Part shown: piece by piece, positions 1-64,000 of the stretch
Layout: every line of letters starts with the position of its first letter
How positions within the stretch are numbered: the stretch's first letter is position 1
From: Desulfobia sp.
Lineage (GTDB): Bacteria; Desulfobacterota; Desulfobulbia; Desulfobulbales; SURF-16
Direction: 5' to 3'
Assembly: GCA_046497465.1 (NCBI GenBank)
Contig: JAWOFO010000042.1
Span: forward strand, 64,651 to 128,650
Length of the DNA: 64,000 bases
Notes under the pieces: model-generated
What the model was told of the DNA's origin: nothing
Databases searched by the model: none
Seen by the model: only the letters and a program-made list of their open reading frames with translations
Position numbers and translations under genes: made by a program

Positions 1-372
1 ATGTCCCGCCAATGTTTTGATATGCTCACAGAAAATAATATCCCCAAAGGAGATGTCCTCGGGGCGGCACGTATAGCTGGGATTATGGCAGCTAAAAAAG
101 TAGATGATTTGATCCCGCTTACCCATTCTCTGCCTATAAGTGGAAGTGATATAAGTTTTAACCTAAATAAAGAAAAACCTGCGCTGGAGATAATTGCCTC
201 TGTTAAGGTAACCGCTAAAACCGGAGTTGAAATGGAGGCTCTTACTGCTGTTTCAGTAGCAGCCCTGACAGTATATGATATGTGTAAGTCCCTTGATAAG
301 AGAATGGTTATTGAAAATATTCGCCTGTTACGCAAATCAGGCGGTAAAAGTGGAACTTTTATCCACGAGTAG
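1..372 (+). CDS. moaC: cyclic pyranopterin monophosphate synthase MoaC, C-terminal part (N-terminus off-window)
   Basis: The ORF is open from the window edge. The translation KGDVLGAARIAGIMAAKKVDDLIPLTH...KTGVEMEALTAVSVAALTVYDMCK matches the conserved MoaC core. Full-length MoaC is about 160 aa, so the true start lies upstream of the window. Confidence 0.85.
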   Translation: MSRQCFDMLTENNIPKGDVLGAARIAGIMAAKKVDDLIPLTHSLPISGSDISFNLNKEKPALEIIASVKVTAKTGVEMEALTAVSVAALTVYDMCKSLDKRMVIENIRLLRKSGGKSGTFIHE

Positions 373-411
373 GAATGCTCAAGCCGGGAAAAAATCAGGA
401 GAATCGACTGT

Positions 412-774
412 ATGGACAAACAAAATCAGGAGTATTTTCGTAAGAAGTTGATAGAGATGCGTGAAGGACTCATCTCTGAAGCCAGCAAGACCATTTCCGG
501 CATGTCTTCTGACGGCAATAAATATCCTGATCCGACGGATCGCGCTTCAGCTGAATCGGAACGGAATTTTGAACTCAGAATCAGGGACAGGGAAAGGAAA
601 CTGCTCAGCAAAATAGAGGCCGCTTTGGAACGGATTGAAGACGGGTCTTTCGGTATATGCGAAATGTGTGGTGATGATATAGCCTTGGCCAGGCTGGAGG
701 CCAGGCCGGTGACTACACTTTGCATTGAATGTAAGACAAAAGAGGAGAATTATGAAAAAGCCAAGGCTGGTTGA
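412..774 (+). CDS. dksA: DksA/TraR family C4-type zinc-finger protein
   Basis: 120-aa ORF with an acidic coiled-coil region and a C-terminal four-Cys motif (CEMCGDDI...TLCIECK), as expected for DksA/TraR. Confidence 0.8.
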   Translation: MDKQNQEYFRKKLIEMREGLISEASKTISGMSSDGNKYPDPTDRASAESERNFELRIRDRERKLLSKIEAALERIEDGSFGICEMCGDDIALARLEARPVTTLCIECKTKEENYEKAKAG

Positions 775-881
775 TGAAATAAATAAAAAGTCAGAATTTA
801 CGATTGAGGGAAAATTCGACCTGAAGGTCTTATATGAGTTACCTTTAATTTTTGACTATTAATCCGTGATTATTTTTTTAC

Positions 882-1916
882 ATGCCTGAGTTGAGAAAAG
901 ATCCTGTTCTGGGACGCTGGATTATTATCGCCCAAGAGAGAGGAAAGAGACCCACTGATTTTATCGTCAGGAGAATGGCAAGCAGGGGAGGGTTTTGTCC
1001 GTTATGCCCCGGTAATGAGAAAACAACGCCTGCCGAGATCTTGAGTTACAGGAACCACAGTGGACAGTGGCAGGTCCGGGTGGTTCCCAACAAGTATCCG
1101 GCGTTGGTTATTAACGGTAATCTGGATAAGGAAGGGGAGGGTATTTATGACAGGATGAACGGGATTGGGGCCCATGAAGTCATAATTGAAACCCCTGATC
1201 ACAAGGTTGATTTTAGTAGTTTGCCTGTGGAGCAGATGGTCAGGATATTCTATGCTTATCGGGACCGGATACTCGACCTGGAAAGAGATCACAGATTTAA
1301 GTATGTAATGGTGTTTAAGAATTTCGGCCAGGAAGCAGGCGCTTCTCTGGAGCATCCCCATTCCCAGCTTATTGCCCTGCCGATCCTGCCTAGAATGATT
1401 GTCTCCGAGTTGGACGGCAGTCTTTCTCATTACAGGTATAAAGAACGTTGTATCTTCTGTGATATAATCCGCCAGGAAATAAAAGAAGATAAGAGGATAG
1501 TCTGCCGGAACAATCATTTTATTGTGATAGTCCCCTATGCTCCTCGTTTCCCTTTCGAGATGTGGATTATTCCCAGGTATCATAATTCATCCTATCAGAA
1601 TCAGGATGCAGAATCTTTCCTTTCCCTGGCAGATATCTTTTCAGAAAGCATACGCAGACTCAATGCCTGTATCCCTGAGGTCTCATATAATTTTGTTCTT
1701 CATACTGCTCCACTCAGGTCATCGCCCCTGGAATACTATCACTGGCATTTTGAGATTATGCCTAAGCTCACCACTGTTGCCGGATTTGAGTGGGGCTCAG
1801 GTTTTTATATCAATCCCATTCCTCCGGAAGATGGGGCAAGATATTTACGGGATATAGAGCTCCCTGATTACAGCCTTACTAATTCCCACTTTTCATTTGT
1901 TCAGGAGGCGGGGTAA
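882..1916 (+). CDS. galactose-1-phosphate uridylyltransferase-like nucleotidyltransferase (GalT branch of the HIT superfamily)
   Basis: 344-aa ORF with an N-terminal CPLCPGNE zinc motif and the HPHSQLIALP His-Pro-His catalytic motif. The substrate cannot be inferred from the sequence. Confidence 0.75.
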   Translation: MPELRKDPVLGRWIIIAQERGKRPTDFIVRRMASRGGFCPLCPGNEKTTPAEILSYRNHSGQWQVRVVPNKYPALVINGNLDKEGEGIYDRMNGIGAHEVIIETPDHKVDFSSLPVEQMVRIFYAYRDRILDLERDHRFKYVMVFKNFGQEAGASLEHPHSQLIALPILPRMIVSELDGSLSHYRYKERCIFCDIIRQEIKEDKRIVCRNNHFIVIVPYAPRFPFEMWIIPRYHNSSYQNQDAESFLSLADIFSESIRRLNACIPEVSYNFVLHTAPLRSSPLEYYHWHFEIMPKLTTVAGFEWGSGFYINPIPPEDGARYLRDIELPDYSLTNSHFSFVQEAG

Positions 1917-2266
1917 TGCAGAAAATTCTAATTGTTGACGATGATGAAAGTGTCCAGCTTGTGTACAGGGAAGAGTTGGAAGAAGTCGGCTATGAGGTTT
2001 ATTCTGTCTTTTCCGGAGAAGAGGCCTTGAAAAAAATAGACCTGATATCGCCTGATCTGGTTATTCTTGATATAAAAATGCCTGGTATGGATGGTATAGA
2101 CGTCCTATGTCAGATTAAGGAACGGGACTCTTCTTTACCGGTTATTCTCAGTTCCGCTTATCCGGAATTCAAGCAGGATATATCTTCCTGGGCCTCTGAC
2201 GACTATATTGTTAAATCTGCCAATCTTGATACCCTGAAGGAGTCTGTTCACAAACTGCTTTCCTGA
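1916..2266 (+). CDS. single-domain response regulator (CheY-like receiver)
   Basis: 116 aa with the receiver signature ILIVDDDES...DLVILDIKMPGMDG...KS. Its ATG overlaps the upstream stop by 1 nt (TAATG at 1914-1918). Confidence 0.85.
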   Translation: MQKILIVDDDESVQLVYREELEEVGYEVYSVFSGEEALKKIDLISPDLVILDIKMPGMDGIDVLCQIKERDSSLPVILSSAYPEFKQDISSWASDDYIVKSANLDTLKESVHKLLS

Positions 2267-2509
2267 GTCCCAATACCGGCCAGTTAATTCAACTTGGAAT
2301 TACGAATTAACAATTCAACATCTTAAGTTTATTAGTTTTTTACTTTTTAGCTGCCGAAACAATTTATTGCAACTGGTTTCCTGGTTATTCAGTACGACAA
2401 CCATCACTGTTCTCGCCTTTTTTCAACCCTGAACTTGAAACCTGGAAGATTAAACTGTCAGGTTGTAAATTGAAAAGAAAAGATCTCTGCTGATAGGCCT
2501 GTCAGAGAA

Positions 2510-3277
2510 ATGGGGCTGGAAAAGCCGTTGGTAATTAATATTATGAAAGATATCCAGAGTCAGCGGGATGAACGATTTATTAATATAAGGAAAGTTGGCG
2601 TCAAAGATATCTCCTATCCCATTACCGTCCTTGATAAGGCTAACAAGGTGCAGCATACTTTGGCCAAGGTCAACATGTATGTCAACCTACCCCACCAATT
2701 CAAGGGAATTCATATGAGTCGTTTTATTGAAGTGCTTAATCGTTTTCATGGTCGGATTAATTTCAGGAGTTTTCACGCTATCTTGAAGGAAATGGTGGAA
2801 AGGCTTCAGGCAGAAGCGGCTCATATGGAGATTGAATTTCCTTATTTCTTGAAAAAAAAAAGAATAATCAATAAACCGGAATTGATTGAATACCGCTGTT
2901 CCATGTACGGCACTCTGGATAGCAGTGATAGTCTTTCCCTGAAAATAGATGTCCCTATCTCCCCGCCAACTCCTGTCCAGATTGATTCCGGTCTGCCCGG
3001 ATCTCTTGGTCTTTGGGGTTTTGCCAGAACTAGTTTAAGTTTTCGGCATTTTATCTGGATAGAAGATATTATAGATATGGTTGAAAAGGTGACTTCTCAT
3101 GATCTGCGGTGGCCCGTTGATAAAAGAGCAGCAGCTGAGAGGTATCTTTCTGTGGAGAGCATGGCTGATTCCCTGGCCCAGAAACTGGTCACCCATCCCG
3201 ATATCTGTAAGTTTAAAGTTACTGTGGAAAATTTTGCCAGGGGTTTTACCACCTATGCCTCTATCCAGGGGCCGTGA
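2510..3277 (+). CDS. FolE2/MptA-family (GTP cyclohydrolase I type 2)-like T-fold protein, divergent
   Basis: The N-terminal half carries the family hallmark LPHQFKGIHMSRFIE. The C-terminal half aligns in pattern but lacks the CPCSK, AHNQR and ESIHxH motifs (see findings). The start could instead be the MKDIQ Met at 2543. Confidence 0.65.
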   Translation: MGLEKPLVINIMKDIQSQRDERFINIRKVGVKDISYPITVLDKANKVQHTLAKVNMYVNLPHQFKGIHMSRFIEVLNRFHGRINFRSFHAILKEMVERLQAEAAHMEIEFPYFLKKKRIINKPELIEYRCSMYGTLDSSDSLSLKIDVPISPPTPVQIDSGLPGSLGLWGFARTSLSFRHFIWIEDIIDMVEKVTSHDLRWPVDKRAAAERYLSVESMADSLAQKLVTHPDICKFKVTVENFARGFTTYASIQGP

Positions 3278-3344
3278 GGAATTAGAAATTGGAAGTGACG
3301 ACCGGTTCCATATGGTTTAGATTTATAATTCTTAATTAGCTAAT

Positions 3345-5414
3345 ATGACAGATGATTTATTGTTTGAGATAGGCACGGAAGAACTGCCTGCCGGTTATAT
3401 TCTGCCGGCCTTGGATTTTATGGAGAAGGAAATGCGGCGCAGATTAAGGGATTTGTCCCTGAATTTTCAGAGGATGAAGACAGGCGGGACACCGAGGCGT
3501 CTCATGATCTGTGTTCAAGGCCTTGATTCCAGGCAACCGGATCGCCGGGAGCAGGTAACAGGTCCTTCGCTGAAGGTGGCTTTTGATGTTGAGGGTAAAC
3601 CTACAAAGGCTGCCAAAGGTTTTGCCTCCTCCCGCGGCGGTTCAGTGGAAGATCTGCAGGTTGTCTCCACGCCCAAGGGTGAGTATGTTATGTTGATCCA
3701 GGAACTGAAAGGAAGGGATTCTATTGATCTTCTTCAGGAAGAGCTGCCCGGGCTTATCAAGGATATTCCCTTTCCGAAATCAATGCGCTGGGGGGCTAAT
3801 TCTTATAGTTTTGCCAGGCCCATTCAGTGGCTTCTTGCCCTATTTGGTCAACAAGTGATTAATTTTTCATTTAATGACTTAACAGCCTCGGACACCACAA
3901 GAGGTCACCGTTTTCTTGCTCCAGAAGAGGTTAAAGTCAAAGACTGTGATCAATATATCAGTATTCTGCGGGAGCGTGAGGTGATAGTTGATTTTTATGA
4001 ACGCCGCCAGAAGATAGAAAAAGAGGTAAAGGATGTTGTCTCCGAGGTTGGAGCAGAAGTTATAGATGACCAGGAATTGCTGGATACGGTCACCAATCTG
4101 GTGGAGATGCCGGTACCGGTTTGCGGGTCTTTTGACAGGAAATTTCTAGAATTGCCCCCTGAGGTTTTGATTAGTGCTATGCGGGAACATCAGAAGTATT
4201 TTACCGTTGTTGATCAGGCTGGCCGGATACTACCGTGGTTTATTGCGGTGAATAATACCAGGGTTAGCGGTCAGGTCAACGGCGCAGCCGGACATGAGAG
4301 AGTATTGCGGGCCAGGCTTGAGGACGCCCTTTTCTTTTATAATGAGGACAGAAAAAAGAATCTGGAGGAGCGTTTGCCTTATCTCAATGGAGTAATATTT
4401 CAGGCCCAGCTGGGATCTATGGGAGAGAAGGCCAACAGGCTGGAAGGCCTTGCGGCCTATCTGGCAGCCGGGATAGTGCCGGACCAGCAGTACGCGGTGA
4501 TACGGGCTGCCCGCCTTGCCAAAGCAGACCTGGTTACAGATTTGGTTGGTGAATTTCCCACTCTACAGGGAGTAATGGGCAAGTACTATGCCCTGGCTGA
4601 TGGTGAAGATAAGGATGTAGCCCAGGCCATTGCCGATCATTATCTGCCTGTCAGGTCTGGAGGCAGGCTCCCTGCGACCACTGCCGGGGCAGTGGTCGGT
4701 CTGGCGGATAGGTTCGATACTCTGGCAGGTTGTTTCGGTATAGGGGAGAAGCCTACCGGCACAGCGGATCCTTATGGCCTAAGGCGGCATGCCCTGGCCC
4801 TTATTCATATTATAACCGGATATAACTTGAATATTTCCCTGAAAGAATGCGCCTATAAGGCCCTTGGCCTTTATGGAGGCAAACTGAGCCTCCCGGAAGA
4901 CAGGGCGGCCGGGGACATGATCGATTTTATCAAAGGGCGTTTTGTAAATGACCTGATCAGCAGAGGTGTGTCTTCAGAGGCTGTTGAGGCTGTTACTTCG
5001 TTAGGTTTTGATAATGTTGTCTCTGCCCGGAAGCGCATAGATTCTCTTCTGGCCATAAGCACCAGGGAAGCTTTTGGCCTTCTTGCCGGTTCTTTTAAGC
5101 GTTTGATTAATATTGTCAGTGATCAGGAAGCGGGAGAAGTCGATCCTGAACTGTTCCGGGAAGAGGCCGAGAGAAATCTCTATGATAAGTATCAGTCTAT
5201 CAAAATCCAGGTAGAGCCTCTGGTTGCCAGAGAGGAATTTTTAGAAGCCATGGAGAAGATTTTAGAGATGAAAGAAGCCGTTGATTATTTTTTTGATAAG
5301 GTGATGGTTATGGCGGAGGATAAGGATTTACGCCGTAACCGTTTGACCCTGCTCGCAAGTATAGTAAGTCTGTTTCTGTTGGTCGGTGATTTTTCAAAAA
5401 TGTCATCCATCTAG
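3345..5414 (+). CDS. glyS: glycine--tRNA ligase beta subunit
   Basis: 689-aa ORF. It has the N-terminal LLFEIGTEELPAGY motif and conserved blocks (HRFLAPE, REHQKYF, FQAQLGS, DPYGLRR) typical of GlyS. Confidence 0.95.
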   Translation: MTDDLLFEIGTEELPAGYILPALDFMEKEMRRRLRDLSLNFQRMKTGGTPRRLMICVQGLDSRQPDRREQVTGPSLKVAFDVEGKPTKAAKGFASSRGGSVEDLQVVSTPKGEYVMLIQELKGRDSIDLLQEELPGLIKDIPFPKSMRWGANSYSFARPIQWLLALFGQQVINFSFNDLTASDTTRGHRFLAPEEVKVKDCDQYISILREREVIVDFYERRQKIEKEVKDVVSEVGAEVIDDQELLDTVTNLVEMPVPVCGSFDRKFLELPPEVLISAMREHQKYFTVVDQAGRILPWFIAVNNTRVSGQVNGAAGHERVLRARLEDALFFYNEDRKKNLEERLPYLNGVIFQAQLGSMGEKANRLEGLAAYLAAGIVPDQQYAVIRAARLAKADLVTDLVGEFPTLQGVMGKYYALADGEDKDVAQAIADHYLPVRSGGRLPATTAGAVVGLADRFDTLAGCFGIGEKPTGTADPYGLRRHALALIHIITGYNLNISLKECAYKALGLYGGKLSLPEDRAAGDMIDFIKGRFVNDLISRGVSSEAVEAVTSLGFDNVVSARKRIDSLLAISTREAFGLLAGSFKRLINIVSDQEAGEVDPELFREEAERNLYDKYQSIKIQVEPLVAREEFLEAMEKILEMKEAVDYFFDKVMVMAEDKDLRRNRLTLLASIVSLFLLVGDFSKMSSI

Positions 5415-5470
5415 TTTAACATAAAATGAACAGGGAGCCATATTAACTGTAATTTAATTAAAGGTGTTTA

Positions 5471-6775
5471 ATGATGAGTATGAATAAGATGGAAATCGGC
5501 TGGACTGTAACTTCAACTTATTCCGAAGCTGAAAATCTTGCCAGAGAGTGCGTTAGCAAAGGGATTGCAGCCTCTGTTCAGGTAGAGGGGCCAATTCGTT
5601 CTTTTTTTGTTTCGAACAATGAAGCTGAAGATAAAGAAGAGTACAGGCTTACCTTTCAGTTTCTTGCTTCTCAATCGGAGCAGATGGAATCATGGCTGGA
5701 GGAGAATCATCCTTATGATGTCCCGCAATGGCTGACAGTGGCAGTGGAGAATGTCCTGCCGGAATATCTGGTCTGGGTCCAGGGGGAGGAAGAGGTTGGA
5801 TCTGGTGAAATTATTGGAATGTCCCGCAGAGGTGTGGAGTTGCTGAAACAGCAGCGTTATTCCGAAGCGGAAAAGATTTTTCAGGAGGCCTTAAAAGCAG
5901 AACCGCAAAATACCTATCTCCTGGTCGGACTTGGAGATTTATACCGGGAGACCAGGAAGTTTGCCAAGTCGGTAAACTACTATCAAAAAACCCTTGATAT
6001 TGATCCTGCCAATATGTTTGCCCTTCGTGGTATCGGTGATTCCTATCGGGGGATGAATGAGCTGGACAAATCCATACCCTACTGGCAGAGATATTTGGAT
6101 TATAATCCTGATGATATTCATGTCCTTACCCGTCTCGCTGATTCCTACGTCAAGACAGGAGATTTCCGCAAAGCAGAAGAGATTTACCTCAAGTCCCTTT
6201 CCATAGACGAAAATGACAAGTATGCCTTACGAGGCACGGGTAATCTTTATTACAAGAAAAACGATAATAAAAAGGCCCTTTACTATTTTGAGAGATTTTT
6301 GGAGCTGGATGACAGTTATATTGCTGTTCTGACCATGACCGGCAATATCTATCGCCGGCGCCGGGAATACGAACAGGCTATCTACTATTACGGCAAGGCC
6401 CTGAAAAAAGAGCCTGATAACATTTTTGCCCTGTACGGAATGGGGGATGCCCAGCGAGGATTGAAGAATTACTGGGCAGCAGTGGAATACTGGCTCAAAA
6501 TCCTGGAAAAGGAACCCGAGAATCAGAATCTTCTCTCCAGAATAGGTGATGCCTTTTTTATTCTGGGAGAGATCGAGAAATCTGAATACTACTACCAGCG
6601 CAGTCTTAAAATAGATTTTGATAATTTTTCCCTACTGGGCCTTGCCCGAATATGCCGGGAAAGAAAAGACTGGTTCAAAGCCGAAGAGTATTGCCGGAAA
6701 ATACTTGATAAAGATCCCGGTAATTCCCGGGCGATTGACGAACTCCAGCAGATAAAGGAGAAAAATATATCCTGA
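5471..6775 (+). CDS. CutA1-like domain fused to a multi-TPR repeat protein
   Basis: The N-terminal ~105 aa look like CutA (AASVQVEGPIRSFF...YRLTFQF...HPYDVPQWL). The remainder is at least 9 TPR-like 34-aa repeats (AEKIFQEALKAEPQN, YYQKTLDIDPAN, and others). Confidence 0.7.
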   Translation: MMSMNKMEIGWTVTSTYSEAENLARECVSKGIAASVQVEGPIRSFFVSNNEAEDKEEYRLTFQFLASQSEQMESWLEENHPYDVPQWLTVAVENVLPEYLVWVQGEEEVGSGEIIGMSRRGVELLKQQRYSEAEKIFQEALKAEPQNTYLLVGLGDLYRETRKFAKSVNYYQKTLDIDPANMFALRGIGDSYRGMNELDKSIPYWQRYLDYNPDDIHVLTRLADSYVKTGDFRKAEEIYLKSLSIDENDKYALRGTGNLYYKKNDNKKALYYFERFLELDDSYIAVLTMTGNIYRRRREYEQAIYYYGKALKKEPDNIFALYGMGDAQRGLKNYWAAVEYWLKILEKEPENQNLLSRIGDAFFILGEIEKSEYYYQRSLKIDFDNFSLLGLARICRERKDWFKAEEYCRKILDKDPGNSRAIDELQQIKEKNIS

Positions 6776-6947
6776 CAGGGCCTTAATTCCGGGAAGCTGT
6801 TTTATCTGAAAATCGAACAGGGCATGGATTTACCATGCCGAAGCTCCGGATTTTCATCATTCGTTGTGACTGGCCTGCCTGGTCCAGCCATGCTGGTTTG
6901 TTCTGAAAAAATATGGAAGTCGGTCTTAAAAGACGGGTTGAGTAATA

Positions 6948-8063
6948 ATGAAAAAAAAAGCACTTATAACCGGTATAACCGGTCAGGATGGGGCTTATCT
7001 GGCCGAATTTCTTCTTGGTAAGGGTTATGAAGTCCATGGCATAAAAAGACGGACCTCTCTTTTTAATACCGACCGGATAGATCATCTTTATCAGGATCCT
7101 CATGAAAAAGAACGTAATTTCATACTCCACCACGGAGATCTTACGGATTCATCCAGCCTTATTCATACGATAGAGAGGATTCAACCTGATGAACTGTACA
7201 ATCTGGCTGCCCAGTCCCATGTTGCCGTTTCATTTGAAGAGCCGGAGTACACTGCCAATTCCGATGCTCTTGGCACCCTGCGGCTGCTCGAGGCTGTCAG
7301 GATACTGGGACTTACCGGCAAGACCAGATTCTACCAGGCCTCCACTTCTGAGCTTTTCGGTAAGGCCCGGGAAACTCCCCAGACCGAAAAAACTCCCTTT
7401 TATCCCCGCTCCCCATACAGTGTAGCCAAGCTTTATTCCTACTGGATGGTCGTTAACTATCGCGAGGCTTACGGTATTTACGCCTGTAACGGTATACTTT
7501 TTAATCATGAGTCTCCGATCAGAGGTGAGACTTTTGTAACCAGGAAAATAACCAGGGGGCTGGCCAGGATTTTTCTAGGGCTCCAGGATTGTTTATATCT
7601 GGGTAATCTGGATGCCAAAAGAGACTGGGGTCATGCCCGTGATTATGTGGAGATGCAGTGGCTCATGCTTCAGCAGGATGAACCGGTGGATTATGTTATA
7701 GCCACTGGTGAGCAGCATTCAGTCCAGGATTTCCTGGGAGCTGCAGCAGGAGAACTGGGAATCAGTTTAAGCTGGCAGGGGTCAGGTATAAACAAGATTG
7801 CTGTGGTGGAAGACGTTAGCAGTGAAGAGACCGGTGTTAAAAAAGGACAGGTCGTTGTCCGGATTGATCCCCGTTATTTTCGGCCTACCGAAGTTGAATC
7901 ACTACTGGGTGATGCAACCAGGGCCGAGAGAGAGCTGGGCTGGCGGCCCAGGACAACCTTCCCGGAGCTGGTCAGGGAAATGGTTTTCTCTGATCTGGAA
8001 GATGCCAAACGGGATGCGCTTTGTAAAAAAAGGGGGTATAAGATTTTTGACTATCATGAATAA
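6948..8063 (+). CDS. gmd: GDP-mannose 4,6-dehydratase
   Basis: 371 aa. It has the [19 protein letters not shown] Rossmann motif, the catalytic SPYSVAKLY motif, and [17 protein letters not shown], all characteristic of Gmd. Confidence 0.95.
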
Positions 8064-8071
8064 GGTGAAGT

Positions 8072-8200
8072 ATGTTTATTTCAGGTAGTACTGGTTATTT
8101 CCACCCGGGTTATCTGATAGAGGTTGGAGAGACCGAGAAGATATTTACCAATCCCGATCATCAGCACACAGAAGATTACGTAACCGGCAGGTTTGGCTGA
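8072..8200 (+). pseudogene. pstB: relic of the C-terminus of phosphate ABC transporter ATPase PstB
   Basis: A 42-codon frame bounded by stops reads [42 protein letters not shown]. This is the very conserved PstB C-terminal signature (...LIEFG.T..IFT.P....TEDYITGRFG). No Walker or ABC-signature part is present upstream. Confidence 0.5.
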
Positions 8201-8222
8201 GGAGGGAATTACCAGCACTTGT

Positions 8223-8921
8223 CTATGTTGGGCTGTAGCCTCTCCAGTACCTTTTAAGGGCGGCAAAATAAGGACCGAAAAGCGTTTCGTAGTCACTAAG
8301 TCCTTTTTTGGTGATAAGTTCTATTTCCCCTGTATCTCGGTCATTGACCACTAGATTGGCGCTGTAGGTAAGGGCCTCGATATTATAGAGGGTGGTTAAT
8401 TCGGGGCCGATGAGCATATAGAAGATGTTACGCCTCCGTCTCATCTCCAGCCACTTCATGTACTCATGAAAGCGGCAGGCCGCAAGATTTCCCTCATAAG
8501 CGGTATGAAGGGCGATAAGCCCGAAATCCGTGGACTGCATGGTGTCAATGGCTTCATCAGAATCGGCCGGTTTTTCTATATGGTATCCCATTTTCTCCAG
8601 CAGATTCTCCATGATGTTCCCGATGTTTTCTTCCTTTATGAGGAGAAGTGCCCTGGGAATATCTTCAATATCCTGATGAGCTGAAATACTTTCTTTTTTC
8701 AACCAGTTGAGATCAGGGGGTGAAGGAGGTTGTATGTCGGGTATTGCCGATTGTTGTGGTTGTTCCTTCTCTTTTGCCAGTTCTATTGATTTACGGCAGT
8801 GGGGACAGGGGAATTTCAGGCGTTTGTCCGGAGCAAGGCTGGCCAGGGCCTTTTCAAGTTTTTCGGTCTGCCCGGATGGCAGGTTGAGCTCTTTATGGCA
8901 GTGAGGGCATGAGGATATCAT
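8223..8921 (-). CDS. uncharacterised zinc-ribbon protein with a C-terminal receiver-like (pseudo-receiver) domain, PilT-associated
   Basis: 232 aa. An N-terminal CPHC...(31 aa)...CPHC ribbon is followed by a Pro/Gln linker and an alpha/beta region (ALLLIKEEN...FGLIALHT) that lacks the phospho-acceptor Asp. Its start overlaps the pilT stop by 4 nt. Confidence 0.6.
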   Translation of the reverse strand: MISSCPHCHKELNLPSGQTEKLEKALASLAPDKRLKFPCPHCRKSIELAKEKEQPQQSAIPDIQPPSPPDLNWLKKESISAHQDIEDIPRALLLIKEENIGNIMENLLEKMGYHIEKPADSDEAIDTMQSTDFGLIALHTAYEGNLAACRFHEYMKWLEMRRRRNIFYMLIGPELTTLYNIEALTYSANLVVNDRDTGEIELITKKGLSDYETLFGPYFAALKRYWRGYSPT

Positions 8922-10075
8922 GTTTCATCCCCCTCCATGGCAAGACCGGTTATTCCGGTGGTCTCTTCCCCCTTGGCCGATTTTATACTGTCCAGGCCCC
9001 GGTTCAGTACCGACCGGCGTGAGCAGTAGCCCAGGGCTGTTTCTTCAGTGATCACCCCATCCTTGAAGAGCTGGAGGATGTACTGGTCAAAGGTGGTCAT
9101 TCCCAGTCCCTTGCTGTCGGCGATTATGTTATAGAAAGTCTTATCAGTGGTTTCTCCGTTTATCACTACTTCCTTGATACGCAGGTTCATCTGCATGATT
9201 TCAAAGGCAGCCACCCTTTCGCCATTGACTTTGGGCAATAAACGCTGGGAAACCACCCACTTCAGAGTATCGGCAACCCGGTTCCTGATCTGCTGCTGTT
9301 CTTCGTAGTTGAACATGCCTATGCAGCGATTGATGGTGGTTCCGGCATCCATGGTGTGCAGGGTGCTGAGCACCAGGTGACCGGTTTCGGCGGCGGTAAG
9401 TCCTATTTCCATGGTTTCGCGGTCCCTCATCTCTCCGACCAGTATGACCTTGGGAGCCTGCCGAAGCGCGGCCCTGAGACCGCCTGCAAAAGAGTCAAAA
9501 TCGTTGCCCAGTTCCCGTTGATTGAAGGTCGCCTTTTTATGGGAGTGAACAAACTCTATTGGATCTTCTAGGGTTACAATATGGATGGGGCGTTCCTGGT
9601 TGATTTTTTCCAGCAGGGCGGCAAGAGTGGTTGATTTACCGGTACCCGTGGCCCCGGTCACCATAATTATGCCGTTAAGCTCCCCGGCCATGTTATTTAT
9701 AACTTCGGGGAGGTTAAGTTCGTCAATGGTCGGGATCTTGGTGGGTAATTGTCTGAGGACCGTACTCAGATTCTTCTTTTGTGAAAAGATGTTTACCCTG
9801 AAACGGGCTTTGTCTCCCAGCCAGTAGGACAGGTCACAGGAGCCGTGTTGGACAAGATCGTCCAGAAGCCTTTTGTTGCCGTTTATAAGGTTGAGGGCGA
9901 AAACTTCCGCCTGAAAAGGCGTCAGCTTTGGCACTTCAGGTTTGATGGAGACCGGCTTGAGTTGGCCTGCTGTTTCTATCTGAAGAGGCTGACCAGTAGT
10001 TAAAATAAGATCTGATGCATTTTCATGGCTGGCCAGCATTGATTTTATCCAGTAATCGGTTTCCGGTTGTCTCAT
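8918..10075 (-). CDS. pilT: type IV pilus retraction ATPase, PilT/PilU family
   Basis: 385 aa. It has the Walker A motif GATGTGKSTT, Asp box/Walker B motifs (ILVGEMRD), the His box (GHLVLSTLHT) and a PilT-type C-terminal region. Confidence 0.9.
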   Translation of the reverse strand: MRQPETDYWIKSMLASHENASDLILTTGQPLQIETAGQLKPVSIKPEVPKLTPFQAEVFALNLINGNKRLLDDLVQHGSCDLSYWLGDKARFRVNIFSQKKNLSTVLRQLPTKIPTIDELNLPEVINNMAGELNGIIMVTGATGTGKSTTLAALLEKINQERPIHIVTLEDPIEFVHSHKKATFNQRELGNDFDSFAGGLRAALRQAPKVILVGEMRDRETMEIGLTAAETGHLVLSTLHTMDAGTTINRCIGMFNYEEQQQIRNRVADTLKWVVSQRLLPKVNGERVAAFEIMQMNLRIKEVVINGETTDKTFYNIIADSKGLGMTTFDQYILQLFKDGVITEETALGYCSRRSVLNRGLDSIKSAKGEETTGITGLAMEGDET

Positions 10076-10138
10076 TTTATCGACTCAGGGTTCAAAGGTT
10101 AAGGTTCGGGGCGCAGTAGGTTTACAGCTGAAACCTCT

Positions 10139-11188
10139 TTAAAATTTTTCTGCCAGTTCCGAAACCGCCATGGCATAGTGGTTGGAATGATTCCAGGCAG
10201 TAATGGCCTGGAAATTAGGGTAACCGGCCAGGTAGCGCCTATCTCCATTCTTCTGTTCAAGACCTATTATAGTAAGTTTTTTTTGATCAGGCGAGGGCGG
10301 GATAGATATTCCCTGGGCAGTCATGATCTGTTTTCGGCTTACTTTACCCTTTCTGCCTTGACTGTATGCCTTTTTTAACTCTTTGCTTTTTAATTCTGAA
10401 CCTATATCGTGATAAATTGGGGCGTCGTAAACCCAGTGAAAATTGTGGAGATAGTTGGCGATACTGGCCAGAATATCAGGTACAGATTGCCATACATCCC
10501 GTTTGCCGTCGCCGTCAAAATCCCGGGCATATTCCCGGAAACTGGTGGGTATTAATTGAGGCTGACCAAAAGCCCCACCGTAAGATCCTTTGACAGAATG
10601 AGGAACCACGTTGTTTTCCCGGCATAACAAAAGAAAACTGATCAGTTGCTTGCGGTAGAAGATGCGTCTTCTGGGATAACCATCAAACAGGGTGTTCAAG
10701 GTGCGGAAAAGCTGCAGGTTGCCCTCATGGTCTCCATAATGGCTTTCTATACCCCAGATGGCTACTATGATTTCTTTTTCTACTCCGTATTCCTTCTCTA
10801 TTTTGTCCAATAGTTGTTCATGCTCAGCAAGTTTTTCCCGGCCTTTCCTTATTCTGCTTTCGGTGATAAAGATCGGATAATAACGGTAATAAGGCAGGGC
10901 CTCATATTGGGCGTCCATACGCTCCAGGACCCTTTTTTTAACGGTGACCCCGGCAAACAGCCGTTCAAGTTCTTTTTTATTAAAGTTGTAACGCAGCCTT
11001 AATTCCTTGAAAAGTCCCTGATAGCGACGGGAATCTAGGTTGATTTTCTGGCCGTCAGATACCAGATCTGCGGCAAGGGGTTTATCCGCAGCCAGGCAGA
11101 GTGACAAATTGCTATGGATCATAAATGAAGCAAGAAAGACCGCTGCTATGGCGAGAAAGTGATTACAAGAAATATTGGTGCTTCTCAT
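10139..11188 (-). CDS. mltB: lytic murein transglycosylase (MltB family)
   Basis: 349 aa with a signal-peptide-like N-terminus. It has the catalytic block VAIWGIESHYG, followed by GSYGGAFGQPQLIPTSF and DFDGDGKRDVW, typical of MltB/Slt35. Confidence 0.85.
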   Translation of the reverse strand: MRSTNISCNHFLAIAAVFLASFMIHSNLSLCLAADKPLAADLVSDGQKINLDSRRYQGLFKELRLRYNFNKKELERLFAGVTVKKRVLERMDAQYEALPYYRYYPIFITESRIRKGREKLAEHEQLLDKIEKEYGVEKEIIVAIWGIESHYGDHEGNLQLFRTLNTLFDGYPRRRIFYRKQLISFLLLCRENNVVPHSVKGSYGGAFGQPQLIPTSFREYARDFDGDGKRDVWQSVPDILASIANYLHNFHWVYDAPIYHDIGSELKSKELKKAYSQGRKGKVSRKQIMTAQGISIPPSPDQKKLTIIGLEQKNGDRRYLAGYPNFQAITAWNHSNHYAMAVSELAEKF

Positions 11189-11270
11189 TTGATTTTACTC
11201 TTAATCTTGACAGGCTCAAATTGTTTTTTTCGCGTTTTGAATTGTTAAACTTGAGAGGCCAAAGTTTTCT

Positions 11271-11395
11271 CGTCATGCCGGTCCCGGATCGTGTCCGGGA
11301 TGACGGATCCGGCATCCAGATGCCATATGATGCTGAAAACATTCTGGATTCCGGCTCCCGGATCGGGGTCCGGGACAAGCTTCGCCGGAATGACG
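11271..11395. repeat. 125-bp imperfect palindromic REP/MITE-like intergenic element
   Basis: The ends cgtcatgccgg and ccggaatgacg are reverse complements (10/11). Two internal hairpin units are present: cccgga-tcgtg-tccggg (11283-11299) and cccgga-tcgggg-tccggg (11357-11374). An inner inverted repeat atccaga/tctggat is also present. The ...gcttcgccggaatgacg end resembles a GC-rich repeat class that yields spurious ...RGND-type ORFs in many anaerobe genomes. Confidence 0.6.
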
Positions 11396-11471
11396 CTACA
11401 ACAATTTTGGTTCTAATCATATCAATAAGTTACGAGAACTTTGGACTCTGGAGTTGTTAATTGTTCGGTCA

Positions 11472-12476
11472 TCAATTTTTAATCCCTTGCCACATTCGGT
11501 GAAATTGATCAATGAATTCATCCAGGCTGGCGGCAGGCAAATTGTTTATGCCTGCTGCTGCTTCTCTGCCCCCGCCGGTGGGGAATTGTCTGCATAAATC
11601 TGCGGCCCCCCTTTTATCGGCGAGAGGGGCGCGCACGCTGACCAGATATGAACCATCTCCATTATCCACAAGAACAGCATGTCCTTTTTTTGGGTCTTGC
11701 CGTGCCTTTTCATTACCGAAAACTCCGGAAACCCGGCGAGCCCAGGAGGCATTCGGAAAGGAGAATATCCTTCCTGTATCGTTTTCAGATAAAGCGACAG
11801 TAGCTCTTGCCCTGTCCAGGTCCGAGTTGACCCCTTTTTTGAGGTTGGTCAGTACCTCTGATTTGTTATAGAATTCAAAAGGATCTTCATACAAGGAAAC
11901 CTCCCGGTAGAGATCTTCCGGCGGATAATGAAGGTCAGAGATCATTCTGCCATAGCCGTTATAATTTAATAATTCGCCTGTCTCCCGGAGAATGGCAAGC
12001 TGATTTTCCATAAGATTGCTTTTTTTTATCCTCTTAAGTGCGGCTTCATGGAGATTGTCACCAAAGGCGGCCACAATCGCCCACAGATAATAACGCCCTG
12101 TAAGCATTTCATCGATGAGCAATCCGGTGCAGACATTGGCATCAGGGTCGATAATGGTCTTGAGGTTTTTTTTGTCAGGGATGTCGCCGGGATAATGATG
12201 ATCCACGTAAAATATATGATTTCCCTTACTTAGGAGAATCTGAAGATCGTCCCTGTTTTTGTCCATGGATATGTCAAGTACAGTTATCCGGCTGTTGCTC
12301 AAGTCCGGCAGCCTGGCCAGTTTTCTGAGTAAGTTTATATCCCTTTTGACTCCGGAAACCAGTTGAGCCTCTCTGGGTTCGGCCAGCCTTAATTGGTGGA
12401 GGGCGCAGATACCATCCGCATCTCCGTTAAAGACATCATAATCCATGTAACTTAATAGTTTGGAAAGCATTAACAA
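11472..12476 (-). CDS. DHH-family phosphoesterase
   Basis: 334 aa with the motifs NGDADG, VDHHYPG (DHH) and a C-terminal GGGREAAAG (DHHA1-like). The start is more likely the MDYDVF Met at 12446. Confidence 0.75.
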   Translation of the reverse strand: MLMLSKLLSYMDYDVFNGDADGICALHQLRLAEPREAQLVSGVKRDINLLRKLARLPDLSNSRITVLDISMDKNRDDLQILLSKGNHIFYVDHHYPGDIPDKKNLKTIIDPDANVCTGLLIDEMLTGRYYLWAIVAAFGDNLHEAALKRIKKSNLMENQLAILRETGELLNYNGYGRMISDLHYPPEDLYREVSLYEDPFEFYNKSEVLTNLKKGVNSDLDRARATVALSENDTGRIFSFPNASWARRVSGVFGNEKARQDPKKGHAVLVDNGDGSYLVSVRAPLADKRGAADLCRQFPTGGGREAAAGINNLPAASLDEFIDQFHRMWQGIKN

Positions 12477-12513
12477 TTGGGAAACAGGAATTTCAATCCA
12501 CCACCCCTAATCC

Positions 12514-14859
12514 TTAATTCTCCAATTTGCGATCTTTGATTCCCAGGACATTGCCCTCCAGAGAGGTCTCCAGGCCGCCGTCATTGGCCAGGTCGCCGCT
12601 CAATCCTATTCCCAGTGAATCGCCCAAACCTTCCAGGGACAAGACCACTGCGATTCTTTCGTCATCAGGAGTATTCTCCACAGAAAATTTAAGAGCCCAG
12701 CACTGAGGATGATATATGAGGTTTAAAGAAGAACTTACAGTTTCATCGTTATCCAGAGACTGCTTGATATCTCCCTGCAGGATCAGGGTATTGGTCAGTT
12801 TTGTTTCTGCTTCAGCATTTATCTCATGGATTACAGTATCTTTTTCATACCTGTAGTCGATAGAAAACATGTCCCCTCTGTTGCTGATATATCTGGTAAA
12901 CAGGTCGTAGCTGGTAACACCTTCCCCGTAAACGGAATAATCACTTTCAAACTCCAGCTTCCAGCGGGGCAGGGGATATATATTCATACGCAGGGAAATA
13001 TCGGAAAATGGCCTGCGCTTATCATCCGGATCATGGAGATCGCGTCTGGCTTCTCCCAAATCATAGGACTGTGAAAGTTTAACATATCCCAGGTAATTTT
13101 CAAAGGTTTTCCCTTCGGGACCGGTACCTCCTGCCCGGAAGTAATTGTCCAGACTGTAGGACAGCTGATTGATATCTGCCAGAGAGTCTTTATTATCCAG
13201 AACCGGCAGCTGACCGTCTTCATTTATCCACTGATAATGATAAGCCACTTTAGGCCGGAAAGAGTGATTAATAAGGTCCCAGGAGCCTACAGATAAGCCA
13301 AAATTGCGAGTCAGGGTGGTAGCTGTTTCACTTTTTATATCCCAGGCTGTCCGGAACTGTCTTTTCTCATATTCCCAGGCTGAATTACCGTAGGAGTGGA
13401 TACTGTACATTGTTCCCCGCAGTCCCGCTGAAATAATTCCTTCCAGTTCAGGGAGGAGAGGAAGGTTGGAAACAAGCCGGGGATGGAGGTCCAGTCTTTC
13501 TTCCCCGATACCCTTCTGCCGCCGGTAATTTACATAATCGGTGTTCCAGGTCAAATGGGCCGGTATCCTTTCCAAAGCGGTAGAACCGGCAAAGACCAGG
13601 TGGGGCAGGGTGTTGATCTGATCAGCTGCGGTGGCGGGATAATCATTGTCGTCAATACCGATTAGTTGGCCGCCCAAAAAAGCAGAGTCCCATGATTTGC
13701 CCAAATTGAATCTCGAGGAACGGTAAGGCAGGGAAGGGGTTTCAAAACCGCGGCCCGTCTGGTCAAGCATATCTTTATCAAGATCATTGAACCGCGATAT
13801 ACTGTTTTCAAATTCCTGGAGATAGTCCTGGTCTGAGACAATATCAAGGTCAAGTTTGGCAATAAGCTGGTTGCCAAAGTCATGGTCCATTTTTCCCCAG
13901 AGCCAATAGCGGTTTTCTTCCTGGCGGATATAGCCGTCAGATTTGTAGTCATCTGAAAGCCTGTCTTTGGTTCGGTCCTTTAAGTAGGAGAACCCCAGAT
14001 ATCCTTTGGATTCGTAATCAGCAAAATAACGGAATTCAGCCCCGGCGGTAACTCCTCTTCGGGACAGATAACCGGGATACAGAGTCAGGTCACTGCTGGG
14101 GGAGAGATTTATGAAGTACGGGGTTGAGATACCTATACCACTGCGGCTGGAGGAAGACAGTTCAGGCAGGAGAAAACCAGTTTTTCTTTCCTGGAAAAGT
14201 GGGACGGGCAGGTAAGGGATGTAGAATACAGGAAAACCCTTGATGTGCAGCACAGTGTTTCTGAGGTGGCCGAGACCGTTCAGATTAAGGGTTCCTTTCC
14301 TGGTATTCAAATGCCAGGGGGGATTTTTACCCTCTTTTATGGGGCAGGTAGTGTAATAGCCATTGCGGAAATGATAGATGTCTCCTGTCTCTTTGTTTAT
14401 ATGCCTGCTGGTGAAATGAAGCTGATATTTGGGAATGAAAAGGGTGGCTTCCGAGAATACAGCTTCCCTGGTGTCAAGTTCTATGGTGGCCTTTTCAGCA
14501 GAAAGATTTTTTTTTTCTTTTTTTAAAATAACATTGCCGCGGGCTACCGCCTTGCCCTCTGACTTATTATAACTGAGCCAGTCAGCCTGTATAACGGCTT
14601 GTCCAATTTCTTTTTCTCCCTGGGGATGGAGAACAACATTGCCTTCTGCGATTATTCTAGCGGGATCTGTATATCTGGTGATCTTATCAGCGGTAATTTG
14701 CCAGGAAGTGGCGCTTACGTCAGCAGCAGAATCCTGCCAGGAGCTGATACCGCCAGCAAGTGGCTGACCCCGGTGGAATAGCAAAGTAATCAGGATAACG
14801 TACAGGAGGATATGACGGCATGTCAAAACAGGCTGTTCAACTCTTTTCCTCAACACCAC
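12514..14859 (-). CDS. lptD: LPS-assembly outer-membrane protein LptD
   Basis: 781 aa with a hydrophobic leader, an N-terminal OstA-like region ([21 protein letters not shown]) and a long Tyr/Gly-rich beta-barrel region. The GTG start overlaps the ilvD stop by 23 nt. An alternative TTG start lies at 14826. Confidence 0.85.
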
Positions 14860-16534
14860 TTACCCCACATCTCTCGTCAAGTACAGCCCCGCTGCTGCCG
14901 GAGGTGACCATCCGGGCATATCTGGCGGCATATCCTCTGGTTATTCCGGGCTCCGGGCACTGCCATTTCTCCCGGCGGCTTGCCAATGTGTCTTCGTCTA
15001 CTTGCAGTTCGAGACGTTTTTCTGGTATATCGATGACAATCCTATCACCTTCTTCTACCAGAGCGATAGGTCCGCCTTCAGCAGCTTCCGGGGAAATGTG
15101 GCCTATACATGCTCCCTGGGTGCCCCCGCTGAAACGACCATCTGTAAGCAGGGCAGTGCTTTTGCCCAGGCCCATACCTATTATTGCCGAAGTAGGGGAG
15201 AGCATTTCCGGCATGCCGGGTCCACCTTTGGGACCACAGTAGCGGATTACAACCACATCTCCCGGGTTAATAGTCCCTGAAAGGATGGCTTCCTGGGCCT
15301 GCTGTTCAGAGTTGAAAACCCGGGCTGGTCCTTGGTGTTGCAGCATTTCCGGAGCTACTGCGGACTGTTTGACTACCGATCCGTGCGGGGCCAGGCCTCC
15401 GTATAGTATGGCAATACCGCCATCCTGATGATATGGTCTGGTTACCGGCCGGATAATTTCGGGATCCCGTACTTTTGCCTGTTTTAAATTCTCCCCGAGT
15501 GTTTTAGCGGTAGCGGTCATTACTTGTTGATTAAGTCCTGTTTCGGTATTCAGTAATTCCCTCATCACGGCAGGGACGCCGCCGGCCTCGTTGAGCTGCT
15601 GCAGGCTGTGGGGCCCGCCGGGTATAAGATTGCAGATATGCGGGGTTTTTTGACTGACCTCGTTAAACAAGGACAGTGGCAGATCTACCCCGGCCTCCCG
15701 GGCTATGGCCGGAACATGGAGGACAGTGTTAGTGGAACAGCTCAGGGCCATATCAACCGCCATGGCGTTTTCAAAGGCCTCCTGCACTGCAATATCCCGG
15801 GGGCGGATATCTTCATGGAAGAGATTCATTACAGCCATACCTGCCTGTTTAGCCAGCCGCAGCCGGGCAGCGGCTACGGCCGGAATAGTGCCGTTGCCGG
15901 GCAGGCCCAGACCAATGGCCTCGGTCAGGCAGTTCATGGAATTGGCGGTAAACATCCCTGCACAGGAACCGCAGCCCGGACAGGCCTCATCTTCCAGTTC
16001 TTCCAGTTCTTCCAGGCCCATGTTATCTGATTTTACTTTTCCTATTCCTTCAAAAACGCTGATCAGATGGACATCCTTACCATGGAAACGACCTGTCTGC
16101 ATGGGGCCGCCGCTGACCATGACGGAGGGTATATTAAGTCTGAGCATGGCCATGAGCATGCCCGGGGTTATCTTGTCGCAATTGGGGACCAGCACCAGGG
16201 CATCGAAAGGATGGGCCTGAACCATGATTTCTACGGAGTCAGCGATAATCTCACGGCTGGCCAGAGAGTATTTCATGCCGGTGTGTCCCATGGCAACACC
16301 GTCGCAGACACCGATAGTGGCAAAGGATACAGGAGTCCCACCTGACATGCGCACCCCGGTTTTGACTGCCTCTACTATCTTGTCAAGATGAATATGGCCG
16401 GGGATGATTTCATTATGGGCATGGGCTATACCCACTAAAGGCCTGTTGAGTTCTTCCCTGGTATAGCCTATGGCTTTTAAGAGAGACCGGTGGGGAGCTC
16501 TTGCCAGTCCTTTAGTCATAATATCACTGCGCAT
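14837..16534 (-). CDS. ilvD: dihydroxy-acid dehydratase
   Basis: The N-terminus [21 protein letters not shown] and the blocks [18 protein letters not shown] and [16 protein letters not shown] are classic IlvD. The start was chosen at the ATG at 16534, which has an AAGGAG 6 nt upstream. The ORF track's longer start is 16573. Confidence 0.95.
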
Positions 16535-16779
16535 CAGAATCTCCTTTTTTCGAGTGTTAAGTTTACTGAACATTTAACCCCGTTATTGAACCATTGAAGC
16601 ATAACAGGTGTCAAGTTAAAAGTTTACCTTGTCAACTGCGGGAAATTAATTTAAAAGAATAGGAGCAGATAATGATACAAAAAAGGGACAGGTGTAGTTT
16701 AATTCAATTAAAGGTGATGCCGATTCAGATTATGACTTTTTGAATTCATCACAAACCATAAGCCATAAAACGTAAATCT

Positions 16780-18444
16780 ATGACACAAAAGCAAGCAGGA
16801 AGTGACAGTGGCAGCACTGTTGAGCAAAATAACAGGACAGCTGAGAACGGGACAGAAAATAAAGCGGTTCAGAAAACGGGATCTTCCCTGAAAGCCCAAA
16901 ATAAAAAGAAGACTGCGGCCCAGAAAAAGGGAAGTGGGGGAAAGATATCAAACGCGCCTTCTACCAAGCTATTGATAAATGCTGATTCTCTGGAAGAAAT
17001 CCGTATTGCCTTTCTGGAAAATGGCAAAGTAGAGGATTTTCATGTGGAGACCGTGACTTCGGCCCAGGCCAAGTCCAATATATATAAGGGCTGTATTGAG
17101 GCTATTGAGCCTAATCTCCAGGCAGCATTTGTTGATATAGGTACCGGCAAGAACGGTTTTCTCCCTTTCAGTGATATTCATCCGGAGTACTACTGCAGGG
17201 AAGTGCCCAGGGGAACGTACTGGAAGGACCTTAATATTCAGGAAATGGTCAATAAGGGACAGGAGGTTCTTGTCGAAGTGGTTAAAGAGGCTACCGGCAA
17301 TAAAGGGGCCGGGCTCAGTACTTATCTGTCAATGCCCGGACGTTATGTGGTTCTTATGCCCGGCAGTGCCAGTCATGGTATTTCCAGAAAAATAGAAGAT
17401 CCGGAGAGAAGAAACAGGTTGAAGGAAATCATGGATTCTGTAAAGATCCCGAAAGAGATCGGCTATATCGTCCGGACAGCCAGTCATAATGTTACCAAGA
17501 AGGCCATAGTCCAGGATATCCGCTTTCAGCTCAATCTGTGGAAGGAAATCAAGAAATCGGTTCAGTCCATGCCTACCCCTTCTCTGGTTTATAAAGAACA
17601 GAATATTATTGACCGCTATCTTCGGGATCACTTTACTTCTGATATTCAGGAGATACTGGTGGATCACAAGGATACGCTGGAACAGGTGGAAAAATTTCTT
17701 AAACTGCTGCCGGTCGGCCAGCAGAAGACCGTAGTTCGTCTTCATAAGGAGGCCCGGCCCATTTTTAATATCTATCAGGTGGAAGAGCAGATTGAGAAGA
17801 TGTATCAGCCCGAGGTGCCCCTTCCTTCAGGTGGTTCCATTATTATTAATCCCACTGAAGCCCTGGTGGCAATTGATGTGAACTCCGGCAGCACGGCCAA
17901 GGATGCCAATTTTGAGGAAACTATATATCTGGCCAATATGGAGGCGGCCGAAGAACTGGCCCGGCAGCTTCGCCTTCGTGACCTGGGAGGGCTCATTGTT
18001 GTTGACTTTATTGATATGCGGAGTAAACAGCATAAACTGGAGGTGGAAAAAAAGTTGAAAAAGGCCATGAAAAAGGATAAGGCCAAGGTGTCCACCGGCC
18101 GGATTTCTCAGTTCGGCCTGCTGCAGCTTTCTCGCCAGAGACTGGGGCCGCCTATTCAGCGGGGAAGTTATGTGGTTTGCCAACACTGCCAGGGCAGCGG
18201 CATGGTTCGTTCCCTGGAAACCACTGCCCTGGCTCATCTCCGCAAAATCCAGACCAAGGCCATCAAAAAGACGACTTCCCGGATAAAGTGCCGGTTCCCG
18301 CTGGCAGTGGCCCAATATCTTTTAAACCGGAAAAGGGCGGAGATTGTGGCCCTGGAGAACAAGTATAAAGTTGTTATTGAGATTGAAGCGGAACCGGATA
18401 TGACGCCGGCCCAGGCAGAGATCAGCCTCGAGAACGGGGCATAG
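16780..18444 (+). CDS. rng: ribonuclease E/G family endoribonuclease
   Basis: It has an S1-like region (NIYKGCIEAIEPNLQAAFVDIG), a catalytic core (ALVAIDVNSG...GGLIVVDFIDM) and CQHCQGSG. The first ~63 aa are a low-complexity Lys-rich stretch, so a TTG start at the LLINAD position is possible. Confidence 0.85.
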   Translation: MTQKQAGSDSGSTVEQNNRTAENGTENKAVQKTGSSLKAQNKKKTAAQKKGSGGKISNAPSTKLLINADSLEEIRIAFLENGKVEDFHVETVTSAQAKSNIYKGCIEAIEPNLQAAFVDIGTGKNGFLPFSDIHPEYYCREVPRGTYWKDLNIQEMVNKGQEVLVEVVKEATGNKGAGLSTYLSMPGRYVVLMPGSASHGISRKIEDPERRNRLKEIMDSVKIPKEIGYIVRTASHNVTKKAIVQDIRFQLNLWKEIKKSVQSMPTPSLVYKEQNIIDRYLRDHFTSDIQEILVDHKDTLEQVEKFLKLLPVGQQKTVVRLHKEARPIFNIYQVEEQIEKMYQPEVPLPSGGSIIINPTEALVAIDVNSGSTAKDANFEETIYLANMEAAEELARQLRLRDLGGLIVVDFIDMRSKQHKLEVEKKLKKAMKKDKAKVSTGRISQFGLLQLSRQRLGPPIQRGSYVVCQHCQGSGMVRSLETTALAHLRKIQTKAIKKTTSRIKCRFPLAVAQYLLNRKRAEIVALENKYKVVIEIEAEPDMTPAQAEISLENGA

Positions 18445-18455
18445 GCGTTTTATTC

Positions 18456-19553
18456 TTATTTGACCCCGATCTCGCCGAGGGCCCTGTCAATCATGGATTC
18501 TTCAACTTTGTCGCTTATAAAGACTTTGCCTATGCTTTCGGGAAGGATAAAAACGGAACGGCCGGCAACAGCCTTTTTATCAGTTTTAAGGCGGCTTTTT
18601 ACATCCTGACCGGAAAGATTGAAATCCGGGGGCAGTTTGACTGGAAGACCGAAATCAGCCACCAGGCCCCTTATTCTTTTTGCCTCTTCCTCGCTCAGAA
18701 GTGATTTGAGGACAGCTATTCTGTTAACGGAGATCATGCCCAGGGCAACTGCCATGCCGTGGGAGAGAAGATAGTCGGAAGCAGCCTCCATGGCATGTCC
18801 CAGGGTATGTCCGTAGTTCAGGATACGTCTTAAGCCGGATTCCTTTTCATCCACGGCTACTACCTCTGCCTTGATCCGGCAGCAGCGGCCAATAATTTCT
18901 GCCACTACTCCCGTGTCAAGCCCTAAAATCTGGTCCCGGTTTTTTTCCAGGTAGGCAAAGAATGTTGAATCGTAGATTACACTGTATTTAATGATCTCGG
19001 CCAGGCCGTTCAGGATTTCCCGTCGGGGTAAGGTGTAAAGGATGTCAGGATCAATGTAGACAATCCGGGGCTGATTAAAGGTGCCGACCAGGTTTTTACC
19101 TTCCGGGATATCTACTCCTGTCTTGCCTCCTACGGAACTGTCGACCTGGGCCAGCAATGAGGTTGGCACCTGGATATAAGGGATGCCGCGCATGTATATC
19201 GAGGCGGCAAATCCGGCAATATCCCCGGTAACCCCGCCGCCCAGGGCGATAAGGCAGGTTTTCCGGTCAGCCCCAATCCGGGCCAGCCTGCTGGTCAAAT
19301 CTTTGATCGTGTCTAGATTCTTGCTGGCCTCGCCCTTGGGAAAGGTTAGGATATCAGCCGTCAGCCCCGCCTCACGGAGCGATGTTAATACTTTCCCTCC
19401 ATAGTGTGCAGCGACCCGGTCATCAGAGATCAAAAGGAAACGACCGGCAATTCCTTTTTTCCCCAGGTTAGCCCCTATGCCTGATATCAGTCCTTCCTGA
19501 ATAATTATAGGGTAGGCCCTGCTGTCCAACCCAACTTGAATCTGCTGCAGCAA
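18456..19553 (-). CDS. aroB: 3-dehydroquinate synthase
   Basis: 365 aa. The motifs GGGVTGDIAGFAASIYMRGIPYIQVPTSLLAQVDSSVGGKTG and NYGHTLGHA are diagnostic of AroB. Confidence 0.9.
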   Translation of the reverse strand: MLQQIQVGLDSRAYPIIIQEGLISGIGANLGKKGIAGRFLLISDDRVAAHYGGKVLTSLREAGLTADILTFPKGEASKNLDTIKDLTSRLARIGADRKTCLIALGGGVTGDIAGFAASIYMRGIPYIQVPTSLLAQVDSSVGGKTGVDIPEGKNLVGTFNQPRIVYIDPDILYTLPRREILNGLAEIIKYSVIYDSTFFAYLEKNRDQILGLDTGVVAEIIGRCCRIKAEVVAVDEKESGLRRILNYGHTLGHAMEAASDYLLSHGMAVALGMISVNRIAVLKSLLSEEEAKRIRGLVADFGLPVKLPPDFNLSGQDVKSRLKTDKKAVAGRSVFILPESIGKVFISDKVEESMIDRALGEIGVK

Positions 19554-19634
19554 TTAGTTTATCCCTTTTTTATGGCAGAAGATGATTTTATTGGCGGAAA
19601 TTCAGCTTTATCCGGGTGGGCCCCAAATAAAGAA

Positions 19635-19676
19635 GCGCGGTGGACTCTCCAAGGAAAAGTCCACCGCGCTTTTTTT
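19635..19676 (-). terminator. intrinsic terminator hairpin downstream of the sat operon (looks bidirectional)
   Basis: A perfect 12-bp stem gcgcggtggact (19635-19646) / agtccaccgcgc (19658-19669) has an 11-nt loop. On the + strand it is followed by T7 (19670-19676). On the - strand it is followed by cttctttattt. It lies 57 nt past the stop of the 118-aa ORF. Confidence 0.7.
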
Positions 19677-19732
19677 CTGAAGTGTGCTTGACGTTGTCTT
19701 TACTCAGACTTCTAGGTTAAAGCAAAAAAACA

Positions 19733-20089
19733 TCAGGCCGGCATTTCAGGTGCAGGTATATAATGCGACTCCTTCTCCGCCAGTTCCTTGATTTCGTCTA
19801 TCCGTTTTAGAACTGCGTCGATAGCATCGCCGCCCAGAGATTTGGTTTTGGTAATTTCTTCGAACAGGGTGCGGTTGAATGCAATGGGTACATCCGTAAT
19901 AAAACCCCGGGAATCTGTACGGGCAGTATGAAAGGCATCAACCACTTCCTTACACTTATCGTCGGAAATTTCCAAGGTGAAGCAATTAAGCGTTCCACCG
20001 AACATCTTGTCTACTTTGTCTTCCAGACCGCTGCCCTTTATTGCTGACAACCTTTTGTCGTCCAGAAGTACGGCAATATATTTAGCCAT
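19733..20089 (-). CDS. hypothetical 118-aa soluble protein co-transcribed with sat
   Basis: It starts 18 nt after the sat stop, with GGGAGGT upstream of the ATG, and is followed by the strong terminator. The translation MAKYIAVLLDDKRLSAIKG... has no family that I recognise. Confidence 0.7.
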   Translation of the reverse strand: MAKYIAVLLDDKRLSAIKGSGLEDKVDKMFGGTLNCFTLEISDDKCKEVVDAFHTARTDSRGFITDVPIAFNRTLFEEITKTKSLGGDAIDAVLKRIDEIKELAEKESHYIPAPEMPA

Positions 20090-20107
20090 GGTTTTTACCT
20101 CCCGTTT

Positions 20108-21469
20108 TTATAGTTCCATATGAGGTACATCAACCTCTAATGTTTTTTCCTTCTCTTCTACGTATCTCTGGTTACAGAAAGGATAGTCAAAATGCTTCCA
20201 CCACTTGACAACCGCCTTGTAAACTTCGGGTCTCATGATCACCCTGGGCGGGGTGACTCCTTCTGCCACCATACCTCTTAAGAAGCTGCCGCTGAACTTC
20301 TGTTTTTGTTTGTCGTGTCCGCAGTTCTCGCTGTAGGCTATTTCGTTGCATACCGGGCAGTACCAGAACTCTTTCATATTCTGGGGCAGAATTTTCAGCC
20401 CGTAAGGGGTCTCGTTAAGAGGTTCCGGGAAACCGTAGCTCGGGATCCCTTTTCCCCACAGAGTCTGGGTAGCCATTTTGTCGTAGTAATCACCAACCGC
20501 AGCATGGTCACGGCCGAACATGTGGTGGGTGCATCCCATGTTCTGTCTGATAATGCCGTGCAGCATGGATTCAAGAGGATTACCGTATCTCATGTCCCAC
20601 AGACAGATGGAGACCAGGTGCCGCTCGGGTTTGATATAGCCCCCTTCGTTGGTGGCGGCATGACCTTCGACGATAGTCTCGTCCGGATAGTCTCCGGGCC
20701 TCTTTACGCCTATGATGGCATTAACCTGGATGCCGTGGCACGGTTCAATATCACCGGTGTAGGCGGCATTTTTCATCAGCATTTCATGGCCCACATGGGG
20801 AACGTTACGGGTCTGGTGGTTAATAACGGTCCGCCAGCCTCTCTTGTCATATTCCGCCCTGGACTTTTCGGGCGGGAACCAGAAACGGTCAAAGGGCGGT
20901 TTCATTGCCGGTTCGTTGATAATGGTGTATTTCCCGGCCAGCACTACCGGTTTCAAATTTTTATATATCACCCAGCCGGGCATTTTTTTGTCAAACGCTT
21001 CCTGGACGACCTCGGGATTGCCTTCCGGTGTTCCAAAGGTCTTGGTGGCCAGCTCCTCGGCATTGTCAATACGCCATATCTCTTCCACATCGATCATGGC
21101 GAAAGGTTCGCCCTTGAGTCTCAGAAGGACACGGTCACCGACGGTCACACCAAGCTCTTTCAACTCTTCTTCGCTGATATCGTATACCAGGGGGTAAGGG
21201 AAAATCCAGCCGGTCAGCAGTCTTCTCTCCTTGAGGACTCGATCCACCTCCGCTTTTTTCATAGAGCCTTCTACAGGCGAGAAAAAGCCGTAGCAGATTG
21301 ACATGATTTCCCGGTATACATTTCTTATCGGTACTCCATTTTCATCCACGGTTGCCTTGATGTCGTGAACTGCATTGCAGCTTTTGGCCAGTTTCTTCCC
21401 GAGCTCAGGATCCCTGACCACCCTTTCTTCAAATCTGCCCCCGTGAGGCATGGGCCTTTGTATTAGCAT
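20108..21469 (-). CDS. sat: sulfate adenylyltransferase (ATP sulfurylase)
   Basis: 453 aa. The motif INHQTRNVPHVGHEMLMK (the QxRNxxHxGH nucleotide-binding motif) and GMRQ-like downstream blocks are typical of homo-oligomeric Sat. A strong AAGGAGG ribosome-binding site lies at 21477-21483. Confidence 0.9.
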   Translation of the reverse strand: MLIQRPMPHGGRFEERVVRDPELGKKLAKSCNAVHDIKATVDENGVPIRNVYREIMSICYGFFSPVEGSMKKAEVDRVLKERRLLTGWIFPYPLVYDISEEELKELGVTVGDRVLLRLKGEPFAMIDVEEIWRIDNAEELATKTFGTPEGNPEVVQEAFDKKMPGWVIYKNLKPVVLAGKYTIINEPAMKPPFDRFWFPPEKSRAEYDKRGWRTVINHQTRNVPHVGHEMLMKNAAYTGDIEPCHGIQVNAIIGVKRPGDYPDETIVEGHAATNEGGYIKPERHLVSICLWDMRYGNPLESMLHGIIRQNMGCTHHMFGRDHAAVGDYYDKMATQTLWGKGIPSYGFPEPLNETPYGLKILPQNMKEFWYCPVCNEIAYSENCGHDKQKQKFSGSFLRGMVAEGVTPPRVIMRPEVYKAVVKWWKHFDYPFCNQRYVEEKEKTLEVDVPHMEL

Positions 21470-21550
21470 TTAGATACCTCCTTACTTTTAATTTGCTGGC
21501 TTATCCCAATCTACCACGTGATGTATCGCAAATTTAACTTACAGAGCATC

Positions 21551-21579
21551 TTATTAATGCAATGTGGTTCTATTGTCAA
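21551..21579 (-). promoter_or_regulatory. candidate sigma70 promoter of the sat operon
   Basis: On the minus strand it reads TTGACA (21579-21574), a 17-nt spacer, then TAATAA (21556-21551). This leaves a 5' UTR of about 75 nt before the sat ATG. Confidence 0.45.
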
Positions 21580-21815
21580 GAAAATACTGAATGGGTATTC
21601 ATAAAATTGTGGCTGATCCGGTTCTTTTGTATTAAAGTTGTATGGGATGTGGCAAAGGAGTGTCTTGAGTGAAGATTTGAAAACGAGGTGGAAAACTATA
21701 TATGTAGAAAAGAGAGGGTTCTTTTAATTTAATACAGAAATGGACCGGCTGGCACTAACCCGCTACACACTACCGTGAAGGATCAGAACAGGCGATTTCA
21801 GAGGTTTTTTGACGT

Positions 21816-22247
21816 TCATACTTTTTTGTCAAATAAAATACCCATTATATCTTCCATCTTTTCCCGCAGCTCAAGGATTTCTTCCGAGGGTATCTGTCTG
21901 ACAATTTCCTCGGTTTCCCGGTCGGTCAACTGAGCGACAATGCTTTCGCTCTCCTCATGCTTATGGAAACCGAAGATGTAGGAACGGCTCATGGTATCGA
22001 ATTTGGACTGGATCTCTTTGATCGCTTCTTCCAGCTCTTCCTGGCTGAGATTCCCGCTTTTTTTCTGCCGGGTCCCTTTACCGTGCAGGGCCTGATCATC
22101 CAGTTTGCCGGAGTTGGTCTCCGTATTCTCCGGGACCGGTTTTACCTGCGGTGTTTCGTTTTTCTGCTGTTCAACAACGGGGGTGGAAGGAACAACATAA
22201 CCTTTGACATCGCTGCTTGTTATACTGGGATCCATGATGGCCTCCAT
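21816..22247 (-). CDS. flaG: flagellar protein FlaG family
   Basis: 143 aa. The C-terminal block VAQLTDRETEEIVRQIPSEEILELREKMEDIMGILFDKKV matches the conserved FlaG C-terminus (...tgEvIRQIPpEe.l.l...). Confidence 0.7.
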   Translation of the reverse strand: MEAIMDPSITSSDVKGYVVPSTPVVEQQKNETPQVKPVPENTETNSGKLDDQALHGKGTRQKKSGNLSQEELEEAIKEIQSKFDTMSRSYIFGFHKHEESESIVAQLTDRETEEIVRQIPSEEILELREKMEDIMGILFDKKV

Positions 22248-22286
22248 ATCTCTTTTCAGGACTTTTAGAGTAAAAGCCCGGTTGAT

Positions 22287-22769
22287 CTATATTGATAAAG
22301 ATAAAGCGGTTGGCTTCGTTAATTCATCCTGCTGCAGGTTTTCTTTTGCCCGGCTTTCCTGGTGACCAGCGTTTGCCTGCCAGCCGGATTCAAGCTCCAG
22401 CATGGCGGTGTTCTCCCAGATCTCCTTGAGCTTTTCCAGGTAACGCAGGGCCTGGCTCAGTACTTCCCGGTCTCCGAAAGCGGAAACTTTGGGCAGTTCG
22501 GTCAGTATTGAGTTATAGAGAGATTTCAGGAAGACGGCAGCCTCATTATCCTGGTCTGCCGGCACCGCTGAATAAAGTTCGGTAATTATGGCAATGGCCT
22601 TGCTCAGATTTTCTCCCCGCTTGGCCGGATCCTTTTTCTGCATCGCTTCCTCGGCCTGGTGAAGGTGGGCTATACTCCTTTCAAACATCATATGGACGAG
22701 TTTGAACGGGTGGATATTCACATTTTCTTCGGATCTGCGGTAAGCATTACGAGCTATAGCTGTATTCAT
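22287..22769 (-). CDS. fliS: flagellar export chaperone FliS
   Basis: It has the four-helix FliS pattern (AYRRSEE...PFKLVHMMFERSIAHLHQAEEAM...ENLSKAIAIITELYSAV...SLYNSILTEL...LEKLKEIWEN). The start was chosen at the ATG at 22769, which has a GGAG 8 nt upstream. The ORF track start is 22820. Confidence 0.8.
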   Translation of the reverse strand: MNTAIARNAYRRSEENVNIHPFKLVHMMFERSIAHLHQAEEAMQKKDPAKRGENLSKAIAIITELYSAVPADQDNEAAVFLKSLYNSILTELPKVSAFGDREVLSQALRYLEKLKEIWENTAMLELESGWQANAGHQESRAKENLQQDELTKPTALSLSI

Positions 22770-22924
22770 ACTAATTACTCCATGAATTTCCTTGGTTTTA
22801 TACCTGAAATCAACATCCATTGTCTGTATTCTATATCGGTCTAATTCAATGAAGTTTTAAGTATAAAAATATTTTTTTTGCTTTTAATATAAGGTTGCCT
22901 GTTTATATTTTATCCCTTATTATC

Positions 22925-22951
22925 TTTTCGCCAATCTAAAAGAATACTTTA
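22925..22951 (-). promoter_or_regulatory. candidate sigma28 (FliA)-type promoter upstream of fliS
   Basis: The minus strand reads TAAA-N15-GGCGAAAA, against the consensus TAAA-N15-GCCGATAA (4/4 and 6/8 matches). It lies about 155 nt upstream of the chosen fliS start. Confidence 0.35.
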
Positions 22952-23058
22952 AAGATTTTTTGCAGGATTTTTTGTTTGATTGGATAAAATCATTCGAAAC
23001 CGGGTGTCCTGAAATACTCATTCCCTGAAGACGGAAGGATTTCTGTCAAGTCATCTGT

Positions 23059-24414
23059 ATGGCCCCTAAAAATAAAACGTACTACATATGCCGGAATTGT
23101 GGCGTCTCCTTTAAAAAATGGTCCGGGCAATGTCCTGATTGCCGGCAGTGGAATACTCTGGAAGAGCAGGAAAAGGCGCCTGGTAAAATTCAGGGTTACA
23201 GCGGCGCCGCGGCACGGGTAGAACCTCTTGCCAAGGTCAGCCTTGATTTGGTTTCCCGGGTGCACACCGGAATGGCGGAATTCGATAGGGTTCTGGGTGG
23301 CGGTCTGGTCAGAGGCTCGGTAATTTTGGTCGGAGGGGATCCCGGAGTAGGGAAGAGTACCTGCCTTCTTCAGCTTTCTGCAAATTTAAGCCGGGAAATG
23401 ACCGTACTTTACGCCACCGGCGAGGAATCACCCCAGCAGATTGCCATGAGGGGCAGGCGCCTGGAGCTGGTGCATGATAACCTTTATGTGGCAGCGGAGA
23501 CCAGGGTTGAGGAGATTTGCCGGATGGCGGCAGATTATCAGGCCGGGGTTCTAATAGTGGATTCCATCCAGACTATGCAGACAGAAGAGGTTGATTATGC
23601 TCCGGGCAGTGTTTCGCAGGTGAGGGAGTCGGCGGCCCGCCTTACCAGGCTGGCCAAGGAGACTGGATTGGCGGTTTTTCTGATAGGGCATGTGACTAAA
23701 TCGGGCAGTATAGCCGGTCCCCGGGTACTTGAGCATATTATAGACGTGGTCTGTTATATGGAAGGAGAAAAAGACAGTCGTTTCCGCCTGGTCCGGGCAG
23801 TGAAAAACCGGTACGGAGCGGTCAATGAACTCGGGGTCTTTGCCATGACCGAAAGAGGTATGCGGGAAATAAGCAATCCTTCCGCCATTTTTTTGTCGGG
23901 TCTTGATGAAGTCCTGGCCGGTACCGTTATTATGGCGGTTTGGGAGGGTAGCCGGCCTCTGCTTGTGGAGATCCAGGCCCTAGTTGATGAAAGTCAGGCG
24001 GAGATGCCCCGTCGGCTGACACTGGGACTGGAACATAACAGGCTGGCCATGCTTCTGGCTGTCCTGCACAGGCACGGTGGAGTATCTACCTATAATAAAG
24101 ACATTTTTGTGAATGTAGTAGGTGGAGTAAAGGTTACCGAACCCGGGGCGGATCTGGCTGTGATCATGGCAATTGTCTCCAGTCTGAAAGATGAACCTTT
24201 GCCTGATGACCTGGTGGTTTTCGGAGAAACCGGCTTATCCGGGGAAATAAGACCTGTCCCGGGAGGCCAGGAAAGATTGCGGGAAGCGGCTAAACACGGT
24301 TTCAGGAGGGCTGTTGTACCCGGGGCAAATAAGCCCAAGGAACAGATCCCGGGGCTTGCGGTTATAGCTGTTCAGAAACTGAGTGAAGCCTTGGATGTTT
24401 TACCGTCCTTTTGA
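23059..24414 (+). CDS. radA: DNA repair protein RadA
   Basis: 451 aa with the N-terminal zinc finger YICRNCG...CPDC, Walker A GGDPGVGKST, the KNRYG motif (AVKNRYGAVNE) and a Lon-like C-terminal domain. Confidence 0.95.
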   Translation: MAPKNKTYYICRNCGVSFKKWSGQCPDCRQWNTLEEQEKAPGKIQGYSGAAARVEPLAKVSLDLVSRVHTGMAEFDRVLGGGLVRGSVILVGGDPGVGKSTCLLQLSANLSREMTVLYATGEESPQQIAMRGRRLELVHDNLYVAAETRVEEICRMAADYQAGVLIVDSIQTMQTEEVDYAPGSVSQVRESAARLTRLAKETGLAVFLIGHVTKSGSIAGPRVLEHIIDVVCYMEGEKDSRFRLVRAVKNRYGAVNELGVFAMTERGMREISNPSAIFLSGLDEVLAGTVIMAVWEGSRPLLVEIQALVDESQAEMPRRLTLGLEHNRLAMLLAVLHRHGGVSTYNKDIFVNVVGGVKVTEPGADLAVIMAIVSSLKDEPLPDDLVVFGETGLSGEIRPVPGGQERLREAAKHGFRRAVVPGANKPKEQIPGLAVIAVQKLSEALDVLPSF

Positions 24415-24479
24415 CTTGATCGTGGAATTACTTGATCATGGAATTACAGGAAGTACGGCAATAATCTGTATCTCCTTCG

Positions 24480-24508
24480 TTGACAAGGAAGGGGGGAGAT
24501 GATAATAT
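24480..24508 (+). promoter_or_regulatory. candidate sigma70 promoter for the tRNA-Ser pair
   Basis: TTGACA (24480-24485), a 17-nt spacer, then TAATAT (24503-24508). The element ends 17 nt before the first tRNA. Confidence 0.55.
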
Positions 24509-24525
24509 TTCTTTTTTAATACAGC

Positions 24526-24611
24526 GGAGGAATGGCCGAGCGGTCGAAGGCGGCGGTCTTGAAAACCGTTGAGCGAAAGCTCCGTGGGTTCGAATCCTAC
24601 TTCCTCCGCCA
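24526..24611 (+). tRNA. tRNA-Ser (anticodon UGA)
   Basis: Cloverleaf read by eye: acceptor ggaggaa/ttcctcc, anticodon loop cTTGAaa with stem gcggt/accgt, a long variable arm, T-arm gtggg-ttcgaat-cctac, and an encoded CCA. Confidence 0.9.
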
Positions 24612-24625
24612 TTATCTATATCTGC

Positions 24626-24718
24626 GGAGAGATGACCGAGCTGGCTGATGGTGCTCGCCTGCTAAGCGAGTGTGGGGGTCAAACTCCACCGAGGGTTCGA
24701 ATCCCTCTCTCTCCGCCA
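24626..24718 (+). tRNA. tRNA-Ser (anticodon GCU)
   Basis: Acceptor ggagaga/tctctcc, anticodon stem-loop ctcgc-cTGCTaa-gcgag, a long variable arm, T-arm gaggg-ttcgaat-ccctc, and an encoded CCA. Confidence 0.9.
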
Positions 24719-24844
24719 TTTTTATCACAAGACCAGGCAGTTATAAAGACAGAATAGCCAGAGTCACGCCAGGGCCCATCAGTAAAAAAAACAATGACGA
24801 AAGTTAAGCCGGAAGGGATATTTTCTTAAGCAGAGTTTCCTGCC

Positions 24845-26323
24845 ATGACTGCTGATCCCGGTAATGAAAATAATCCCAAGCCCAGCCTGCCTGCGGCCCT
24901 GCTGCCTATTGCTGTGACCATGGTTCTGATGCTGGTCCAGCTTGTGGTCTTTGACGAGTTCGCCCCCCATATACCCCTGGCCCTGGGAACGGCATTCACC
25001 GGAACCCTGGCTTGGTTCATGGGTTACAAATGGAGGCAGATGGAGACCGGCCTTTTCCACGTGGTCCATATCGGCCTGCCTTCAGTAGCCATCCTGATCA
25101 CCGTGGGAATGATTATCGGGACCTGGATTCTATCCGGAACCGTTCCTCTTCTGATCTATTACGGTCTGAAGATGATCACTCCCCAGTACTTTCCCCTGGC
25201 AGCCATGCTGATTACCTCGGTTGTATCTCTTGCCATAGGGACTTCCTGGGGTACCGTGGGCACGGTGGGCCTGGCCCTGGTGGGCATCGGCGACGGTCTC
25301 GGGATCCCGGTCGGCCTTACCGGCGGGGCCATAGTCTCCGGCGCCTTCTTCGGCGACAAGATGTCTCCCCTGTCAGATACAACCAATCTGGCCCCGGCGG
25401 TTACCTCCACCCAGCTGTTCAGCCATATCCGCAATATGATGGCTACTGCTGTACCGGCCATGCTGACAGCAGGCGCAGTGTACTGGGGGATGGGGCTGGA
25501 ATATGCCGGCCAGACCCTGCATACCGAAAGAGTGACTGTCATACTGGGCGGACTGGAGCAGAGCTTTGTTTTTCATCCCCTGATCCTTATCCCGGCCCTG
25601 CTGGTGATTCTTCTGGCAGTCAAACGGTTTCCCGCCCTGCCTACGCTGTTTGCGGGAATGCTTGCCGGGGCCCTGACCGCCATGATAGCCCAGGACGCCT
25701 CAGTTCACCAGATCTTTACGGTAATGCAGAACGGTTATGAAAGCGCCACTGGTATCATGGCGGTGGACAAGCTGCTCTCCAAGGGGGGGATCCAGTCCAT
25801 GATGTGGACCATATCCCTGGTTCTTATAGCCCTGGCTTTCGGGGGCATCCTGGAGAAGACCCGCTGCCTGGAAGTGGTCCTGAATTCCGTGATCGGCCGG
25901 GTACGGGGCAGGTTTTCCCTGGTGGCCCTAAGTACGGGCGGAGCGGCGGGGACCAACCTGATTACCGGTGATCCCTACCTGGCCATTGCCCTGCCGGGGA
26001 GGATGTTCTCTCCGGTTTTCCGGGGCCAGGGCCTGTCCACCCTTAACCTGTCCCGGGCCATTGAGGAGGGGGGCACCCTGTTAAATCCATTGGTACCCTG
26101 GAGTGCCGGGGGAGCCTTTACCGCCGCCGCCCTGGACATACCCACTCTTACCTATGCCCCCCTGGCCATTGCCTGCTGGTTGTCGCCCCTTATAGGCCTT
26201 CTCTATGCCAGCTTGGGCCGTTTTATGCCCGAGGCCGGTCCGGCCGAGCGCGAACAGTGGCGGCGGGACGGCGAACTCGTCATGGTCGGCAGAAAACTGG
26301 TAAAGGCAGGCGATCTGGAGTAA
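24845..26323 (+). CDS. nhaC: Na+/H+ antiporter, NhaC family
   Basis: 492-aa polytopic membrane protein. The blocks GTSWGTVGTVGLAL, GAFFGDKMSPLSDTTNLA and NPLVPWSAGGAF are typical of NhaC-type antiporters. Confidence 0.85.
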   Translation: MTADPGNENNPKPSLPAALLPIAVTMVLMLVQLVVFDEFAPHIPLALGTAFTGTLAWFMGYKWRQMETGLFHVVHIGLPSVAILITVGMIIGTWILSGTVPLLIYYGLKMITPQYFPLAAMLITSVVSLAIGTSWGTVGTVGLALVGIGDGLGIPVGLTGGAIVSGAFFGDKMSPLSDTTNLAPAVTSTQLFSHIRNMMATAVPAMLTAGAVYWGMGLEYAGQTLHTERVTVILGGLEQSFVFHPLILIPALLVILLAVKRFPALPTLFAGMLAGALTAMIAQDASVHQIFTVMQNGYESATGIMAVDKLLSKGGIQSMMWTISLVLIALAFGGILEKTRCLEVVLNSVIGRVRGRFSLVALSTGGAAGTNLITGDPYLAIALPGRMFSPVFRGQGLSTLNLSRAIEEGGTLLNPLVPWSAGGAFTAAALDIPTLTYAPLAIACWLSPLIGLLYASLGRFMPEAGPAEREQWRRDGELVMVGRKLVKAGDLE

Positions 26324-26370
26324 CCGGCAAGAGACAGTCCTTCCCTGATCAGGATTAATGGTCTCCCGGT

Positions 26371-27006
26371 TTAGGATGGCGGGACCTTTTTCTTTCTCCA
26401 GAGAGCGATCCCGGCCAGCCCGCCGCCCAGAAGGGTAACAGTTGCCGGCTCGGGGATGACATCGACCGAGGCGTTATTAACGGCATCGAAAGTCAGAGGG
26501 TCTCCCCGGGCATCGCCGAGTGCAATTACTGAAATATCCAGGGGGCTGGTTCCCAGGGCCAGGGCAGTAAAGGTCAGGGTGGCCAGGGTGAAGCTGGGAG
26601 CTTGGTTATTTATTAATATGTTGGGCTCATCGATTGAAATTTCATAGAAGTTGACAACATCATTTGTGCTGGCGTCGTAATCCCAGAAAATACCTTGGTC
26701 ATTAAAAGGTTCAGTATCAGCGAAATTCAATGAATTCGAAAAATCCACCTGGTCTCCTCGGTCCGGATCCCCAAAGCTGATACTGTCAAAATAAAGAATC
26801 AAGTCATCGTAATCCACATCCAGGTCAAAGGCGCTGAGGGAAGGCGCCACCCCGTCCCCGAGCCCGGAAATACTGAGGGCGGCATCTACGGTGCCGCCTT
26901 TTGGCACTTCCTGGAACAACGGATCTATACTGAGCATCAGGGCCTGTACCGGTAAGGCCCAGCAGCTTACTAGAACAAATATGAGGAGATTAAGATTTTT
27001 TTTCAT
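26371..27006 (-). CDS. cohesin-like secreted protein with C-terminal PEP-CTERM sorting signal
   Basis: 211 aa with signal peptide MKKNLNLLIFVLVSCWALPVQA. The beta-sandwich region follows a cohesin-like pattern (GGTVDAALSISGL...LSAFDLDVDYDDLILYFDSISFG...FTLATLTFTALALGTSPLDIS). The C-terminus VIPEPATVTLLGGGLAGIALWRKKK gives a PEP motif, a TM helix and a basic tail. The gene lies 36 nt downstream of the giant gene, with GGGAGGA before its ATG. Confidence 0.8.
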   Translation of the reverse strand: MKKNLNLLIFVLVSCWALPVQALMLSIDPLFQEVPKGGTVDAALSISGLGDGVAPSLSAFDLDVDYDDLILYFDSISFGDPDRGDQVDFSNSLNFADTEPFNDQGIFWDYDASTNDVVNFYEISIDEPNILINNQAPSFTLATLTFTALALGTSPLDISVIALGDARGDPLTFDAVNNASVDVIPEPATVTLLGGGLAGIALWRKKKVPPS

Positions 27007-27042
27007 TGGTTTTCCTCCCTAAATACAATCTCGTTGCTTCCT

Positions 27043-30000
27043 TTAGAACGGGTCTCCGGGAATAATATCCGCCCGGCCCTGTGCCCCCGTACTGTCGGTT
27101 ACGGTCAGGGTCAGCAGGTTGATATCTTCAGGAATACAGGCCCCGCTCCAGATCATGACAAAATCATTACCCAGGTAGCTGATCCCCAGACTGGAATTTT
27201 CTATAAGCTGGACAATCTCCGGATCATCACCCAGACTGAAAGAGTAAGGTTCAGTACCGCCCTCTATATCAAAGCCGGTCTCAAAGTAACACCTGTTTAC
27301 CACCTGAGTCGGAGGGGAGAGGGTGAGACCCTCTTCGGCATTGAGGATAAACCGGTATTCCACAGCCCGGCTGACCTCGGAGCGCAGCATAAGGGTACAG
27401 GTCCCTCCCTCCGGGGTCCCGACAGAGGCAAAGCCGCCCGAACCCTCCGCCAGCTGGACCTGATCGGGATCGAAAAGAAAGGCCCTGACTGCCGAGGCGG
27501 TCTCGTCTATCACCACCCCGTCTTCCGTCTCATCAACGTCCAGGGCTACCGGGTCTCCAGTACAGACCCAGGCAAAAACGTCTTCATCTCCCTCCTGTTC
27601 CAGGTTTCCGTTTACCATCTCCCCCAGGTCAATCGGCCTTGGTGCCCCCTGTCCCGAGATGTCGAACTGGATTTCCGGACTCAGGGGATCGTTGCTTTCA
27701 ATCGTCACCGTACCCTGGTAAATCCCGGTCGATCCCGGCTGGAAATCAACACTTATGATCCGGTCATCCCCTTCGGGTTCGATCTGAAAAGGGGTAGGGG
27801 GGACAGTAACAGTGAATACGCTGTCACCGCTGTAGGAAATACTGTTTACCTGCAGGGTTGCCTCGCCGGTATTGCCGATAGAGACGCTCCCGGAGCCACC
27901 TGCACCACAGGGGACTTCTCCGAAATCCAGGGAAGAAGGGGTCAGAGATATGGAGGAGGTTATGCCGTTGCCGGAGAGGGAGCCGTTGAACACCGGGGTA
28001 TCAGGGTCGTTGGATGCAATGGCAACGCTTCCGTATACGGGATCGGTACTTGAAGGAGTAAAAGTTACTGTCAGGCTGCAGGTCCCGGACGGAGCAAGCG
28101 TCCCGGTACAGTCAGAAGCGGCAGTCTCGAATTCGGAGGCCCCGGCTAAGGAGATATCGGTGATCTCGAGGTCGGCATCGCCGCTGTTTTTGATTATCAT
28201 ATCCTGTTCCTGAGAAGTGCCAAGGGGTACGTCGATAAAGACCAGGTTTCCGCCGATAACCACTAGGTCCGGTTCCAGCGCCGCCAGGCCGTTGCCGGAG
28301 AGGGCAATAATGATCGAAGGATCATCCGGATCATTGGAGGTTATGCCAAGTTCGGCTGAGGCCGGGCCGGTCACCGTGGGAGAGAATACCGTGCTGATCG
28401 TACAGTCGCTTGCAGCCGGAAGAACCCCGGGACAGTTATCAAGGTGGTAAATGTCTGCCGAGCCCGAAGTCGAGATCCCGGTTATATCAAGATCTGCATT
28501 GCCGGTGTTTGACAGGGTAACGGGTTGATTTGCGGTATAGCCGATATTGATATCCCCGAAATCGACAGCCGCCGGTGCCACGGATATGTCAGGTTTCAGG
28601 AAAGAGATATCCCTGGTTGCGGATTCGCCCCGGGCATCTGTCACCCTTAAACGGAGCAGGGCGATATCCTGCGGTATACAGCCGTTGATCCGGAGCACTG
28701 CCTGGTCGTTGTTTTCGTACTCCACCTCAAAGCCTTCCGGGGGATAGTCCTGGTAAGGTGAACATATCACCGGCTCGGTTTGATAACAGCCACTCCAGCT
28801 GAACTGGTATGGTTTAAGCCCGCCGTATGCCTTGAAAGTTTTTTCACTTTCACAGAAGGGCAGTACCGCCTCCTCGGGACTGATAGCCAGAGGCCAGTAT
28901 TCGGCGGAACCTTGGTAAAAGATGTGGAGCATTCCGGAATAGCTCCGGCGGTTTTGCAGGGTCGGATCCGAGGGTTCCGGGGCATCGGCAACAGGATCGA
29001 TTATAAGCATGTCATCCCCTAGAAAAGGATTCAGGTCTCCGGCGCCGATAAAGACGCCGAATCCCGGTCTTGAAATCCCGGCTTTGGCTTGCGGACCTGT
29101 GAACAGGTAATCCAGGCCGTCTTCAAGGGCCGTTCCCGGATTATCGGTATAATCAATCTCCCCGGAGTACCACCGCCGGTTCTCCAGATGGATCAAATCT
29201 CCTCCCTCACTGTCTTCCCATAAGGGGGATTCACTGCCGTAGAGCACCCAGACGTGTCCCGGCAGATTTGCTCCGCCCCTGCCGGAAGGGGCTCCCACCA
29301 GTAAATCGTTAAAACCGTCATTGTTCAGATCTCCGGAAGACAGGGAGTAGCCGAATCTGCATATCGATCTTGAGCCGCTGATGAGTACGTCTTTTATGCC
29401 TTCGACGTTTACCAGGCCGTCAAGTTGGGTACTGTTTCCGTCGATCAGGTATACCCGTCCCACCCCGGTTTCATTTATCTCAACCCTGCTCTGGATCTCA
29501 GGGTCCTTGATCATGGAATGATACATCTCCAGTTCGAGTTTTGCAGAGGGCGCCCCGACAACTATCTCGCCTCTGCCGTCCCGGTTCAGATCAACTATGC
29601 CGGTAGAAGCTGCAAATCCCGTTCTCTCATCTTCGCTCCAGATCCTGGGGCCCTCGATGAGGACATCCTGATTTCCCTCAGAAAGCGGGCCGGCGTAGAG
29701 ATATCCCCGCAGCATTGAATCACCGTAAAAGATATAGGCTGCTCCCTGACGCAGAGACAGTTCAGCCCCGGCCGGGACTCTGCCATAGTCCGGTGCCCCT
29801 ATGAGCAGGTCGTCATGGCCGTCCCCGTTGATATCTTCCATTGCCAGTGATTTCCCCAGCCCGTCGCCTTTGTACTGCACGTATTCACCGGTCTGAAAGT
29901 CGATAATATCAGTCTGGTAGACATTCTGTCCCTCTATGACAGCGCGGTAGGGACGGAACAAGTATAAGTCGTCCGGGATCTTCACGTCTTTGGGCATGGA

Positions 30001-33000
30001 AACGTAACCGGGATGGAAGATGTAGGCCCGGGCCACCAGTTGATTTACGGAGTCAGGATCCACCGGATCAGTGGGTGCGGTAATTACCAGGTCACCGCCG
30101 AAGCCGTAGATGTTGCCGATTGCCACCTGGTAGCCCAGTTCCCGCTCATCGTCGCTGTAAAACATCACATCATAATTACCCTGGCCCACATTATAAGCTG
30201 ACTGCCATTCCTCCCTACCGTAAAAGAGATAGGCTTTTCCGGGCAGATGACCCGGGTAGTCTACCTGATTGATCTCTATATTCGGCCGGTGAAGACCGGA
30301 CTCGTCCTGGTCGGTTGTGCCGATAAGGAGATCATCAACACCGTCCCCGTTGATATCGCCCAGGGCCAGGGAGTTTCCGAGACGCCTGCTGTTGCCCCCG
30401 GTATGGATATCGCCGCTGTCCCCTGTGATCTTTACATCCCAGGCCGGGGTGACGGTGGAGAGATCAACAGTATCCACAACCCTGCTGCCGTAAAGCTCCC
30501 CGATTCCTTCCACAGGACCGAAGGCGATATAAACCGCCCCGATGGCATAACCCAGATTACGATACTCGGGCATCCCGATCACCAGGTCGTTTATACCGTC
30601 ACCATTGAGGTCACCTATGGCAGCGCTCCTCAGATAAGTGTACCGGTCTCCAAAGGCCAGCAAATCCTGGTCGTCGGCGCTGGTAAAACCCGCGGATTCA
30701 TAGGGAAGAATCCTGATTCCGTTCTGATCGCAGTTGTTGCTCTGACAGGGAAGATTCGCACCTACCTTCAGGGTTGCCCCGAAATCAGTACCATCGTAAG
30801 CCAGGCCGTCCTGGTGGAACTCCGGAATCTCGAAGGCGTACCAGTCATATCTGGTATGTTTTTTCACCCAGGTGTCCGCCGGCTGGATTTCGAAAAGCCG
30901 GTTGCCGTAAGAAAGAGTCAGGTCGCTGTCAGCCGCATAAGGGGTCAGATAGTTGCCCGATATATACAGGGTGTCCCCGGGATACATGGATGGATTTCTG
31001 AGGTTTAGGGTGGCATCCAGATCCGGACTGGGAGGTATAAAGACGGGAGGGCTTTCCCGGTAGTTGGCAGGATAGGCGGCGGACTCGTCCCTAACCCTAA
31101 TGGAAAGCCAGCCCGGCTTGTGTCCCCAGTAATATCCATATTTGGTGCAGGAATCAGTCCGTGGATTCCCGCAGTAATCCGGTGCTCCGTTCCAGAGGAG
31201 AAGAGGGAGGCCGGAGCGGGCACTGAACCCCCTGCCCTCGACGATCAGATCGTACCTGTCCCGCCAGCATCCAATCCAGATATCTTCCACTACATTATAT
31301 GTGCAGAACTCGTCCCAGTAAGTGGTGGGTTCCCAGTTCCAGTCTTCTACAATCGGGACCTCAATAACCTCGACCGGGAAATAGGGAGGATAATCGGTTC
31401 CCCATTCCAGGCATTCGTCATCGACCAGATTCTCGCATCTGGTCTTTGACGGATACTGGTAGTCCCCGCACTCCGCCTGAATATCGAACTCGGCCGTGCC
31501 GGTGAACAAGCCGGCATTAACGGTGTGGGTCTCGTGAACAGCGCCGGCATCTTCTATGGTCAGGAAGTCCGAGGGCTCGGTGGTTTCCAGGGTTGACGGC
31601 ACTCCCACATCCAGCATGGTAACGTGGATTTCATCTATATCCAGGAGATCAACGGCAAAGGCCACTACAAAGTCCCCCAGAACATCCTCGAGAAAGGACT
31701 CCAGATCCACTCCTGCTATTTGTTTTATGATGGAGAAGAGACCGAACGGATCAGGGATATCTATTGCCAGGTCTCCGTGTTCTATCAGTTCCGTGAAACC
31801 GGCATTGGTAAAGTTGGCGTAGAGACTTAATTCGTTGCTCGTATCAGTATAGAAGATATGGTTGCTGATCCCTTCAAAAGGCCCTGAAGCAGCGACCTTC
31901 CACTCACTGGGAAAGGTAGGGACTCCGGCCTGGAGGACGTCTGCCACCAGGTCTATTACCGAAGTGATGGCCTCGATTATTCCGTCAATAGCATCAACGG
32001 TTGCAATAAGCTCGGTAATAAAGGGGATGGCCGCGCAGCAGGGTACACAGCCGAAGAAGCAGGAGATCGAATTTCCGGCTAGAGACACGTACAGGATAAC
32101 CCTGGTTGAATCCAGGATTTCGTCTATTGTTTCAAAGGGGTCTGCTATGTCATTAAGAATGTCTACGACTTCACTGACATTACAGACGGCCTCACCGTCT
32201 GGAGAATGACTCAGTATTTCGTTTATCAGTTCGAATTTCTGCTTTATAAGTAAAAAGGCTTCACTCCCGAAGACGGCGTCGAGATTTGCCTTTACTTCAT
32301 CGCTGGGAATAGAGTCCACTCTGTCCCTTAAGGTTTCCACGAAATTCATGGTCCCGGCCATGTTTTCTTCCAGCAGGGCCCACTTCTCCGGAGGTATGTT
32401 CGGCTTTGTCAAGTGCTCCAGTTTAGCGAAGACTCTCTGCAGCTGGGTGACCAGCAGGTCCAACTGGTAGTCCACCTCGTTGCCTTTCAGGTCCGGAGTA
32501 GGATCCTGGGCGGGCATCACCTGAAAACCGAGGGAATTGGATATACTTTGTTCATCGTATACATATACCTGCAGACTCTCCTCGCTTTTCAGGAAGATGA
32601 AGGGGACCATGACCTTAAGGTAATTTTCCGTTGCCTCCAGCACTACTCCCTTACTACCGTATTCATCCCCCTGGAAATAGGCCTCCATTACCTGCCGGTC
32701 AGGAGTGAAGCCGGAGCCGGTAACGGTTATGATGGTCCCTGTCTGACCGGACGGCGGTGAAATATCATCCAGGAACAGGGCCGGTACCGGATTATAATTG
32801 ACGGCAAATTTAGCAGGCGGGCTCTGTACTCCGTTGATCAGCACAGAAACCTCAAAATCGTTTAAGCCGGCAGTGAGCTTTACTGATTTTTCAAAATAGC
32901 CGTTCTCATTGACTGTCTCTACAGTTTCACCGGTAGTAGTATTGCTGATAACAACTGTTCCGCCTGGTACTGAAACACCCTTAAGCGTAATGGTCTCGTT

Positions 33001-33240
33001 GTCTGTCACCTTTGGTGGAGGTGCCAGCAACGGCTTGCCCAACACGGTTATAACTGTGCTGTCTTCAGGGCTTGTCATGTTTTTGTTGTCGGTTACCACC
33101 AGTGAAAAATTAAAAACCCCCTGCTTCAAAGAAACAGAGGGTGTGATCACATCCTCCGGGTCAGGGGAACCCGACCAGGTATAGTTACTGATTGTGCCGT
33201 CCGGATCACGGGAAGAGCTGCCGTCAAGCTGGATATCCAT
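27043..33240 (-). CDS. giant secreted multidomain surface protein (PKD, IPT/TIG, unknown ~600-aa region, 7-blade FG-GAP propeller, 3 choice-of-anchor-D/ASH-like repeats, He_PIG-like and PPC-like modules); main uninterrupted ORF
   Basis: This is a 2065-codon ORF counted from its first in-frame ATG. Motifs read from the translation follow.
- PKD-like: DGSSSRDPDGTISNYTW.
- IPT/TIG-like: ISPPSGQTGTIITVTGSGFT (32704-32763).
- Seven Ca-binding FG-GAP blades between ~28990 and 30620: GDLNGDGINDLVIG, GDINGDGVDDLLIG, GFGGDLVITAP, EDINGDGHDDLLIGAP (29791-29838), VDLNRDGRGEIVVGAP (29548-29595), GDLNNDGFNDLLVGAP, GDLNPFLGDDMLII.
- Three ~100-aa repeats each ending ...SNDP...SGNG/SGQG (~27650-28595).
- Two G.(K/E)PY.FS...VTD..G modules.
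The true N-terminus lies upstream (see the next feature). Confidence 0.9.
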   Translation of the reverse strand: MDIQLDGSSSRDPDGTISNYTWSGSPDPEDVITPSVSLKQGVFNFSLVVTDNKNMTSPEDSTVITVLGKPLLAPPPKVTDNETITLKGVSVPGGTVVISNTTTGETVETVNENGYFEKSVKLTAGLNDFEVSVLINGVQSPPAKFAVNYNPVPALFLDDISPPSGQTGTIITVTGSGFTPDRQVMEAYFQGDEYGSKGVVLEATENYLKVMVPFIFLKSEESLQVYVYDEQSISNSLGFQVMPAQDPTPDLKGNEVDYQLDLLVTQLQRVFAKLEHLTKPNIPPEKWALLEENMAGTMNFVETLRDRVDSIPSDEVKANLDAVFGSEAFLLIKQKFELINEILSHSPDGEAVCNVSEVVDILNDIADPFETIDEILDSTRVILYVSLAGNSISCFFGCVPCCAAIPFITELIATVDAIDGIIEAITSVIDLVADVLQAGVPTFPSEWKVAASGPFEGISNHIFYTDTSNELSLYANFTNAGFTELIEHGDLAIDIPDPFGLFSIIKQIAGVDLESFLEDVLGDFVVAFAVDLLDIDEIHVTMLDVGVPSTLETTEPSDFLTIEDAGAVHETHTVNAGLFTGTAEFDIQAECGDYQYPSKTRCENLVDDECLEWGTDYPPYFPVEVIEVPIVEDWNWEPTTYWDEFCTYNVVEDIWIGCWRDRYDLIVEGRGFSARSGLPLLLWNGAPDYCGNPRTDSCTKYGYYWGHKPGWLSIRVRDESAAYPANYRESPPVFIPPSPDLDATLNLRNPSMYPGDTLYISGNYLTPYAADSDLTLSYGNRLFEIQPADTWVKKHTRYDWYAFEIPEFHQDGLAYDGTDFGATLKVGANLPCQSNNCDQNGIRILPYESAGFTSADDQDLLAFGDRYTYLRSAAIGDLNGDGINDLVIGMPEYRNLGYAIGAVYIAFGPVEGIGELYGSRVVDTVDLSTVTPAWDVKITGDSGDIHTGGNSRRLGNSLALGDINGDGVDDLLIGTTDQDESGLHRPNIEINQVDYPGHLPGKAYLFYGREEWQSAYNVGQGNYDVMFYSDDERELGYQVAIGNIYGFGGDLVITAPTDPVDPDSVNQLVARAYIFHPGYVSMPKDVKIPDDLYLFRPYRAVIEGQNVYQTDIIDFQTGEYVQYKGDGLGKSLAMEDINGDGHDDLLIGAPDYGRVPAGAELSLRQGAAYIFYGDSMLRGYLYAGPLSEGNQDVLIEGPRIWSEDERTGFAASTGIVDLNRDGRGEIVVGAPSAKLELEMYHSMIKDPEIQSRVEINETGVGRVYLIDGNSTQLDGLVNVEGIKDVLISGSRSICRFGYSLSSGDLNNDGFNDLLVGAPSGRGGANLPGHVWVLYGSESPLWEDSEGGDLIHLENRRWYSGEIDYTDNPGTALEDGLDYLFTGPQAKAGISRPGFGVFIGAGDLNPFLGDDMLIIDPVADAPEPSDPTLQNRRSYSGMLHIFYQGSAEYWPLAISPEEAVLPFCESEKTFKAYGGLKPYQFSWSGCYQTEPVICSPYQDYPPEGFEVEYENNDQAVLRINGCIPQDIALLRLRVTDARGESATRDISFLKPDISVAPAAVDFGDINIGYTANQPVTLSNTGNADLDITGISTSGSADIYHLDNCPGVLPAASDCTISTVFSPTVTGPASAELGITSNDPDDPSIIIALSGNGLAALEPDLVVIGGNLVFIDVPLGTSQEQDMIIKNSGDADLEITDISLAGASEFETAASDCTGTLAPSGTCSLTVTFTPSSTDPVYGSVAIASNDPDTPVFNGSLSGNGITSSISLTPSSLDFGEVPCGAGGSGSVSIGNTGEATLQVNSISYSGDSVFTVTVPPTPFQIEPEGDDRIISVDFQPGSTGIYQGTVTIESNDPLSPEIQFDISGQGAPRPIDLGEMVNGNLEQEGDEDVFAWVCTGDPVALDVDETEDGVVIDETASAVRAFLFDPDQVQLAEGSGGFASVGTPEGGTCTLMLRSEVSRAVEYRFILNAEEGLTLSPPTQVVNRCYFETGFDIEGGTEPYSFSLGDDPEIVQLIENSSLGISYLGNDFVMIWSGACIPEDINLLTLTVTDSTGAQGRADIIPGDPF

Positions 33241-33620
33241 TGCAGTCTCTCCCTCCGGAAGGACAATGGTTCTGTCATTACCCGCATCCGCTACAGGTGG
33301 CTGGTTCTCGGACTCGACGATTTCACACCTGGGAAGGTCACACCGGAGGATAAGCTTTCTGGCGTCAAGGACGGTGATTGTACCGTCACCGTCTATATCA
33401 CAGTCTGGATTACTTGTTGCAGGCTGGTTCCTGTAAGAAAGGAGAATATTCAGGTCGTTTCTGTCTACGTCTCCGTCACCGTCGATATCTCCGGTGAGGG
33501 CCTGGGCCGGATTAACTCCAAGAAAGAGCCATATTATGAGGGAAAAAAGAGTTAAGGTACCGCTGTGAATCCAAGACCTTTTTTTGCAGTCCTGCTTTGA
33601 TAACGAACGATCTTTGACAT
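33241..33620 (-). other. upstream extension of the giant gene: ATG plus signal-peptide n-region (frame A), then h/c-region and a two-repeat dockerin-type module (main frame)
   Basis: The main frame stays open for 150 codons above the first ATG; the upstream stop is at 33691-33693. That stretch has no ATG, GTG or TTG. It encodes ...KKRSWIHSGTLTLFSLIIWLFLGVNPAQA|LTGDIDGDGDVDRNDLNILL (33439-33492) ... CDIDGDGTITVLDARKLIL (33346-33402). An ATG at 33620, with GGGGTGA upstream, opens MSKIVRYQSRTAKK in the other frame. That frame terminates at 33552-33554. Confidence 0.7.
33579..33585 (-). repeat. A7 homopolymer (T7 on + strand) = A AAA AAA G slippery site linking the two frames of the giant gene
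   Basis: In the frame of the 33620 ATG the sequence reads gca aaa aaa ggt. A -1 slip, or one extra A, reads aaa aaa agg tct tgg, which is the main ORF frame. Confidence 0.6.
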
Positions 33621-34043
33621 GACTATCACCCCGAGAAATATTGACATTAAAAAAAAACAGTCCAATCAGCCCCGAAATTACATAATCACTTTATTTATAT
33701 TTTCCTTGTCATTAGTTTACCAAAATGAGATTTTACCAGGCAACTAATATTGTACTTTTGGGCAAGAATTTTTTTATTTTGCTTGGAGGATTAATTCTGT
33801 ATTTTCAGTAATTTGTATTTTAACAGTATTTTTATCCCAGGTTCAGAATTTTCTGATCTCGAAAGGATAAAATCAAAGAGTTAGAAATCTGCCCTGATTA
33901 TATCATGATATCGAAACTAATATACTGGGATTATGGATAAGATGATGGAAGATCAACACAACGTGCAAAAGAACCGCTCATCAAACACGAAGCCGTTCCT
34001 GAATGGCTATACCAAACGTAAAGTCGAGTTCTGAATTTATCTG

Positions 34044-35204
34044 TCAGCCTTGCAGACGATTGACCCGGAGACCCATATACAGAGTGAAAAACATTGGAAC
34101 CAGGGATAGAGCGCCGCCCGCGAAAAAGGCCCCCCGGATGTCCATGCCTTCCACAAAGAGGGCAAAAAAAGGCGGGGAGACTGTCTGGCCCAGGTACATC
34201 AGCAGGGTGAAAACGGAAAGCACACCCGCTCTTAATTCAGCGGAAACAAGACCGGCCGCCGCCGAGTTCAGAGTAGGCATCATCACCCCGAAGCCCAGCC
34301 CCCAGACCCCCATGAACAGCAGCAGGAGCGGGTAGCTGCCGCAGAGGCCCACCAGCAGGAGGCTCAGTCCGCAGCAGAAAAATCCCCACATGATACGGAT
34401 TACCTCTGAAATATCGCTTAACCGGCCCGCCTGGGATGCGGTCAGGGCAGAAATTCCGGCTGCAGCCGTGATAGCCAGGCCGGAATACAGAGTGGTCATG
34501 TTGAACTGTTTAACCACCAGCATCGGCATGTAGACCACGATGTTGTAAAGCAGTACGAATCCTATGAAATTCGAGAAAAACAGCCAGATTGCCCGGGTGT
34601 TGCCGATGGAGCGAAGGGCTTTGACCATGTAGCCCTGCGTTTTAAACATTCCCGCCGGTTCTTCAAGCTTAAAGGCGGCTAATATGCCCAGTAAAATGGC
34701 TGCCGAGTGTATATAAAAGGGCAGAAACCAGGCCAGGATGGCCAGGGTGCCGGAAATAAACGGTATGGTGGCATTAGTCAGACCTTGTACCATGACCCGC
34801 CAGCCCATGACGCGGCTCCTGTCGGGTTCAGTGTACATGTCCCCGATGGCAGCCACCACGGTGTTTAACATGCCCCCTACCCCGATTCCCTGGAGAGCCC
34901 GCCATACCAGTACAAGCCAGAAAGATCGGGTAAAAGTGATCAGGAGGCCGCCGACACCAAAAAGAATTGCGGCAGGAACAATTACCCGCTTTCTGCCAAA
35001 TCGATCAGCCACTGCTCCCAGCAGAGGAGTCGCCACCATCGCGGAAAAGGTATAGGCGCTTAAGGCCAGACCGATGTTTTTACTGGTGGCCCCGTTCAGG
35101 TTCATCATCGCCGGTAGGATCGGGCCCACCAGACTGCCACCGGTTACCGCAAATACGATAACCGCCAGCAGGATCAACAGGTTCGGTTCTCTCAGTTTAC
35201 TCAT
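34044..35204 (-). CDS. MFS transporter
   Basis: 386 aa with about 12 predicted TM segments and the MFS loop motif GAVADRFGRKRVI between TM2 and TM3. Confidence 0.85.
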   Translation of the reverse strand: MSKLREPNLLILLAVIVFAVTGGSLVGPILPAMMNLNGATSKNIGLALSAYTFSAMVATPLLGAVADRFGRKRVIVPAAILFGVGGLLITFTRSFWLVLVWRALQGIGVGGMLNTVVAAIGDMYTEPDRSRVMGWRVMVQGLTNATIPFISGTLAILAWFLPFYIHSAAILLGILAAFKLEEPAGMFKTQGYMVKALRSIGNTRAIWLFFSNFIGFVLLYNIVVYMPMLVVKQFNMTTLYSGLAITAAAGISALTASQAGRLSDISEVIRIMWGFFCCGLSLLLVGLCGSYPLLLLFMGVWGLGFGVMMPTLNSAAAGLVSAELRAGVLSVFTLLMYLGQTVSPPFFALFVEGMDIRGAFFAGGALSLVPMFFTLYMGLRVNRLQG

Positions 35205-35402
35205 ATGTCGGCGGAACTCTGCCGGACCTCCGTGACGTTAAGACTTCGGCTCACAGAACCGGCATACAAGGTCCGGTTTCCGGGTAAGTCAGTACATCAT
35301 GGGTAAGCCCCGGATTTAAGGAGACAAAGGTTAATGATACGGCCCCGGCAGCGAAAGACGCGGGCCCTTATAATAGTGTTGGTGGCAAAGTCAGCATTGA
35401 CC

Positions 35403-35885
35403 TTACTTGTCCCGGTTGGTTTTCTTTGTAATTAACCAGTATGTTATTCCCAATGCTAAGACGACTGCAGCGGTACCGTATATATAAGGCGGTGTTGTTC
35501 TCTCAAAATCAAAAATAATTACTTTTCTGGCAATGGCCATAAGTGCGGTGGCGACAACCAGACGCACAGGTATAATATCGGTGCTAAGGTACATACTTAT
35601 ATTGATAAATATTTCAATCGCTATAAGGACCGCCAGAAAAGCGCCAAATGTCGCAAGTATGTCATTTATTTGTAAAAGCAGGTACGGCGGCTGGGTGAGG
35701 CGTTGATATAAAACATAGATGACATCTCCTATACCCCAGACAATAACGAGCACCATCAGTACGGCAAGGATTTTTATCACAATTCTTATGATCCTGTGCA
35801 GAAAACGAATGGTTGCATCTTCATGTTTCAAATGAAGATCATGGCCTGGTTCACGTTCGTATGTTGAGGGCTTGTCTGTTTTCAT
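35403..35885 (-). CDS. small four-TM membrane protein, PsiE-like
   Basis: 160 aa. A polar N-terminus is followed by four hydrophobic helices. The pattern LAVLIAIEIF...VVATALMAIARKVIIFD resembles the phosphate-starvation-inducible PsiE family. The assignment is tentative. Confidence 0.55.
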   Translation of the reverse strand: MKTDKPSTYEREPGHDLHLKHEDATIRFLHRIIRIVIKILAVLMVLVIVWGIGDVIYVLYQRLTQPPYLLLQINDILATFGAFLAVLIAIEIFINISMYLSTDIIPVRLVVATALMAIARKVIIFDFERTTPPYIYGTAAVVLALGITYWLITKKTNRDK

Positions 35886-35902
35886 AGTCGTTTCGTTTTT
35901 AA

Positions 35903-36052
35903 TTCAATTTTCCGGATTGATTTATCTGTATGATATAACGTGCAAATTTCTTAGTGAAGCAAGCCTTGAGAGCACTCAAGCTCGAAATTGTTCCTGAATA
36001 AACATACCAACCGTCTGAAATCATAATAGTTTTATCAAGTCGGAAAGTTGAG
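35903..36052. mobile_element. MITE-like nonautonomous element, copy 1 (150 bp)
   Basis: Its terminal inverted repeats are tcaattttccggattga... and ...tcaagtcggaaagttga. It is flanked by tttttaa on both sides (35896-35902 and 36054-36060). The arms are near-identical to copy 2 at 62817-62957. Confidence 0.6.
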
Positions 36053-36312
36053 TTTTTTAATATTTATCTTTATCTTTCCACTTATTTACGATACTATCAA
36101 AGGTGATATGGGAAGTAAATCTAAACTGGGCAGATTTACCGCCGGTTGACCTTCTGTTATATCCATTTAACTGCCAGGTTCCGTCCTGCTAGCTACCTCG
36201 GCATCCGTGATGTTGAGCGCTTTCTGTCAAACAGGCATAAAGTGTCATCTTTAACACAGAGCGTCAGGTTCTGAACACCCCTTTTTTCTGTTGCGAGGAC
36301 CCTGACAAACCT

Positions 36313-37851
36313 TTGAATGGCGATATTAAAGCTGTCCGTTCCAGGAGAGGTCCTGAAAGTGTCTACAGTGCTGGGACAGGACGAAATCAGGCGTTTTTTT
36401 CCGTGACGAGATCTCTGAATTATATTCCGGATAATATTTTTCGAATTCATCTGATGGGGGTTGGTGGAACCGGGATGGCTGCTATGGCCGGTCTTTTGAA
36501 AAAGAAAGGCTTTGTTGTCAGCGGTTCCGATTACCAGGTATATCCACCGATGAGCCATTTTCTGGCAGCGGAAGGCATTAAGATAATGGAAAGCTACCGG
36601 CCCGAGAACCTTTCCCCTCCTCCTGATCTGGTTATTGTCGGTAACGTGATAAGAGGCGAAAATCCCGAGGCCAGAGGGCTCATGGATATGGCCATCCCTT
36701 ATGCCTCCTTTCCCCAGGCCCTCGGCCACTTTTTTCTTCGCCATAAAACTCCCGTGGTTATAAGCGGTACCCATGGCAAGACCACAACCTCCTCCATTCT
36801 TGCCACTGCCATGTATGGCATGGGATTTGATCCCGGCTTCTTGATTGGCGGGATAGTCCGGGCCTTTGGCCGGAATTTTCGGATCGGCACGGGAAGGTAC
36901 TTTGTAGTAGAAGGTGATGAGTATGATACCGCTTTTTTTGACAAGGGTCCAAAATTTCTCCATTATCAGCCCGGAATCGGGGTTGTAACCGGTATTGAAT
37001 TTGATCATGCTGATATTTACCAATCCCTTGAAGAGATCAAGGAGGCATTTCGGCGGTTTATCGGCATTATCCCCCCTGAAGGCTGTCTGGTCGCCTGTCT
37101 GGATGACCCGGTGGTCCGGGAATTGGCAGCAGGAGCAGCTTGCAGAGTGCTCAGCTATGGCACTGATCCTGCGTTTGACTGGTCTATTACCAATATCAGG
37201 GTTGAAGGGGAGGGTACTTATTTTCGGGTATTGCGGAAAAACCTTTTCTACCATGATTTTTTTATAAAAATGATCGGCCGTCACAATGCCTTAAATAGTC
37301 TGGCGGTTATTGCCGTCCTGGATAGCCTGGGAGTTTCTGCCAAGTCTGTAGCGGAGCAGCTATCTGTTTTTAAAGGGGTGCGTCGGCGCCAGGAAGTGCT
37401 GGGAGAAGTCGAAGGCATCACGGTTATTGATGATTTTGCCCACCATCCCAGCGCGGTCCGGGAAACGTTGGAGTCTTTGAACCAGGCCTATGAAGGGAGG
37501 CCTCTCGTCGTGGTTTTTGAACCCCGCACCAATTCAAGCCGCAGGTCTGTTTTTCAGGATACTTATTCCCGGGTATTTTCCAGGGCCTCTGAGGTTGTGG
37601 TCAAGGAGCCGGTCCCTCTTGCCTGCCTGCCTGATCAGGAGCTTTTTTCTGCGGTAAAACTGGTGGGGGATTTGAGACAGCGGAATATTAAGGCCAGCTG
37701 TTATTCTGATACCGGGGATATTGTCAGCTATCTGATTTCTTCTCTCAGGCCCGGAGATGTGGTGGCAATTCTGTCTAACGGAGGATTTGATAATATCCAT
37801 GAGCGGCTGCTGACAGCTCTGCAGAAAAGCTGGGTAAATAAAAATGAATGA
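36313..37851 (+). CDS. mpl: UDP-N-acetylmuramate:L-alanyl-gamma-D-glutamyl-meso-diaminopimelate ligase (murein peptide ligase)
   Basis: A Mur-ligase fold with RIHLMGVGGTGMAAMAGLL, ISGTHGKTTTSS, EGDEYDTAFFDK and DDFAHHPSA; the overall pattern is Mpl-like. The start is uncertain: the in-frame GTG at 36403 gives a more typical N-terminus than the ATG at 36313. Confidence 0.85.
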   Translation: MNGDIKAVRSRRGPESVYSAGTGRNQAFFSVTRSLNYIPDNIFRIHLMGVGGTGMAAMAGLLKKKGFVVSGSDYQVYPPMSHFLAAEGIKIMESYRPENLSPPPDLVIVGNVIRGENPEARGLMDMAIPYASFPQALGHFFLRHKTPVVISGTHGKTTTSSILATAMYGMGFDPGFLIGGIVRAFGRNFRIGTGRYFVVEGDEYDTAFFDKGPKFLHYQPGIGVVTGIEFDHADIYQSLEEIKEAFRRFIGIIPPEGCLVACLDDPVVRELAAGAACRVLSYGTDPAFDWSITNIRVEGEGTYFRVLRKNLFYHDFFIKMIGRHNALNSLAVIAVLDSLGVSAKSVAEQLSVFKGVRRRQEVLGEVEGITVIDDFAHHPSAVRETLESLNQAYEGRPLVVVFEPRTNSSRRSVFQDTYSRVFSRASEVVVKEPVPLACLPDQELFSAVKLVGDLRQRNIKASCYSDTGDIVSYLISSLRPGDVVAILSNGGFDNIHERLLTALQKSWVNKNE

Positions 37852-37867
37852 CAGTTCATTTTTATTC

Positions 37868-37896
37868 TTGACAATTGCGGCCTGGCCGGTTATCAC
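37868..37896 (+). promoter_or_regulatory. candidate sigma70 promoter of the nuo operon
   Basis: TTGACA (37868-37873), a 17-nt spacer, then TATCAC (37891-37896). AAGGAGG lies 6 nt before the GTG start of nuoA. Confidence 0.4.
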
Positions 37897-37949
37897 TGTT
37901 TTACTGAACGAACTGGTAAATTTTATTTTGCTCAAGTAAGGAGGTAATC

Positions 37950-38351
37950 GTGCCGGAACAATCACTCCTTGATCTGCTCTATCTTGCATATTTCACTCTT
38001 CTCGGCCTCTCATTTGCCCTGGGGCCCATTATAATCGTCTATCTCCTGTCACCCCGCGAGACCCGCAACATTCTCGGCAAGAGCCACCAGGCCATTGAGT
38101 GCGGTATGGTTCCCATTGGTGATGCCTGGATACGTTTTGGAATAATATTCTATCTTTACGCCCTGATGTTTCTTGCCTTTGATGTCGATGTCCTTTTTCT
38201 TTTCCCGGTTGCCATGGCCTATAACGATGCCTCCTTTGTTATCCGGGATTTTGTTGAGGTTGTTATTTTTGTAGGAATATTGTCACTGGCATTAGTTTAT
38301 GCCTGGATAAAGGGAGTCTTCAAGTGGGAACGGAAAATATATCATCAGTAG
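37950..38351 (+). CDS. nuoA: NADH-quinone oxidoreductase subunit A
   Basis: 133 aa with three TM helices and the conserved ECGM...F..RF...FYL.AL.FL.FD.. pattern. Confidence 0.9.
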
Positions 38352-38833
38352 TTCCTTCGTCATTAGTTCAGTTTGCCCCTCTGGAAAAACTGCTTAATCT
38401 GGGAAGGGCCAATTCCCTTTGGCCCATGACCTTCGGCTTGGCCTGCTGCGCCATTGAGATGATGTCAGCCGGCGGACCGCGTTTTGATCTCGCCCGTTTC
38501 GGGGCAGAGGTCTTCCGGCCTTCGCCCAGGCAGAGTGATGTTATGATAGTGGCCGGAACCGTTAATAAAAAAATGGCTCCTGCGGTAAAAACACTGTGGG
38601 ATCAGATGCTTGAGCCCAAATGGGTAATCGCTATGGGTAACTGTGCCATTTCCGGCGGTCCTTTTGCTTTTAAAGGTCAGTATAATGTAGTTGAAGGGGT
38701 TGATACTATTCTGCCCGTAGATATATATATTCCTGGCTGTCCTCCCAGACCGGAGGCTTTGTTTGAGGGGATTATGGAGCTTGAAGAGAAACTTACAGGC
38801 AAGCGGCGCTGGCCGCGAGTGGAGGCAGTATAA
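38324..38833 (+). CDS. nuoB: NADH-quinone oxidoreductase subunit B
   Basis: N2-cluster ligand motifs [20 protein letters not shown] and IPGCPPRPE. Confidence 0.95.
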
Positions 38834-39432
38834 TGGACAGGGCTCAAGTGCAGAAGGAGCTGGAAGCCTTAGCTGCTGAAGGAAAACCTGCTCCTGTGCC
38901 TGAAGAAAAAGTAGAAGTGGAAAAAGAGGAACAGGCCTCTGAGCAAGAAGAGACTGCTCCTGAGGAAGAACAGGGTAAAGACAAAAATAAAAAGAAAGGG
39001 GAAGAGGAAGAAGAGAAGCCCAGAGAGAACGGGGTCCTTGTCTTAGACCATAGGGCGCGCGGGGCACATCTGGATGCTCAGCTTAACGGTGATCAGGTGG
39101 TTGCGGCTGCGGAAATCATGCGGCGGGCGGGCCTGAGCGTGGAGGCTGTAACCGGTGTTGACTGGCTTAAAGAGAACAAGTTTGAAGTAATATACGATTA
39201 TGCTTTGTATATCGCCGGTGAAGATCTTTACCGTGTTGTTGTCAGGGCCTTGATTGATCGTGACAATCCTGATATTCCCACTATTTCCGGGGTGTTTTCA
39301 GGAGCAAACTGGCATGAGCGGGAAACCTGGGACCTGCTGGGGATAAATTTTACCGGTCACCCACAGCTTACGCGTTTCCTGCTCCCGGAAGACGCTGATT
39401 TCCATCCCCTACGTAAGGATTTTAAACCATGA
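38833..39432 (+). CDS. nuoC: NADH-quinone oxidoreductase subunit C with acidic low-complexity N-terminal extension
   Basis: The C-terminal 130 aa carry the NuoC blocks (SGVFSGANWHERETWDLLGINFTGHP...R). The first ~65 aa are Glu/Lys-rich (EEKVEVEKEEQASEQEETAPEEEQGKDKNKKKGEEEEEK). Confidence 0.9.
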   Translation: MDRAQVQKELEALAAEGKPAPVPEEKVEVEKEEQASEQEETAPEEEQGKDKNKKKGEEEEEKPRENGVLVLDHRARGAHLDAQLNGDQVVAAAEIMRRAGLSVEAVTGVDWLKENKFEVIYDYALYIAGEDLYRVVVRALIDRDNPDIPTISGVFSGANWHERETWDLLGINFTGHPQLTRFLLPEDADFHPLRKDFKP

Positions 39433-40553
39433 GCAGACTCGCCCAAAGTCAGTATCACGAGACATTCGATATCAACCTTGGCCCCCAGCATCCTGCTACT
39501 CACGGAGTCTTGAGGGTCAAGCTCACCATGGACGGTGAATACATAGTCAAGGCAGAACCGGTTCTGGGTTACATCCACCGGATGCATGAAAAGATGGGGG
39601 AGAACAGGACCTGGGCCAAGTTCCTGCCCAACCCATCCCGTATGGACTACCTTTCAGCCATGTCCTATAATCACGGTCATGTCGCCCTGGTGGAGAGGGC
39701 GGCTGGCATAGAGGTCCCGGAGAGGGCCGAGTATCTGCGGGTGATAATGGTGGAGCTAAACAGGGTCCAGAGCCATCTTCTCTGGTTCGGGGCCTTTCTG
39801 CTTGACCTGGGAGGATTTACTCCTCTTCTCTATGCCTTTGATGACAGGGAGAGAATCCTTGACCTGCTCGAGTCAGTGACCGGGTCCAGGCTGACCTACT
39901 GCTATTTCCGTTTTGGCGGAGTTTATAACGATCTGGATGATGAAGAGTCCTTTAAGACTGGAACCAAAGAGTTTATAGCCCGTCTGCGCTCCCGCATGCC
40001 AATGTATCATAATCTGGTAACCAAGAACATAATCCTCCGGAAACGTCTTGAGGGTATAGGCCCGGTATCTGCAGATATGTGCCGCAGGTATGGGGCAACC
40101 GGCCCTGTACTGCGCGGCTCCGGAGTACAGTTCGATATCCGGAAGAACGAGCCCTATTCGGCTTATCCCGACTTTGATTTTGATATCCCTGTCTATGAGG
40201 AAGGTGATTCCATGGCCCGCTACATGGTGAGAATGGATGAGATTGAGCAGTCGATGCGGATTATAGAACAGGCTCTTGATAAACTACCCGAGGGGCCGGT
40301 CAAGGCCGAGAAAGTGCCGAAAATGATCAAGCCGCCCAAAAATGACTATTATTTTGCGGTAGAGGCGGCGCGGGGCACCTTTTCTCTGCGGGCAGTAAGT
40401 GACGGGACAAATACCCCTTACCGTCTGAAGATAAGGTCTCCTACTTATTCTAATTTGAGCCTTTTTGAAGAGGCCAGCAAGGGAATGCTGCTTGCCGATG
40501 CTCTGGCCTTTATGGGCAGTCTGGATCTGGTGATCCCGGAAATTGATCGTTGA
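39429..40553 (+). CDS. nuoD: NADH-quinone oxidoreductase subunit D
   Basis: LGPQHPATHGVLR, GYIHRMHEK, and a C-terminus ending in DLVIPEIDR are diagnostic of NuoD (the 49-kDa subunit). Confidence 0.95.
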   Translation: MSRLAQSQYHETFDINLGPQHPATHGVLRVKLTMDGEYIVKAEPVLGYIHRMHEKMGENRTWAKFLPNPSRMDYLSAMSYNHGHVALVERAAGIEVPERAEYLRVIMVELNRVQSHLLWFGAFLLDLGGFTPLLYAFDDRERILDLLESVTGSRLTYCYFRFGGVYNDLDDEESFKTGTKEFIARLRSRMPMYHNLVTKNIILRKRLEGIGPVSADMCRRYGATGPVLRGSGVQFDIRKNEPYSAYPDFDFDIPVYEEGDSMARYMVRMDEIEQSMRIIEQALDKLPEGPVKAEKVPKMIKPPKNDYYFAVEAARGTFSLRAVSDGTNTPYRLKIRSPTYSNLSLFEEASKGMLLADALAFMGSLDLVIPEIDR

Positions 40554-40625
40554 ACCAAGGGTGAGGCCTGACTGTCTGTAATCTGTAACCTAATGAACCC
40601 GGAATTCTAAAGAGGAATAACTGAC

Positions 40626-41609
40626 ATGGAAGAATTTCTGCGGATAATAACCTACATAGTCTGCATATCCGCTTTTGTCGGCGCCAACCTGGCCTGGCTC
40701 GGCTGGGTGGAAAGGAAGGGCGCCGGCCGGCTTCAAAGGAGAACAGCACTGAAAGAGGTTGGGCCATTCGGCCTTCTCCAGCCCCTGGCGGACGGCCTCA
40801 AACTTATGTCCAAACAGCTTCATGTCCCTCGTGATGCTGATCGCCCCCTGTACATGCTTGCCCCGGTGATCGCCATGGTGCCCATGATAATGACCTTTGT
40901 GGTTATTCCTTTCAATGAGGGTCTTGTTCCCCGGGATTTCAATATGGGTCTTCTAGTGATTTTCGCCTTTGCCGCTCTCAGTGTTTTAGCCCTGCTTCTG
41001 GGGGGTTGGGCTTCGCGAAACAAGTATGCACTTATTTCAGCAAGCCGGGCGGTCTCTCAGAATATCGCCTACGAGATTCCCATGTTGCTTACCGCTATTA
41101 CAGTAGTAATGGCCACCGGTACCATGAATCTCACCGAGATTGTCAATCAGCAGGCAGGAACCATAATTAAATGGAATTTTCTACGCCTGGATAATTCCAT
41201 ACTCATGCCGGTGTCGTTTCTTATTTTCTTTGTATGTAGTGTAGCTGAAACCAATCGTGCCCCCTTTGATCTGGGTGAGGCGGAAAGTGAGTTGATCGCT
41301 GGATTTCATACCGAGTATTCGGGAATGGGATTCGGGCTTTTTATGATGGCTGAGTATGGCTATATACTTATAGGCTGCTGTTTTACCACTATACTGTTTC
41401 TGGGGGGCTGGCACTGTCCCTTTGGATTCTATCCGGGTATACACTGGTTCTTAATTAAAACTTATTTTTTGATCTGGGTAATTGTCTGGATCAGGTGGAC
41501 ATTTCCCAGGGTTACGGTATGGGGACTGTTGAATCTTTCCTGGATGTACCTTATCCCGGCGGCCCTGTTTAATCTGATATTGACAGGCGCGTTTCTCAAG
41601 GTGTTTTGA
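40626..41609 (+). CDS. nuoH: NADH-quinone oxidoreductase subunit H
   Basis: 327-aa polytopic protein with the GPFGLLQPLADGLKL and VAETNRAPFDLGEAESELIAGFHTEYSGM motifs. Confidence 0.95.
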   Translation: MEEFLRIITYIVCISAFVGANLAWLGWVERKGAGRLQRRTALKEVGPFGLLQPLADGLKLMSKQLHVPRDADRPLYMLAPVIAMVPMIMTFVVIPFNEGLVPRDFNMGLLVIFAFAALSVLALLLGGWASRNKYALISASRAVSQNIAYEIPMLLTAITVVMATGTMNLTEIVNQQAGTIIKWNFLRLDNSILMPVSFLIFFVCSVAETNRAPFDLGEAESELIAGFHTEYSGMGFGLFMMAEYGYILIGCCFTTILFLGGWHCPFGFYPGIHWFLIKTYFLIWVIVWIRWTFPRVTVWGLLNLSWMYLIPAALFNLILTGAFLKVF

Positions 41610-42133
41610 TCATGTCTAAATATGTTAACGATCTGTTTATCGGCGGTTACAGTTTGCTGGTGGGTATGGCGGTAACCATTATAAATTTTTTCAAACCTAC
41701 TGTAACCCTTCAATACCCACACGAGTCACTTAAGATGACCCCTCGTTACCGGGGACATGTTGAACTGATCAAGGATCCGGAAACAGGTACTCACCGCTGT
41801 ATAGCCTGCGGGATGTGTCAGAAAAACTGCCCGTCCGAGTGTATTACTATAAAGAGTAAAAAGATAGAGGGAATCAAGGGCAAAGTCCTGACCGAGTACA
41901 GATTAGACTTTACTAAATGCAGCCTCTGCGGTCAGTGTGTTGAGAACTGTAAGCCTAATGCCCTCCAGTTTTCCAAAGAGTATAACCTGGCCAGCAGGCG
42001 AAAGGAGGATTTTATTTTTGATTTGCTTAAGCGTCTGCATCCGGAAGGGGTTCCGGAGCCGAAACCAGCTGAACCTAAGGCTGAAAGCGGAGATAAAAAA
42101 GAAAAGCCGGTTAAAGAGGACAACAGCTCATGA
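41606..42133 (+). CDS. nuoI: NADH-quinone oxidoreductase subunit I
   Basis: Two 4Fe-4S ferredoxin motifs, CIACGMCQKNCP and CSLCGQCVENCP. The start overlaps the nuoH stop. Confidence 0.9.
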   Translation: MIMSKYVNDLFIGGYSLLVGMAVTIINFFKPTVTLQYPHESLKMTPRYRGHVELIKDPETGTHRCIACGMCQKNCPSECITIKSKKIEGIKGKVLTEYRLDFTKCSLCGQCVENCKPNALQFSKEYNLASRRKEDFIFDLLKRLHPEGVPEPKPAEPKAESGDKKEKPVKEDNSS

Positions 42134-42702
42134 ATCCTACACTTTTTTCACTTGAAGGCTTTGCGGGAGTAATTTTTCTCCTGTTTGTAGCCATTAGCAT
42201 GCTGGGCGCACTCGTAGCCACCTGCAGCCGCAGACTGATCAGAAGCGTAAGCGGACTGGCTCTTTGTTTTGTCGGGGTTGCCGGTATCTACTATTTTCTG
42301 GGAAGTCCTTTTGTCGCCTTGATGGAACTGTTGATCTACGTGGGTGCTGTATGTGTTACTATTACCTTTGCCATAATGCTGGCCGAACCTGATGAGATGA
42401 AGCTCATGCGGAAAAAACCCGGGTTTGGCGGTGCCTTAGGCATCCTGCTCGGGGGTGTTGTTGCCCTGGGACTGATCACCGCGGCAACCTCAGCAGAATG
42501 GGACGTGCTAACCAATGCCAAGACCACTGTAGGTTCAGTCAAGCAGATAGGGATGTCCCTGCTTACCGATTACAGTATGGTATTTGAAGTAATCTCTGTG
42601 GTCCTGCTCATTGCCATAGTGGGGTCTGTGGCCCTGGCAAGAGAAGGCAGGGATATTGGAGAGTGGGAAGAAATAGGAAGTGATACAGACAGCGAGAAGT
42701 AG
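42130..42702 (+). CDS. nuoJ: NADH-quinone oxidoreductase subunit J
   Basis: 190 aa, hydrophobic, with the YVGAV..L..F..ML pattern of NuoJ. The start overlaps the nuoI stop. Confidence 0.85.
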   Translation: MNPTLFSLEGFAGVIFLLFVAISMLGALVATCSRRLIRSVSGLALCFVGVAGIYYFLGSPFVALMELLIYVGAVCVTITFAIMLAEPDEMKLMRKKPGFGGALGILLGGVVALGLITAATSAEWDVLTNAKTTVGSVKQIGMSLLTDYSMVFEVISVVLLIAIVGSVALAREGRDIGEWEEIGSDTDSEK

Positions 42703-42758
42703 TAGAGACGGTAGTAAACCAACCGGTAATTTTATACAGTTATTGAAATACAAATCAG

Positions 42759-43088
42759 GTGGGAGAGATGCTGGCATTAAGCTCACAGTTAACAACTTAC
42801 TTAGTAATCGGTGCCCTTTTATTCGGTTTTGGTATATTCGGCATGATAAAGAGACCGACCCTGATCGGCATGCTGATCGCGGCCGAGCTCGTCCTGAGCG
42901 GCGCCTCTGTCAATTTTATGGCATTCCAGCGTTTCACAGCCCCCGACCTTGTGGTGGGTCAGATATTCACCCTGTTTATCATGGGTATAGCAGCAGCGGA
43001 AGCCGCCATAGCTATGAGCATAATTATCTGTGTATATCGTAACTATAAATCTATTGAAACCGAGGATGTGGTTGATCTGAACGGATGA
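42759..43088 (+). CDS. nuoK: NADH-quinone oxidoreductase subunit K
   Basis: About 100 aa with three TM helices, the conserved Glu-containing helices (AAELVLSG; AAAEAAIAMSII), and the ending YR...S...D....L. Confidence 0.9.
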   Translation: MGEMLALSSQLTTYLVIGALLFGFGIFGMIKRPTLIGMLIAAELVLSGASVNFMAFQRFTAPDLVVGQIFTLFIMGIAAAEAAIAMSIIICVYRNYKSIETEDVVDLNG

Positions 43089-43141
43089 TTCAATCATTTT
43101 TCTTACCATAACGTATTGAAGGTAAGGTTAAGGATAATCCC

Positions 43142-44641
43142 ATGGATAGCGTTACTGCAGCAGGCACAACAGAAATAATTACTTCAGCCAAACTTGTACT
43201 TGCACTACTTACACCTCTACTGGGTGCTTGTCTGGTAAGTTTTTCTGGCAGGAAACCCAATGTCAGAGAGATGTGGTCGGTTCTTGCGGCAGTTATTACA
43301 TTTTTACTGGTCGCCTCCATGATACCGCAAGTCTGGGATGGTAAGACCTTGTTTTATGAGATTTTCCAGATTCTGCCCGGTGTAACCGTGAGTCTGAGGG
43401 CAGATGCCCTGTCCATGGTCTTTGCCTTGATAGCATCCGTCCTCTGGATAGGGGCTGCCTTTTATTCCATGGGTTATATGAGGGCTCACAAGGCGCATTC
43501 ACAGACCCGGTTCAACACCTGTTTCGCCATTGCCATCTTTGGGGCAGTAGGTGTTGCTTTCAGCGACAATCTCTTTACCCTTTACCTGTTTTACGAAGTA
43601 GTAAGTATAAGTACCTATCCTCTGGTTGCCCATGATCAGGATAAAAAGGCCTACGTTGGCGGCAAGAAGTACATGGTTTATCTGACTACCATGGCCAAGG
43701 GATTGATCCTGCCGGCAATGGCGATCATCTATGTTATGACCGGCAGTCTTGATTTTCCGCATGATATATACTCGGGCATCATTCCTGATGACGCCAATTC
43801 GGCAATCGTGGTTATGCTCTTCATATTCTGCCTGTTCGGCTTTGCCAAGAACGGGGTCATGCCCTTTCACCACTGGCTGCCCGGGGCCATGGTTGCACCT
43901 ACACCGGTCTCCGCCCTCCTGCATGCAGTGGCTGTTGTTAAGGCAGGGGTATTCAGCACCATCCGGGTGATGCTCTACGTTTTTGGCGTAAATCTCATGG
44001 ATCTCCTAAATCTGGGCATAACTACCGCCTATTTTGTCGGTTTTACCATAATTATGGCTTCAGTTATTGCCATAACCAAGGATAATCTCAAGGCCAGGCT
44101 GGCCTATTCCACGGTCAGCCAGCTGTCCTACATCATACTGGGAGTCTGCCTGCTGACACCTCACGGTATTCAGGGAGGGATAGTGCATATAGCCAACCAC
44201 GCCTTTTCCAAGATCACTCTCTTTTTCTGTGCAGGTGCCATAATTGTCGCCCACCATAAAAAGGATATCTCCGAGATGGACGGACTGGGCAGGGCCATGC
44301 CTTTCACTTATGCCGCCTTTGCAGTTGCCTCTCTAAGTATGATAGGCGCTCCTCCGGTGGCCGGCTTCGTGACCAAATGGCAATTGCTGATGGGTACGAT
44401 TGAAGCTGGATCATTCGGTATCATTCTGATTCTTCTGGCCAGTACCCTGCTTAATGTCTGTTACTTCGGGCCCGTCGTTTACAGGGGATTTTTCTGCAAG
44501 CCTCCACCAGGGGTCACATATGACAGTATTAAGGAGGCACCTATGTCCATGGTTATACCACTGTGCTGTACGGCTATAATTTCAGTAATAATAGGAATTT
44601 ATCCTGATTTTTTTATGAACTTTGTGATTAGGGTGTTGTAA
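43142..44641 (+). CDS. extra antiporter-like (MrpD/NuoL/M/N superfamily) proton-conducting membrane subunit
   Basis: 499 aa with about 14 TM helices and the superfamily blocks FYEVVSISTYPLV, HHWLPGAMVAPTPVSALLHAVAVVKAGV and HIANHAFSKITLFFCAG. It has no NuoL-type C-terminal lateral-helix extension. Confidence 0.8.
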   Translation: MDSVTAAGTTEIITSAKLVLALLTPLLGACLVSFSGRKPNVREMWSVLAAVITFLLVASMIPQVWDGKTLFYEIFQILPGVTVSLRADALSMVFALIASVLWIGAAFYSMGYMRAHKAHSQTRFNTCFAIAIFGAVGVAFSDNLFTLYLFYEVVSISTYPLVAHDQDKKAYVGGKKYMVYLTTMAKGLILPAMAIIYVMTGSLDFPHDIYSGIIPDDANSAIVVMLFIFCLFGFAKNGVMPFHHWLPGAMVAPTPVSALLHAVAVVKAGVFSTIRVMLYVFGVNLMDLLNLGITTAYFVGFTIIMASVIAITKDNLKARLAYSTVSQLSYIILGVCLLTPHGIQGGIVHIANHAFSKITLFFCAGAIIVAHHKKDISEMDGLGRAMPFTYAAFAVASLSMIGAPPVAGFVTKWQLLMGTIEAGSFGIILILLASTLLNVCYFGPVVYRGFFCKPPPGVTYDSIKEAPMSMVIPLCCTAIISVIIGIYPDFFMNFVIRVL

Positions 44642-44892
44642 TGATAGTCTCAATTATAGAAACCCTGAGAAATAACTTAAAGTTAACCGCTGTTCTAGCT
44701 GTCGCTATTATCATTGGCCTGGCAGTATGGGGTGCTTTTTTTGTTGATATGCACCATGCCCACACAGAGGCGGAGCACCTCCCCTTCTTCTGGGCTCTGT
44801 TCGGTCTTCTGGGCGGAGCGCTCCTTATTCTGGTGGCCACCCTTCTGGGTAAGTTAGGAATTATGACCCGCGAGGATTATTACGATGATTGA
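44641..44892 (+). CDS. small two-TM membrane protein, translationally coupled between two antiporter-like genes
   Basis: 83 aa. Its ATG overlaps the upstream TAA by 1 nt, and its 3' end overlaps the next ATG. It has two hydrophobic helices separated by HHAHTEAEH. I recognise no family. Confidence 0.55.
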   Translation: MIVSIIETLRNNLKLTAVLAVAIIIGLAVWGAFFVDMHHAHTEAEHLPFFWALFGLLGGALLILVATLLGKLGIMTREDYYDD

Positions 44893-46666
44893 TATCTGGT
44901 TTCATCCAGCTCTGTATCTGCTTATAGGCGGACTACTCCTCCCTCTATTTCGGGAAGGAGTGATCAAGAAGTGCTTCATAATGGCCGTGCCCCTGGTTAC
45001 CTTTATGTCGGTTATCTACCTGCATAACGGGATATATGGAGAGGTCCGGTTTATGGACTGGCAGTTGGTTTTCGGCCGGGTTGATGCCCTTAGCAATATA
45101 TTTTGTTACATAATGGCACTGATGGCCATAATAGGGACCCTTTTCAGTCTCAATGTAGAAGAGGACTGGCATCATGTTGCAGCCTGGTACTATGTTGCAG
45201 GTTCACTGGGAGTCATTCTCAGTGCTGACTATCTTTCTCTCTTCCTGTTCTGGGAATTGATGGCCTTTGCTTCTGTTTTCCTGGTCTGGTTTGGCGGAAG
45301 ACCCGATTCAGTCGCCAGCGGTTTTCGCTATATTTTAGTTCATACCGTGGGAGGGCTTTTCCTTTTGGCCGGTATCATACTTCGTTATTATGCCACCGAT
45401 GGAGATCTCTCTTTTGTAGCCCTGAACGTTGACGCACCGGATCTGGCTACCTGGCTTATACTTATTGGATTTATTACAAACGCGGCGGTGGTTCCCATAC
45501 ACTCCTGGTTATCTGATGCCTACGCCGAGGCCTCAGTGGCAGGCGCAGTTTTTATGTGTGCCTTTACCACCAAGACCGCAGTTTATGTACTGGCCCGCGG
45601 CTTTGCCGGAATGGACATACTGATTGTCCTGGGAGGAGTTATGGCCCTGTATGCCATTATATACGGCATCATGGAGAATGACAGCCGGCGGGTATTTGCC
45701 TGGGATACAATAAGCCAGGTGGGCTACATGGTCCTCGGGGTAGGAATCGGCACAGAGTTGGCAATTAACGGTGCATGCGCCCACGCCTTTGCCCATATCC
45801 TCTATAACGGACTATTATTTATGGGTACCGGTACTGTGATATATATGACCGGGACCGCCAAGATGACAGAACTGGGTGGCCTTTACAAAAAGATGCCGCG
45901 GACCTTTGTCTATACCCTTATCGGTGGCTTATCCATAGCCGGGATTCCCTTGATGAGCGGTTTTGTCTCCAAGTCTATGATAATTGCCGCAAGTTTCGAG
46001 ACTCACCATATCTGGGCTGCTTTTGCTCTGACCCTTGCTTCTGCAGGTACTTTCCTGCTGGCCGGAGTCAAAGTTCCTTACTACATCTGGTTCAGCAGTA
46101 AAACCAGCAGTCCGGAAATATGGAAAAAAGCGGGAGACCCCCCCTGGAATATGCAGGCTGCTATGGCTGTGGCAGCTTTCTTTTGTATCTTCATAGGTTG
46201 CTATACACCTTATCTCTACGACAAGCTGCCTTTCAGTGTACACTACAATCCCTACAACGCCTATCATTTGGCAGAAGCCCTGCAGATTGCCTTATTTACC
46301 GGGGTTGCCTTCTTTTTCCTGAAGAAGCTGATCAAGCCTCAACCGACAATCAGCCTGGATCTGGACTGGTTTTACAGGATGGCTGGCCGTGGATTTCTGT
46401 GGCTGGATAAGCGGGTACTCCAGTTCATCGACACCTGCGTGGGTGGGATCTATTACTATGTGGGACTGCTGCCGTTGATGACCATATCCCGGTTCTGGTC
46501 GTGGTTTGACTGGCATGGAATAGACGGGGTGGTAGATGGGACTGCCAGGACAGTAAGAGGTCTGGGTGGAGTGGTAAGGCGTTTCCAGGCCGCTCAGATA
46601 CAGTACAGCATCTTCTATGCTGTGACCATTACTGCTTTGGCAATTTTAATTTTTGTGATTGTGTAA
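44885..46666 (+). CDS. nuoL: NuoL-like antiporter subunit (with C-terminal lateral-helix/anchor region)
   Basis: 593 aa with an antiporter core (WELMAFASVFLV, HSWLSDAYAEASVAGAVFM, HAFAHILYNGLLFMGTG). The C-terminal segment FDWHGIDGVVDGTARTVRGLGGVVRRFQAAQIQYSIFY...final TM resembles the NuoL HL-helix plus TM16 pattern (D..vVDG.VNG...........R.lQtG....Y). Confidence 0.75.
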   Translation: MIDIWFHPALYLLIGGLLLPLFREGVIKKCFIMAVPLVTFMSVIYLHNGIYGEVRFMDWQLVFGRVDALSNIFCYIMALMAIIGTLFSLNVEEDWHHVAAWYYVAGSLGVILSADYLSLFLFWELMAFASVFLVWFGGRPDSVASGFRYILVHTVGGLFLLAGIILRYYATDGDLSFVALNVDAPDLATWLILIGFITNAAVVPIHSWLSDAYAEASVAGAVFMCAFTTKTAVYVLARGFAGMDILIVLGGVMALYAIIYGIMENDSRRVFAWDTISQVGYMVLGVGIGTELAINGACAHAFAHILYNGLLFMGTGTVIYMTGTAKMTELGGLYKKMPRTFVYTLIGGLSIAGIPLMSGFVSKSMIIAASFETHHIWAAFALTLASAGTFLLAGVKVPYYIWFSSKTSSPEIWKKAGDPPWNMQAAMAVAAFFCIFIGCYTPYLYDKLPFSVHYNPYNAYHLAEALQIALFTGVAFFFLKKLIKPQPTISLDLDWFYRMAGRGFLWLDKRVLQFIDTCVGGIYYYVGLLPLMTISRFWSWFDWHGIDGVVDGTARTVRGLGGVVRRFQAAQIQYSIFYAVTITALAILIFVIV

Positions 46667-46795
46667 TGACAGGGGGAGACACAGTGAGAACTGGGAAGAG
46701 CTTAAGGAGTATTTAAACAATTTATAATTCTCGAACTGTTAACTAGAAGTTGCATCTTAAATCTTAAATCTACGCACCTTAGAGGTTTTCCGGTA

Positions 46796-48298
46796 ATGGA
46801 TTTTCTAATAATTAATGAAGGATTTCCCCTCCTCAGTACTTTGATTTTTCTGCCATTGGCAGGGGCCCTTGTACTGCTGTTTGTTTCTGACGAGAATTTG
46901 GCACGGATCTGGTCACTTATTGTGAGCGGAATAACCGCGCTCTTATCCATACCTCTGTACATCTATTTCGATCACAGCACAGCCAAGTACCAATTCGGGG
47001 AACACACCCAATGGATATCAACACTTGATATAAACTATACTCTGGGGATTGATGGTATAAGCCTTCTGCTGGTGCTACTTACAACTTTTATCATGCCCCT
47101 TTGCGTCCTGGCATCCTGGACTTATATCCAAACCAGGGTTAAGGAGTTCATGATATCAATGCTGGTGATGGAAACCGCCATGCTGGGGGTATTTATGGCC
47201 CTGGATTTTGTACTCTTCTATGTTCTCTGGGAGGCCATGCTTATCCCGATGTATCTTCTTATCGGGGTATGGGGGGGACCCAGGAAGATATACGCGTCAA
47301 TAAAATTCTTTTTATATACCCTTGCTGGTTCGGTAATGTTTCTGGTGGCGATTATCGCCTTATACCTTGAAAACGGCACTTTCAGTATCCCCATGATGAT
47401 GGGGCAGGGCTATACCATGGGTTTCCAGATTCTGATATTTCTTGCCTTTTTTCTGGCCTTTGCCATTAAGGTACCCATGTTTCCCTTCCACACCTGGCTG
47501 CCGGCCGCTCATGTAGAGGCTCCGACAGCGGGTAGTGTTATACTGGCAAGTATTCTGCTTAAAATGGGGACCTATGGCTTTTTGAGATTCTGCCTGCCTA
47601 TTACTCCACTGGCAACTATAAATCTGGCGCCCTATATCCTCTGGCTCTCTATCGCCGGGATACTCTATGGAGGATTCACCGCTCTGGCCCAGAATGATAT
47701 GAAGAAACTGATCGCCTATTCCAGTGTCGGACATATGGGATTTGTTACCCTGGGTATATTCTTCCTGAATCAAAGGGGCGTTGAAGGGGCGATCCTGCAG
47801 ATGATCAACCACGGTATTACCACCGGCGCCCTGTTCCTTTGTGTAGGAATGATCTATGAAAGGACTCACAGCCGGGAAATTAAGGATAACGCCGGTATTG
47901 CCAAACATCTGCCCCTGTTCGCGGCATTTCTCACAGTCTTTTCCCTGTCCTCGCTTGCCTTCCCGGCCACTAACAGTTTTGTCGGGGAATTCCTGGTGCT
48001 GGCCGGGGCCTTTGCTGAAAATAAAATTATTGCAGGGGCTGCCATCCCTGGCGCCGTACTGGCTGCCGCATATATGTACCGACTACTCCAGCATGTACTT
48101 TATAAAGGGGAGGGACGGCCTGATATAGTAGACCTGAATGCTCGCGAAGTGGTAACTCTTGCGCCTCTGCTTTTCTTTGTACTCTGGATTGGCCTGGCCC
48201 CCGGGCCCTTTTTAGATGTCATGCATACCAGTGTGAATTACCTGCTGAGTCAGGTTGATGTTGCTCAGGCTGCTGCACTCCAGGCTGCGGCGCTATAG
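46796..48298 (+). CDS. nuoM: NADH-quinone oxidoreductase subunit M
   Basis: 500 aa with FPLLSTLIFLPLAGA at the N-terminus and the blocks LWEAMLIPMYLLIGVWGG, FPFHTWLPAAHVEAPTAGSVILA and MINHGITTGALFLCVG. Confidence 0.9.
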   Translation: MDFLIINEGFPLLSTLIFLPLAGALVLLFVSDENLARIWSLIVSGITALLSIPLYIYFDHSTAKYQFGEHTQWISTLDINYTLGIDGISLLLVLLTTFIMPLCVLASWTYIQTRVKEFMISMLVMETAMLGVFMALDFVLFYVLWEAMLIPMYLLIGVWGGPRKIYASIKFFLYTLAGSVMFLVAIIALYLENGTFSIPMMMGQGYTMGFQILIFLAFFLAFAIKVPMFPFHTWLPAAHVEAPTAGSVILASILLKMGTYGFLRFCLPITPLATINLAPYILWLSIAGILYGGFTALAQNDMKKLIAYSSVGHMGFVTLGIFFLNQRGVEGAILQMINHGITTGALFLCVGMIYERTHSREIKDNAGIAKHLPLFAAFLTVFSLSSLAFPATNSFVGEFLVLAGAFAENKIIAGAAIPGAVLAAAYMYRLLQHVLYKGEGRPDIVDLNAREVVTLAPLLFFVLWIGLAPGPFLDVMHTSVNYLLSQVDVAQAAALQAAAL

Positions 48299-48340
48299 TT
48301 AACCAACATATTACTTAACACCTAACAACAAGGAAAAGAA

Positions 48341-49762
48341 ATGTTGTTTGCACCAGAACTTGTACTTCTAATAGGTAGTCTTCTTATATTCTTTCTCAGT
48401 TTAGGAGAAAGGAAAGGAAAGGGAGCAGAACGGCTCACAATGCTGGTAGGCTGTCTCACTGTTGTTGTCCTTCTTTTCAGTTTTAAGTCTGAAGGGACAC
48501 TGTTTTTCAAGGTATATGAGATAGATTTTTTCTCTCAACTATTTAAACTGTTAATAGTCCTGGGAATGCTCTTTGTTACCGGATTTACCAAGGACTTGAA
48601 AGGGATAGGTGAAAATATAAAACCTGAATACTTTCTGTTCATGGTCCTTTCTACCTTGGGACTGGTGATGCTGGTAAGCAGTGTGGAACTGCTTACCCTG
48701 TTTATTTCTTTGGAGCTGTCCTCCTATTGTTTGTATCTTATGGTTCCGATGCGGGATGACCGCCATGGTGACAGGGCCCAAATGGAAGGGGCCATTAAAT
48801 ATATACTTTTTGGGGTGGTTGCCACCGGGGTTATGCTGTATGGAATGAGTTTCCTCTACGGGCTGACAGGTACGACCTATCTGGAATTCCTTATTCCCGA
48901 GGTTCAGAACTTAATGGGTCAGCCTACTGCAGTTCTGGCTACAGCTATGGTAATGGGTGGTTTTTTCTTCAAACTGGCCATATTCCCCTTCCATTTCTGG
49001 GTACCTGATGTCTACCAGGGAGCCTCCAACCCAACTACCTCCTTCATCGGCACTGTTCCTAAACTGGCGGCTGTTGCCATCCTCATAAGGTTGACTATGT
49101 TCATCAGCCCTTCTGAAGGCGGCACCATGCTTACTAACATGATGATGTTACTGGCCATATTTTCCATGTTTTACGGAAACCTGGCCGCCCTTGTCCAGAA
49201 GGACATTAAGCGTATGCTGGGTTTTTCCGGGATCGCTCATGCCGGTTTTATCCTCGTTGGCCTCCTTACTCTCAAAACTACGGGTATGGCAACTTCACTG
49301 TACTACATCATCGGCTATGTTGTTATGAACCTTGCCTGCTTCCTGGTTATTTGCCAAGTCTCCAGCAAAGGTGAAAATTTACTGGTAGCCGATTTCAACG
49401 GCCTGCACAAAAGGGCACCTCTTCTCGCTTTGACACTCCTAGTCGGAATGATGGCTCTGGCAGGCATTCCTCCTTTTGTTGGTTTTATGGGCAAATTCAT
49501 GTTGTTGGTCGGCGCACTGGATGAAGGCTATATCACCCTGGTAATTCTGGCCGCCATAAACACTGCTATTGCTCTTTTCTACTACCTCTCCGTGGTGAAG
49601 GCCGCCTATTGCGAGGCCCCTGAAAACCATGACAAGGCCGCCATTCCGGATGGGATGGTTAATGCTTTAAGTGTCATTCTCATGATAGTTATTATTATTA
49701 TGGGTGTGGCCCCGGATAAGTTTATGTCTCTTACTACTATGGCGGTTAACTCTCTATTTTAA
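48341..49762 (+). CDS. nuoN: NADH-quinone oxidoreductase subunit N
   Basis: 473 aa with the blocks SLELSSYCLY, FPFHFWVPDVYQGASNPTTSFI and GIAHAGFILVG. It is the last gene of the operon. Confidence 0.9.
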   Translation: MLFAPELVLLIGSLLIFFLSLGERKGKGAERLTMLVGCLTVVVLLFSFKSEGTLFFKVYEIDFFSQLFKLLIVLGMLFVTGFTKDLKGIGENIKPEYFLFMVLSTLGLVMLVSSVELLTLFISLELSSYCLYLMVPMRDDRHGDRAQMEGAIKYILFGVVATGVMLYGMSFLYGLTGTTYLEFLIPEVQNLMGQPTAVLATAMVMGGFFFKLAIFPFHFWVPDVYQGASNPTTSFIGTVPKLAAVAILIRLTMFISPSEGGTMLTNMMMLLAIFSMFYGNLAALVQKDIKRMLGFSGIAHAGFILVGLLTLKTTGMATSLYYIIGYVVMNLACFLVICQVSSKGENLLVADFNGLHKRAPLLALTLLVGMMALAGIPPFVGFMGKFMLLVGALDEGYITLVILAAINTAIALFYYLSVVKAAYCEAPENHDKAAIPDGMVNALSVILMIVIIIMGVAPDKFMSLTTMAVNSLF

Positions 49763-49825
49763 GGAGATGGATTTAAGAAGATGGATAATACCTTCAGCTT
49801 TAATTCTTCTTCAGCCCACCTGCTC

Positions 49826-49853
49826 TTGACAGAATAAAAAAACAGATTATACT
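49826..49853 (+). promoter_or_regulatory. candidate sigma70 promoter for tRNA-Gly / rimP-nusA-infB
   Basis: TTGACA (49826-49831), a 16-nt spacer, then TATACT (49848-49853). The element ends 15 nt before the tRNA. Confidence 0.5.
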
Positions 49854-49868
49854 TAAATTCATGCGGTA

Positions 49869-49944
49869 GCGGACATAGCTCAGCTGGTAGAGTACAAGCT
49901 TCCCAAGCTTGGTGTCGCGGGTTCGAGCCCCGTTGTCCGCTCCA
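49869..49944 (+). tRNA. tRNA-Gly (anticodon CCC)
   Basis: Acceptor gcggaca/tgtccgc, anticodon stem-loop caagc-ttCCCaa-gcttg, T-arm gcggg-ttcgagc-cccgt, discriminator U, and an encoded CCA. Confidence 0.9.
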
Positions 49945-50127
49945 GCGTTACAAGCAACAGGCTTATTCATTTCTGCTTAAGTTTATAAAAGTGATATAAT
50001 ATGCTGAATATTTTTGCAGGGTAAGGCAGATAAGCCATTGCCTGACTATGCCATGCATAATTTTTCCGAAAAGTGGGCCTGTGCCCGCTTTTTTTATTTC
50101 TGGGCAATGGTTAGCAGGTGGTTTTAC

Positions 50128-50592
50128 ATGTCTTTTCAGGATCATATCTTTAAGAAAGTAATCGATCTGGTTAAGCCGGTGGTTGAAGATAAGGGACTCG
50201 AGCTGGTCGATGTCGAGTATCGTCGCGAAGCCGGTGGATTTGTTCTGAGAATTATAGTATTCAAGGAAGATGGGGTTACTGTTGATGACTGTGCCGGCTT
50301 GAGCAGAGAAGTAAGTCAGTTACTTGATGTTGAGGATATCTTAGATCACGGTTATAATCTGGAAGTCTCATCTCCTGGATTGACCAGGCCTTTAAAAAAT
50401 AGGCGTGATTTTGAGAGGAATATCGGGGCGGAAGTTAAATTGACCTCTAAATTGGAAAATGGCGGTACTGAAGTTATCGGCGGGGTGATCCGTGATATCG
50501 GAGATGATTCTGTCACCCTGGAAGGTGATTCGGGCTTGACGAGCCGACCGTTGACAAGAATAGTTAAAGGGAAATTAGTCATTGAGTTTTAA
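50128..50592 (+). CDS. rimP: ribosome maturation factor RimP
   Basis: From the ATG at 50128 (AGGTGG 8 nt upstream) the protein reads ...VIDLVKPVVEDKGLELVDVEY...YNLEVSSPGLTRPL, the RimP signature. The ORF track's earlier start at 50014 is probably spurious. Confidence 0.85.
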   Translation: MSFQDHIFKKVIDLVKPVVEDKGLELVDVEYRREAGGFVLRIIVFKEDGVTVDDCAGLSREVSQLLDVEDILDHGYNLEVSSPGLTRPLKNRRDFERNIGAEVKLTSKLENGGTEVIGGVIRDIGDDSVTLEGDSGLTSRPLTRIVKGKLVIEF

Positions 50593-50640
50593 ACCGGCAT
50601 CCAACATTAAACAGCCCGCATAGACGGGGAGTATATATTG

Positions 50641-51954
50641 ATGATAACTGAGCTGAAAAGAATAATAGATCAAATAAGCAGGGACAAGGGGATAGATCGG
50701 GACCTACTTGTTAATACCCTTGTAGAGGCAGTACTTTCAGCGGCTAAAAAGCGGTACGGTCAACGTCGTGATATTGAAGTGCAGTACAATGAAGAGATGG
50801 GGGAGGTTGAACTGTTTCAATTCCGGCGGGTTGTTGATAAGGTTAAAGACGAACAGACCGAAGTATCCCTGGAGGAAGCTAAGAGCCTTGATCCCGAGGT
50901 GCAGTTAGGGGATGAACTGGGTTCCAAGATGGAAGATGTGGCCGACTTGGGCCGAATTGCAGCCCAATCCGCTAAGCAGGTTATTATTCAGAAGATGAAG
51001 GATGCGGAAAAGGGAGTCATATATGATATTTACAAGGAAAGGAAAGGTGAAATCGTCAACGGAATAGTTCAGCGTTTTGAACGGGGCGATATGATCATAA
51101 ACCTTGGACGAACCGATGCTGTTCTGCCCAGGAAAGAACAGATCCCCAAAAGGTCTTACCGTCAAGGTGACCGCATCCGAGCCTATCTCAAAGAAGTCAG
51201 GGATGATGTTTCTGACAGACAGCTGATTTTAAGTAGAACCTGTAATGATTTTTTAATTAAACTTTTTGTTTTGGAGGTGCCTGAAATTGCAGAAGGTATT
51301 GTTAAGATAATTAATGCCAGCAGGGACCCGGGGTCCAGGGCCAAGATCGCTGTAACATCTACGGAAAGTGATGTTGATCCGGTTGGCGCCTGTGTCGGAA
51401 TGAAAGGCTCCCGTGTCCAGAATGTAGTACAGGAGCTTCAGGGGGAAAAAATTGATATAGTCCACTGGAGTCCGGATTCGGCAAAGTATGTCTCCAATGC
51501 TCTGGCACCGGTACAGATATCCCTTGTAGTTGTTGATGAGGATAAGCATACCATGTTGGTTATAGTCCCGGATGACCAGTTATCTCTTGCCATAGGCCGG
51601 CAGGGGCAGAACGTTCGCCTTGCTTCTCAGCTTATCGGCTGGAAGATTGATGTCAAGACTGAACATAAGTATGCCAAGATGAGAGAAGAAGGTTTCCAGT
51701 CTCTTCTGACACTTAATTCTGTAAATGATAAGATGGTCGAGATGTTGTATGATGGGGGAATAACTTCTTTGACCGAGTTGGCTGAGGCATCCGCCAATGA
51801 TGTTGCTGAATTGATCGGGGTTGATAGAGATACTGCCGGTCTTTTTATCGATGAGGCCGCTAGAAAGTTGGTTGATGATAGGGAAAAGCAGGAGCGGAAG
51901 GAGGTCGAAGTAGAGAGTGATGTTTTGGGCCCTGATAGCGAAGAAAACATTTAG
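50641..51954 (+). CDS. nusA: transcription termination/antitermination factor NusA
   Basis: The ELKRIIDQISRDKGIDRDLL N-terminus, S1 domain, two KH domains (ACVGMKGSRVQNVVQEL; LAIGRQGQNVRLASQL) and a C-terminal HhH-like region identify NusA. The ATG at 50641 was chosen; a TTG lies 3 nt upstream. Confidence 0.95.
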   Translation: MITELKRIIDQISRDKGIDRDLLVNTLVEAVLSAAKKRYGQRRDIEVQYNEEMGEVELFQFRRVVDKVKDEQTEVSLEEAKSLDPEVQLGDELGSKMEDVADLGRIAAQSAKQVIIQKMKDAEKGVIYDIYKERKGEIVNGIVQRFERGDMIINLGRTDAVLPRKEQIPKRSYRQGDRIRAYLKEVRDDVSDRQLILSRTCNDFLIKLFVLEVPEIAEGIVKIINASRDPGSRAKIAVTSTESDVDPVGACVGMKGSRVQNVVQELQGEKIDIVHWSPDSAKYVSNALAPVQISLVVVDEDKHTMLVIVPDDQLSLAIGRQGQNVRLASQLIGWKIDVKTEHKYAKMREEGFQSLLTLNSVNDKMVEMLYDGGITSLTELAEASANDVAELIGVDRDTAGLFIDEAARKLVDDREKQERKEVEVESDVLGPDSEENI

Positions 51955-52013
51955 GACATACCTGCCTGTCTTCAGATTATTTTAAGTTTTACAAGTCCAG
52001 GAGCAAGCCAAGT

Positions 52014-54731
52014 ATGGCAAATAAGATCAGAGTATACGAGTTGGCCAAAGAAGCCGGCATGAAAAGCAAGATTTTGACCACTCAGCTCATAGAGTTAGGC
52101 TATGATGTGAAGGCCTATAATTCCACTCTTGATGAGGAAACCGCTGAAGAAATCAGGGAAAGGCTGGGGCTGAAGAATATAAGTGTGGAAAGAAAACGTA
52201 TTGAAAAAGCCGGCCGTACAGTTATAAGACGGAGGCGGATGCAGAAAACTGCTGCTGAAGGCGGGGAAGCAGAGATGCCGCAGGAGAACCATCCCTCTCA
52301 TGATTTCGAGCAAGAACGGGAAATAGCTGAAGAGAATAAAGAGGAGATAGATAAACCAGAAGAAAAAGACAGGCCCGAGGGGAAAGCGCCCGAGGCCCCG
52401 GTAGTTTTTGAGAAAAAACCAGGTGCAGTGGAAAGGCAGGAACCTGAGGCTGAAAAACCGGGCCGCGCAGAAGAAGAAAAGGAGGAGGCGTCTGTTCAGT
52501 CAGAATCCCCTGTTGAACCTCGGGTACAGGAAAAAAAGGAGGAAGCCCCTGCACCTGCAAAGAAATTCCGGTTAAAAGGGCGAAAGCAGGTGGCAAAAGT
52601 TGTGGGTATGACAGATATTCCTTTATCTAAACCGGCTGAGGATAGAGTTAAACCTAAAAGGCCTGCTAAACCGGAAAAAATGGAAGTTCAAGATAAGACC
52701 GTGGTCCCGCCGAGAGAGGCTGCACCCGCTGGGAAGAAAAAAGAAACGGCCAAGAAAGGCAAGAGATACGTAAAGTTTGACCATAACGAAGGTGATGATT
52801 TTGACCGTTTTAAAAAGCGGGTTTCCCGCAAAGGCAAAATAGCCCCCAAAGCTGAGGGAGAGAGTCTGAATGGAGGTGAGAGGGCTTTTACCTCCAAAGG
52901 AGACCGCGGAAGTCGTAAAAAGAAGAAAAAAGAACAGCAGATAGCAGAGGGTGCTCCCCGGACTGAAACTAAGGCGATCAAGAGAAGGATAAAAGTAGAG
53001 GAGTCTATTACTGTAAGCGAACTGGCCCACCGCATGGGAGTTAAAGCTAATGAGGTCATCTCAAGGCTTATGGGGCTTGGAGTCATGGCCAGTTTGAATC
53101 AGCCCCTTGATGTGGATACTGCCAGCCTGGTGGCTTCTGATTTTAGCTATCAGCTTGAGCAAAGCGAGACTGACGAGCAGTTTCTTCTGAATTTTGAAGA
53201 GTCGGAAAGCGGGGGCACGGAATTGCCCCGACCTCCTGTGGTGACAGTAATGGGGCATGTTGATCACGGCAAGACCTCAATACTTGACGCCATACGTCAG
53301 ACTGATGTAGCCAGTGGTGAGGCTGGAGGAATAACCCAGCACATTGGCGCCAACTATGTCCGTTCTCCTCATGGGGATCTTGTTTTTCTGGATACGCCGG
53401 GACACGAGGCTTTTACAGAAATGCGCTCCAGAGGTGCCCAGATAACTGACGTGGTTGTCCTTGTTGTTGCAGCTGATGACGGGGTGATGGATCAGACCAA
53501 GGAGGCAATCAATCATGCCAGGGCGGCAGAGGTCCCTATCTTGGTTGTTGTTAATAAAATTGATAAGGATAATGCTGATCCGGAGAGGATTAAACGGGAA
53601 TTGGCTGAGCTTGGGCTGTTGCCTGAAGATTGGGGTGGAGAAACCATTTACTGCGAAACTTCGGCCAAACAGGGATTCGGGATTGAAGATCTGGTAGAAA
53701 ATATTATTCTTCAAACCGAAATTCTTGACTTGAAAGCAAATCCCAACCGGCGGGCCAAAGGCTGGGTTGTTGAGGCCCAGCTTCATAAAGGCAGGGGTCC
53801 GGTGGCTACAGTACTGATCAAGCATGGTACTTTAAGAATAGGTGATAACTTCGTGGTCGGCCATTATTACGGTAAAGTACGTTCTCTTTCCGATGACAAG
53901 GGGCGAAAGGTGAAAGAGGCCGGCCCTTCCAGGCCGGTTGAAGTCCTAGGCCTGAGTGGTGTCCCCAAGGCCGGGGATGAGTTTATTGTCCTTGATGATG
54001 ATAAAATGGCCAAAAGTGTCAGTGAACAGCGCCAGCACAAAGCAAGGGAGTCAGAACTGGCCAGCGTTACCAAGATATCTCTGAACAACCTGTTTGAAAA
54101 GTTCCAGGAAGGTGAAATGAAAGAGTTGCGGGTTGTCTTGCGGGCGGATGTCCAGGGAACACTTGAGGCCTTCAGCAAAGCGATAGAAGAGATGGCCACC
54201 GAGGAAATAAAGGTAAAAATAATTCATACCGGCACCGGCAGCGTAGTAGAGTCGGACATTCTTCTGGCTTCCGCTTCTGATGCCCTGGTTATAGGTTTTA
54301 ACGTGCGGCCGGCAGCCAAGGTCAAGAGTCTGGCTGAGGTGGAAAGGGTGGATATCAGATTTTATGATGTTATTTATCATGCCCTGGAAGATATCAAAAA
54401 GGCCATGCTTGGGATGCTGGACTCCACTTTTGAAGAAAAGGTAACCGGTTACGTTGAGGTACGCGATATTTTCCATGTCCCAAAAGTCGGGACTGTTGCA
54501 GGTTGCTATGTCAGGGAGGGCTCAGTGAACCGTAACAGCCGGGTAAGGCTGCTGCGCGATGGGGTTGTAGTTTATACCGGGTCTATAGCATCCTTAAAGC
54601 GATTCAAGGATGATGTTAAAGAAGTTCATACCGGTTATGAGTGTGGAATAGCTATTGAGAACTATAACGATATCAAAGTAGGAGATTATCTGGAAGCCTA
54701 TGTTCTAGAGGAAAAAAAACCAGAACTTTAA
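52014..54731 (+). CDS. infB: translation initiation factor IF-2
   Basis: 905 aa with a charged low-complexity N-terminal half and a G domain ([29 protein letters not shown]). The C-terminal domains are typical of IF-2. Confidence 0.95.
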
Positions 54732-54831
54732 CACTTCAGAGGTATTTTCCGTGTCTATCGTTGTGTCTTGCATTTAGGCTGACAGTGTGTCCGTTTCAAG
54801 TGTCGTTATAGTAATAAAAGGCAGGGGTTTT

Positions 54832-55251
54832 ATGGGTAAAGGCAAGTCGCGTTTCAGTCTGCCGACAGGGCTGGCTGAACAGCCGAACAGAAGGCCTGTA
54901 AAGGTGGCTGATCTTGTTCAGAGGATTTTGAGTGAAAAGCTTTTAGGCCTGGTTCGTGACCCGGCCTTGCAGGATATATCGATTTCTGATGTAGATATGA
55001 CCAATGACCTCAAGGAGGCCCGAATACTGTACTTGTGCGTTGCCGAAGAGGCTGATAATGTCAAGAAAGGTCTGGACCGGGCAAAAGGATTTCTTCGTTA
55101 TAAATTGGCCCGGGAGCTGTCCCTTAAATATGTTCCCGAACTCAAATTTTTCTATGATACTGGCAGGGATCATCAGGAAAAAATGAATGAACTTTTTGCT
55201 GAAATAGCTAATGAACACAAGGATGGAGCCGGCTCTAAAGACAATAGTTGA
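54832..55251 (+). CDS. rbfA: ribosome-binding factor A
   Basis: RPVKVADLVQRILSE...ISISDVDMTNDLKEARILY...LRYKLARELSLKYVPELKFFYD is the RbfA KH-like signature. The ATG at 54832 (AGGGG upstream) was chosen over the ORF-track start at 54787. Confidence 0.85.
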   Translation: MGKGKSRFSLPTGLAEQPNRRPVKVADLVQRILSEKLLGLVRDPALQDISISDVDMTNDLKEARILYLCVAEEADNVKKGLDRAKGFLRYKLARELSLKYVPELKFFYDTGRDHQEKMNELFAEIANEHKDGAGSKDNS

Positions 55252-56224
55252 AAAACTGCTTGAGGCGAAGAAGATTGTGGTGGCGGCCCATATCTATCCG
55301 GACTGTGACGCTCTGGGATCTCAGCTTGCCCTGGGAGAGATTCTTGTTTCTTTGCAGAAGGAAGTCACGCTTTTTATTGAAGAGCCGGTGAGCCCTCACC
55401 TTGAATTTCTGCCGGGAATTGAAAAGTTGACTACTGTCCCGCCTGATCCGGATGAATTTGATTGTGCTGTCTCTCTTGACTGCGGTGATTGGCACCGGCT
55501 TGGCAAATATAAAAAAAATTTCAGTCTTATTAATCCGTTACTGGTTATAGATCATCATGCCGGGCATGAAAATTTTGGTGATTTCCGCTGGGTGGAGAAG
55601 GAGAGATCCTCTACCGCTGAAATGTTGTATGAGCTTGCTTTAGCTCTGAATATTGAACTGTCTTACAATGCATCCTATTGTCTTTATGCTGCTATTACCG
55701 CCGACAGTGGTTCATTCAGGTATCCTAATACTGGAGCCCGCACTCTGGAAGTAGCCGGGGATCTGATCAGGAGAGGAGTAAAGCCTTCCGATGTCTCTGC
55801 CCATCTCTATGATAATTTCAGCAAGAACCGGCTTCATCTCCTGCAGATCGTGCTTTCTACCCTGGAACTTTATGAGGAGGACAGGTTGGCAATCATCTCG
55901 GTCAGGCAGGAATATTTTAAGCAGACTGGGACAAATGCCGAAGATACTGAATTATTTATTAATTATCCTAGGGCATTGTTAACCGTAAAGATCGCTGGTT
56001 TTATCAAAGAAACTACTGACAATTTAATCAGTGTAAGTCTTCGTTCTAAAGAGAATTATAATGTTGGCAGGGTAGCTCGTAAGTTGGGTGGGGGCGGGCA
56101 TTTAAATGCAGCAGGATTTAAAGTTCCTGGAGGAGAAATAGAAGGTGTCAGACAGACATTGCTAAAGGAACTTTCTCCTCTTTTAATGGAAAGCGGGAAG
56201 TGTGAAGTGGATGCTGAAGGCTGA
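55211..56224 (+). CDS. nrnA: DHH/DHHA1 phosphoesterase, NrnA-like (oligoribonuclease / pAp phosphatase)
   Basis: 337 aa with the motifs AHIYPDCDALGS, DHH (VIDHHAGHE) and GGGHLNAAGF (DHHA1). Confidence 0.8.
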   Translation: MNTRMEPALKTIVEKLLEAKKIVVAAHIYPDCDALGSQLALGEILVSLQKEVTLFIEEPVSPHLEFLPGIEKLTTVPPDPDEFDCAVSLDCGDWHRLGKYKKNFSLINPLLVIDHHAGHENFGDFRWVEKERSSTAEMLYELALALNIELSYNASYCLYAAITADSGSFRYPNTGARTLEVAGDLIRRGVKPSDVSAHLYDNFSKNRLHLLQIVLSTLELYEEDRLAIISVRQEYFKQTGTNAEDTELFINYPRALLTVKIAGFIKETTDNLISVSLRSKENYNVGRVARKLGGGGHLNAAGFKVPGGEIEGVRQTLLKELSPLLMESGKCEVDAEG

Positions 56225-56239
56225 CGGGTTTAGCAGGCA

Positions 56240-57004
56240 GTGAGTGACAGTAACTTACAAACAGTCAGTGGTGTACTATTAATAGATAAACCGGTTGGCC
56301 CAACATCTTTCAGAATGGTTCAACTTGTCCGGCGGGCTTTGGGGATTAAAAAGGTTGGTCATGCCGGTACTCTTGATCCTTTTGCCTCTGGTCTGTTGGT
56401 TGTTTGTGTCGGCCGGCCGGCGACCCGCCTGGTTTCAGGGTTTATGGCAGGGAATAAGGTATATGATGCCACTCTGCAACTCGGAGTTGAGACTGATACT
56501 AAGGATCATACCGGCAATATTATATCTGAATCAGCAGTACCGGTAATGGATCATTATAAGATTGAGAAATGCTTGGGCCTCTTTGAGGGCAGGCTGATGC
56601 AGACTCCGCCGTCGTATTCCGGCCTGAAATACAAAGGGAAGCCCTTATACTACTATGCCAGAAAAGGAGAAGAGGTTGTCAAGGAGCCACGGGAAGTCTG
56701 GATAAGCTCTATTGATTTAATTTTTCTAGGAAAAGATATATTGCGGATAAAAGTGGTCTGCAGTAAAGGTACTTATATAAGAAGCCTGGCATCTGATATA
56801 GGAGTCTCGCTGGGTTGCGGAGCTCATCTCCGTAAGTTAAGGCGTCTCAGAAGCGGTTATTTTTCAGTTAATAACAGTTTGCCTGGGGATAAACTGGATG
56901 CGGACCGTGAAGCGGTAAGGGATTTGCTTATATCCAATATGTTACCGGTTGAGAGCCAGCCGGAGTTGCATGCTGAGGATTTCAATTCAGATGAAAGAAG
57001 ATAG
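56240..57004 (+). CDS. truB: tRNA pseudouridine(55) synthase
   Basis: GVLLIDKPVGPTSF...KKVGHAGTLDPFASGLLVVCVG (catalytic Asp motif) and the QTPPSYSGLKYKGKPLY block identify TruB. It has a GTG start. Confidence 0.9.
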   Translation: MSDSNLQTVSGVLLIDKPVGPTSFRMVQLVRRALGIKKVGHAGTLDPFASGLLVVCVGRPATRLVSGFMAGNKVYDATLQLGVETDTKDHTGNIISESAVPVMDHYKIEKCLGLFEGRLMQTPPSYSGLKYKGKPLYYYARKGEEVVKEPREVWISSIDLIFLGKDILRIKVVCSKGTYIRSLASDIGVSLGCGAHLRKLRRLRSGYFSVNNSLPGDKLDADREAVRDLLISNMLPVESQPELHAEDFNSDERR

Positions 57005-57054
57005 TTGAAGTAGAATAACAGAATTTAGTTGAAAAATACCAGGAGGTTGTAAAC

Positions 57055-57324
57055 GTGGGATTAGAAACCGCCAAGAAAAAGGAAATTATCAATAAGTTTG
57101 GCAACCATGACAGTGATACCGGTTCTCCGGAGGTACAGGTTGCCCTGTTAAGTGCCCGGATTGCTTATTTAACAGAACATTTTAAAAGCCACAAAAAGGA
57201 CCACCATTCCCGGAGAGGTCTTTTGAAACTGGTTGGCCAGCGTCGCAGTTTGCTGCAATATCTCAAGAAAATAGATATTGAGCGTTACCGGGCTATTATT
57301 AAGCAGCTGGGTATACGTAAATAG
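57055..57324 (+). CDS. rpsO: 30S ribosomal protein S15
   Basis: 89 aa. The sequence [50 protein letters not shown] is canonical S15. Confidence 0.95.
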
Positions 57325-57388
57325 GTTTATTAATTACCAGCTGGAAGTGTTTAACAGTGTTTAACTCGTAATTCCCAAAGGAATTAGT

Positions 57389-59482
57389 ATGTATAAAAAA
57401 GTTGAGGTTGAATTAAGTGGTCGTACTCTTACCATTGAAACCGGTAAGATTGCCAAACAGGCTAATGGTTCGGCTGTGGTTACCTATGGAGGAACAGTTG
57501 TTCTGGTTACTGCAGTTACGAGTAGAAAGCCGAAAGAAAATGTGGATTTCCTGCCCCTGACCGTCGAGTATCAGGAACGTTTTTATGCGGTGGGGCAGAT
57601 TCCGGGCAGTTTTTTCCGCAGAGAAATAGGCCGCCCCAGTGAGAAAGAGACCCTGACGAGCCGTTTGATAGACCGTCCCCTGCGGCCTCTGTTTCCCGAA
57701 GGCTACAACAGGGAAACTCAGATTATTGCCACAGTTTTATCTGCGGATCAGGAAAATGATCCGGACACTCTTGCCATGCTGGGAGCATCTGCGGCTCTCA
57801 CTATTTCCGATATTCCCTTTAACGGTCCTATAGCCGGGATCCGGGTAGGCATGATTGATGGGGAGTATGTAATAAATCCCACCGGTAGTGAGCTCAAGAA
57901 GTCATCGATGGAGCTTATTGTAGCCGGTACCAGTAAGGCATTGGTCATGGTGGAAGGCGGTGCTGACAGTGTAAGTGAGGAAAAAATTCTCTCAGGATTA
58001 TTTCTGGGCCATGAGAGCTTACAGTCCCTGATTGATTTACAGAATAAATTGGGCAGTGAATTAGGCCGTGAGAAGATCAATTTTGAAAGTCCGGTTGTAG
58101 ATGAGGTCCTGCGGGATAAAGTGGTCCGGATTGCCGGTATTGGTATGGAAGAGATTATTAACATAGCAGATAAAATGGAGCGCTCAAAAGTTTTCCATGA
58201 ATTGGAAGCTCGAGTATTGAGTGATCTGGAAGAAGAGGGGTCAGGATTCGATAGACATAGGGAAGCCAGTACCATTCTGCAGGATTTGAAGAAAGACATG
58301 ATGCGTAAACAGATTATTGAGAAAAAAGAGCGTATCGATGCCAGGGCATTTGATGAGATAAGGCCGATCAATATGGAAGTATCTTTATTGCCCAGGGCCC
58401 ATGGCTCTGCCCTTTTTACCAGGGGAGAGACTCAGGTTCTGGCAACAGCCACTCTGGGAAGCGGAGAGGATGAACAGTTAATGGAAACTCTGGAGGGGAT
58501 ATCTTATCGTCAGTTTATGCTTCATTACAATTTTCCTCCTTTCTGTGTAGGTGAGACCCGTTTCATGAGGGGGCCAAGCCGGAGAGACATAGGTCATGGA
58601 GCACTTGCCGGCAGAGCTCTTCAGGCGGTACTCCCGGAGGCTGAAGAATTCCCTTATACTATAAGAGTAGTATCAGATGTCATGGAATCCAACGGTTCTT
58701 CCTCTATGGCCACAGTCTGTGGAGGCAGTCTGGCTTTAATGGATGCAGGTATTCCTATTAAAAAACCGGTATCAGGTCTTGCTATGGGACTTATTAAGGA
58801 GCGTGATGAGGTTGTTATCCTCTCCGATATCCTTGGCGATGAAGATCATCTTGGAGATATGGATTTCAAGGTGTGCGGCACGGAGGAAGGTATTACAGCC
58901 CTGCAGATGGATATCAAGATAGAAGGGGTTTCACGGGATATTATGGCCCGGGCTCTGGAACAGGCCAGGGAAGGCCGTCTTCACGTTTTGGCTAAGATGG
59001 CGGAAACTATTGAAATGCACAGGGATGAACTGCCGGCTCATGCCCCCCGGATATTCACCCTTACTATTAATCCGGATAAGATCAAAGACGTCATCGGTCC
59101 TGGCGGCAAGGTGATTAAAGGATTAAGCAGTGAATTCAATGTGAAAATAGATATAGATGATTCCGGCAAGATCAAGATATTTGCCTCTAATGGCGAGGTG
59201 GCAAAAGAGGTGGTAAAGAAGATAGAAGAAATTACCGCTGAAGCTGAAGTGGGCAAGATATATACCGGCATTGTTCAGAAGATAGTTGATTTTGGTGCCT
59301 TTGTAGAGATTCTGCCTGGTACGGATGGCCTGGTGCATATCTCTGAATTGGAAAATCACAGAGTAAATAAAGTAACTGACGTCCTGAAAGAAGGCGATGA
59401 GGTCAAGGTCAAGGTTCTTGCCATTGATGATAGGGGTAAGATAAAGCTCAGCAGAAAGGCACTACTTGTCGAACAAAAGTAA
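57389..59482 (+). CDS. pnp: polyribonucleotide nucleotidyltransferase (PNPase)
   Basis: 697 aa with two RNase PH domains (FPPFCVGE, GSSSMATVCGGSLALMDAGIP), then KH and S1 domains (GIVQKIVDFGAFVEILPGTDGLVHISEL). Confidence 0.95.
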   Translation: MYKKVEVELSGRTLTIETGKIAKQANGSAVVTYGGTVVLVTAVTSRKPKENVDFLPLTVEYQERFYAVGQIPGSFFRREIGRPSEKETLTSRLIDRPLRPLFPEGYNRETQIIATVLSADQENDPDTLAMLGASAALTISDIPFNGPIAGIRVGMIDGEYVINPTGSELKKSSMELIVAGTSKALVMVEGGADSVSEEKILSGLFLGHESLQSLIDLQNKLGSELGREKINFESPVVDEVLRDKVVRIAGIGMEEIINIADKMERSKVFHELEARVLSDLEEEGSGFDRHREASTILQDLKKDMMRKQIIEKKERIDARAFDEIRPINMEVSLLPRAHGSALFTRGETQVLATATLGSGEDEQLMETLEGISYRQFMLHYNFPPFCVGETRFMRGPSRRDIGHGALAGRALQAVLPEAEEFPYTIRVVSDVMESNGSSSMATVCGGSLALMDAGIPIKKPVSGLAMGLIKERDEVVILSDILGDEDHLGDMDFKVCGTEEGITALQMDIKIEGVSRDIMARALEQAREGRLHVLAKMAETIEMHRDELPAHAPRIFTLTINPDKIKDVIGPGGKVIKGLSSEFNVKIDIDDSGKIKIFASNGEVAKEVVKKIEEITAEAEVGKIYTGIVQKIVDFGAFVEILPGTDGLVHISELENHRVNKVTDVLKEGDEVKVKVLAIDDRGKIKLSRKALLVEQK

Positions 59483-59532
59483 TTTTTCACAGAGGCTGCT
59501 TACTTAGGGCGACCATCTGTCTTAATCGTATC

Positions 59533-59997
59533 TTGCTTATGCCTGATTACACAACCCTGCAAATTTCCTGGCTTGATTATCAAAAGAGTTCAGATCTGCC
59601 ATTCCCCGCCCGTCATTCTGATCTCGCCGCCGGCCTTGATGTGGCTGCTGCCGTTGAAGAGGATATTATCATGGAGCCTGGTGAGATCAGGGTTATTGCC
59701 AGTGGTTTTTCAGTGGCCATTCCCGAAGGGTATGAAATCCAGATAAGGCCGCGCAGTGGACTTGCTGTAAAACATGGTATTACTGTGGTTAACAGTCCCG
59801 GTACGATTGATGCCGATTATCGTGGTGAGGTTAAAATAGGTCTTATTAATCTGGGTAGATCATCTTTTGTTATAAGGCGAGGAGATCGAATCGCCCAGAT
59901 GGTAATGGCCCCGGTTACCCGGGCAGTGATACAGGTTGTTGAGCAGTTATCCGAAAGCAGGCGTCAGGATGGCGGATTCGGTCATACAGGAATTTAA
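59533..59997 (+). CDS. dut: dUTP diphosphatase
   Basis: The motifs AAGLDV, RPRSGLAVKHGI, NSPGTIDADYRGEV and GGFGHTG are the five Dut motifs. The first ATG is at 59539; the ORF track starts at a TTG at 59533. Confidence 0.9.
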   Translation: MLMPDYTTLQISWLDYQKSSDLPFPARHSDLAAGLDVAAAVEEDIIMEPGEIRVIASGFSVAIPEGYEIQIRPRSGLAVKHGITVVNSPGTIDADYRGEVKIGLINLGRSSFVIRRGDRIAQMVMAPVTRAVIQVVEQLSESRRQDGGFGHTGI

Positions 59998-60063
59998 AAG
60001 AATTATGAATTACGAAGGCCGGCATTTTCTATTTTTTGGGTAACAAAGAAGGATTGGGATGAA

Positions 60064-60846
60064 ATGAAATTCTGTGTACTGGGAAGTGGTAGCAAGGGTA
60101 ACTCTACTTATGTTGAGGCGGGCGGGGTTTCACTTTTGATTGACGCCGGTTTTTCCGGAAAGGAAATCGAGAGACGGCTTGCTGTAATTGAGAGGGATAT
60201 GAGAGATATTGATGCCCTCCTTCTCAGCCATGAACATAATGATCATCTTAAAGGAGCAGCCGTTCTGGCTCGCAGATATAATATACCTATTATTACCACC
60301 CAGGCAACCTTTGCCGCCGGTAGCCAGTTACTGGGAGAAGTCCCTTTCTACCAGGAGTGCAGGGCTGGTACATCTTTTTATTTTGATGATATTAGTATTC
60401 ATCCCTTTCGGATTTCCCATGATTGCGTTGATCCGGTTGGTTTTGTTCTTGAACACGATTCAATATCTTTGGGCTATTGTACAGATACCGGCATGGTTTC
60501 CCGTCTGATGTCTCACCGCCTGGCAGGTTGCCATGGTTTGATATTTGAAAGTAATCATGATCAGGAGATGTTGAAAAACGGTCCTTATCCTTTTAAATTA
60601 AAACAGCGGGTTTCTTCTAATAAAGGACATCTCACTAACGTAGAAGCAGCCTCTTTTTTGAGCAGCCTTCTTCACCCTGGTCTGAAACATATTATTCTGG
60701 CCCATTTAAGCGAGACTAATAACGACCCTTCTCTGGCTTACGATGTGGTCATGGAAGAGTTTGAAAGAGAATGGTCTGCCGGAAAACCCTGCCCTGAAAT
60801 ATCACTGGCCCGTCAGGACAGACCAGGGGAGTTTTTTCAGCTTTAA
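60064..60846 (+). CDS. MBL-fold metallo-hydrolase
   Basis: 260 aa with LLIDAG, the HxHxDH motif (SHEHNDHLKG), and downstream His/Asp ligands (ESNHD, AHLS). Confidence 0.8.
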   Translation: MKFCVLGSGSKGNSTYVEAGGVSLLIDAGFSGKEIERRLAVIERDMRDIDALLLSHEHNDHLKGAAVLARRYNIPIITTQATFAAGSQLLGEVPFYQECRAGTSFYFDDISIHPFRISHDCVDPVGFVLEHDSISLGYCTDTGMVSRLMSHRLAGCHGLIFESNHDQEMLKNGPYPFKLKQRVSSNKGHLTNVEAASFLSSLLHPGLKHIILAHLSETNNDPSLAYDVVMEEFEREWSAGKPCPEISLARQDRPGEFFQL

Positions 60847-60865
60847 GCAGGGGCTAGTGAATGGA

Positions 60866-61654
60866 ATGAACCACCTCAAGCGTTATTGGCGGCTGGGTGT
60901 CCCCTCTTTTGTTCTGCCGGCTGAGGTTTCTGATAATGTGCTCTTTTTGGCAGACAAAGTCGATGATGTCCAGCTTCTTTTTTTTGAGTCTCCTGCCAGA
61001 AGCAGATTACCGCATCAGCTTGATATAGAACTGCTCAAAACCCTTGCCGTAGAGCACGACCTCAGTTATACAGTTCATCTGCCCCTGGACTTGAGGTTGA
61101 CCAGTCCCGCTGCTGTTGAAAGATCAGAGTCGGTCGAGGAGATCAGCCGGATTGTCGAAAAAGTCTCGGAGCTGTCGCCGCTCAGTTTTGATCTGCATCT
61201 GGATTATTACCATGAGAATGAGAAAGAAGAATGGCTTAGGGCTGTAGATTTTTCTTTGGCCCTTTTGTCCAGGGAACTTGGGGATTGGGCCTCGAGGATT
61301 GCTGTGGAAAATACTTATTACCCTTTTTATGAGGTACGTTCCCTGGTCCTTAGCCACGGTTTATCTCTCTGTCTTGATTTTGGTCATGCCCTGTATTACG
61401 GGGATGATATTGCCAGAATGATTGAAGATATCCCTCAGGCTGTCCATATCCATTATCATGGCGTGGAGGACAGGGATCATAGGGTCTTGACTGGCAGGCA
61501 GCGTGATTTAACAGTAAGAATAGGGCAGGGGATGCGGGCCTGCAATTATGATGGAGTCTTTACTCTGGAAGTCTATGATTTGGCGGCAGTGGAAAAGTCT
61601 TTGCTTGAATTGTCAGTGGCTTGGGAGATGGATAGTGGGAAATGGAAGGTATAA
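60866..61654 (+). CDS. xylose-isomerase-like TIM-barrel (AP endonuclease 2 family) protein, CbiR-like candidate cobamide-remodelling phosphodiesterase
   Basis: About 262 aa from the ATG at 60866. It has a TIM-barrel pattern with metal-ligand-like positions (VHLP, DLHLD, AVEN, DFGHA, HYHG). It sits immediately upstream of, and overlaps, cobT. The functional call rests on family resemblance plus context only. Confidence 0.55.
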   Translation: MNHLKRYWRLGVPSFVLPAEVSDNVLFLADKVDDVQLLFFESPARSRLPHQLDIELLKTLAVEHDLSYTVHLPLDLRLTSPAAVERSESVEEISRIVEKVSELSPLSFDLHLDYYHENEKEEWLRAVDFSLALLSRELGDWASRIAVENTYYPFYEVRSLVLSHGLSLCLDFGHALYYGDDIARMIEDIPQAVHIHYHGVEDRDHRVLTGRQRDLTVRIGQGMRACNYDGVFTLEVYDLAAVEKSLLELSVAWEMDSGKWKV

Positions 61655-62748
61655 CGATTTTGAGAGATAATATGTTTTCCAGACAGGACCTGAATGATCT
61701 GTTGGCCTGGATAGAGCCGGTTGATCAAGAAATCATGCGAGAGGCCGCCAGGCGGCTGGATAACAAGACCAAGCCTCCGGGCAGTCTGGGGATGCTTGAG
61801 GAGCTGGCCTGCCGTATGTGCGGAGTACAACGCAGTCTTAGCCCTTGCGCCGCCGGTAAAGTTATTCTGATCTTTGTCGGAGATCATGGGGTGACCAGTA
61901 ATGGTGTCAGTTGTATACCAAAGGAAGTCACCAGGCAGATGGTTTATAATTTTTTGAACGGTGGGGCTGGAGTAAATGTTCTGGCCAGGCATGTAGGTGC
62001 TGAAGTTCGGGTTGTTGATGTTGGAGTGGATGGAGATTTTGAGGTCGGCGGCCTGATCAGGGCAAAAGTGAAAAGGGGAACTGAAAATCTGGCTCTGGGC
62101 CCGGCTATGACCGTTAAAGAGACTCTGGCTGCTGTTGGGGTCGGGGTGAAGACAGCCGGGCAGGCTATCATAGATGGAGCTGATATTATAGGTACAGGGG
62201 ATATGGGCATAGGGAATACTACTCCCTCGGCGGCCCTTTTTTCGGCCCTGCTTGCCGCTAGTCCGGAGTCGGTAACCGGTCGGGGGGCAGGTTTGAATGA
62301 AAACGGCCTGGCCCAAAAAATTACCGTCGTCAGAAAAGGTTTGGAGGTCAACAGCTCTCTTATCAGCCAAGGTCCTCTGGAAGCCTTGGCAGCAGTTGGC
62401 GGTTTTGAGATCGCCGCTATCTGCGGAGTAGTTTTGGAATGCGCCCGGCAGAAAGTTCCGGTGGTAGTGGACGGCTTTATTTCCAGTGCCGGAGCCCTGA
62501 TCGCCTTAAAGATGAAAAGAGAGGTGAAAGATTACTGTTTTTTCAGTCATTGTTCAGCAGAGCAGGGTCACCGGATTTTTCTGGAGAAGATGGGGATAAA
62601 ACCGATTTTAGATCTTGATATGCGTCTCGGTGAAGGCACCGGTGCAGCCCTGGCCATGGGCATAATTGAAGCCGGAATAAAGATACTTATAGAGATGGCG
62701 ACTTTTGAGGAGGCCGGGATAAACCTTGGAAGTGAGATAAAAGTATAA
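61642..62748 (+). CDS. cobT: nicotinate-nucleotide--dimethylbenzimidazole phosphoribosyltransferase
   Basis: 368 aa. KTKPPGSLGMLEELA, GDHGV, GDMGIGNTTPSAA and MRLGEGTGAALA are the CobT hallmarks. Confidence 0.9.
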   Translation: MEGITILRDNMFSRQDLNDLLAWIEPVDQEIMREAARRLDNKTKPPGSLGMLEELACRMCGVQRSLSPCAAGKVILIFVGDHGVTSNGVSCIPKEVTRQMVYNFLNGGAGVNVLARHVGAEVRVVDVGVDGDFEVGGLIRAKVKRGTENLALGPAMTVKETLAAVGVGVKTAGQAIIDGADIIGTGDMGIGNTTPSAALFSALLAASPESVTGRGAGLNENGLAQKITVVRKGLEVNSSLISQGPLEALAAVGGFEIAAICGVVLECARQKVPVVVDGFISSAGALIALKMKREVKDYCFFSHCSAEQGHRIFLEKMGIKPILDLDMRLGEGTGAALAMGIIEAGIKILIEMATFEEAGINLGSEIKV

Positions 62749-62816
62749 AGATTAAAATCAGAGATCAATGGACTACTCGATCATCTACATTACCATAATA
62801 AACTGAAAGCTAAGAA

Positions 62817-62957
62817 TTCAACTTTCCGGATTGATCTATCTGGTATGATATAACGTGCAAATTTAGGGGTGCTTGACGGTTGGTATGTTTATTCAGGAAC
62901 ATTGTGCAGTGTCTGTTATCTGAAATCATAATAGTTCTCTCAAGTCGGAAAGTTGAG
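62817..62957. mobile_element. MITE-like nonautonomous element, copy 2 (141 bp), inserted between cobT and cobS
   Basis: Same arms as copy 1, with terminal inverted repeats tcaactttccggattga / tcaagtcggaaagttga (15/17). It is flanked by ctaag on both sides (62810-62814 and 62958-62962). The internal 27-nt core (62875-62901) is the exact reverse complement of the copy-1 core (35989-36015). Confidence 0.6.
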
Positions 62958-62983
62958 CTAAGGAAAAATTCGGTGAAAAGTTA

Positions 62984-63751
62984 ATGAGTAATCCCTTACG
63001 GCACATGGCCCTGGCCATTTCGTTTTTAACTATAAGCCCTCTGCCTGTTGATGAGGTATCTCCTGAAGATATTAGGCGAAGCAGTGTATTTTTCCCGCTT
63101 GCCGGCTGGCTGATCGGGGGGATAATGGCTTTTTGTGCCCTGGGCCTGGCTGGGGCAGGGGTAAACCCTCTTCTGGGAGGAGCGGTATTGATCTCGATCC
63201 AGGCCTGGTTTACCCGTGGTCTTCATCTTGACGGGGTCGCAGATTTGTGTGACGGCCTTGGTGGGGGCCGTGATTCGGAAGAGCGTCTGGCCATTATGAA
63301 GGATTCGGCAACCGGGGCTTTCGGGGTAACGGGATTGGTTTTAACTCTTGTTCTCAAGGTGGCGGGAGTGGCTGTAATGCTGGAGAAGGAGTTGTTTTTA
63401 TTTATTGCTTTTATCCCGGCTGCTGCCCGCTGGGCTATCATTGTCCTGTGCTGGTGCTCTGTTTATCCCCGTAAAGGAGGAACCGGCCATACTTTTGTAG
63501 GCCGGATTACAGGCAAGGAGGTCCTGCTCGGCTTTCTCTGGCTGCTGCCCTTTTTTATACTGGCGGAGTGTTTACAGTTTTATGCCTTGTTAGATGTTCT
63601 GGCAGTATTGGTCTGCACGTTGCTTCCCGCCTGTTATTTAAGAGTCAGGGGACGTAAACTGTTGGGTGGGGTAACCGGGGACCTTCTCGGGGCTTCCTGT
63701 GAGTTTGGCGAAGTCCTGTCTTTTGCTGCGGCCCCTGTTTTATTGATATAA
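62984..63751 (+). CDS. cobS: adenosylcobinamide-GDP ribazoletransferase (cobalamin synthase)
   Basis: 255-aa polytopic membrane protein. The blocks FLTISPLP, TRGLHLDGVADLCDGL and GGVTGDLLGA are the CobS signature. Confidence 0.9.
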   Translation: MSNPLRHMALAISFLTISPLPVDEVSPEDIRRSSVFFPLAGWLIGGIMAFCALGLAGAGVNPLLGGAVLISIQAWFTRGLHLDGVADLCDGLGGGRDSEERLAIMKDSATGAFGVTGLVLTLVLKVAGVAVMLEKELFLFIAFIPAAARWAIIVLCWCSVYPRKGGTGHTFVGRITGKEVLLGFLWLLPFFILAECLQFYALLDVLAVLVCTLLPACYLRVRGRKLLGGVTGDLLGASCEFGEVLSFAAAPVLLI

Positions 63752-63754
63752 AAA

Positions 63755-63780
63755 GCCCCCTTCCAGTTTAAGAAGGGGGC
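63755..63780 (-). terminator. hairpin terminator between convergent cobS and hsp20
   Basis: A 9-bp GC-rich stem gcccccttc / gaagggggc has an 8-nt loop. On the minus strand it is followed by ttttatat, so it fits termination of hsp20. No T-run follows on the + strand. Confidence 0.5.
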
Positions 63781-63804
63781 CGAACCTGTCGTTCTGCCGT
63801 AATA

Positions 63805-64000
63805 TTATTTAATCTGAATATTGGAAACCTTTTTCTTTGCCTCCTCTGTCTTGGGCAGTGACAGGTGCAAGACACCGTCCTTGAATGTTGCTTCTATCTT
63901 GTCCTCATCAATTTCAGCAGGTACCTGGAAGGAACGGTAAAAGGAACCTGTTGTTCTTTCTACGTAATGGTACTGCTTGTCTTCTTTTTTTTCTTCTTCT
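63805..64000 (-). CDS. Hsp20/alpha-crystallin family small heat-shock protein, C-terminal part (N-terminus off-window)
   Basis: Not in the ORF track because it is partial. The reverse-strand translation reads ...YHYVERTTGSFYRSFQVPAEIDEDKIEATFKDGVLHLSLPKTEEAKKKVSNIQIK*. This is the classic alpha-crystallin domain end (ER..G.F.R.F.LP...D...I.A...dGVL.i.lPK). Confidence 0.8.
   Translation of the reverse strand, partial: EEEKKEDKQYHYVERTTGSFYRSFQVPAEIDEDKIEATFKDGVLHLSLPKTEEAKKKVSNIQIK

What the first reader, a model, noticed from the sequence alone, without database searches (positions are those of the whole stretch)
37950..49762. Complex-I-like operon without the NADH-oxidising N-module (no nuoE/F/G) but with four antiporter-like subunits
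The gene order is nuoA-B-C-D-H-I-J-K, then an antiporter-like gene, an 83-aa gene, then a nuoL-like gene, nuoM and nuoN. Most junctions overlap or are tightly spaced, and a TTGACA-type promoter lies upstream.

nuoD is followed after 72 nt by nuoH, so nuoEFG are not simply missed ORFs. Eleven-subunit Nuo-like complexes that must use a donor other than NADH are known, for example ferredoxin or another module as in NDH-1/Fpo relatives. Complex I variants with an additional NuoM-like pump have also been described.

This cluster combines both traits. In a sulfate-reducer context that bears on how many ions are moved per electron pair, and from which donor.
Basis: partly seen in the sequence, partly recalled or inferred. 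Interest (0 to 1): 0.6.

Follow-up and report, generated by a model that had tools for sequence, protein, structure and literature searches.

The report
Complex I operon, four pump subunits
This is a real 13-gene operon for a complex-I-like respiratory enzyme that lacks the NADH-binding module and has four pump-like membrane subunits, but this design is already catalogued in sulfate reducers and rhizobia, so the window adds a new example plus a few apparently unreported details.

Summary
Window 37950-49762 (+) encodes nuoA-B-C-D-H-I-J-K, a 499-aa antiporter-like protein (X), an 83-aa two-helix protein (s), a 593-aa antiporter-like protein with a NuoL-type tail (Y), then nuoM and nuoN. No nuoEFG lies between nuoD and nuoH, elsewhere in the window, or within 10 kb of the X gene in the 84 related loci fetched by then.

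The extra subunit is not a duplicated NuoM. X belongs with NuoL/MrpA. Y forms its own deep clade. X-s-Y is a cassette that replaces NuoL.

The same cassette sits in the Sinorhizobium meliloti pSymA cluster (X 54%, s 43%, Y 46% identity), which does carry nuoEFG. That cluster is the published 'Green Complex I', in which two MrpD-like subunits replace NuoL. A 'NUO11+M' operon was already catalogued for Desulfovibrio africanus in 2015.

The gene order is conserved in 72 of 80 Desulfobulbales-type loci and in Fundidesulfovibrio. It is therefore a new member of a known kind.

I did not find three details in the papers I could read:
- the conserved small subunit s;
- an invariant Lys-to-Asn change at the TM7 position of Y;
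- the cassette's presence in an Mrp-like operon and in an archaeal complex-I-like cluster.

The electron donor (probably ferredoxin), the subunit order and the pumping stoichiometry remain inferred.

The parts
37869..37896 (+). Promoter-like site (TTGACA, 17 nt, TATCAC), about 55 nt upstream of nuoA. An AAGGAGG ribosome-binding site lies at 37939-37945.
   Evidence: Read directly from the sequence. The automated scan listed only a weaker overlapping 9/12 site at 37848-37875. This is a consensus match only; function is not shown.
37950..38351 (+). nuoA (133 aa)
   Evidence: Pfam Oxidored_q4, E 6.8e-27.
38324..38833 (+). nuoB (169 aa). Cluster N2 ligands are present: C41, C42, C107, C139.
   Evidence: Pfam Oxidored_q6, E 6e-32. 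NCBIfam NuoB 234 bits, cutoff 116. Cysteine positions.
38833..39432 (+). nuoC (199 aa), with a Lys/Glu-rich N-terminal extension of about 70 aa.
   Evidence: Pfam Complex1_30kDa on residues 86-198. Sequence.
39429..40553 (+). nuoD (374 aa). It is the quinone-reductase type: only two cysteines, so no NiFe ligand motifs, and the QHPxxHG and MDY motifs are present.
   Evidence: Pfam Complex1_49kDa, E 1e-89. NCBIfam NuoD NF004739 437 bits, cutoff 360. Sequence.
40626..41609 (+). nuoH (327 aa). It follows nuoD after 72 nt.
   Evidence: Pfam NADHdh, E 1.5e-108.
41606..42133 (+). nuoI (175 aa). It has two CxxCxxCxxxC motifs for two 4Fe-4S clusters and a charged C-terminal tail.
   Evidence: Fer4 families. 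TIGR01971 NuoI 109.5 bits, just under its cutoff of 113. Cysteines at 65/68/71/75 and 105/108/111/115.
42130..42702 (+). nuoJ (190 aa)
   Evidence: Pfam Oxidored_q3, E 3.5e-32.
42759..43088 (+). nuoK (109 aa). Both membrane glutamates are present. The true start may lie a few codons downstream.
   Evidence: Pfam Oxidored_q2, E 2.6e-19. Sequence. The public annotation of the 99.8%-identical contig calls a 106-aa product.
43142..44641 (+). X (499 aa): a NuoL/MrpA-class antiporter-like subunit without a lateral-helix tail. It carries the full charged axis: E152, K236, K267, H349, H353, K357, K412.
   Evidence: Pfam Proton_antipo_M, plus a weak Proton_antipo_N hit. NCBIfam NF006236 788 bits, cutoff 663. 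Best PDB sequence matches are MbhH, NdhF and MrpA. Weaker plasmid hits are mostly annotated MrpA or NuoL. The X clade has 100% bootstrap and is sister to NuoL+MrpA at 66%. The key residues are invariant in 81/81 orthologues.
44641..44892 (+). s (83 aa): a conserved small membrane protein with two predicted TM helices (13-34 and 48-71). It has an invariant D36..A40-H41-T42..E45 loop and a G-I-x-T-R-E-D-Y-Y-D tail. It is translationally coupled to both X and Y.
   Evidence: No Pfam, NCBIfam or PDB match. It is found between X and Y in 77 of 80 loci. A profile search found 659 clusters, all 51-201 aa among the best 150 listed. AF2 model has pLDDT 80. It is annotated 'hypothetical protein' in S. 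meliloti.
44885..46666 (+). Y (593 aa): a deep-branching MrpD/MbsH'-like core joined to a NuoL-type tail (TM15, lateral helix, TM16). The TM7 lysine is replaced by Asn199. E124, K230, H300, H304 and K363 are kept.
   Evidence: NCBIfam NF009310 691 bits, cutoff 564. NuoL models align end to end, residues 58-591. The best PDB sequence match is MbsH' 6u8y_X. In the AF2 model TM15 is 459-483, the lateral helix about 493-570 and TM16 about 571-592; the tail has low confidence. N199 is seen in 71/72 orthologues. The Y clade has 100% bootstrap.
46796..48298 (+). nuoM (500 aa), with the canonical TM12 glutamate.
   Evidence: TIGR01972 598 bits and NF004499 593 bits, cutoff 585. Alignment. NuoM clade has 100% bootstrap.
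48341..49762 (+). nuoN (473 aa), the last gene of the operon.
   Evidence: TIGR01770 363 bits, cutoff 333. NuoN clade has 100% bootstrap. A separate promoter-like site and a tRNA-Gly gene follow.

Best explanation
The locus encodes an N-module-less ('NUO11-type') complex-I-like menaquinone reductase with a 'Green Complex I'-type distal membrane arm.

**Architecture.** NuoL is replaced by a three-gene cassette:
- X is a NuoL/MrpA-class pump with a complete charged axis but no tail.
- s is a conserved 83-aa two-helix subunit.
- Y is a deep-branching MrpD/MbsH'-like subunit. It carries the only lateral helix and has Asn in place of the TM7 lysine.

With NuoM and NuoN this makes four antiporter-like subunits.

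**Shown.** Gene content, the orthology relations, the conserved residues, and the absence of nuoEFG in and around the operon.

**Inferred.**
- Electrons enter the NuoI/NuoB iron-sulfur chain from a low-potential carrier, most likely reduced ferredoxin, and reduce menaquinone at NuoD/NuoB/NuoH.
- That redox drop (about -81 kJ per electron pair at standard conditions) is large enough to drive one ion more than the canonical four, or to run the enzyme in reverse.
- My preferred physical order is H/A/J/K - N - M - Y - X. Y's helix would clamp Y, M and N, and X would be held at the tip with the help of s.
- Y may act as a relay rather than a full pump.
For: **Identity of all 13 genes.**

**Q-module looks functional.**
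- NuoB has the tandem cysteines plus two more.
- NuoI has two four-cysteine motifs.
- NuoD lacks NiFe ligand motifs and keeps QHPxxHG and MDY.

**No NuoEFG.**
- tblastn found none in the window or the 84 loci fetched by then.
- D-H gaps are 12-372 nt in 70 loci.

**Conserved order.**
- 54 complete and 18 truncated of 80 loci, including cultured Desulfobulbus, Desulfogranum and Desulfurivibrio.
- The same order occurs in Fundidesulfovibrio magnetotacticus.

**Orthology to the rhizobial arm.** S. meliloti pSymA carries J-K-X(54%)-s(43%)-Y(46%)-M(55%)-N-A-B-C-D-E-F-G.

**Literature.**
- Green Complex I means two MrpD-like subunits replacing NuoL (10.1101/2021.11.15.468770).
- 'NUO11+M' is catalogued for Desulfovibrio africanus (PMC4758237).
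- Ferredoxin is the proposed donor for nuoEFG-less Nuo (PMC4287179, PMC11543930).
- The standard free energy of ferredoxin to menaquinone is -81.06 kJ (PMC11543930, Table 1).

**Phylogeny.** X clade 100%, sister to NuoL+MrpA at 66%. Y clade 100%. M and N clades 100% each.

**Key residues.**

**Lateral helix.** Only Y has one. All known complexes of this superfamily use one helix to tie their antiporter-like subunits together (PMC8165549).
Against: - **Donor untested.** The rest of the genome is not available, and the orthologous arm in rhizobia works with NuoEFG. A distantly encoded N-module cannot be excluded.
- **Subunit order not determined.**
  - Y's TM15-to-TM16 linker is 88 aa. It is 75 aa in E. 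coli NuoL and about 78 aa in the three-pump archaeal Y (my reading).
  - Paracoccus NuoL is only about 3 aa longer than E. coli over the aligned C-terminal region.
  - The excess over those references is thus about 10-18 aa. That is roughly half the 26-aa insertion reported per extra subunit, so it fits neither three nor four spanned subunits cleanly.
- **Tail model is weak.** The tail of the AF2 model has pLDDT 40-60.
- **No direct evidence of use.** I have no expression, assembly or stoichiometry data.
- **Pump count uncertain.** The Lys-to-Asn change may mean the complex has three, not four, working pumps of the antiporter type.
Confidence: 0.72

Rival explanations
1. The enzyme is an ordinary NADH dehydrogenase. 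NuoE, NuoF and NuoG are encoded elsewhere in the genome and dock onto this 13-gene core, as in organisms with split nuo operons.
For: - The orthologous X-s-Y arm in S. meliloti sits in one cluster with nuoE, nuoF and nuoG.
- Desulfurobacterium HR11 keeps nuoEFG in a separate operon from nuoABCDHIJKLMN (PMC12724263).
- Only 64 kb of this genome could be inspected.
Against: - No NuoE/F/G homologue in the window or within 10 kb of the X gene in any of the 84 loci fetched by then.
- In sulfate reducers nuoEFG genes are reported as absent from the operon (PMC4287179), rare among 95 genomes (PMC4046663), or tied to Hdr, Mvh, Fdh or Etf genes rather than to Nuo (PMC4046663).
Confidence: 0.15
2. X-s-Y is a sodium/proton antiporter (Mrp-type) module, as its database names say. 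The complex would then move or exchange sodium, as in MBH and MBS, rather than pump an extra proton.
For: - NCBIfam and PGAP name X and Y 'monovalent cation/H+ antiporter subunit D'.
- An X-s-Y cassette lies in a true Mrp-like operon with MnhE, MrpF, MrpG, MbhD/MbhE/MnhB and MrpC genes (L088).
- The closest solved relatives are MbhH, MbsH', MrpA and MrpD.
Against: - The operon has no MrpE, MrpF, MrpG or MrpB homologue. All other genes are Nuo.
- In the review's picture, antiporter-like subunits carry proton paths, and sodium goes through a separate Na module (PMC8165549).
- The Mrp-operon Y keeps the TM7 lysine, while every Nuo-linked Y has Asn. The two contexts are therefore not equivalent.
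Confidence: 0.08
3. It is a '2M'-type complex I, meaning a NuoM duplication with an elongated NuoL helix. This is the analogy the first reader drew.
For: There are four antiporter-like genes. Y's helix is somewhat longer than that of E. coli NuoL.
Against: - X and Y lie outside the NuoM clade, which has 100% bootstrap.
- The single NuoM has the canonical TM12 glutamate, whereas X and Y have lysine there.
- The helix excess over E. coli is 13-18 aa, not the 26 aa reported for 2M complexes.
- The paper that names both types treats Green Complex I and 2M as distinct (10.1101/2021.11.15.468770).
Confidence: 0.03

Closest known systems
Green Complex I of rhizobia (S. meliloti pSymA second nuo cluster; Degli Esposti & Martinez Romero 2016, as described in 10.1101/2021.11.15.468770 and PMC7415380)
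   Same: - Two 'MrpD-like' genes stand in place of nuoL between nuoK and nuoM.
- They are orthologous: X 54%, Y 46%, M 55% identity, and each clade has 100% bootstrap.
- The same small gene lies between them, with the same 4-nt and 8-nt overlaps.
- Y has the same TM7 Asn and the same helix length.
   Different: - The rhizobial cluster carries nuoE, nuoF and nuoG.
- Its order is rearranged: J-K-X-s-Y-M-N-A-B-C-D-E-F-G, with H and I on the other strand.
- The window keeps the canonical A-to-N order and has no N-module.
NUO11 and 'NUO11+M' operons of anaerobes (for example Desulfovibrio africanus in PMC4758237; nuoEFG-less Nuo of Desulfovibrio gigas in PMC4287179)
   Same: - An eleven-subunit core without NuoEFG, with one additional antiporter-like gene, in sulfate reducers.
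- Ferredoxin is the proposed donor.
- A Desulfovibrionaceae member, Fundidesulfovibrio, has exactly the window's gene order.
   Different: - The label '+M' treats the extra gene as a NuoM copy. Here it is part of an X-s-Y cassette that is not NuoM.
- I could not inspect the D. africanus operon itself.
2M complex I (Chadwick et al. 2018, as described in PMC12342949 and 10.1101/2021.11.15.468770)
   Same: It has four antiporter-like subunits. The proposed effect is one more ion per cycle, or easier reverse electron flow to ferredoxin.
   Different: There the extra subunit is a second NuoM, and NuoL is retained with a 26-aa helix insertion. Here NuoL is replaced outright. The original paper was not available to me.
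MBS and Mrp membrane modules (PDB 6u8y, 6z16, 7qru; review PMC8165549)
   Same: They are the closest solved relatives of X and Y. The subunit pair includes one that carries the lateral helix. An X-s-Y cassette also occurs in an Mrp-like operon (L088).
   Different: - The window has no MrpE, F, G or B-type sodium-module genes.
- The peripheral arm is of the quinone-reducing Nuo type.
- MbsH' and MrpD keep a lysine where Y has Asn.

Membership tests
Complex-I-like enzyme without N-module (NUO11 type) | Genes for NuoA, B, C, D, H, I, J, K plus antiporter-like subunits in one operon. | tested here: met
   Pfam and NCBIfam hits for every gene. Junctions are tight or overlapping.
Complex-I-like enzyme without N-module (NUO11 type) | Quinone-reductase Q-module: N2 ligands in NuoB, two 4Fe-4S motifs in NuoI, and no NiFe ligands in NuoD. 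| tested here: met
   NuoB has C41, C42, C107, C139. NuoI has two four-cysteine motifs. NuoD has only two cysteines and keeps QHPxxHG and MDY.
Complex-I-like enzyme without N-module (NUO11 type) | No nuoE, nuoF or nuoG in the operon. | tested here: met
   The D-H gap is 72 nt. tblastn found no hit in the window or the 84 loci.
Complex-I-like enzyme without N-module (NUO11 type) | No NuoEFG module anywhere in the genome that serves this complex. | not testable with these tools
   Only the 64-kb window is available. The matching public MAG contigs are short.
Green Complex I | Two MrpD-like subunits replace the standard NuoL. | tested here: met
   X and Y lie between nuoK and nuoM, with no separate nuoL. 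They are orthologous to the S. meliloti pSymA pair.
Green Complex I | Rearranged gene order, as in rhizobia. | tested here: not met
   The window has the canonical order A-B-C-D-H-I-J-K-...-M-N. pSymA has J-K-X-s-Y-M-N-A-B-C-D-E-F-G.
Green Complex I | NADH-oxidising NuoEFG present in the cluster. | tested here: not met
   Present on pSymA and absent here.
2M complex I | A second NuoM paralogue. | tested here: not met
   X and Y fall outside the NuoM clade, which has 100% bootstrap.
2M complex I | An insertion of about 26 aa in the lateral helix of the tail-bearing subunit. | tested here: inconclusive
   Y's linker is 13-18 aa longer than that of E. coli NuoL (my own reading of helix boundaries). 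Paracoccus NuoL is about 3 aa longer than E. coli.
Mrp (CPA3) antiporter | MrpE, MrpF, MrpG and MrpB-type subunits alongside the MrpA/MrpD-type subunits. | tested here: not met
   None in the operon. They are present in the Mrp-like relative L088.

The most novel reading that the evidence does not exclude
X-s-Y is a portable, ancient three-part 'arm-extension' cassette: a terminal pump, a dedicated two-helix adaptor subunit, and a helix-bearing relay subunit that has lost the TM7 lysine whenever it is plugged into a Nuo-type enzyme. The cassette has been swapped between Mrp-like antiporters, archaeal complex-I-like enzymes, rhizobial NADH-dependent complex I and the nuoEFG-less enzymes of sulfate reducers and relatives. 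The small subunit and the Asn substitution would then be the mechanistic key to how a fourth pump is coupled without a full-length lateral helix.
Probability: 0.4. Interest if true: 0.55.

Novelty: new member of a known kind. Interest (0 to 1): 0.35.

Why it matters
Complex I variants with more than three antiporter-like subunits are the natural test of how pump number sets ion stoichiometry. In the papers and structure libraries I could search, none has been purified or solved.

This variant is found in at least 564 stretches of species-representative genomes. The best 80 are nearly all Desulfobulbales, including cultured sulfate reducers and sulfur disproportionators. It also occurs in Desulfovibrionaceae and, with an N-module, in rhizobia.

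If it takes ferredoxin and moves five ions per electron pair, or runs backwards to make reduced ferredoxin, energy budgets for these organisms would change. Public annotation currently calls X and Y 'Na+/H+ antiporter subunit D' and s 'hypothetical protein', which hides the complex from metabolic reconstructions.

For this particular window the finding is an instance of a catalogued design, not a discovery.

Tried and rejected
1. **X-s fusion proteins.** I checked whether X homologues of 559-570 aa are X-s fusions. They only carry His-rich C-terminal tails.
2. **Matches for s.** Pfam, NCBIfam and PDB gave only chance-level hits, such as integrin TM segments.
3. **Y's tail against PDB.** A sequence search with the tail alone found nothing.
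4. **Foldseek with the Y model.** It matched every antiporter-like subunit about equally and did not discriminate between them.
5. **A word-indexed search with s.** It found only 9 proteins. The profile search was needed to see the family.
6. **Original papers.** The key originals (Chadwick 2018, Pereira 2011, Degli Esposti & Martinez Romero 2016) are not held in the library. I rely on how other papers describe them.
7. **Literature phrases.** Searches for phrases such as 'fourth antiporter-like subunit' found nothing relevant.
8. **Split nuoM in the public contig.** The split nuoM in the 99.8%-identical contig L084 is a run of N, not a pseudogene.

Full report
**1.

Pfam and NCBIfam identify NuoA, B, C, D, H, I, J and K, then three unnamed genes, then NuoM and NuoN.
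- NuoM: TIGR01972 598 bits, and NF004499 593 bits against a cutoff of 585.
- NuoN: TIGR01770 363 bits against a cutoff of 333.

Junctions (from the coordinates):
- Overlaps: B/C 1 nt, C/D 4, H/I 4, I/J 4, X/s 1, s/Y 8.
- Gaps: D-H 72 nt, J-K 56, K-X 53, Y-M 129, M-N 42.

Upstream, a TTGACA hexamer at 37869 is followed 17 nt later by TATCAC. An AAGGAGG site precedes the GTG start. This is a consensus match only.

The flanks are housekeeping genes. A Mur ligase lies upstream. Downstream come a promoter-like site, a tRNA-Gly gene, and rimP-nusA-infB.

**2. No N-module nearby**

The 72-nt D-H gap cannot hold nuoEFG. tblastn with E. coli NuoE, NuoF and NuoG (E <= 1e-3) gave no hit in the 64-kb window or in the 84 related loci fetched by then, each reaching up to 10 kb either side of the X gene.

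The Q-module looks functional:
- NuoB has the tandem cysteines C41 and C42, plus C107 and C139.
- NuoI has two four-cysteine motifs.
- NuoD has only two cysteines, so it has no NiFe ligand motifs, and it keeps the QHPxxHG and MDY motifs.

**3. What the three unnamed genes are**

*X (499 aa)*
- It passes the NCBIfam equivalog NF006236 (788 bits, cutoff 663).
- Beyond its own family it scores best against MrpA and NuoL models.
- Its closest solved relatives by sequence are MbhH, NdhF and MrpA.
- Its weaker plasmid hits are mostly annotated MrpA or NuoL.
- It has the NuoL/MrpA-style PTPVSALLHA motif.
- It carries every residue of the charged axis: TM5 E152, TM7 K236, TM8 K267, TM11 H349, H353 and K357, and TM12 K412. 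All are invariant in 81 of 81 orthologues.
- It has no C-terminal extension.

*Y (593 aa)*
- It passes NF009310 (691 bits, cutoff 564).
- NuoL models align to it end to end, residues 58-591.
- Its core is closest to MbsH' (6u8y_X) and MrpD.
- An AlphaFold2 model (mean pLDDT 76; core blocks mostly 80-95) shows the 14-helix core, then TM15 (459-483), a long lateral helix (about 493-570, low confidence) and TM16.
- The tail carries the WFDW-x-IDGVVDG motif. The matching stretch of Paracoccus NuoL reads VIDGTINGVA.
- The TM7 position is Asn199. It is lysine in E. coli NuoL, NuoM and NuoN and in MbsH' and MrpD.
- The Asn is present in 71 of 72 orthologues. It is also present in the Fundidesulfovibrio, S. 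meliloti and archaeal Y proteins, but not in the Y of an Mrp-like operon, which keeps lysine.

*s (83 aa)*
- It has no family or structure match.
- The model shows two helices (13-34 and 48-71) joined by a loop (pLDDT 80).
- Invariant residues include D36, A40-H41-T42 and E45, and a G-I-x-T-R-E-D-Y-Y-D tail.
- A profile search of 1.84 billion representative proteins found 659 clusters at E <= 0.001. The best 150 are all 51-201 aa, and the longer ones I inspected showed no intact fusion to a pump subunit.

**4. Phylogeny**

I built an NJ tree from 440 columns with 100 bootstraps.
- NuoM clade: 100%, with the window, Fundidesulfovibrio, S. meliloti and E. coli.
- NuoN clade: 100%.
- X clade: 100%, sister to E. 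coli NuoL plus a bona fide MrpA at 66%.
- Y clade: 100%, a separate deep branch.

The fourth subunit is therefore not a NuoM duplicate. This is a distance tree with thin reference sampling. The clade memberships are robust, but the deep branching order is not.

**5. Distribution**
- The best 80 loci are nearly all Desulfobulbales. They include Desulfobulbus propionicus, D. elongatus, D. rhabdoformis, Desulfogranum marinum, Desulfurivibrio dismutans and Desulfocapsa.
- 54 loci show the full A-B-C-D-H-I-J-K-X-s-Y-M-N order, and 18 more are contig-truncated but consistent.
- Three loci have a more divergent core with the order K-M-X-s-Y-N.
- One MAG contig carries two clusters.
- Fundidesulfovibrio magnetotacticus (Desulfovibrionaceae) has the identical 13-gene order.
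- The window itself matches a Thermodesulfobacteriota MAG at 99.8%.

**6. The cassette elsewhere**

| Context | Gene order or content | Identity to window |
|---|---|---|
| S. meliloti 1021 and ml21, pSymA | J-K-X-s-Y-M-N-A-B-C-D-E-F-G, with H and I on the other strand | X 54%, s 43%, Y 46%, M 55% |
| Archaeal-type genome | NuoB, fused NuoC/D, H, I, J, K, X, s, Y, one NuoN-like gene (three pumps) | X 45%, Y 48% |
| Metagenomic Mrp-like operon | MnhE, MrpF, MrpG, MbhD/E-MnhB, MrpC, an MrpD-like gene, X, s, Y | Y 39% |

PGAP annotates the S. meliloti genes as 'cation/H+ antiporter subunit D family', 'hypothetical protein' and 'Na+/H+ antiporter subunit D'. X-s-Y is therefore a portable unit.

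**7. What the literature already says**
- Yu, Chadwick and colleagues (10.1101/2021.11.15.468770) state that complex I with one extra pump is known in two forms. One is '2M', with an extra nuoM. [quoted passage not shown] They cite Degli Esposti & Martinez Romero 2016.
- They also report a 26-aa helix insertion where a further pump is added.
- Degli Esposti (PMC4758237) labels the Desulfovibrio africanus operon 'NUO11+M'.
- The D. gigas genome paper (PMC4287179) notes a Nuo operon lacking nuoEFG and cites Pereira 2011 for ferredoxin as the likely donor.
- A review (PMC8165549) states that the lateral helix ties together all antiporter-like subunits in every solved member.

Both traits, and their combination in a sulfate reducer, are thus on record. 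The pSymA comparison in section 6 links the window directly to the Green-type arm. I could not read the three original papers, so I cannot say whether s or the Asn substitution is mentioned there.

**8. How it probably works (inference)**

Electrons from a low-potential carrier enter at NuoI/NuoB and reduce menaquinone. Ferredoxin is the likely carrier, by precedent for nuoEFG-less enzymes.

The standard free energy for ferredoxin to menaquinone is -81 kJ per pair (PMC11543930, Table 1). My own estimate from textbook midpoint potentials for NADH to menaquinone is about -47 kJ. At 15-17 kJ per proton, a fifth ion is affordable only with ferredoxin.

The same arm could equally drive reverse electron flow.

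**9. Where the subunits sit is unresolved**

I measured linker lengths between TM15 and TM16 by reading hydrophobic segments. Paracoccus comes from an HMMER alignment to E. coli.

| Protein | Pumps in the gene cluster | Linker (aa) |
|---|---|---|
| Window Y | 4 | 88 |
| E. coli NuoL | 3 | 75 |
| Paracoccus NuoL | 3 | about 78 (3 aa longer than E. coli over the aligned region) |
| Archaeal Y | 3 | 78 |
| Mrp-operon Y | 3 | 70 |

The excess over those references is about 10-18 aa, roughly half of one subunit's worth. I favour the order N-M-Y-X, with X at the tip and s as an adaptor, but N-M-X-Y is not excluded.

Y's missing lysine may make it a relay rather than a full pump. In that case the gain in stoichiometry is uncertain.

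**10. Verdict**

The finding is real and correctly described at the gene level. It is wrong in treating the extra pump as NuoM-like, and in implying that the combination is new.

It is a new member of a known kind, with three small additions: the s subunit, the conserved Asn, and the cassette's wider distribution. These would be worth a structural follow-up.

Noticed in passing
window 49826-49944: The best sigma-70-like site of the region (TTGACA, 16 nt, TATACT; 11 of 12) lies 64 nt after the nuoN stop. A tRNA-Gly(CCC) gene follows directly at 49869-49944, then rimP-nusA-infB-rbfA-truB-pnp. This marks the 3' boundary of the nuo operon.
   Followed up: partly
window 24000-33240: A stretch of 55% GC, against 43-52% elsewhere, holds two tRNA genes (24526-24608 and 24626-24715), a Na_H_antiporter-family gene, a PEP-CTERM protein (26371-27006, minus strand) and a 2065-aa FG-GAP/Ig-like/ASH repeat protein (27043-33240, minus strand). 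It may be an acquired surface-protein island.
   Followed up: no
window 20108-21469 (-): An ATP sulfurylase (sat) gene. It is the only sulfur-metabolism marker I saw in the window.
   Followed up: no
window 38833-39040 and 42040-42133: NuoC has a Lys/Glu-rich low-complexity N-terminal extension of about 70 aa, and NuoI has a charged C-terminal tail. Both lie on the peripheral arm, where an unknown donor would have to dock.
   Followed up: no
L032, L039, L040; L039 and L063 (contig CAZKBZ010000011.1): A second operon type has a divergent Nuo core (27-56% identity to the window) but a cassette and NuoM that are 61-70% identical (s 41-45%), in the order K-M-X-s-Y-N. One Desulfobulbus MAG contig carries both operon types about 32 kb apart.
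   Followed up: partly
L090 27629-28069; L087 4870-5265: A CBS-domain protein gene sits next to nuoI both in the S. meliloti Green cluster and in the archaeal X-s-Y cluster. It is absent from the window's operon.
   Followed up: no
L084 about 7470-7479 (window 47722-47741): The public contig that is 99.8% identical to the window has a run of ten N inside nuoM. Its annotation therefore splits nuoM into two genes. This is an assembly artefact, not a pseudogene.
   Followed up: yes
P0053, P0062, P0080 (homologues of X): Some X orthologues of 559-570 aa carry histidine-rich, repeat-like C-terminal tails of about 70 aa with unknown role.
   Followed up: partly
H29, H30 (Haloterrigena and Natronorubrum plasmids): Haloarchaeal plasmids encode X homologues at 45% identity. 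I did not inspect their gene context.
   Followed up: no
L087 5530-7353 and 9171-10004: In one archaeal assembly the complex-I-like cluster is interrupted by DUF1016/YhcG and Bro-N genes, which split nuoJ and separate X from s. This could be mobile-element insertion or misassembly. In the related 1.39-Mb contig L086, s, Y and a NuoN-like gene have no X immediately upstream.
   Followed up: no
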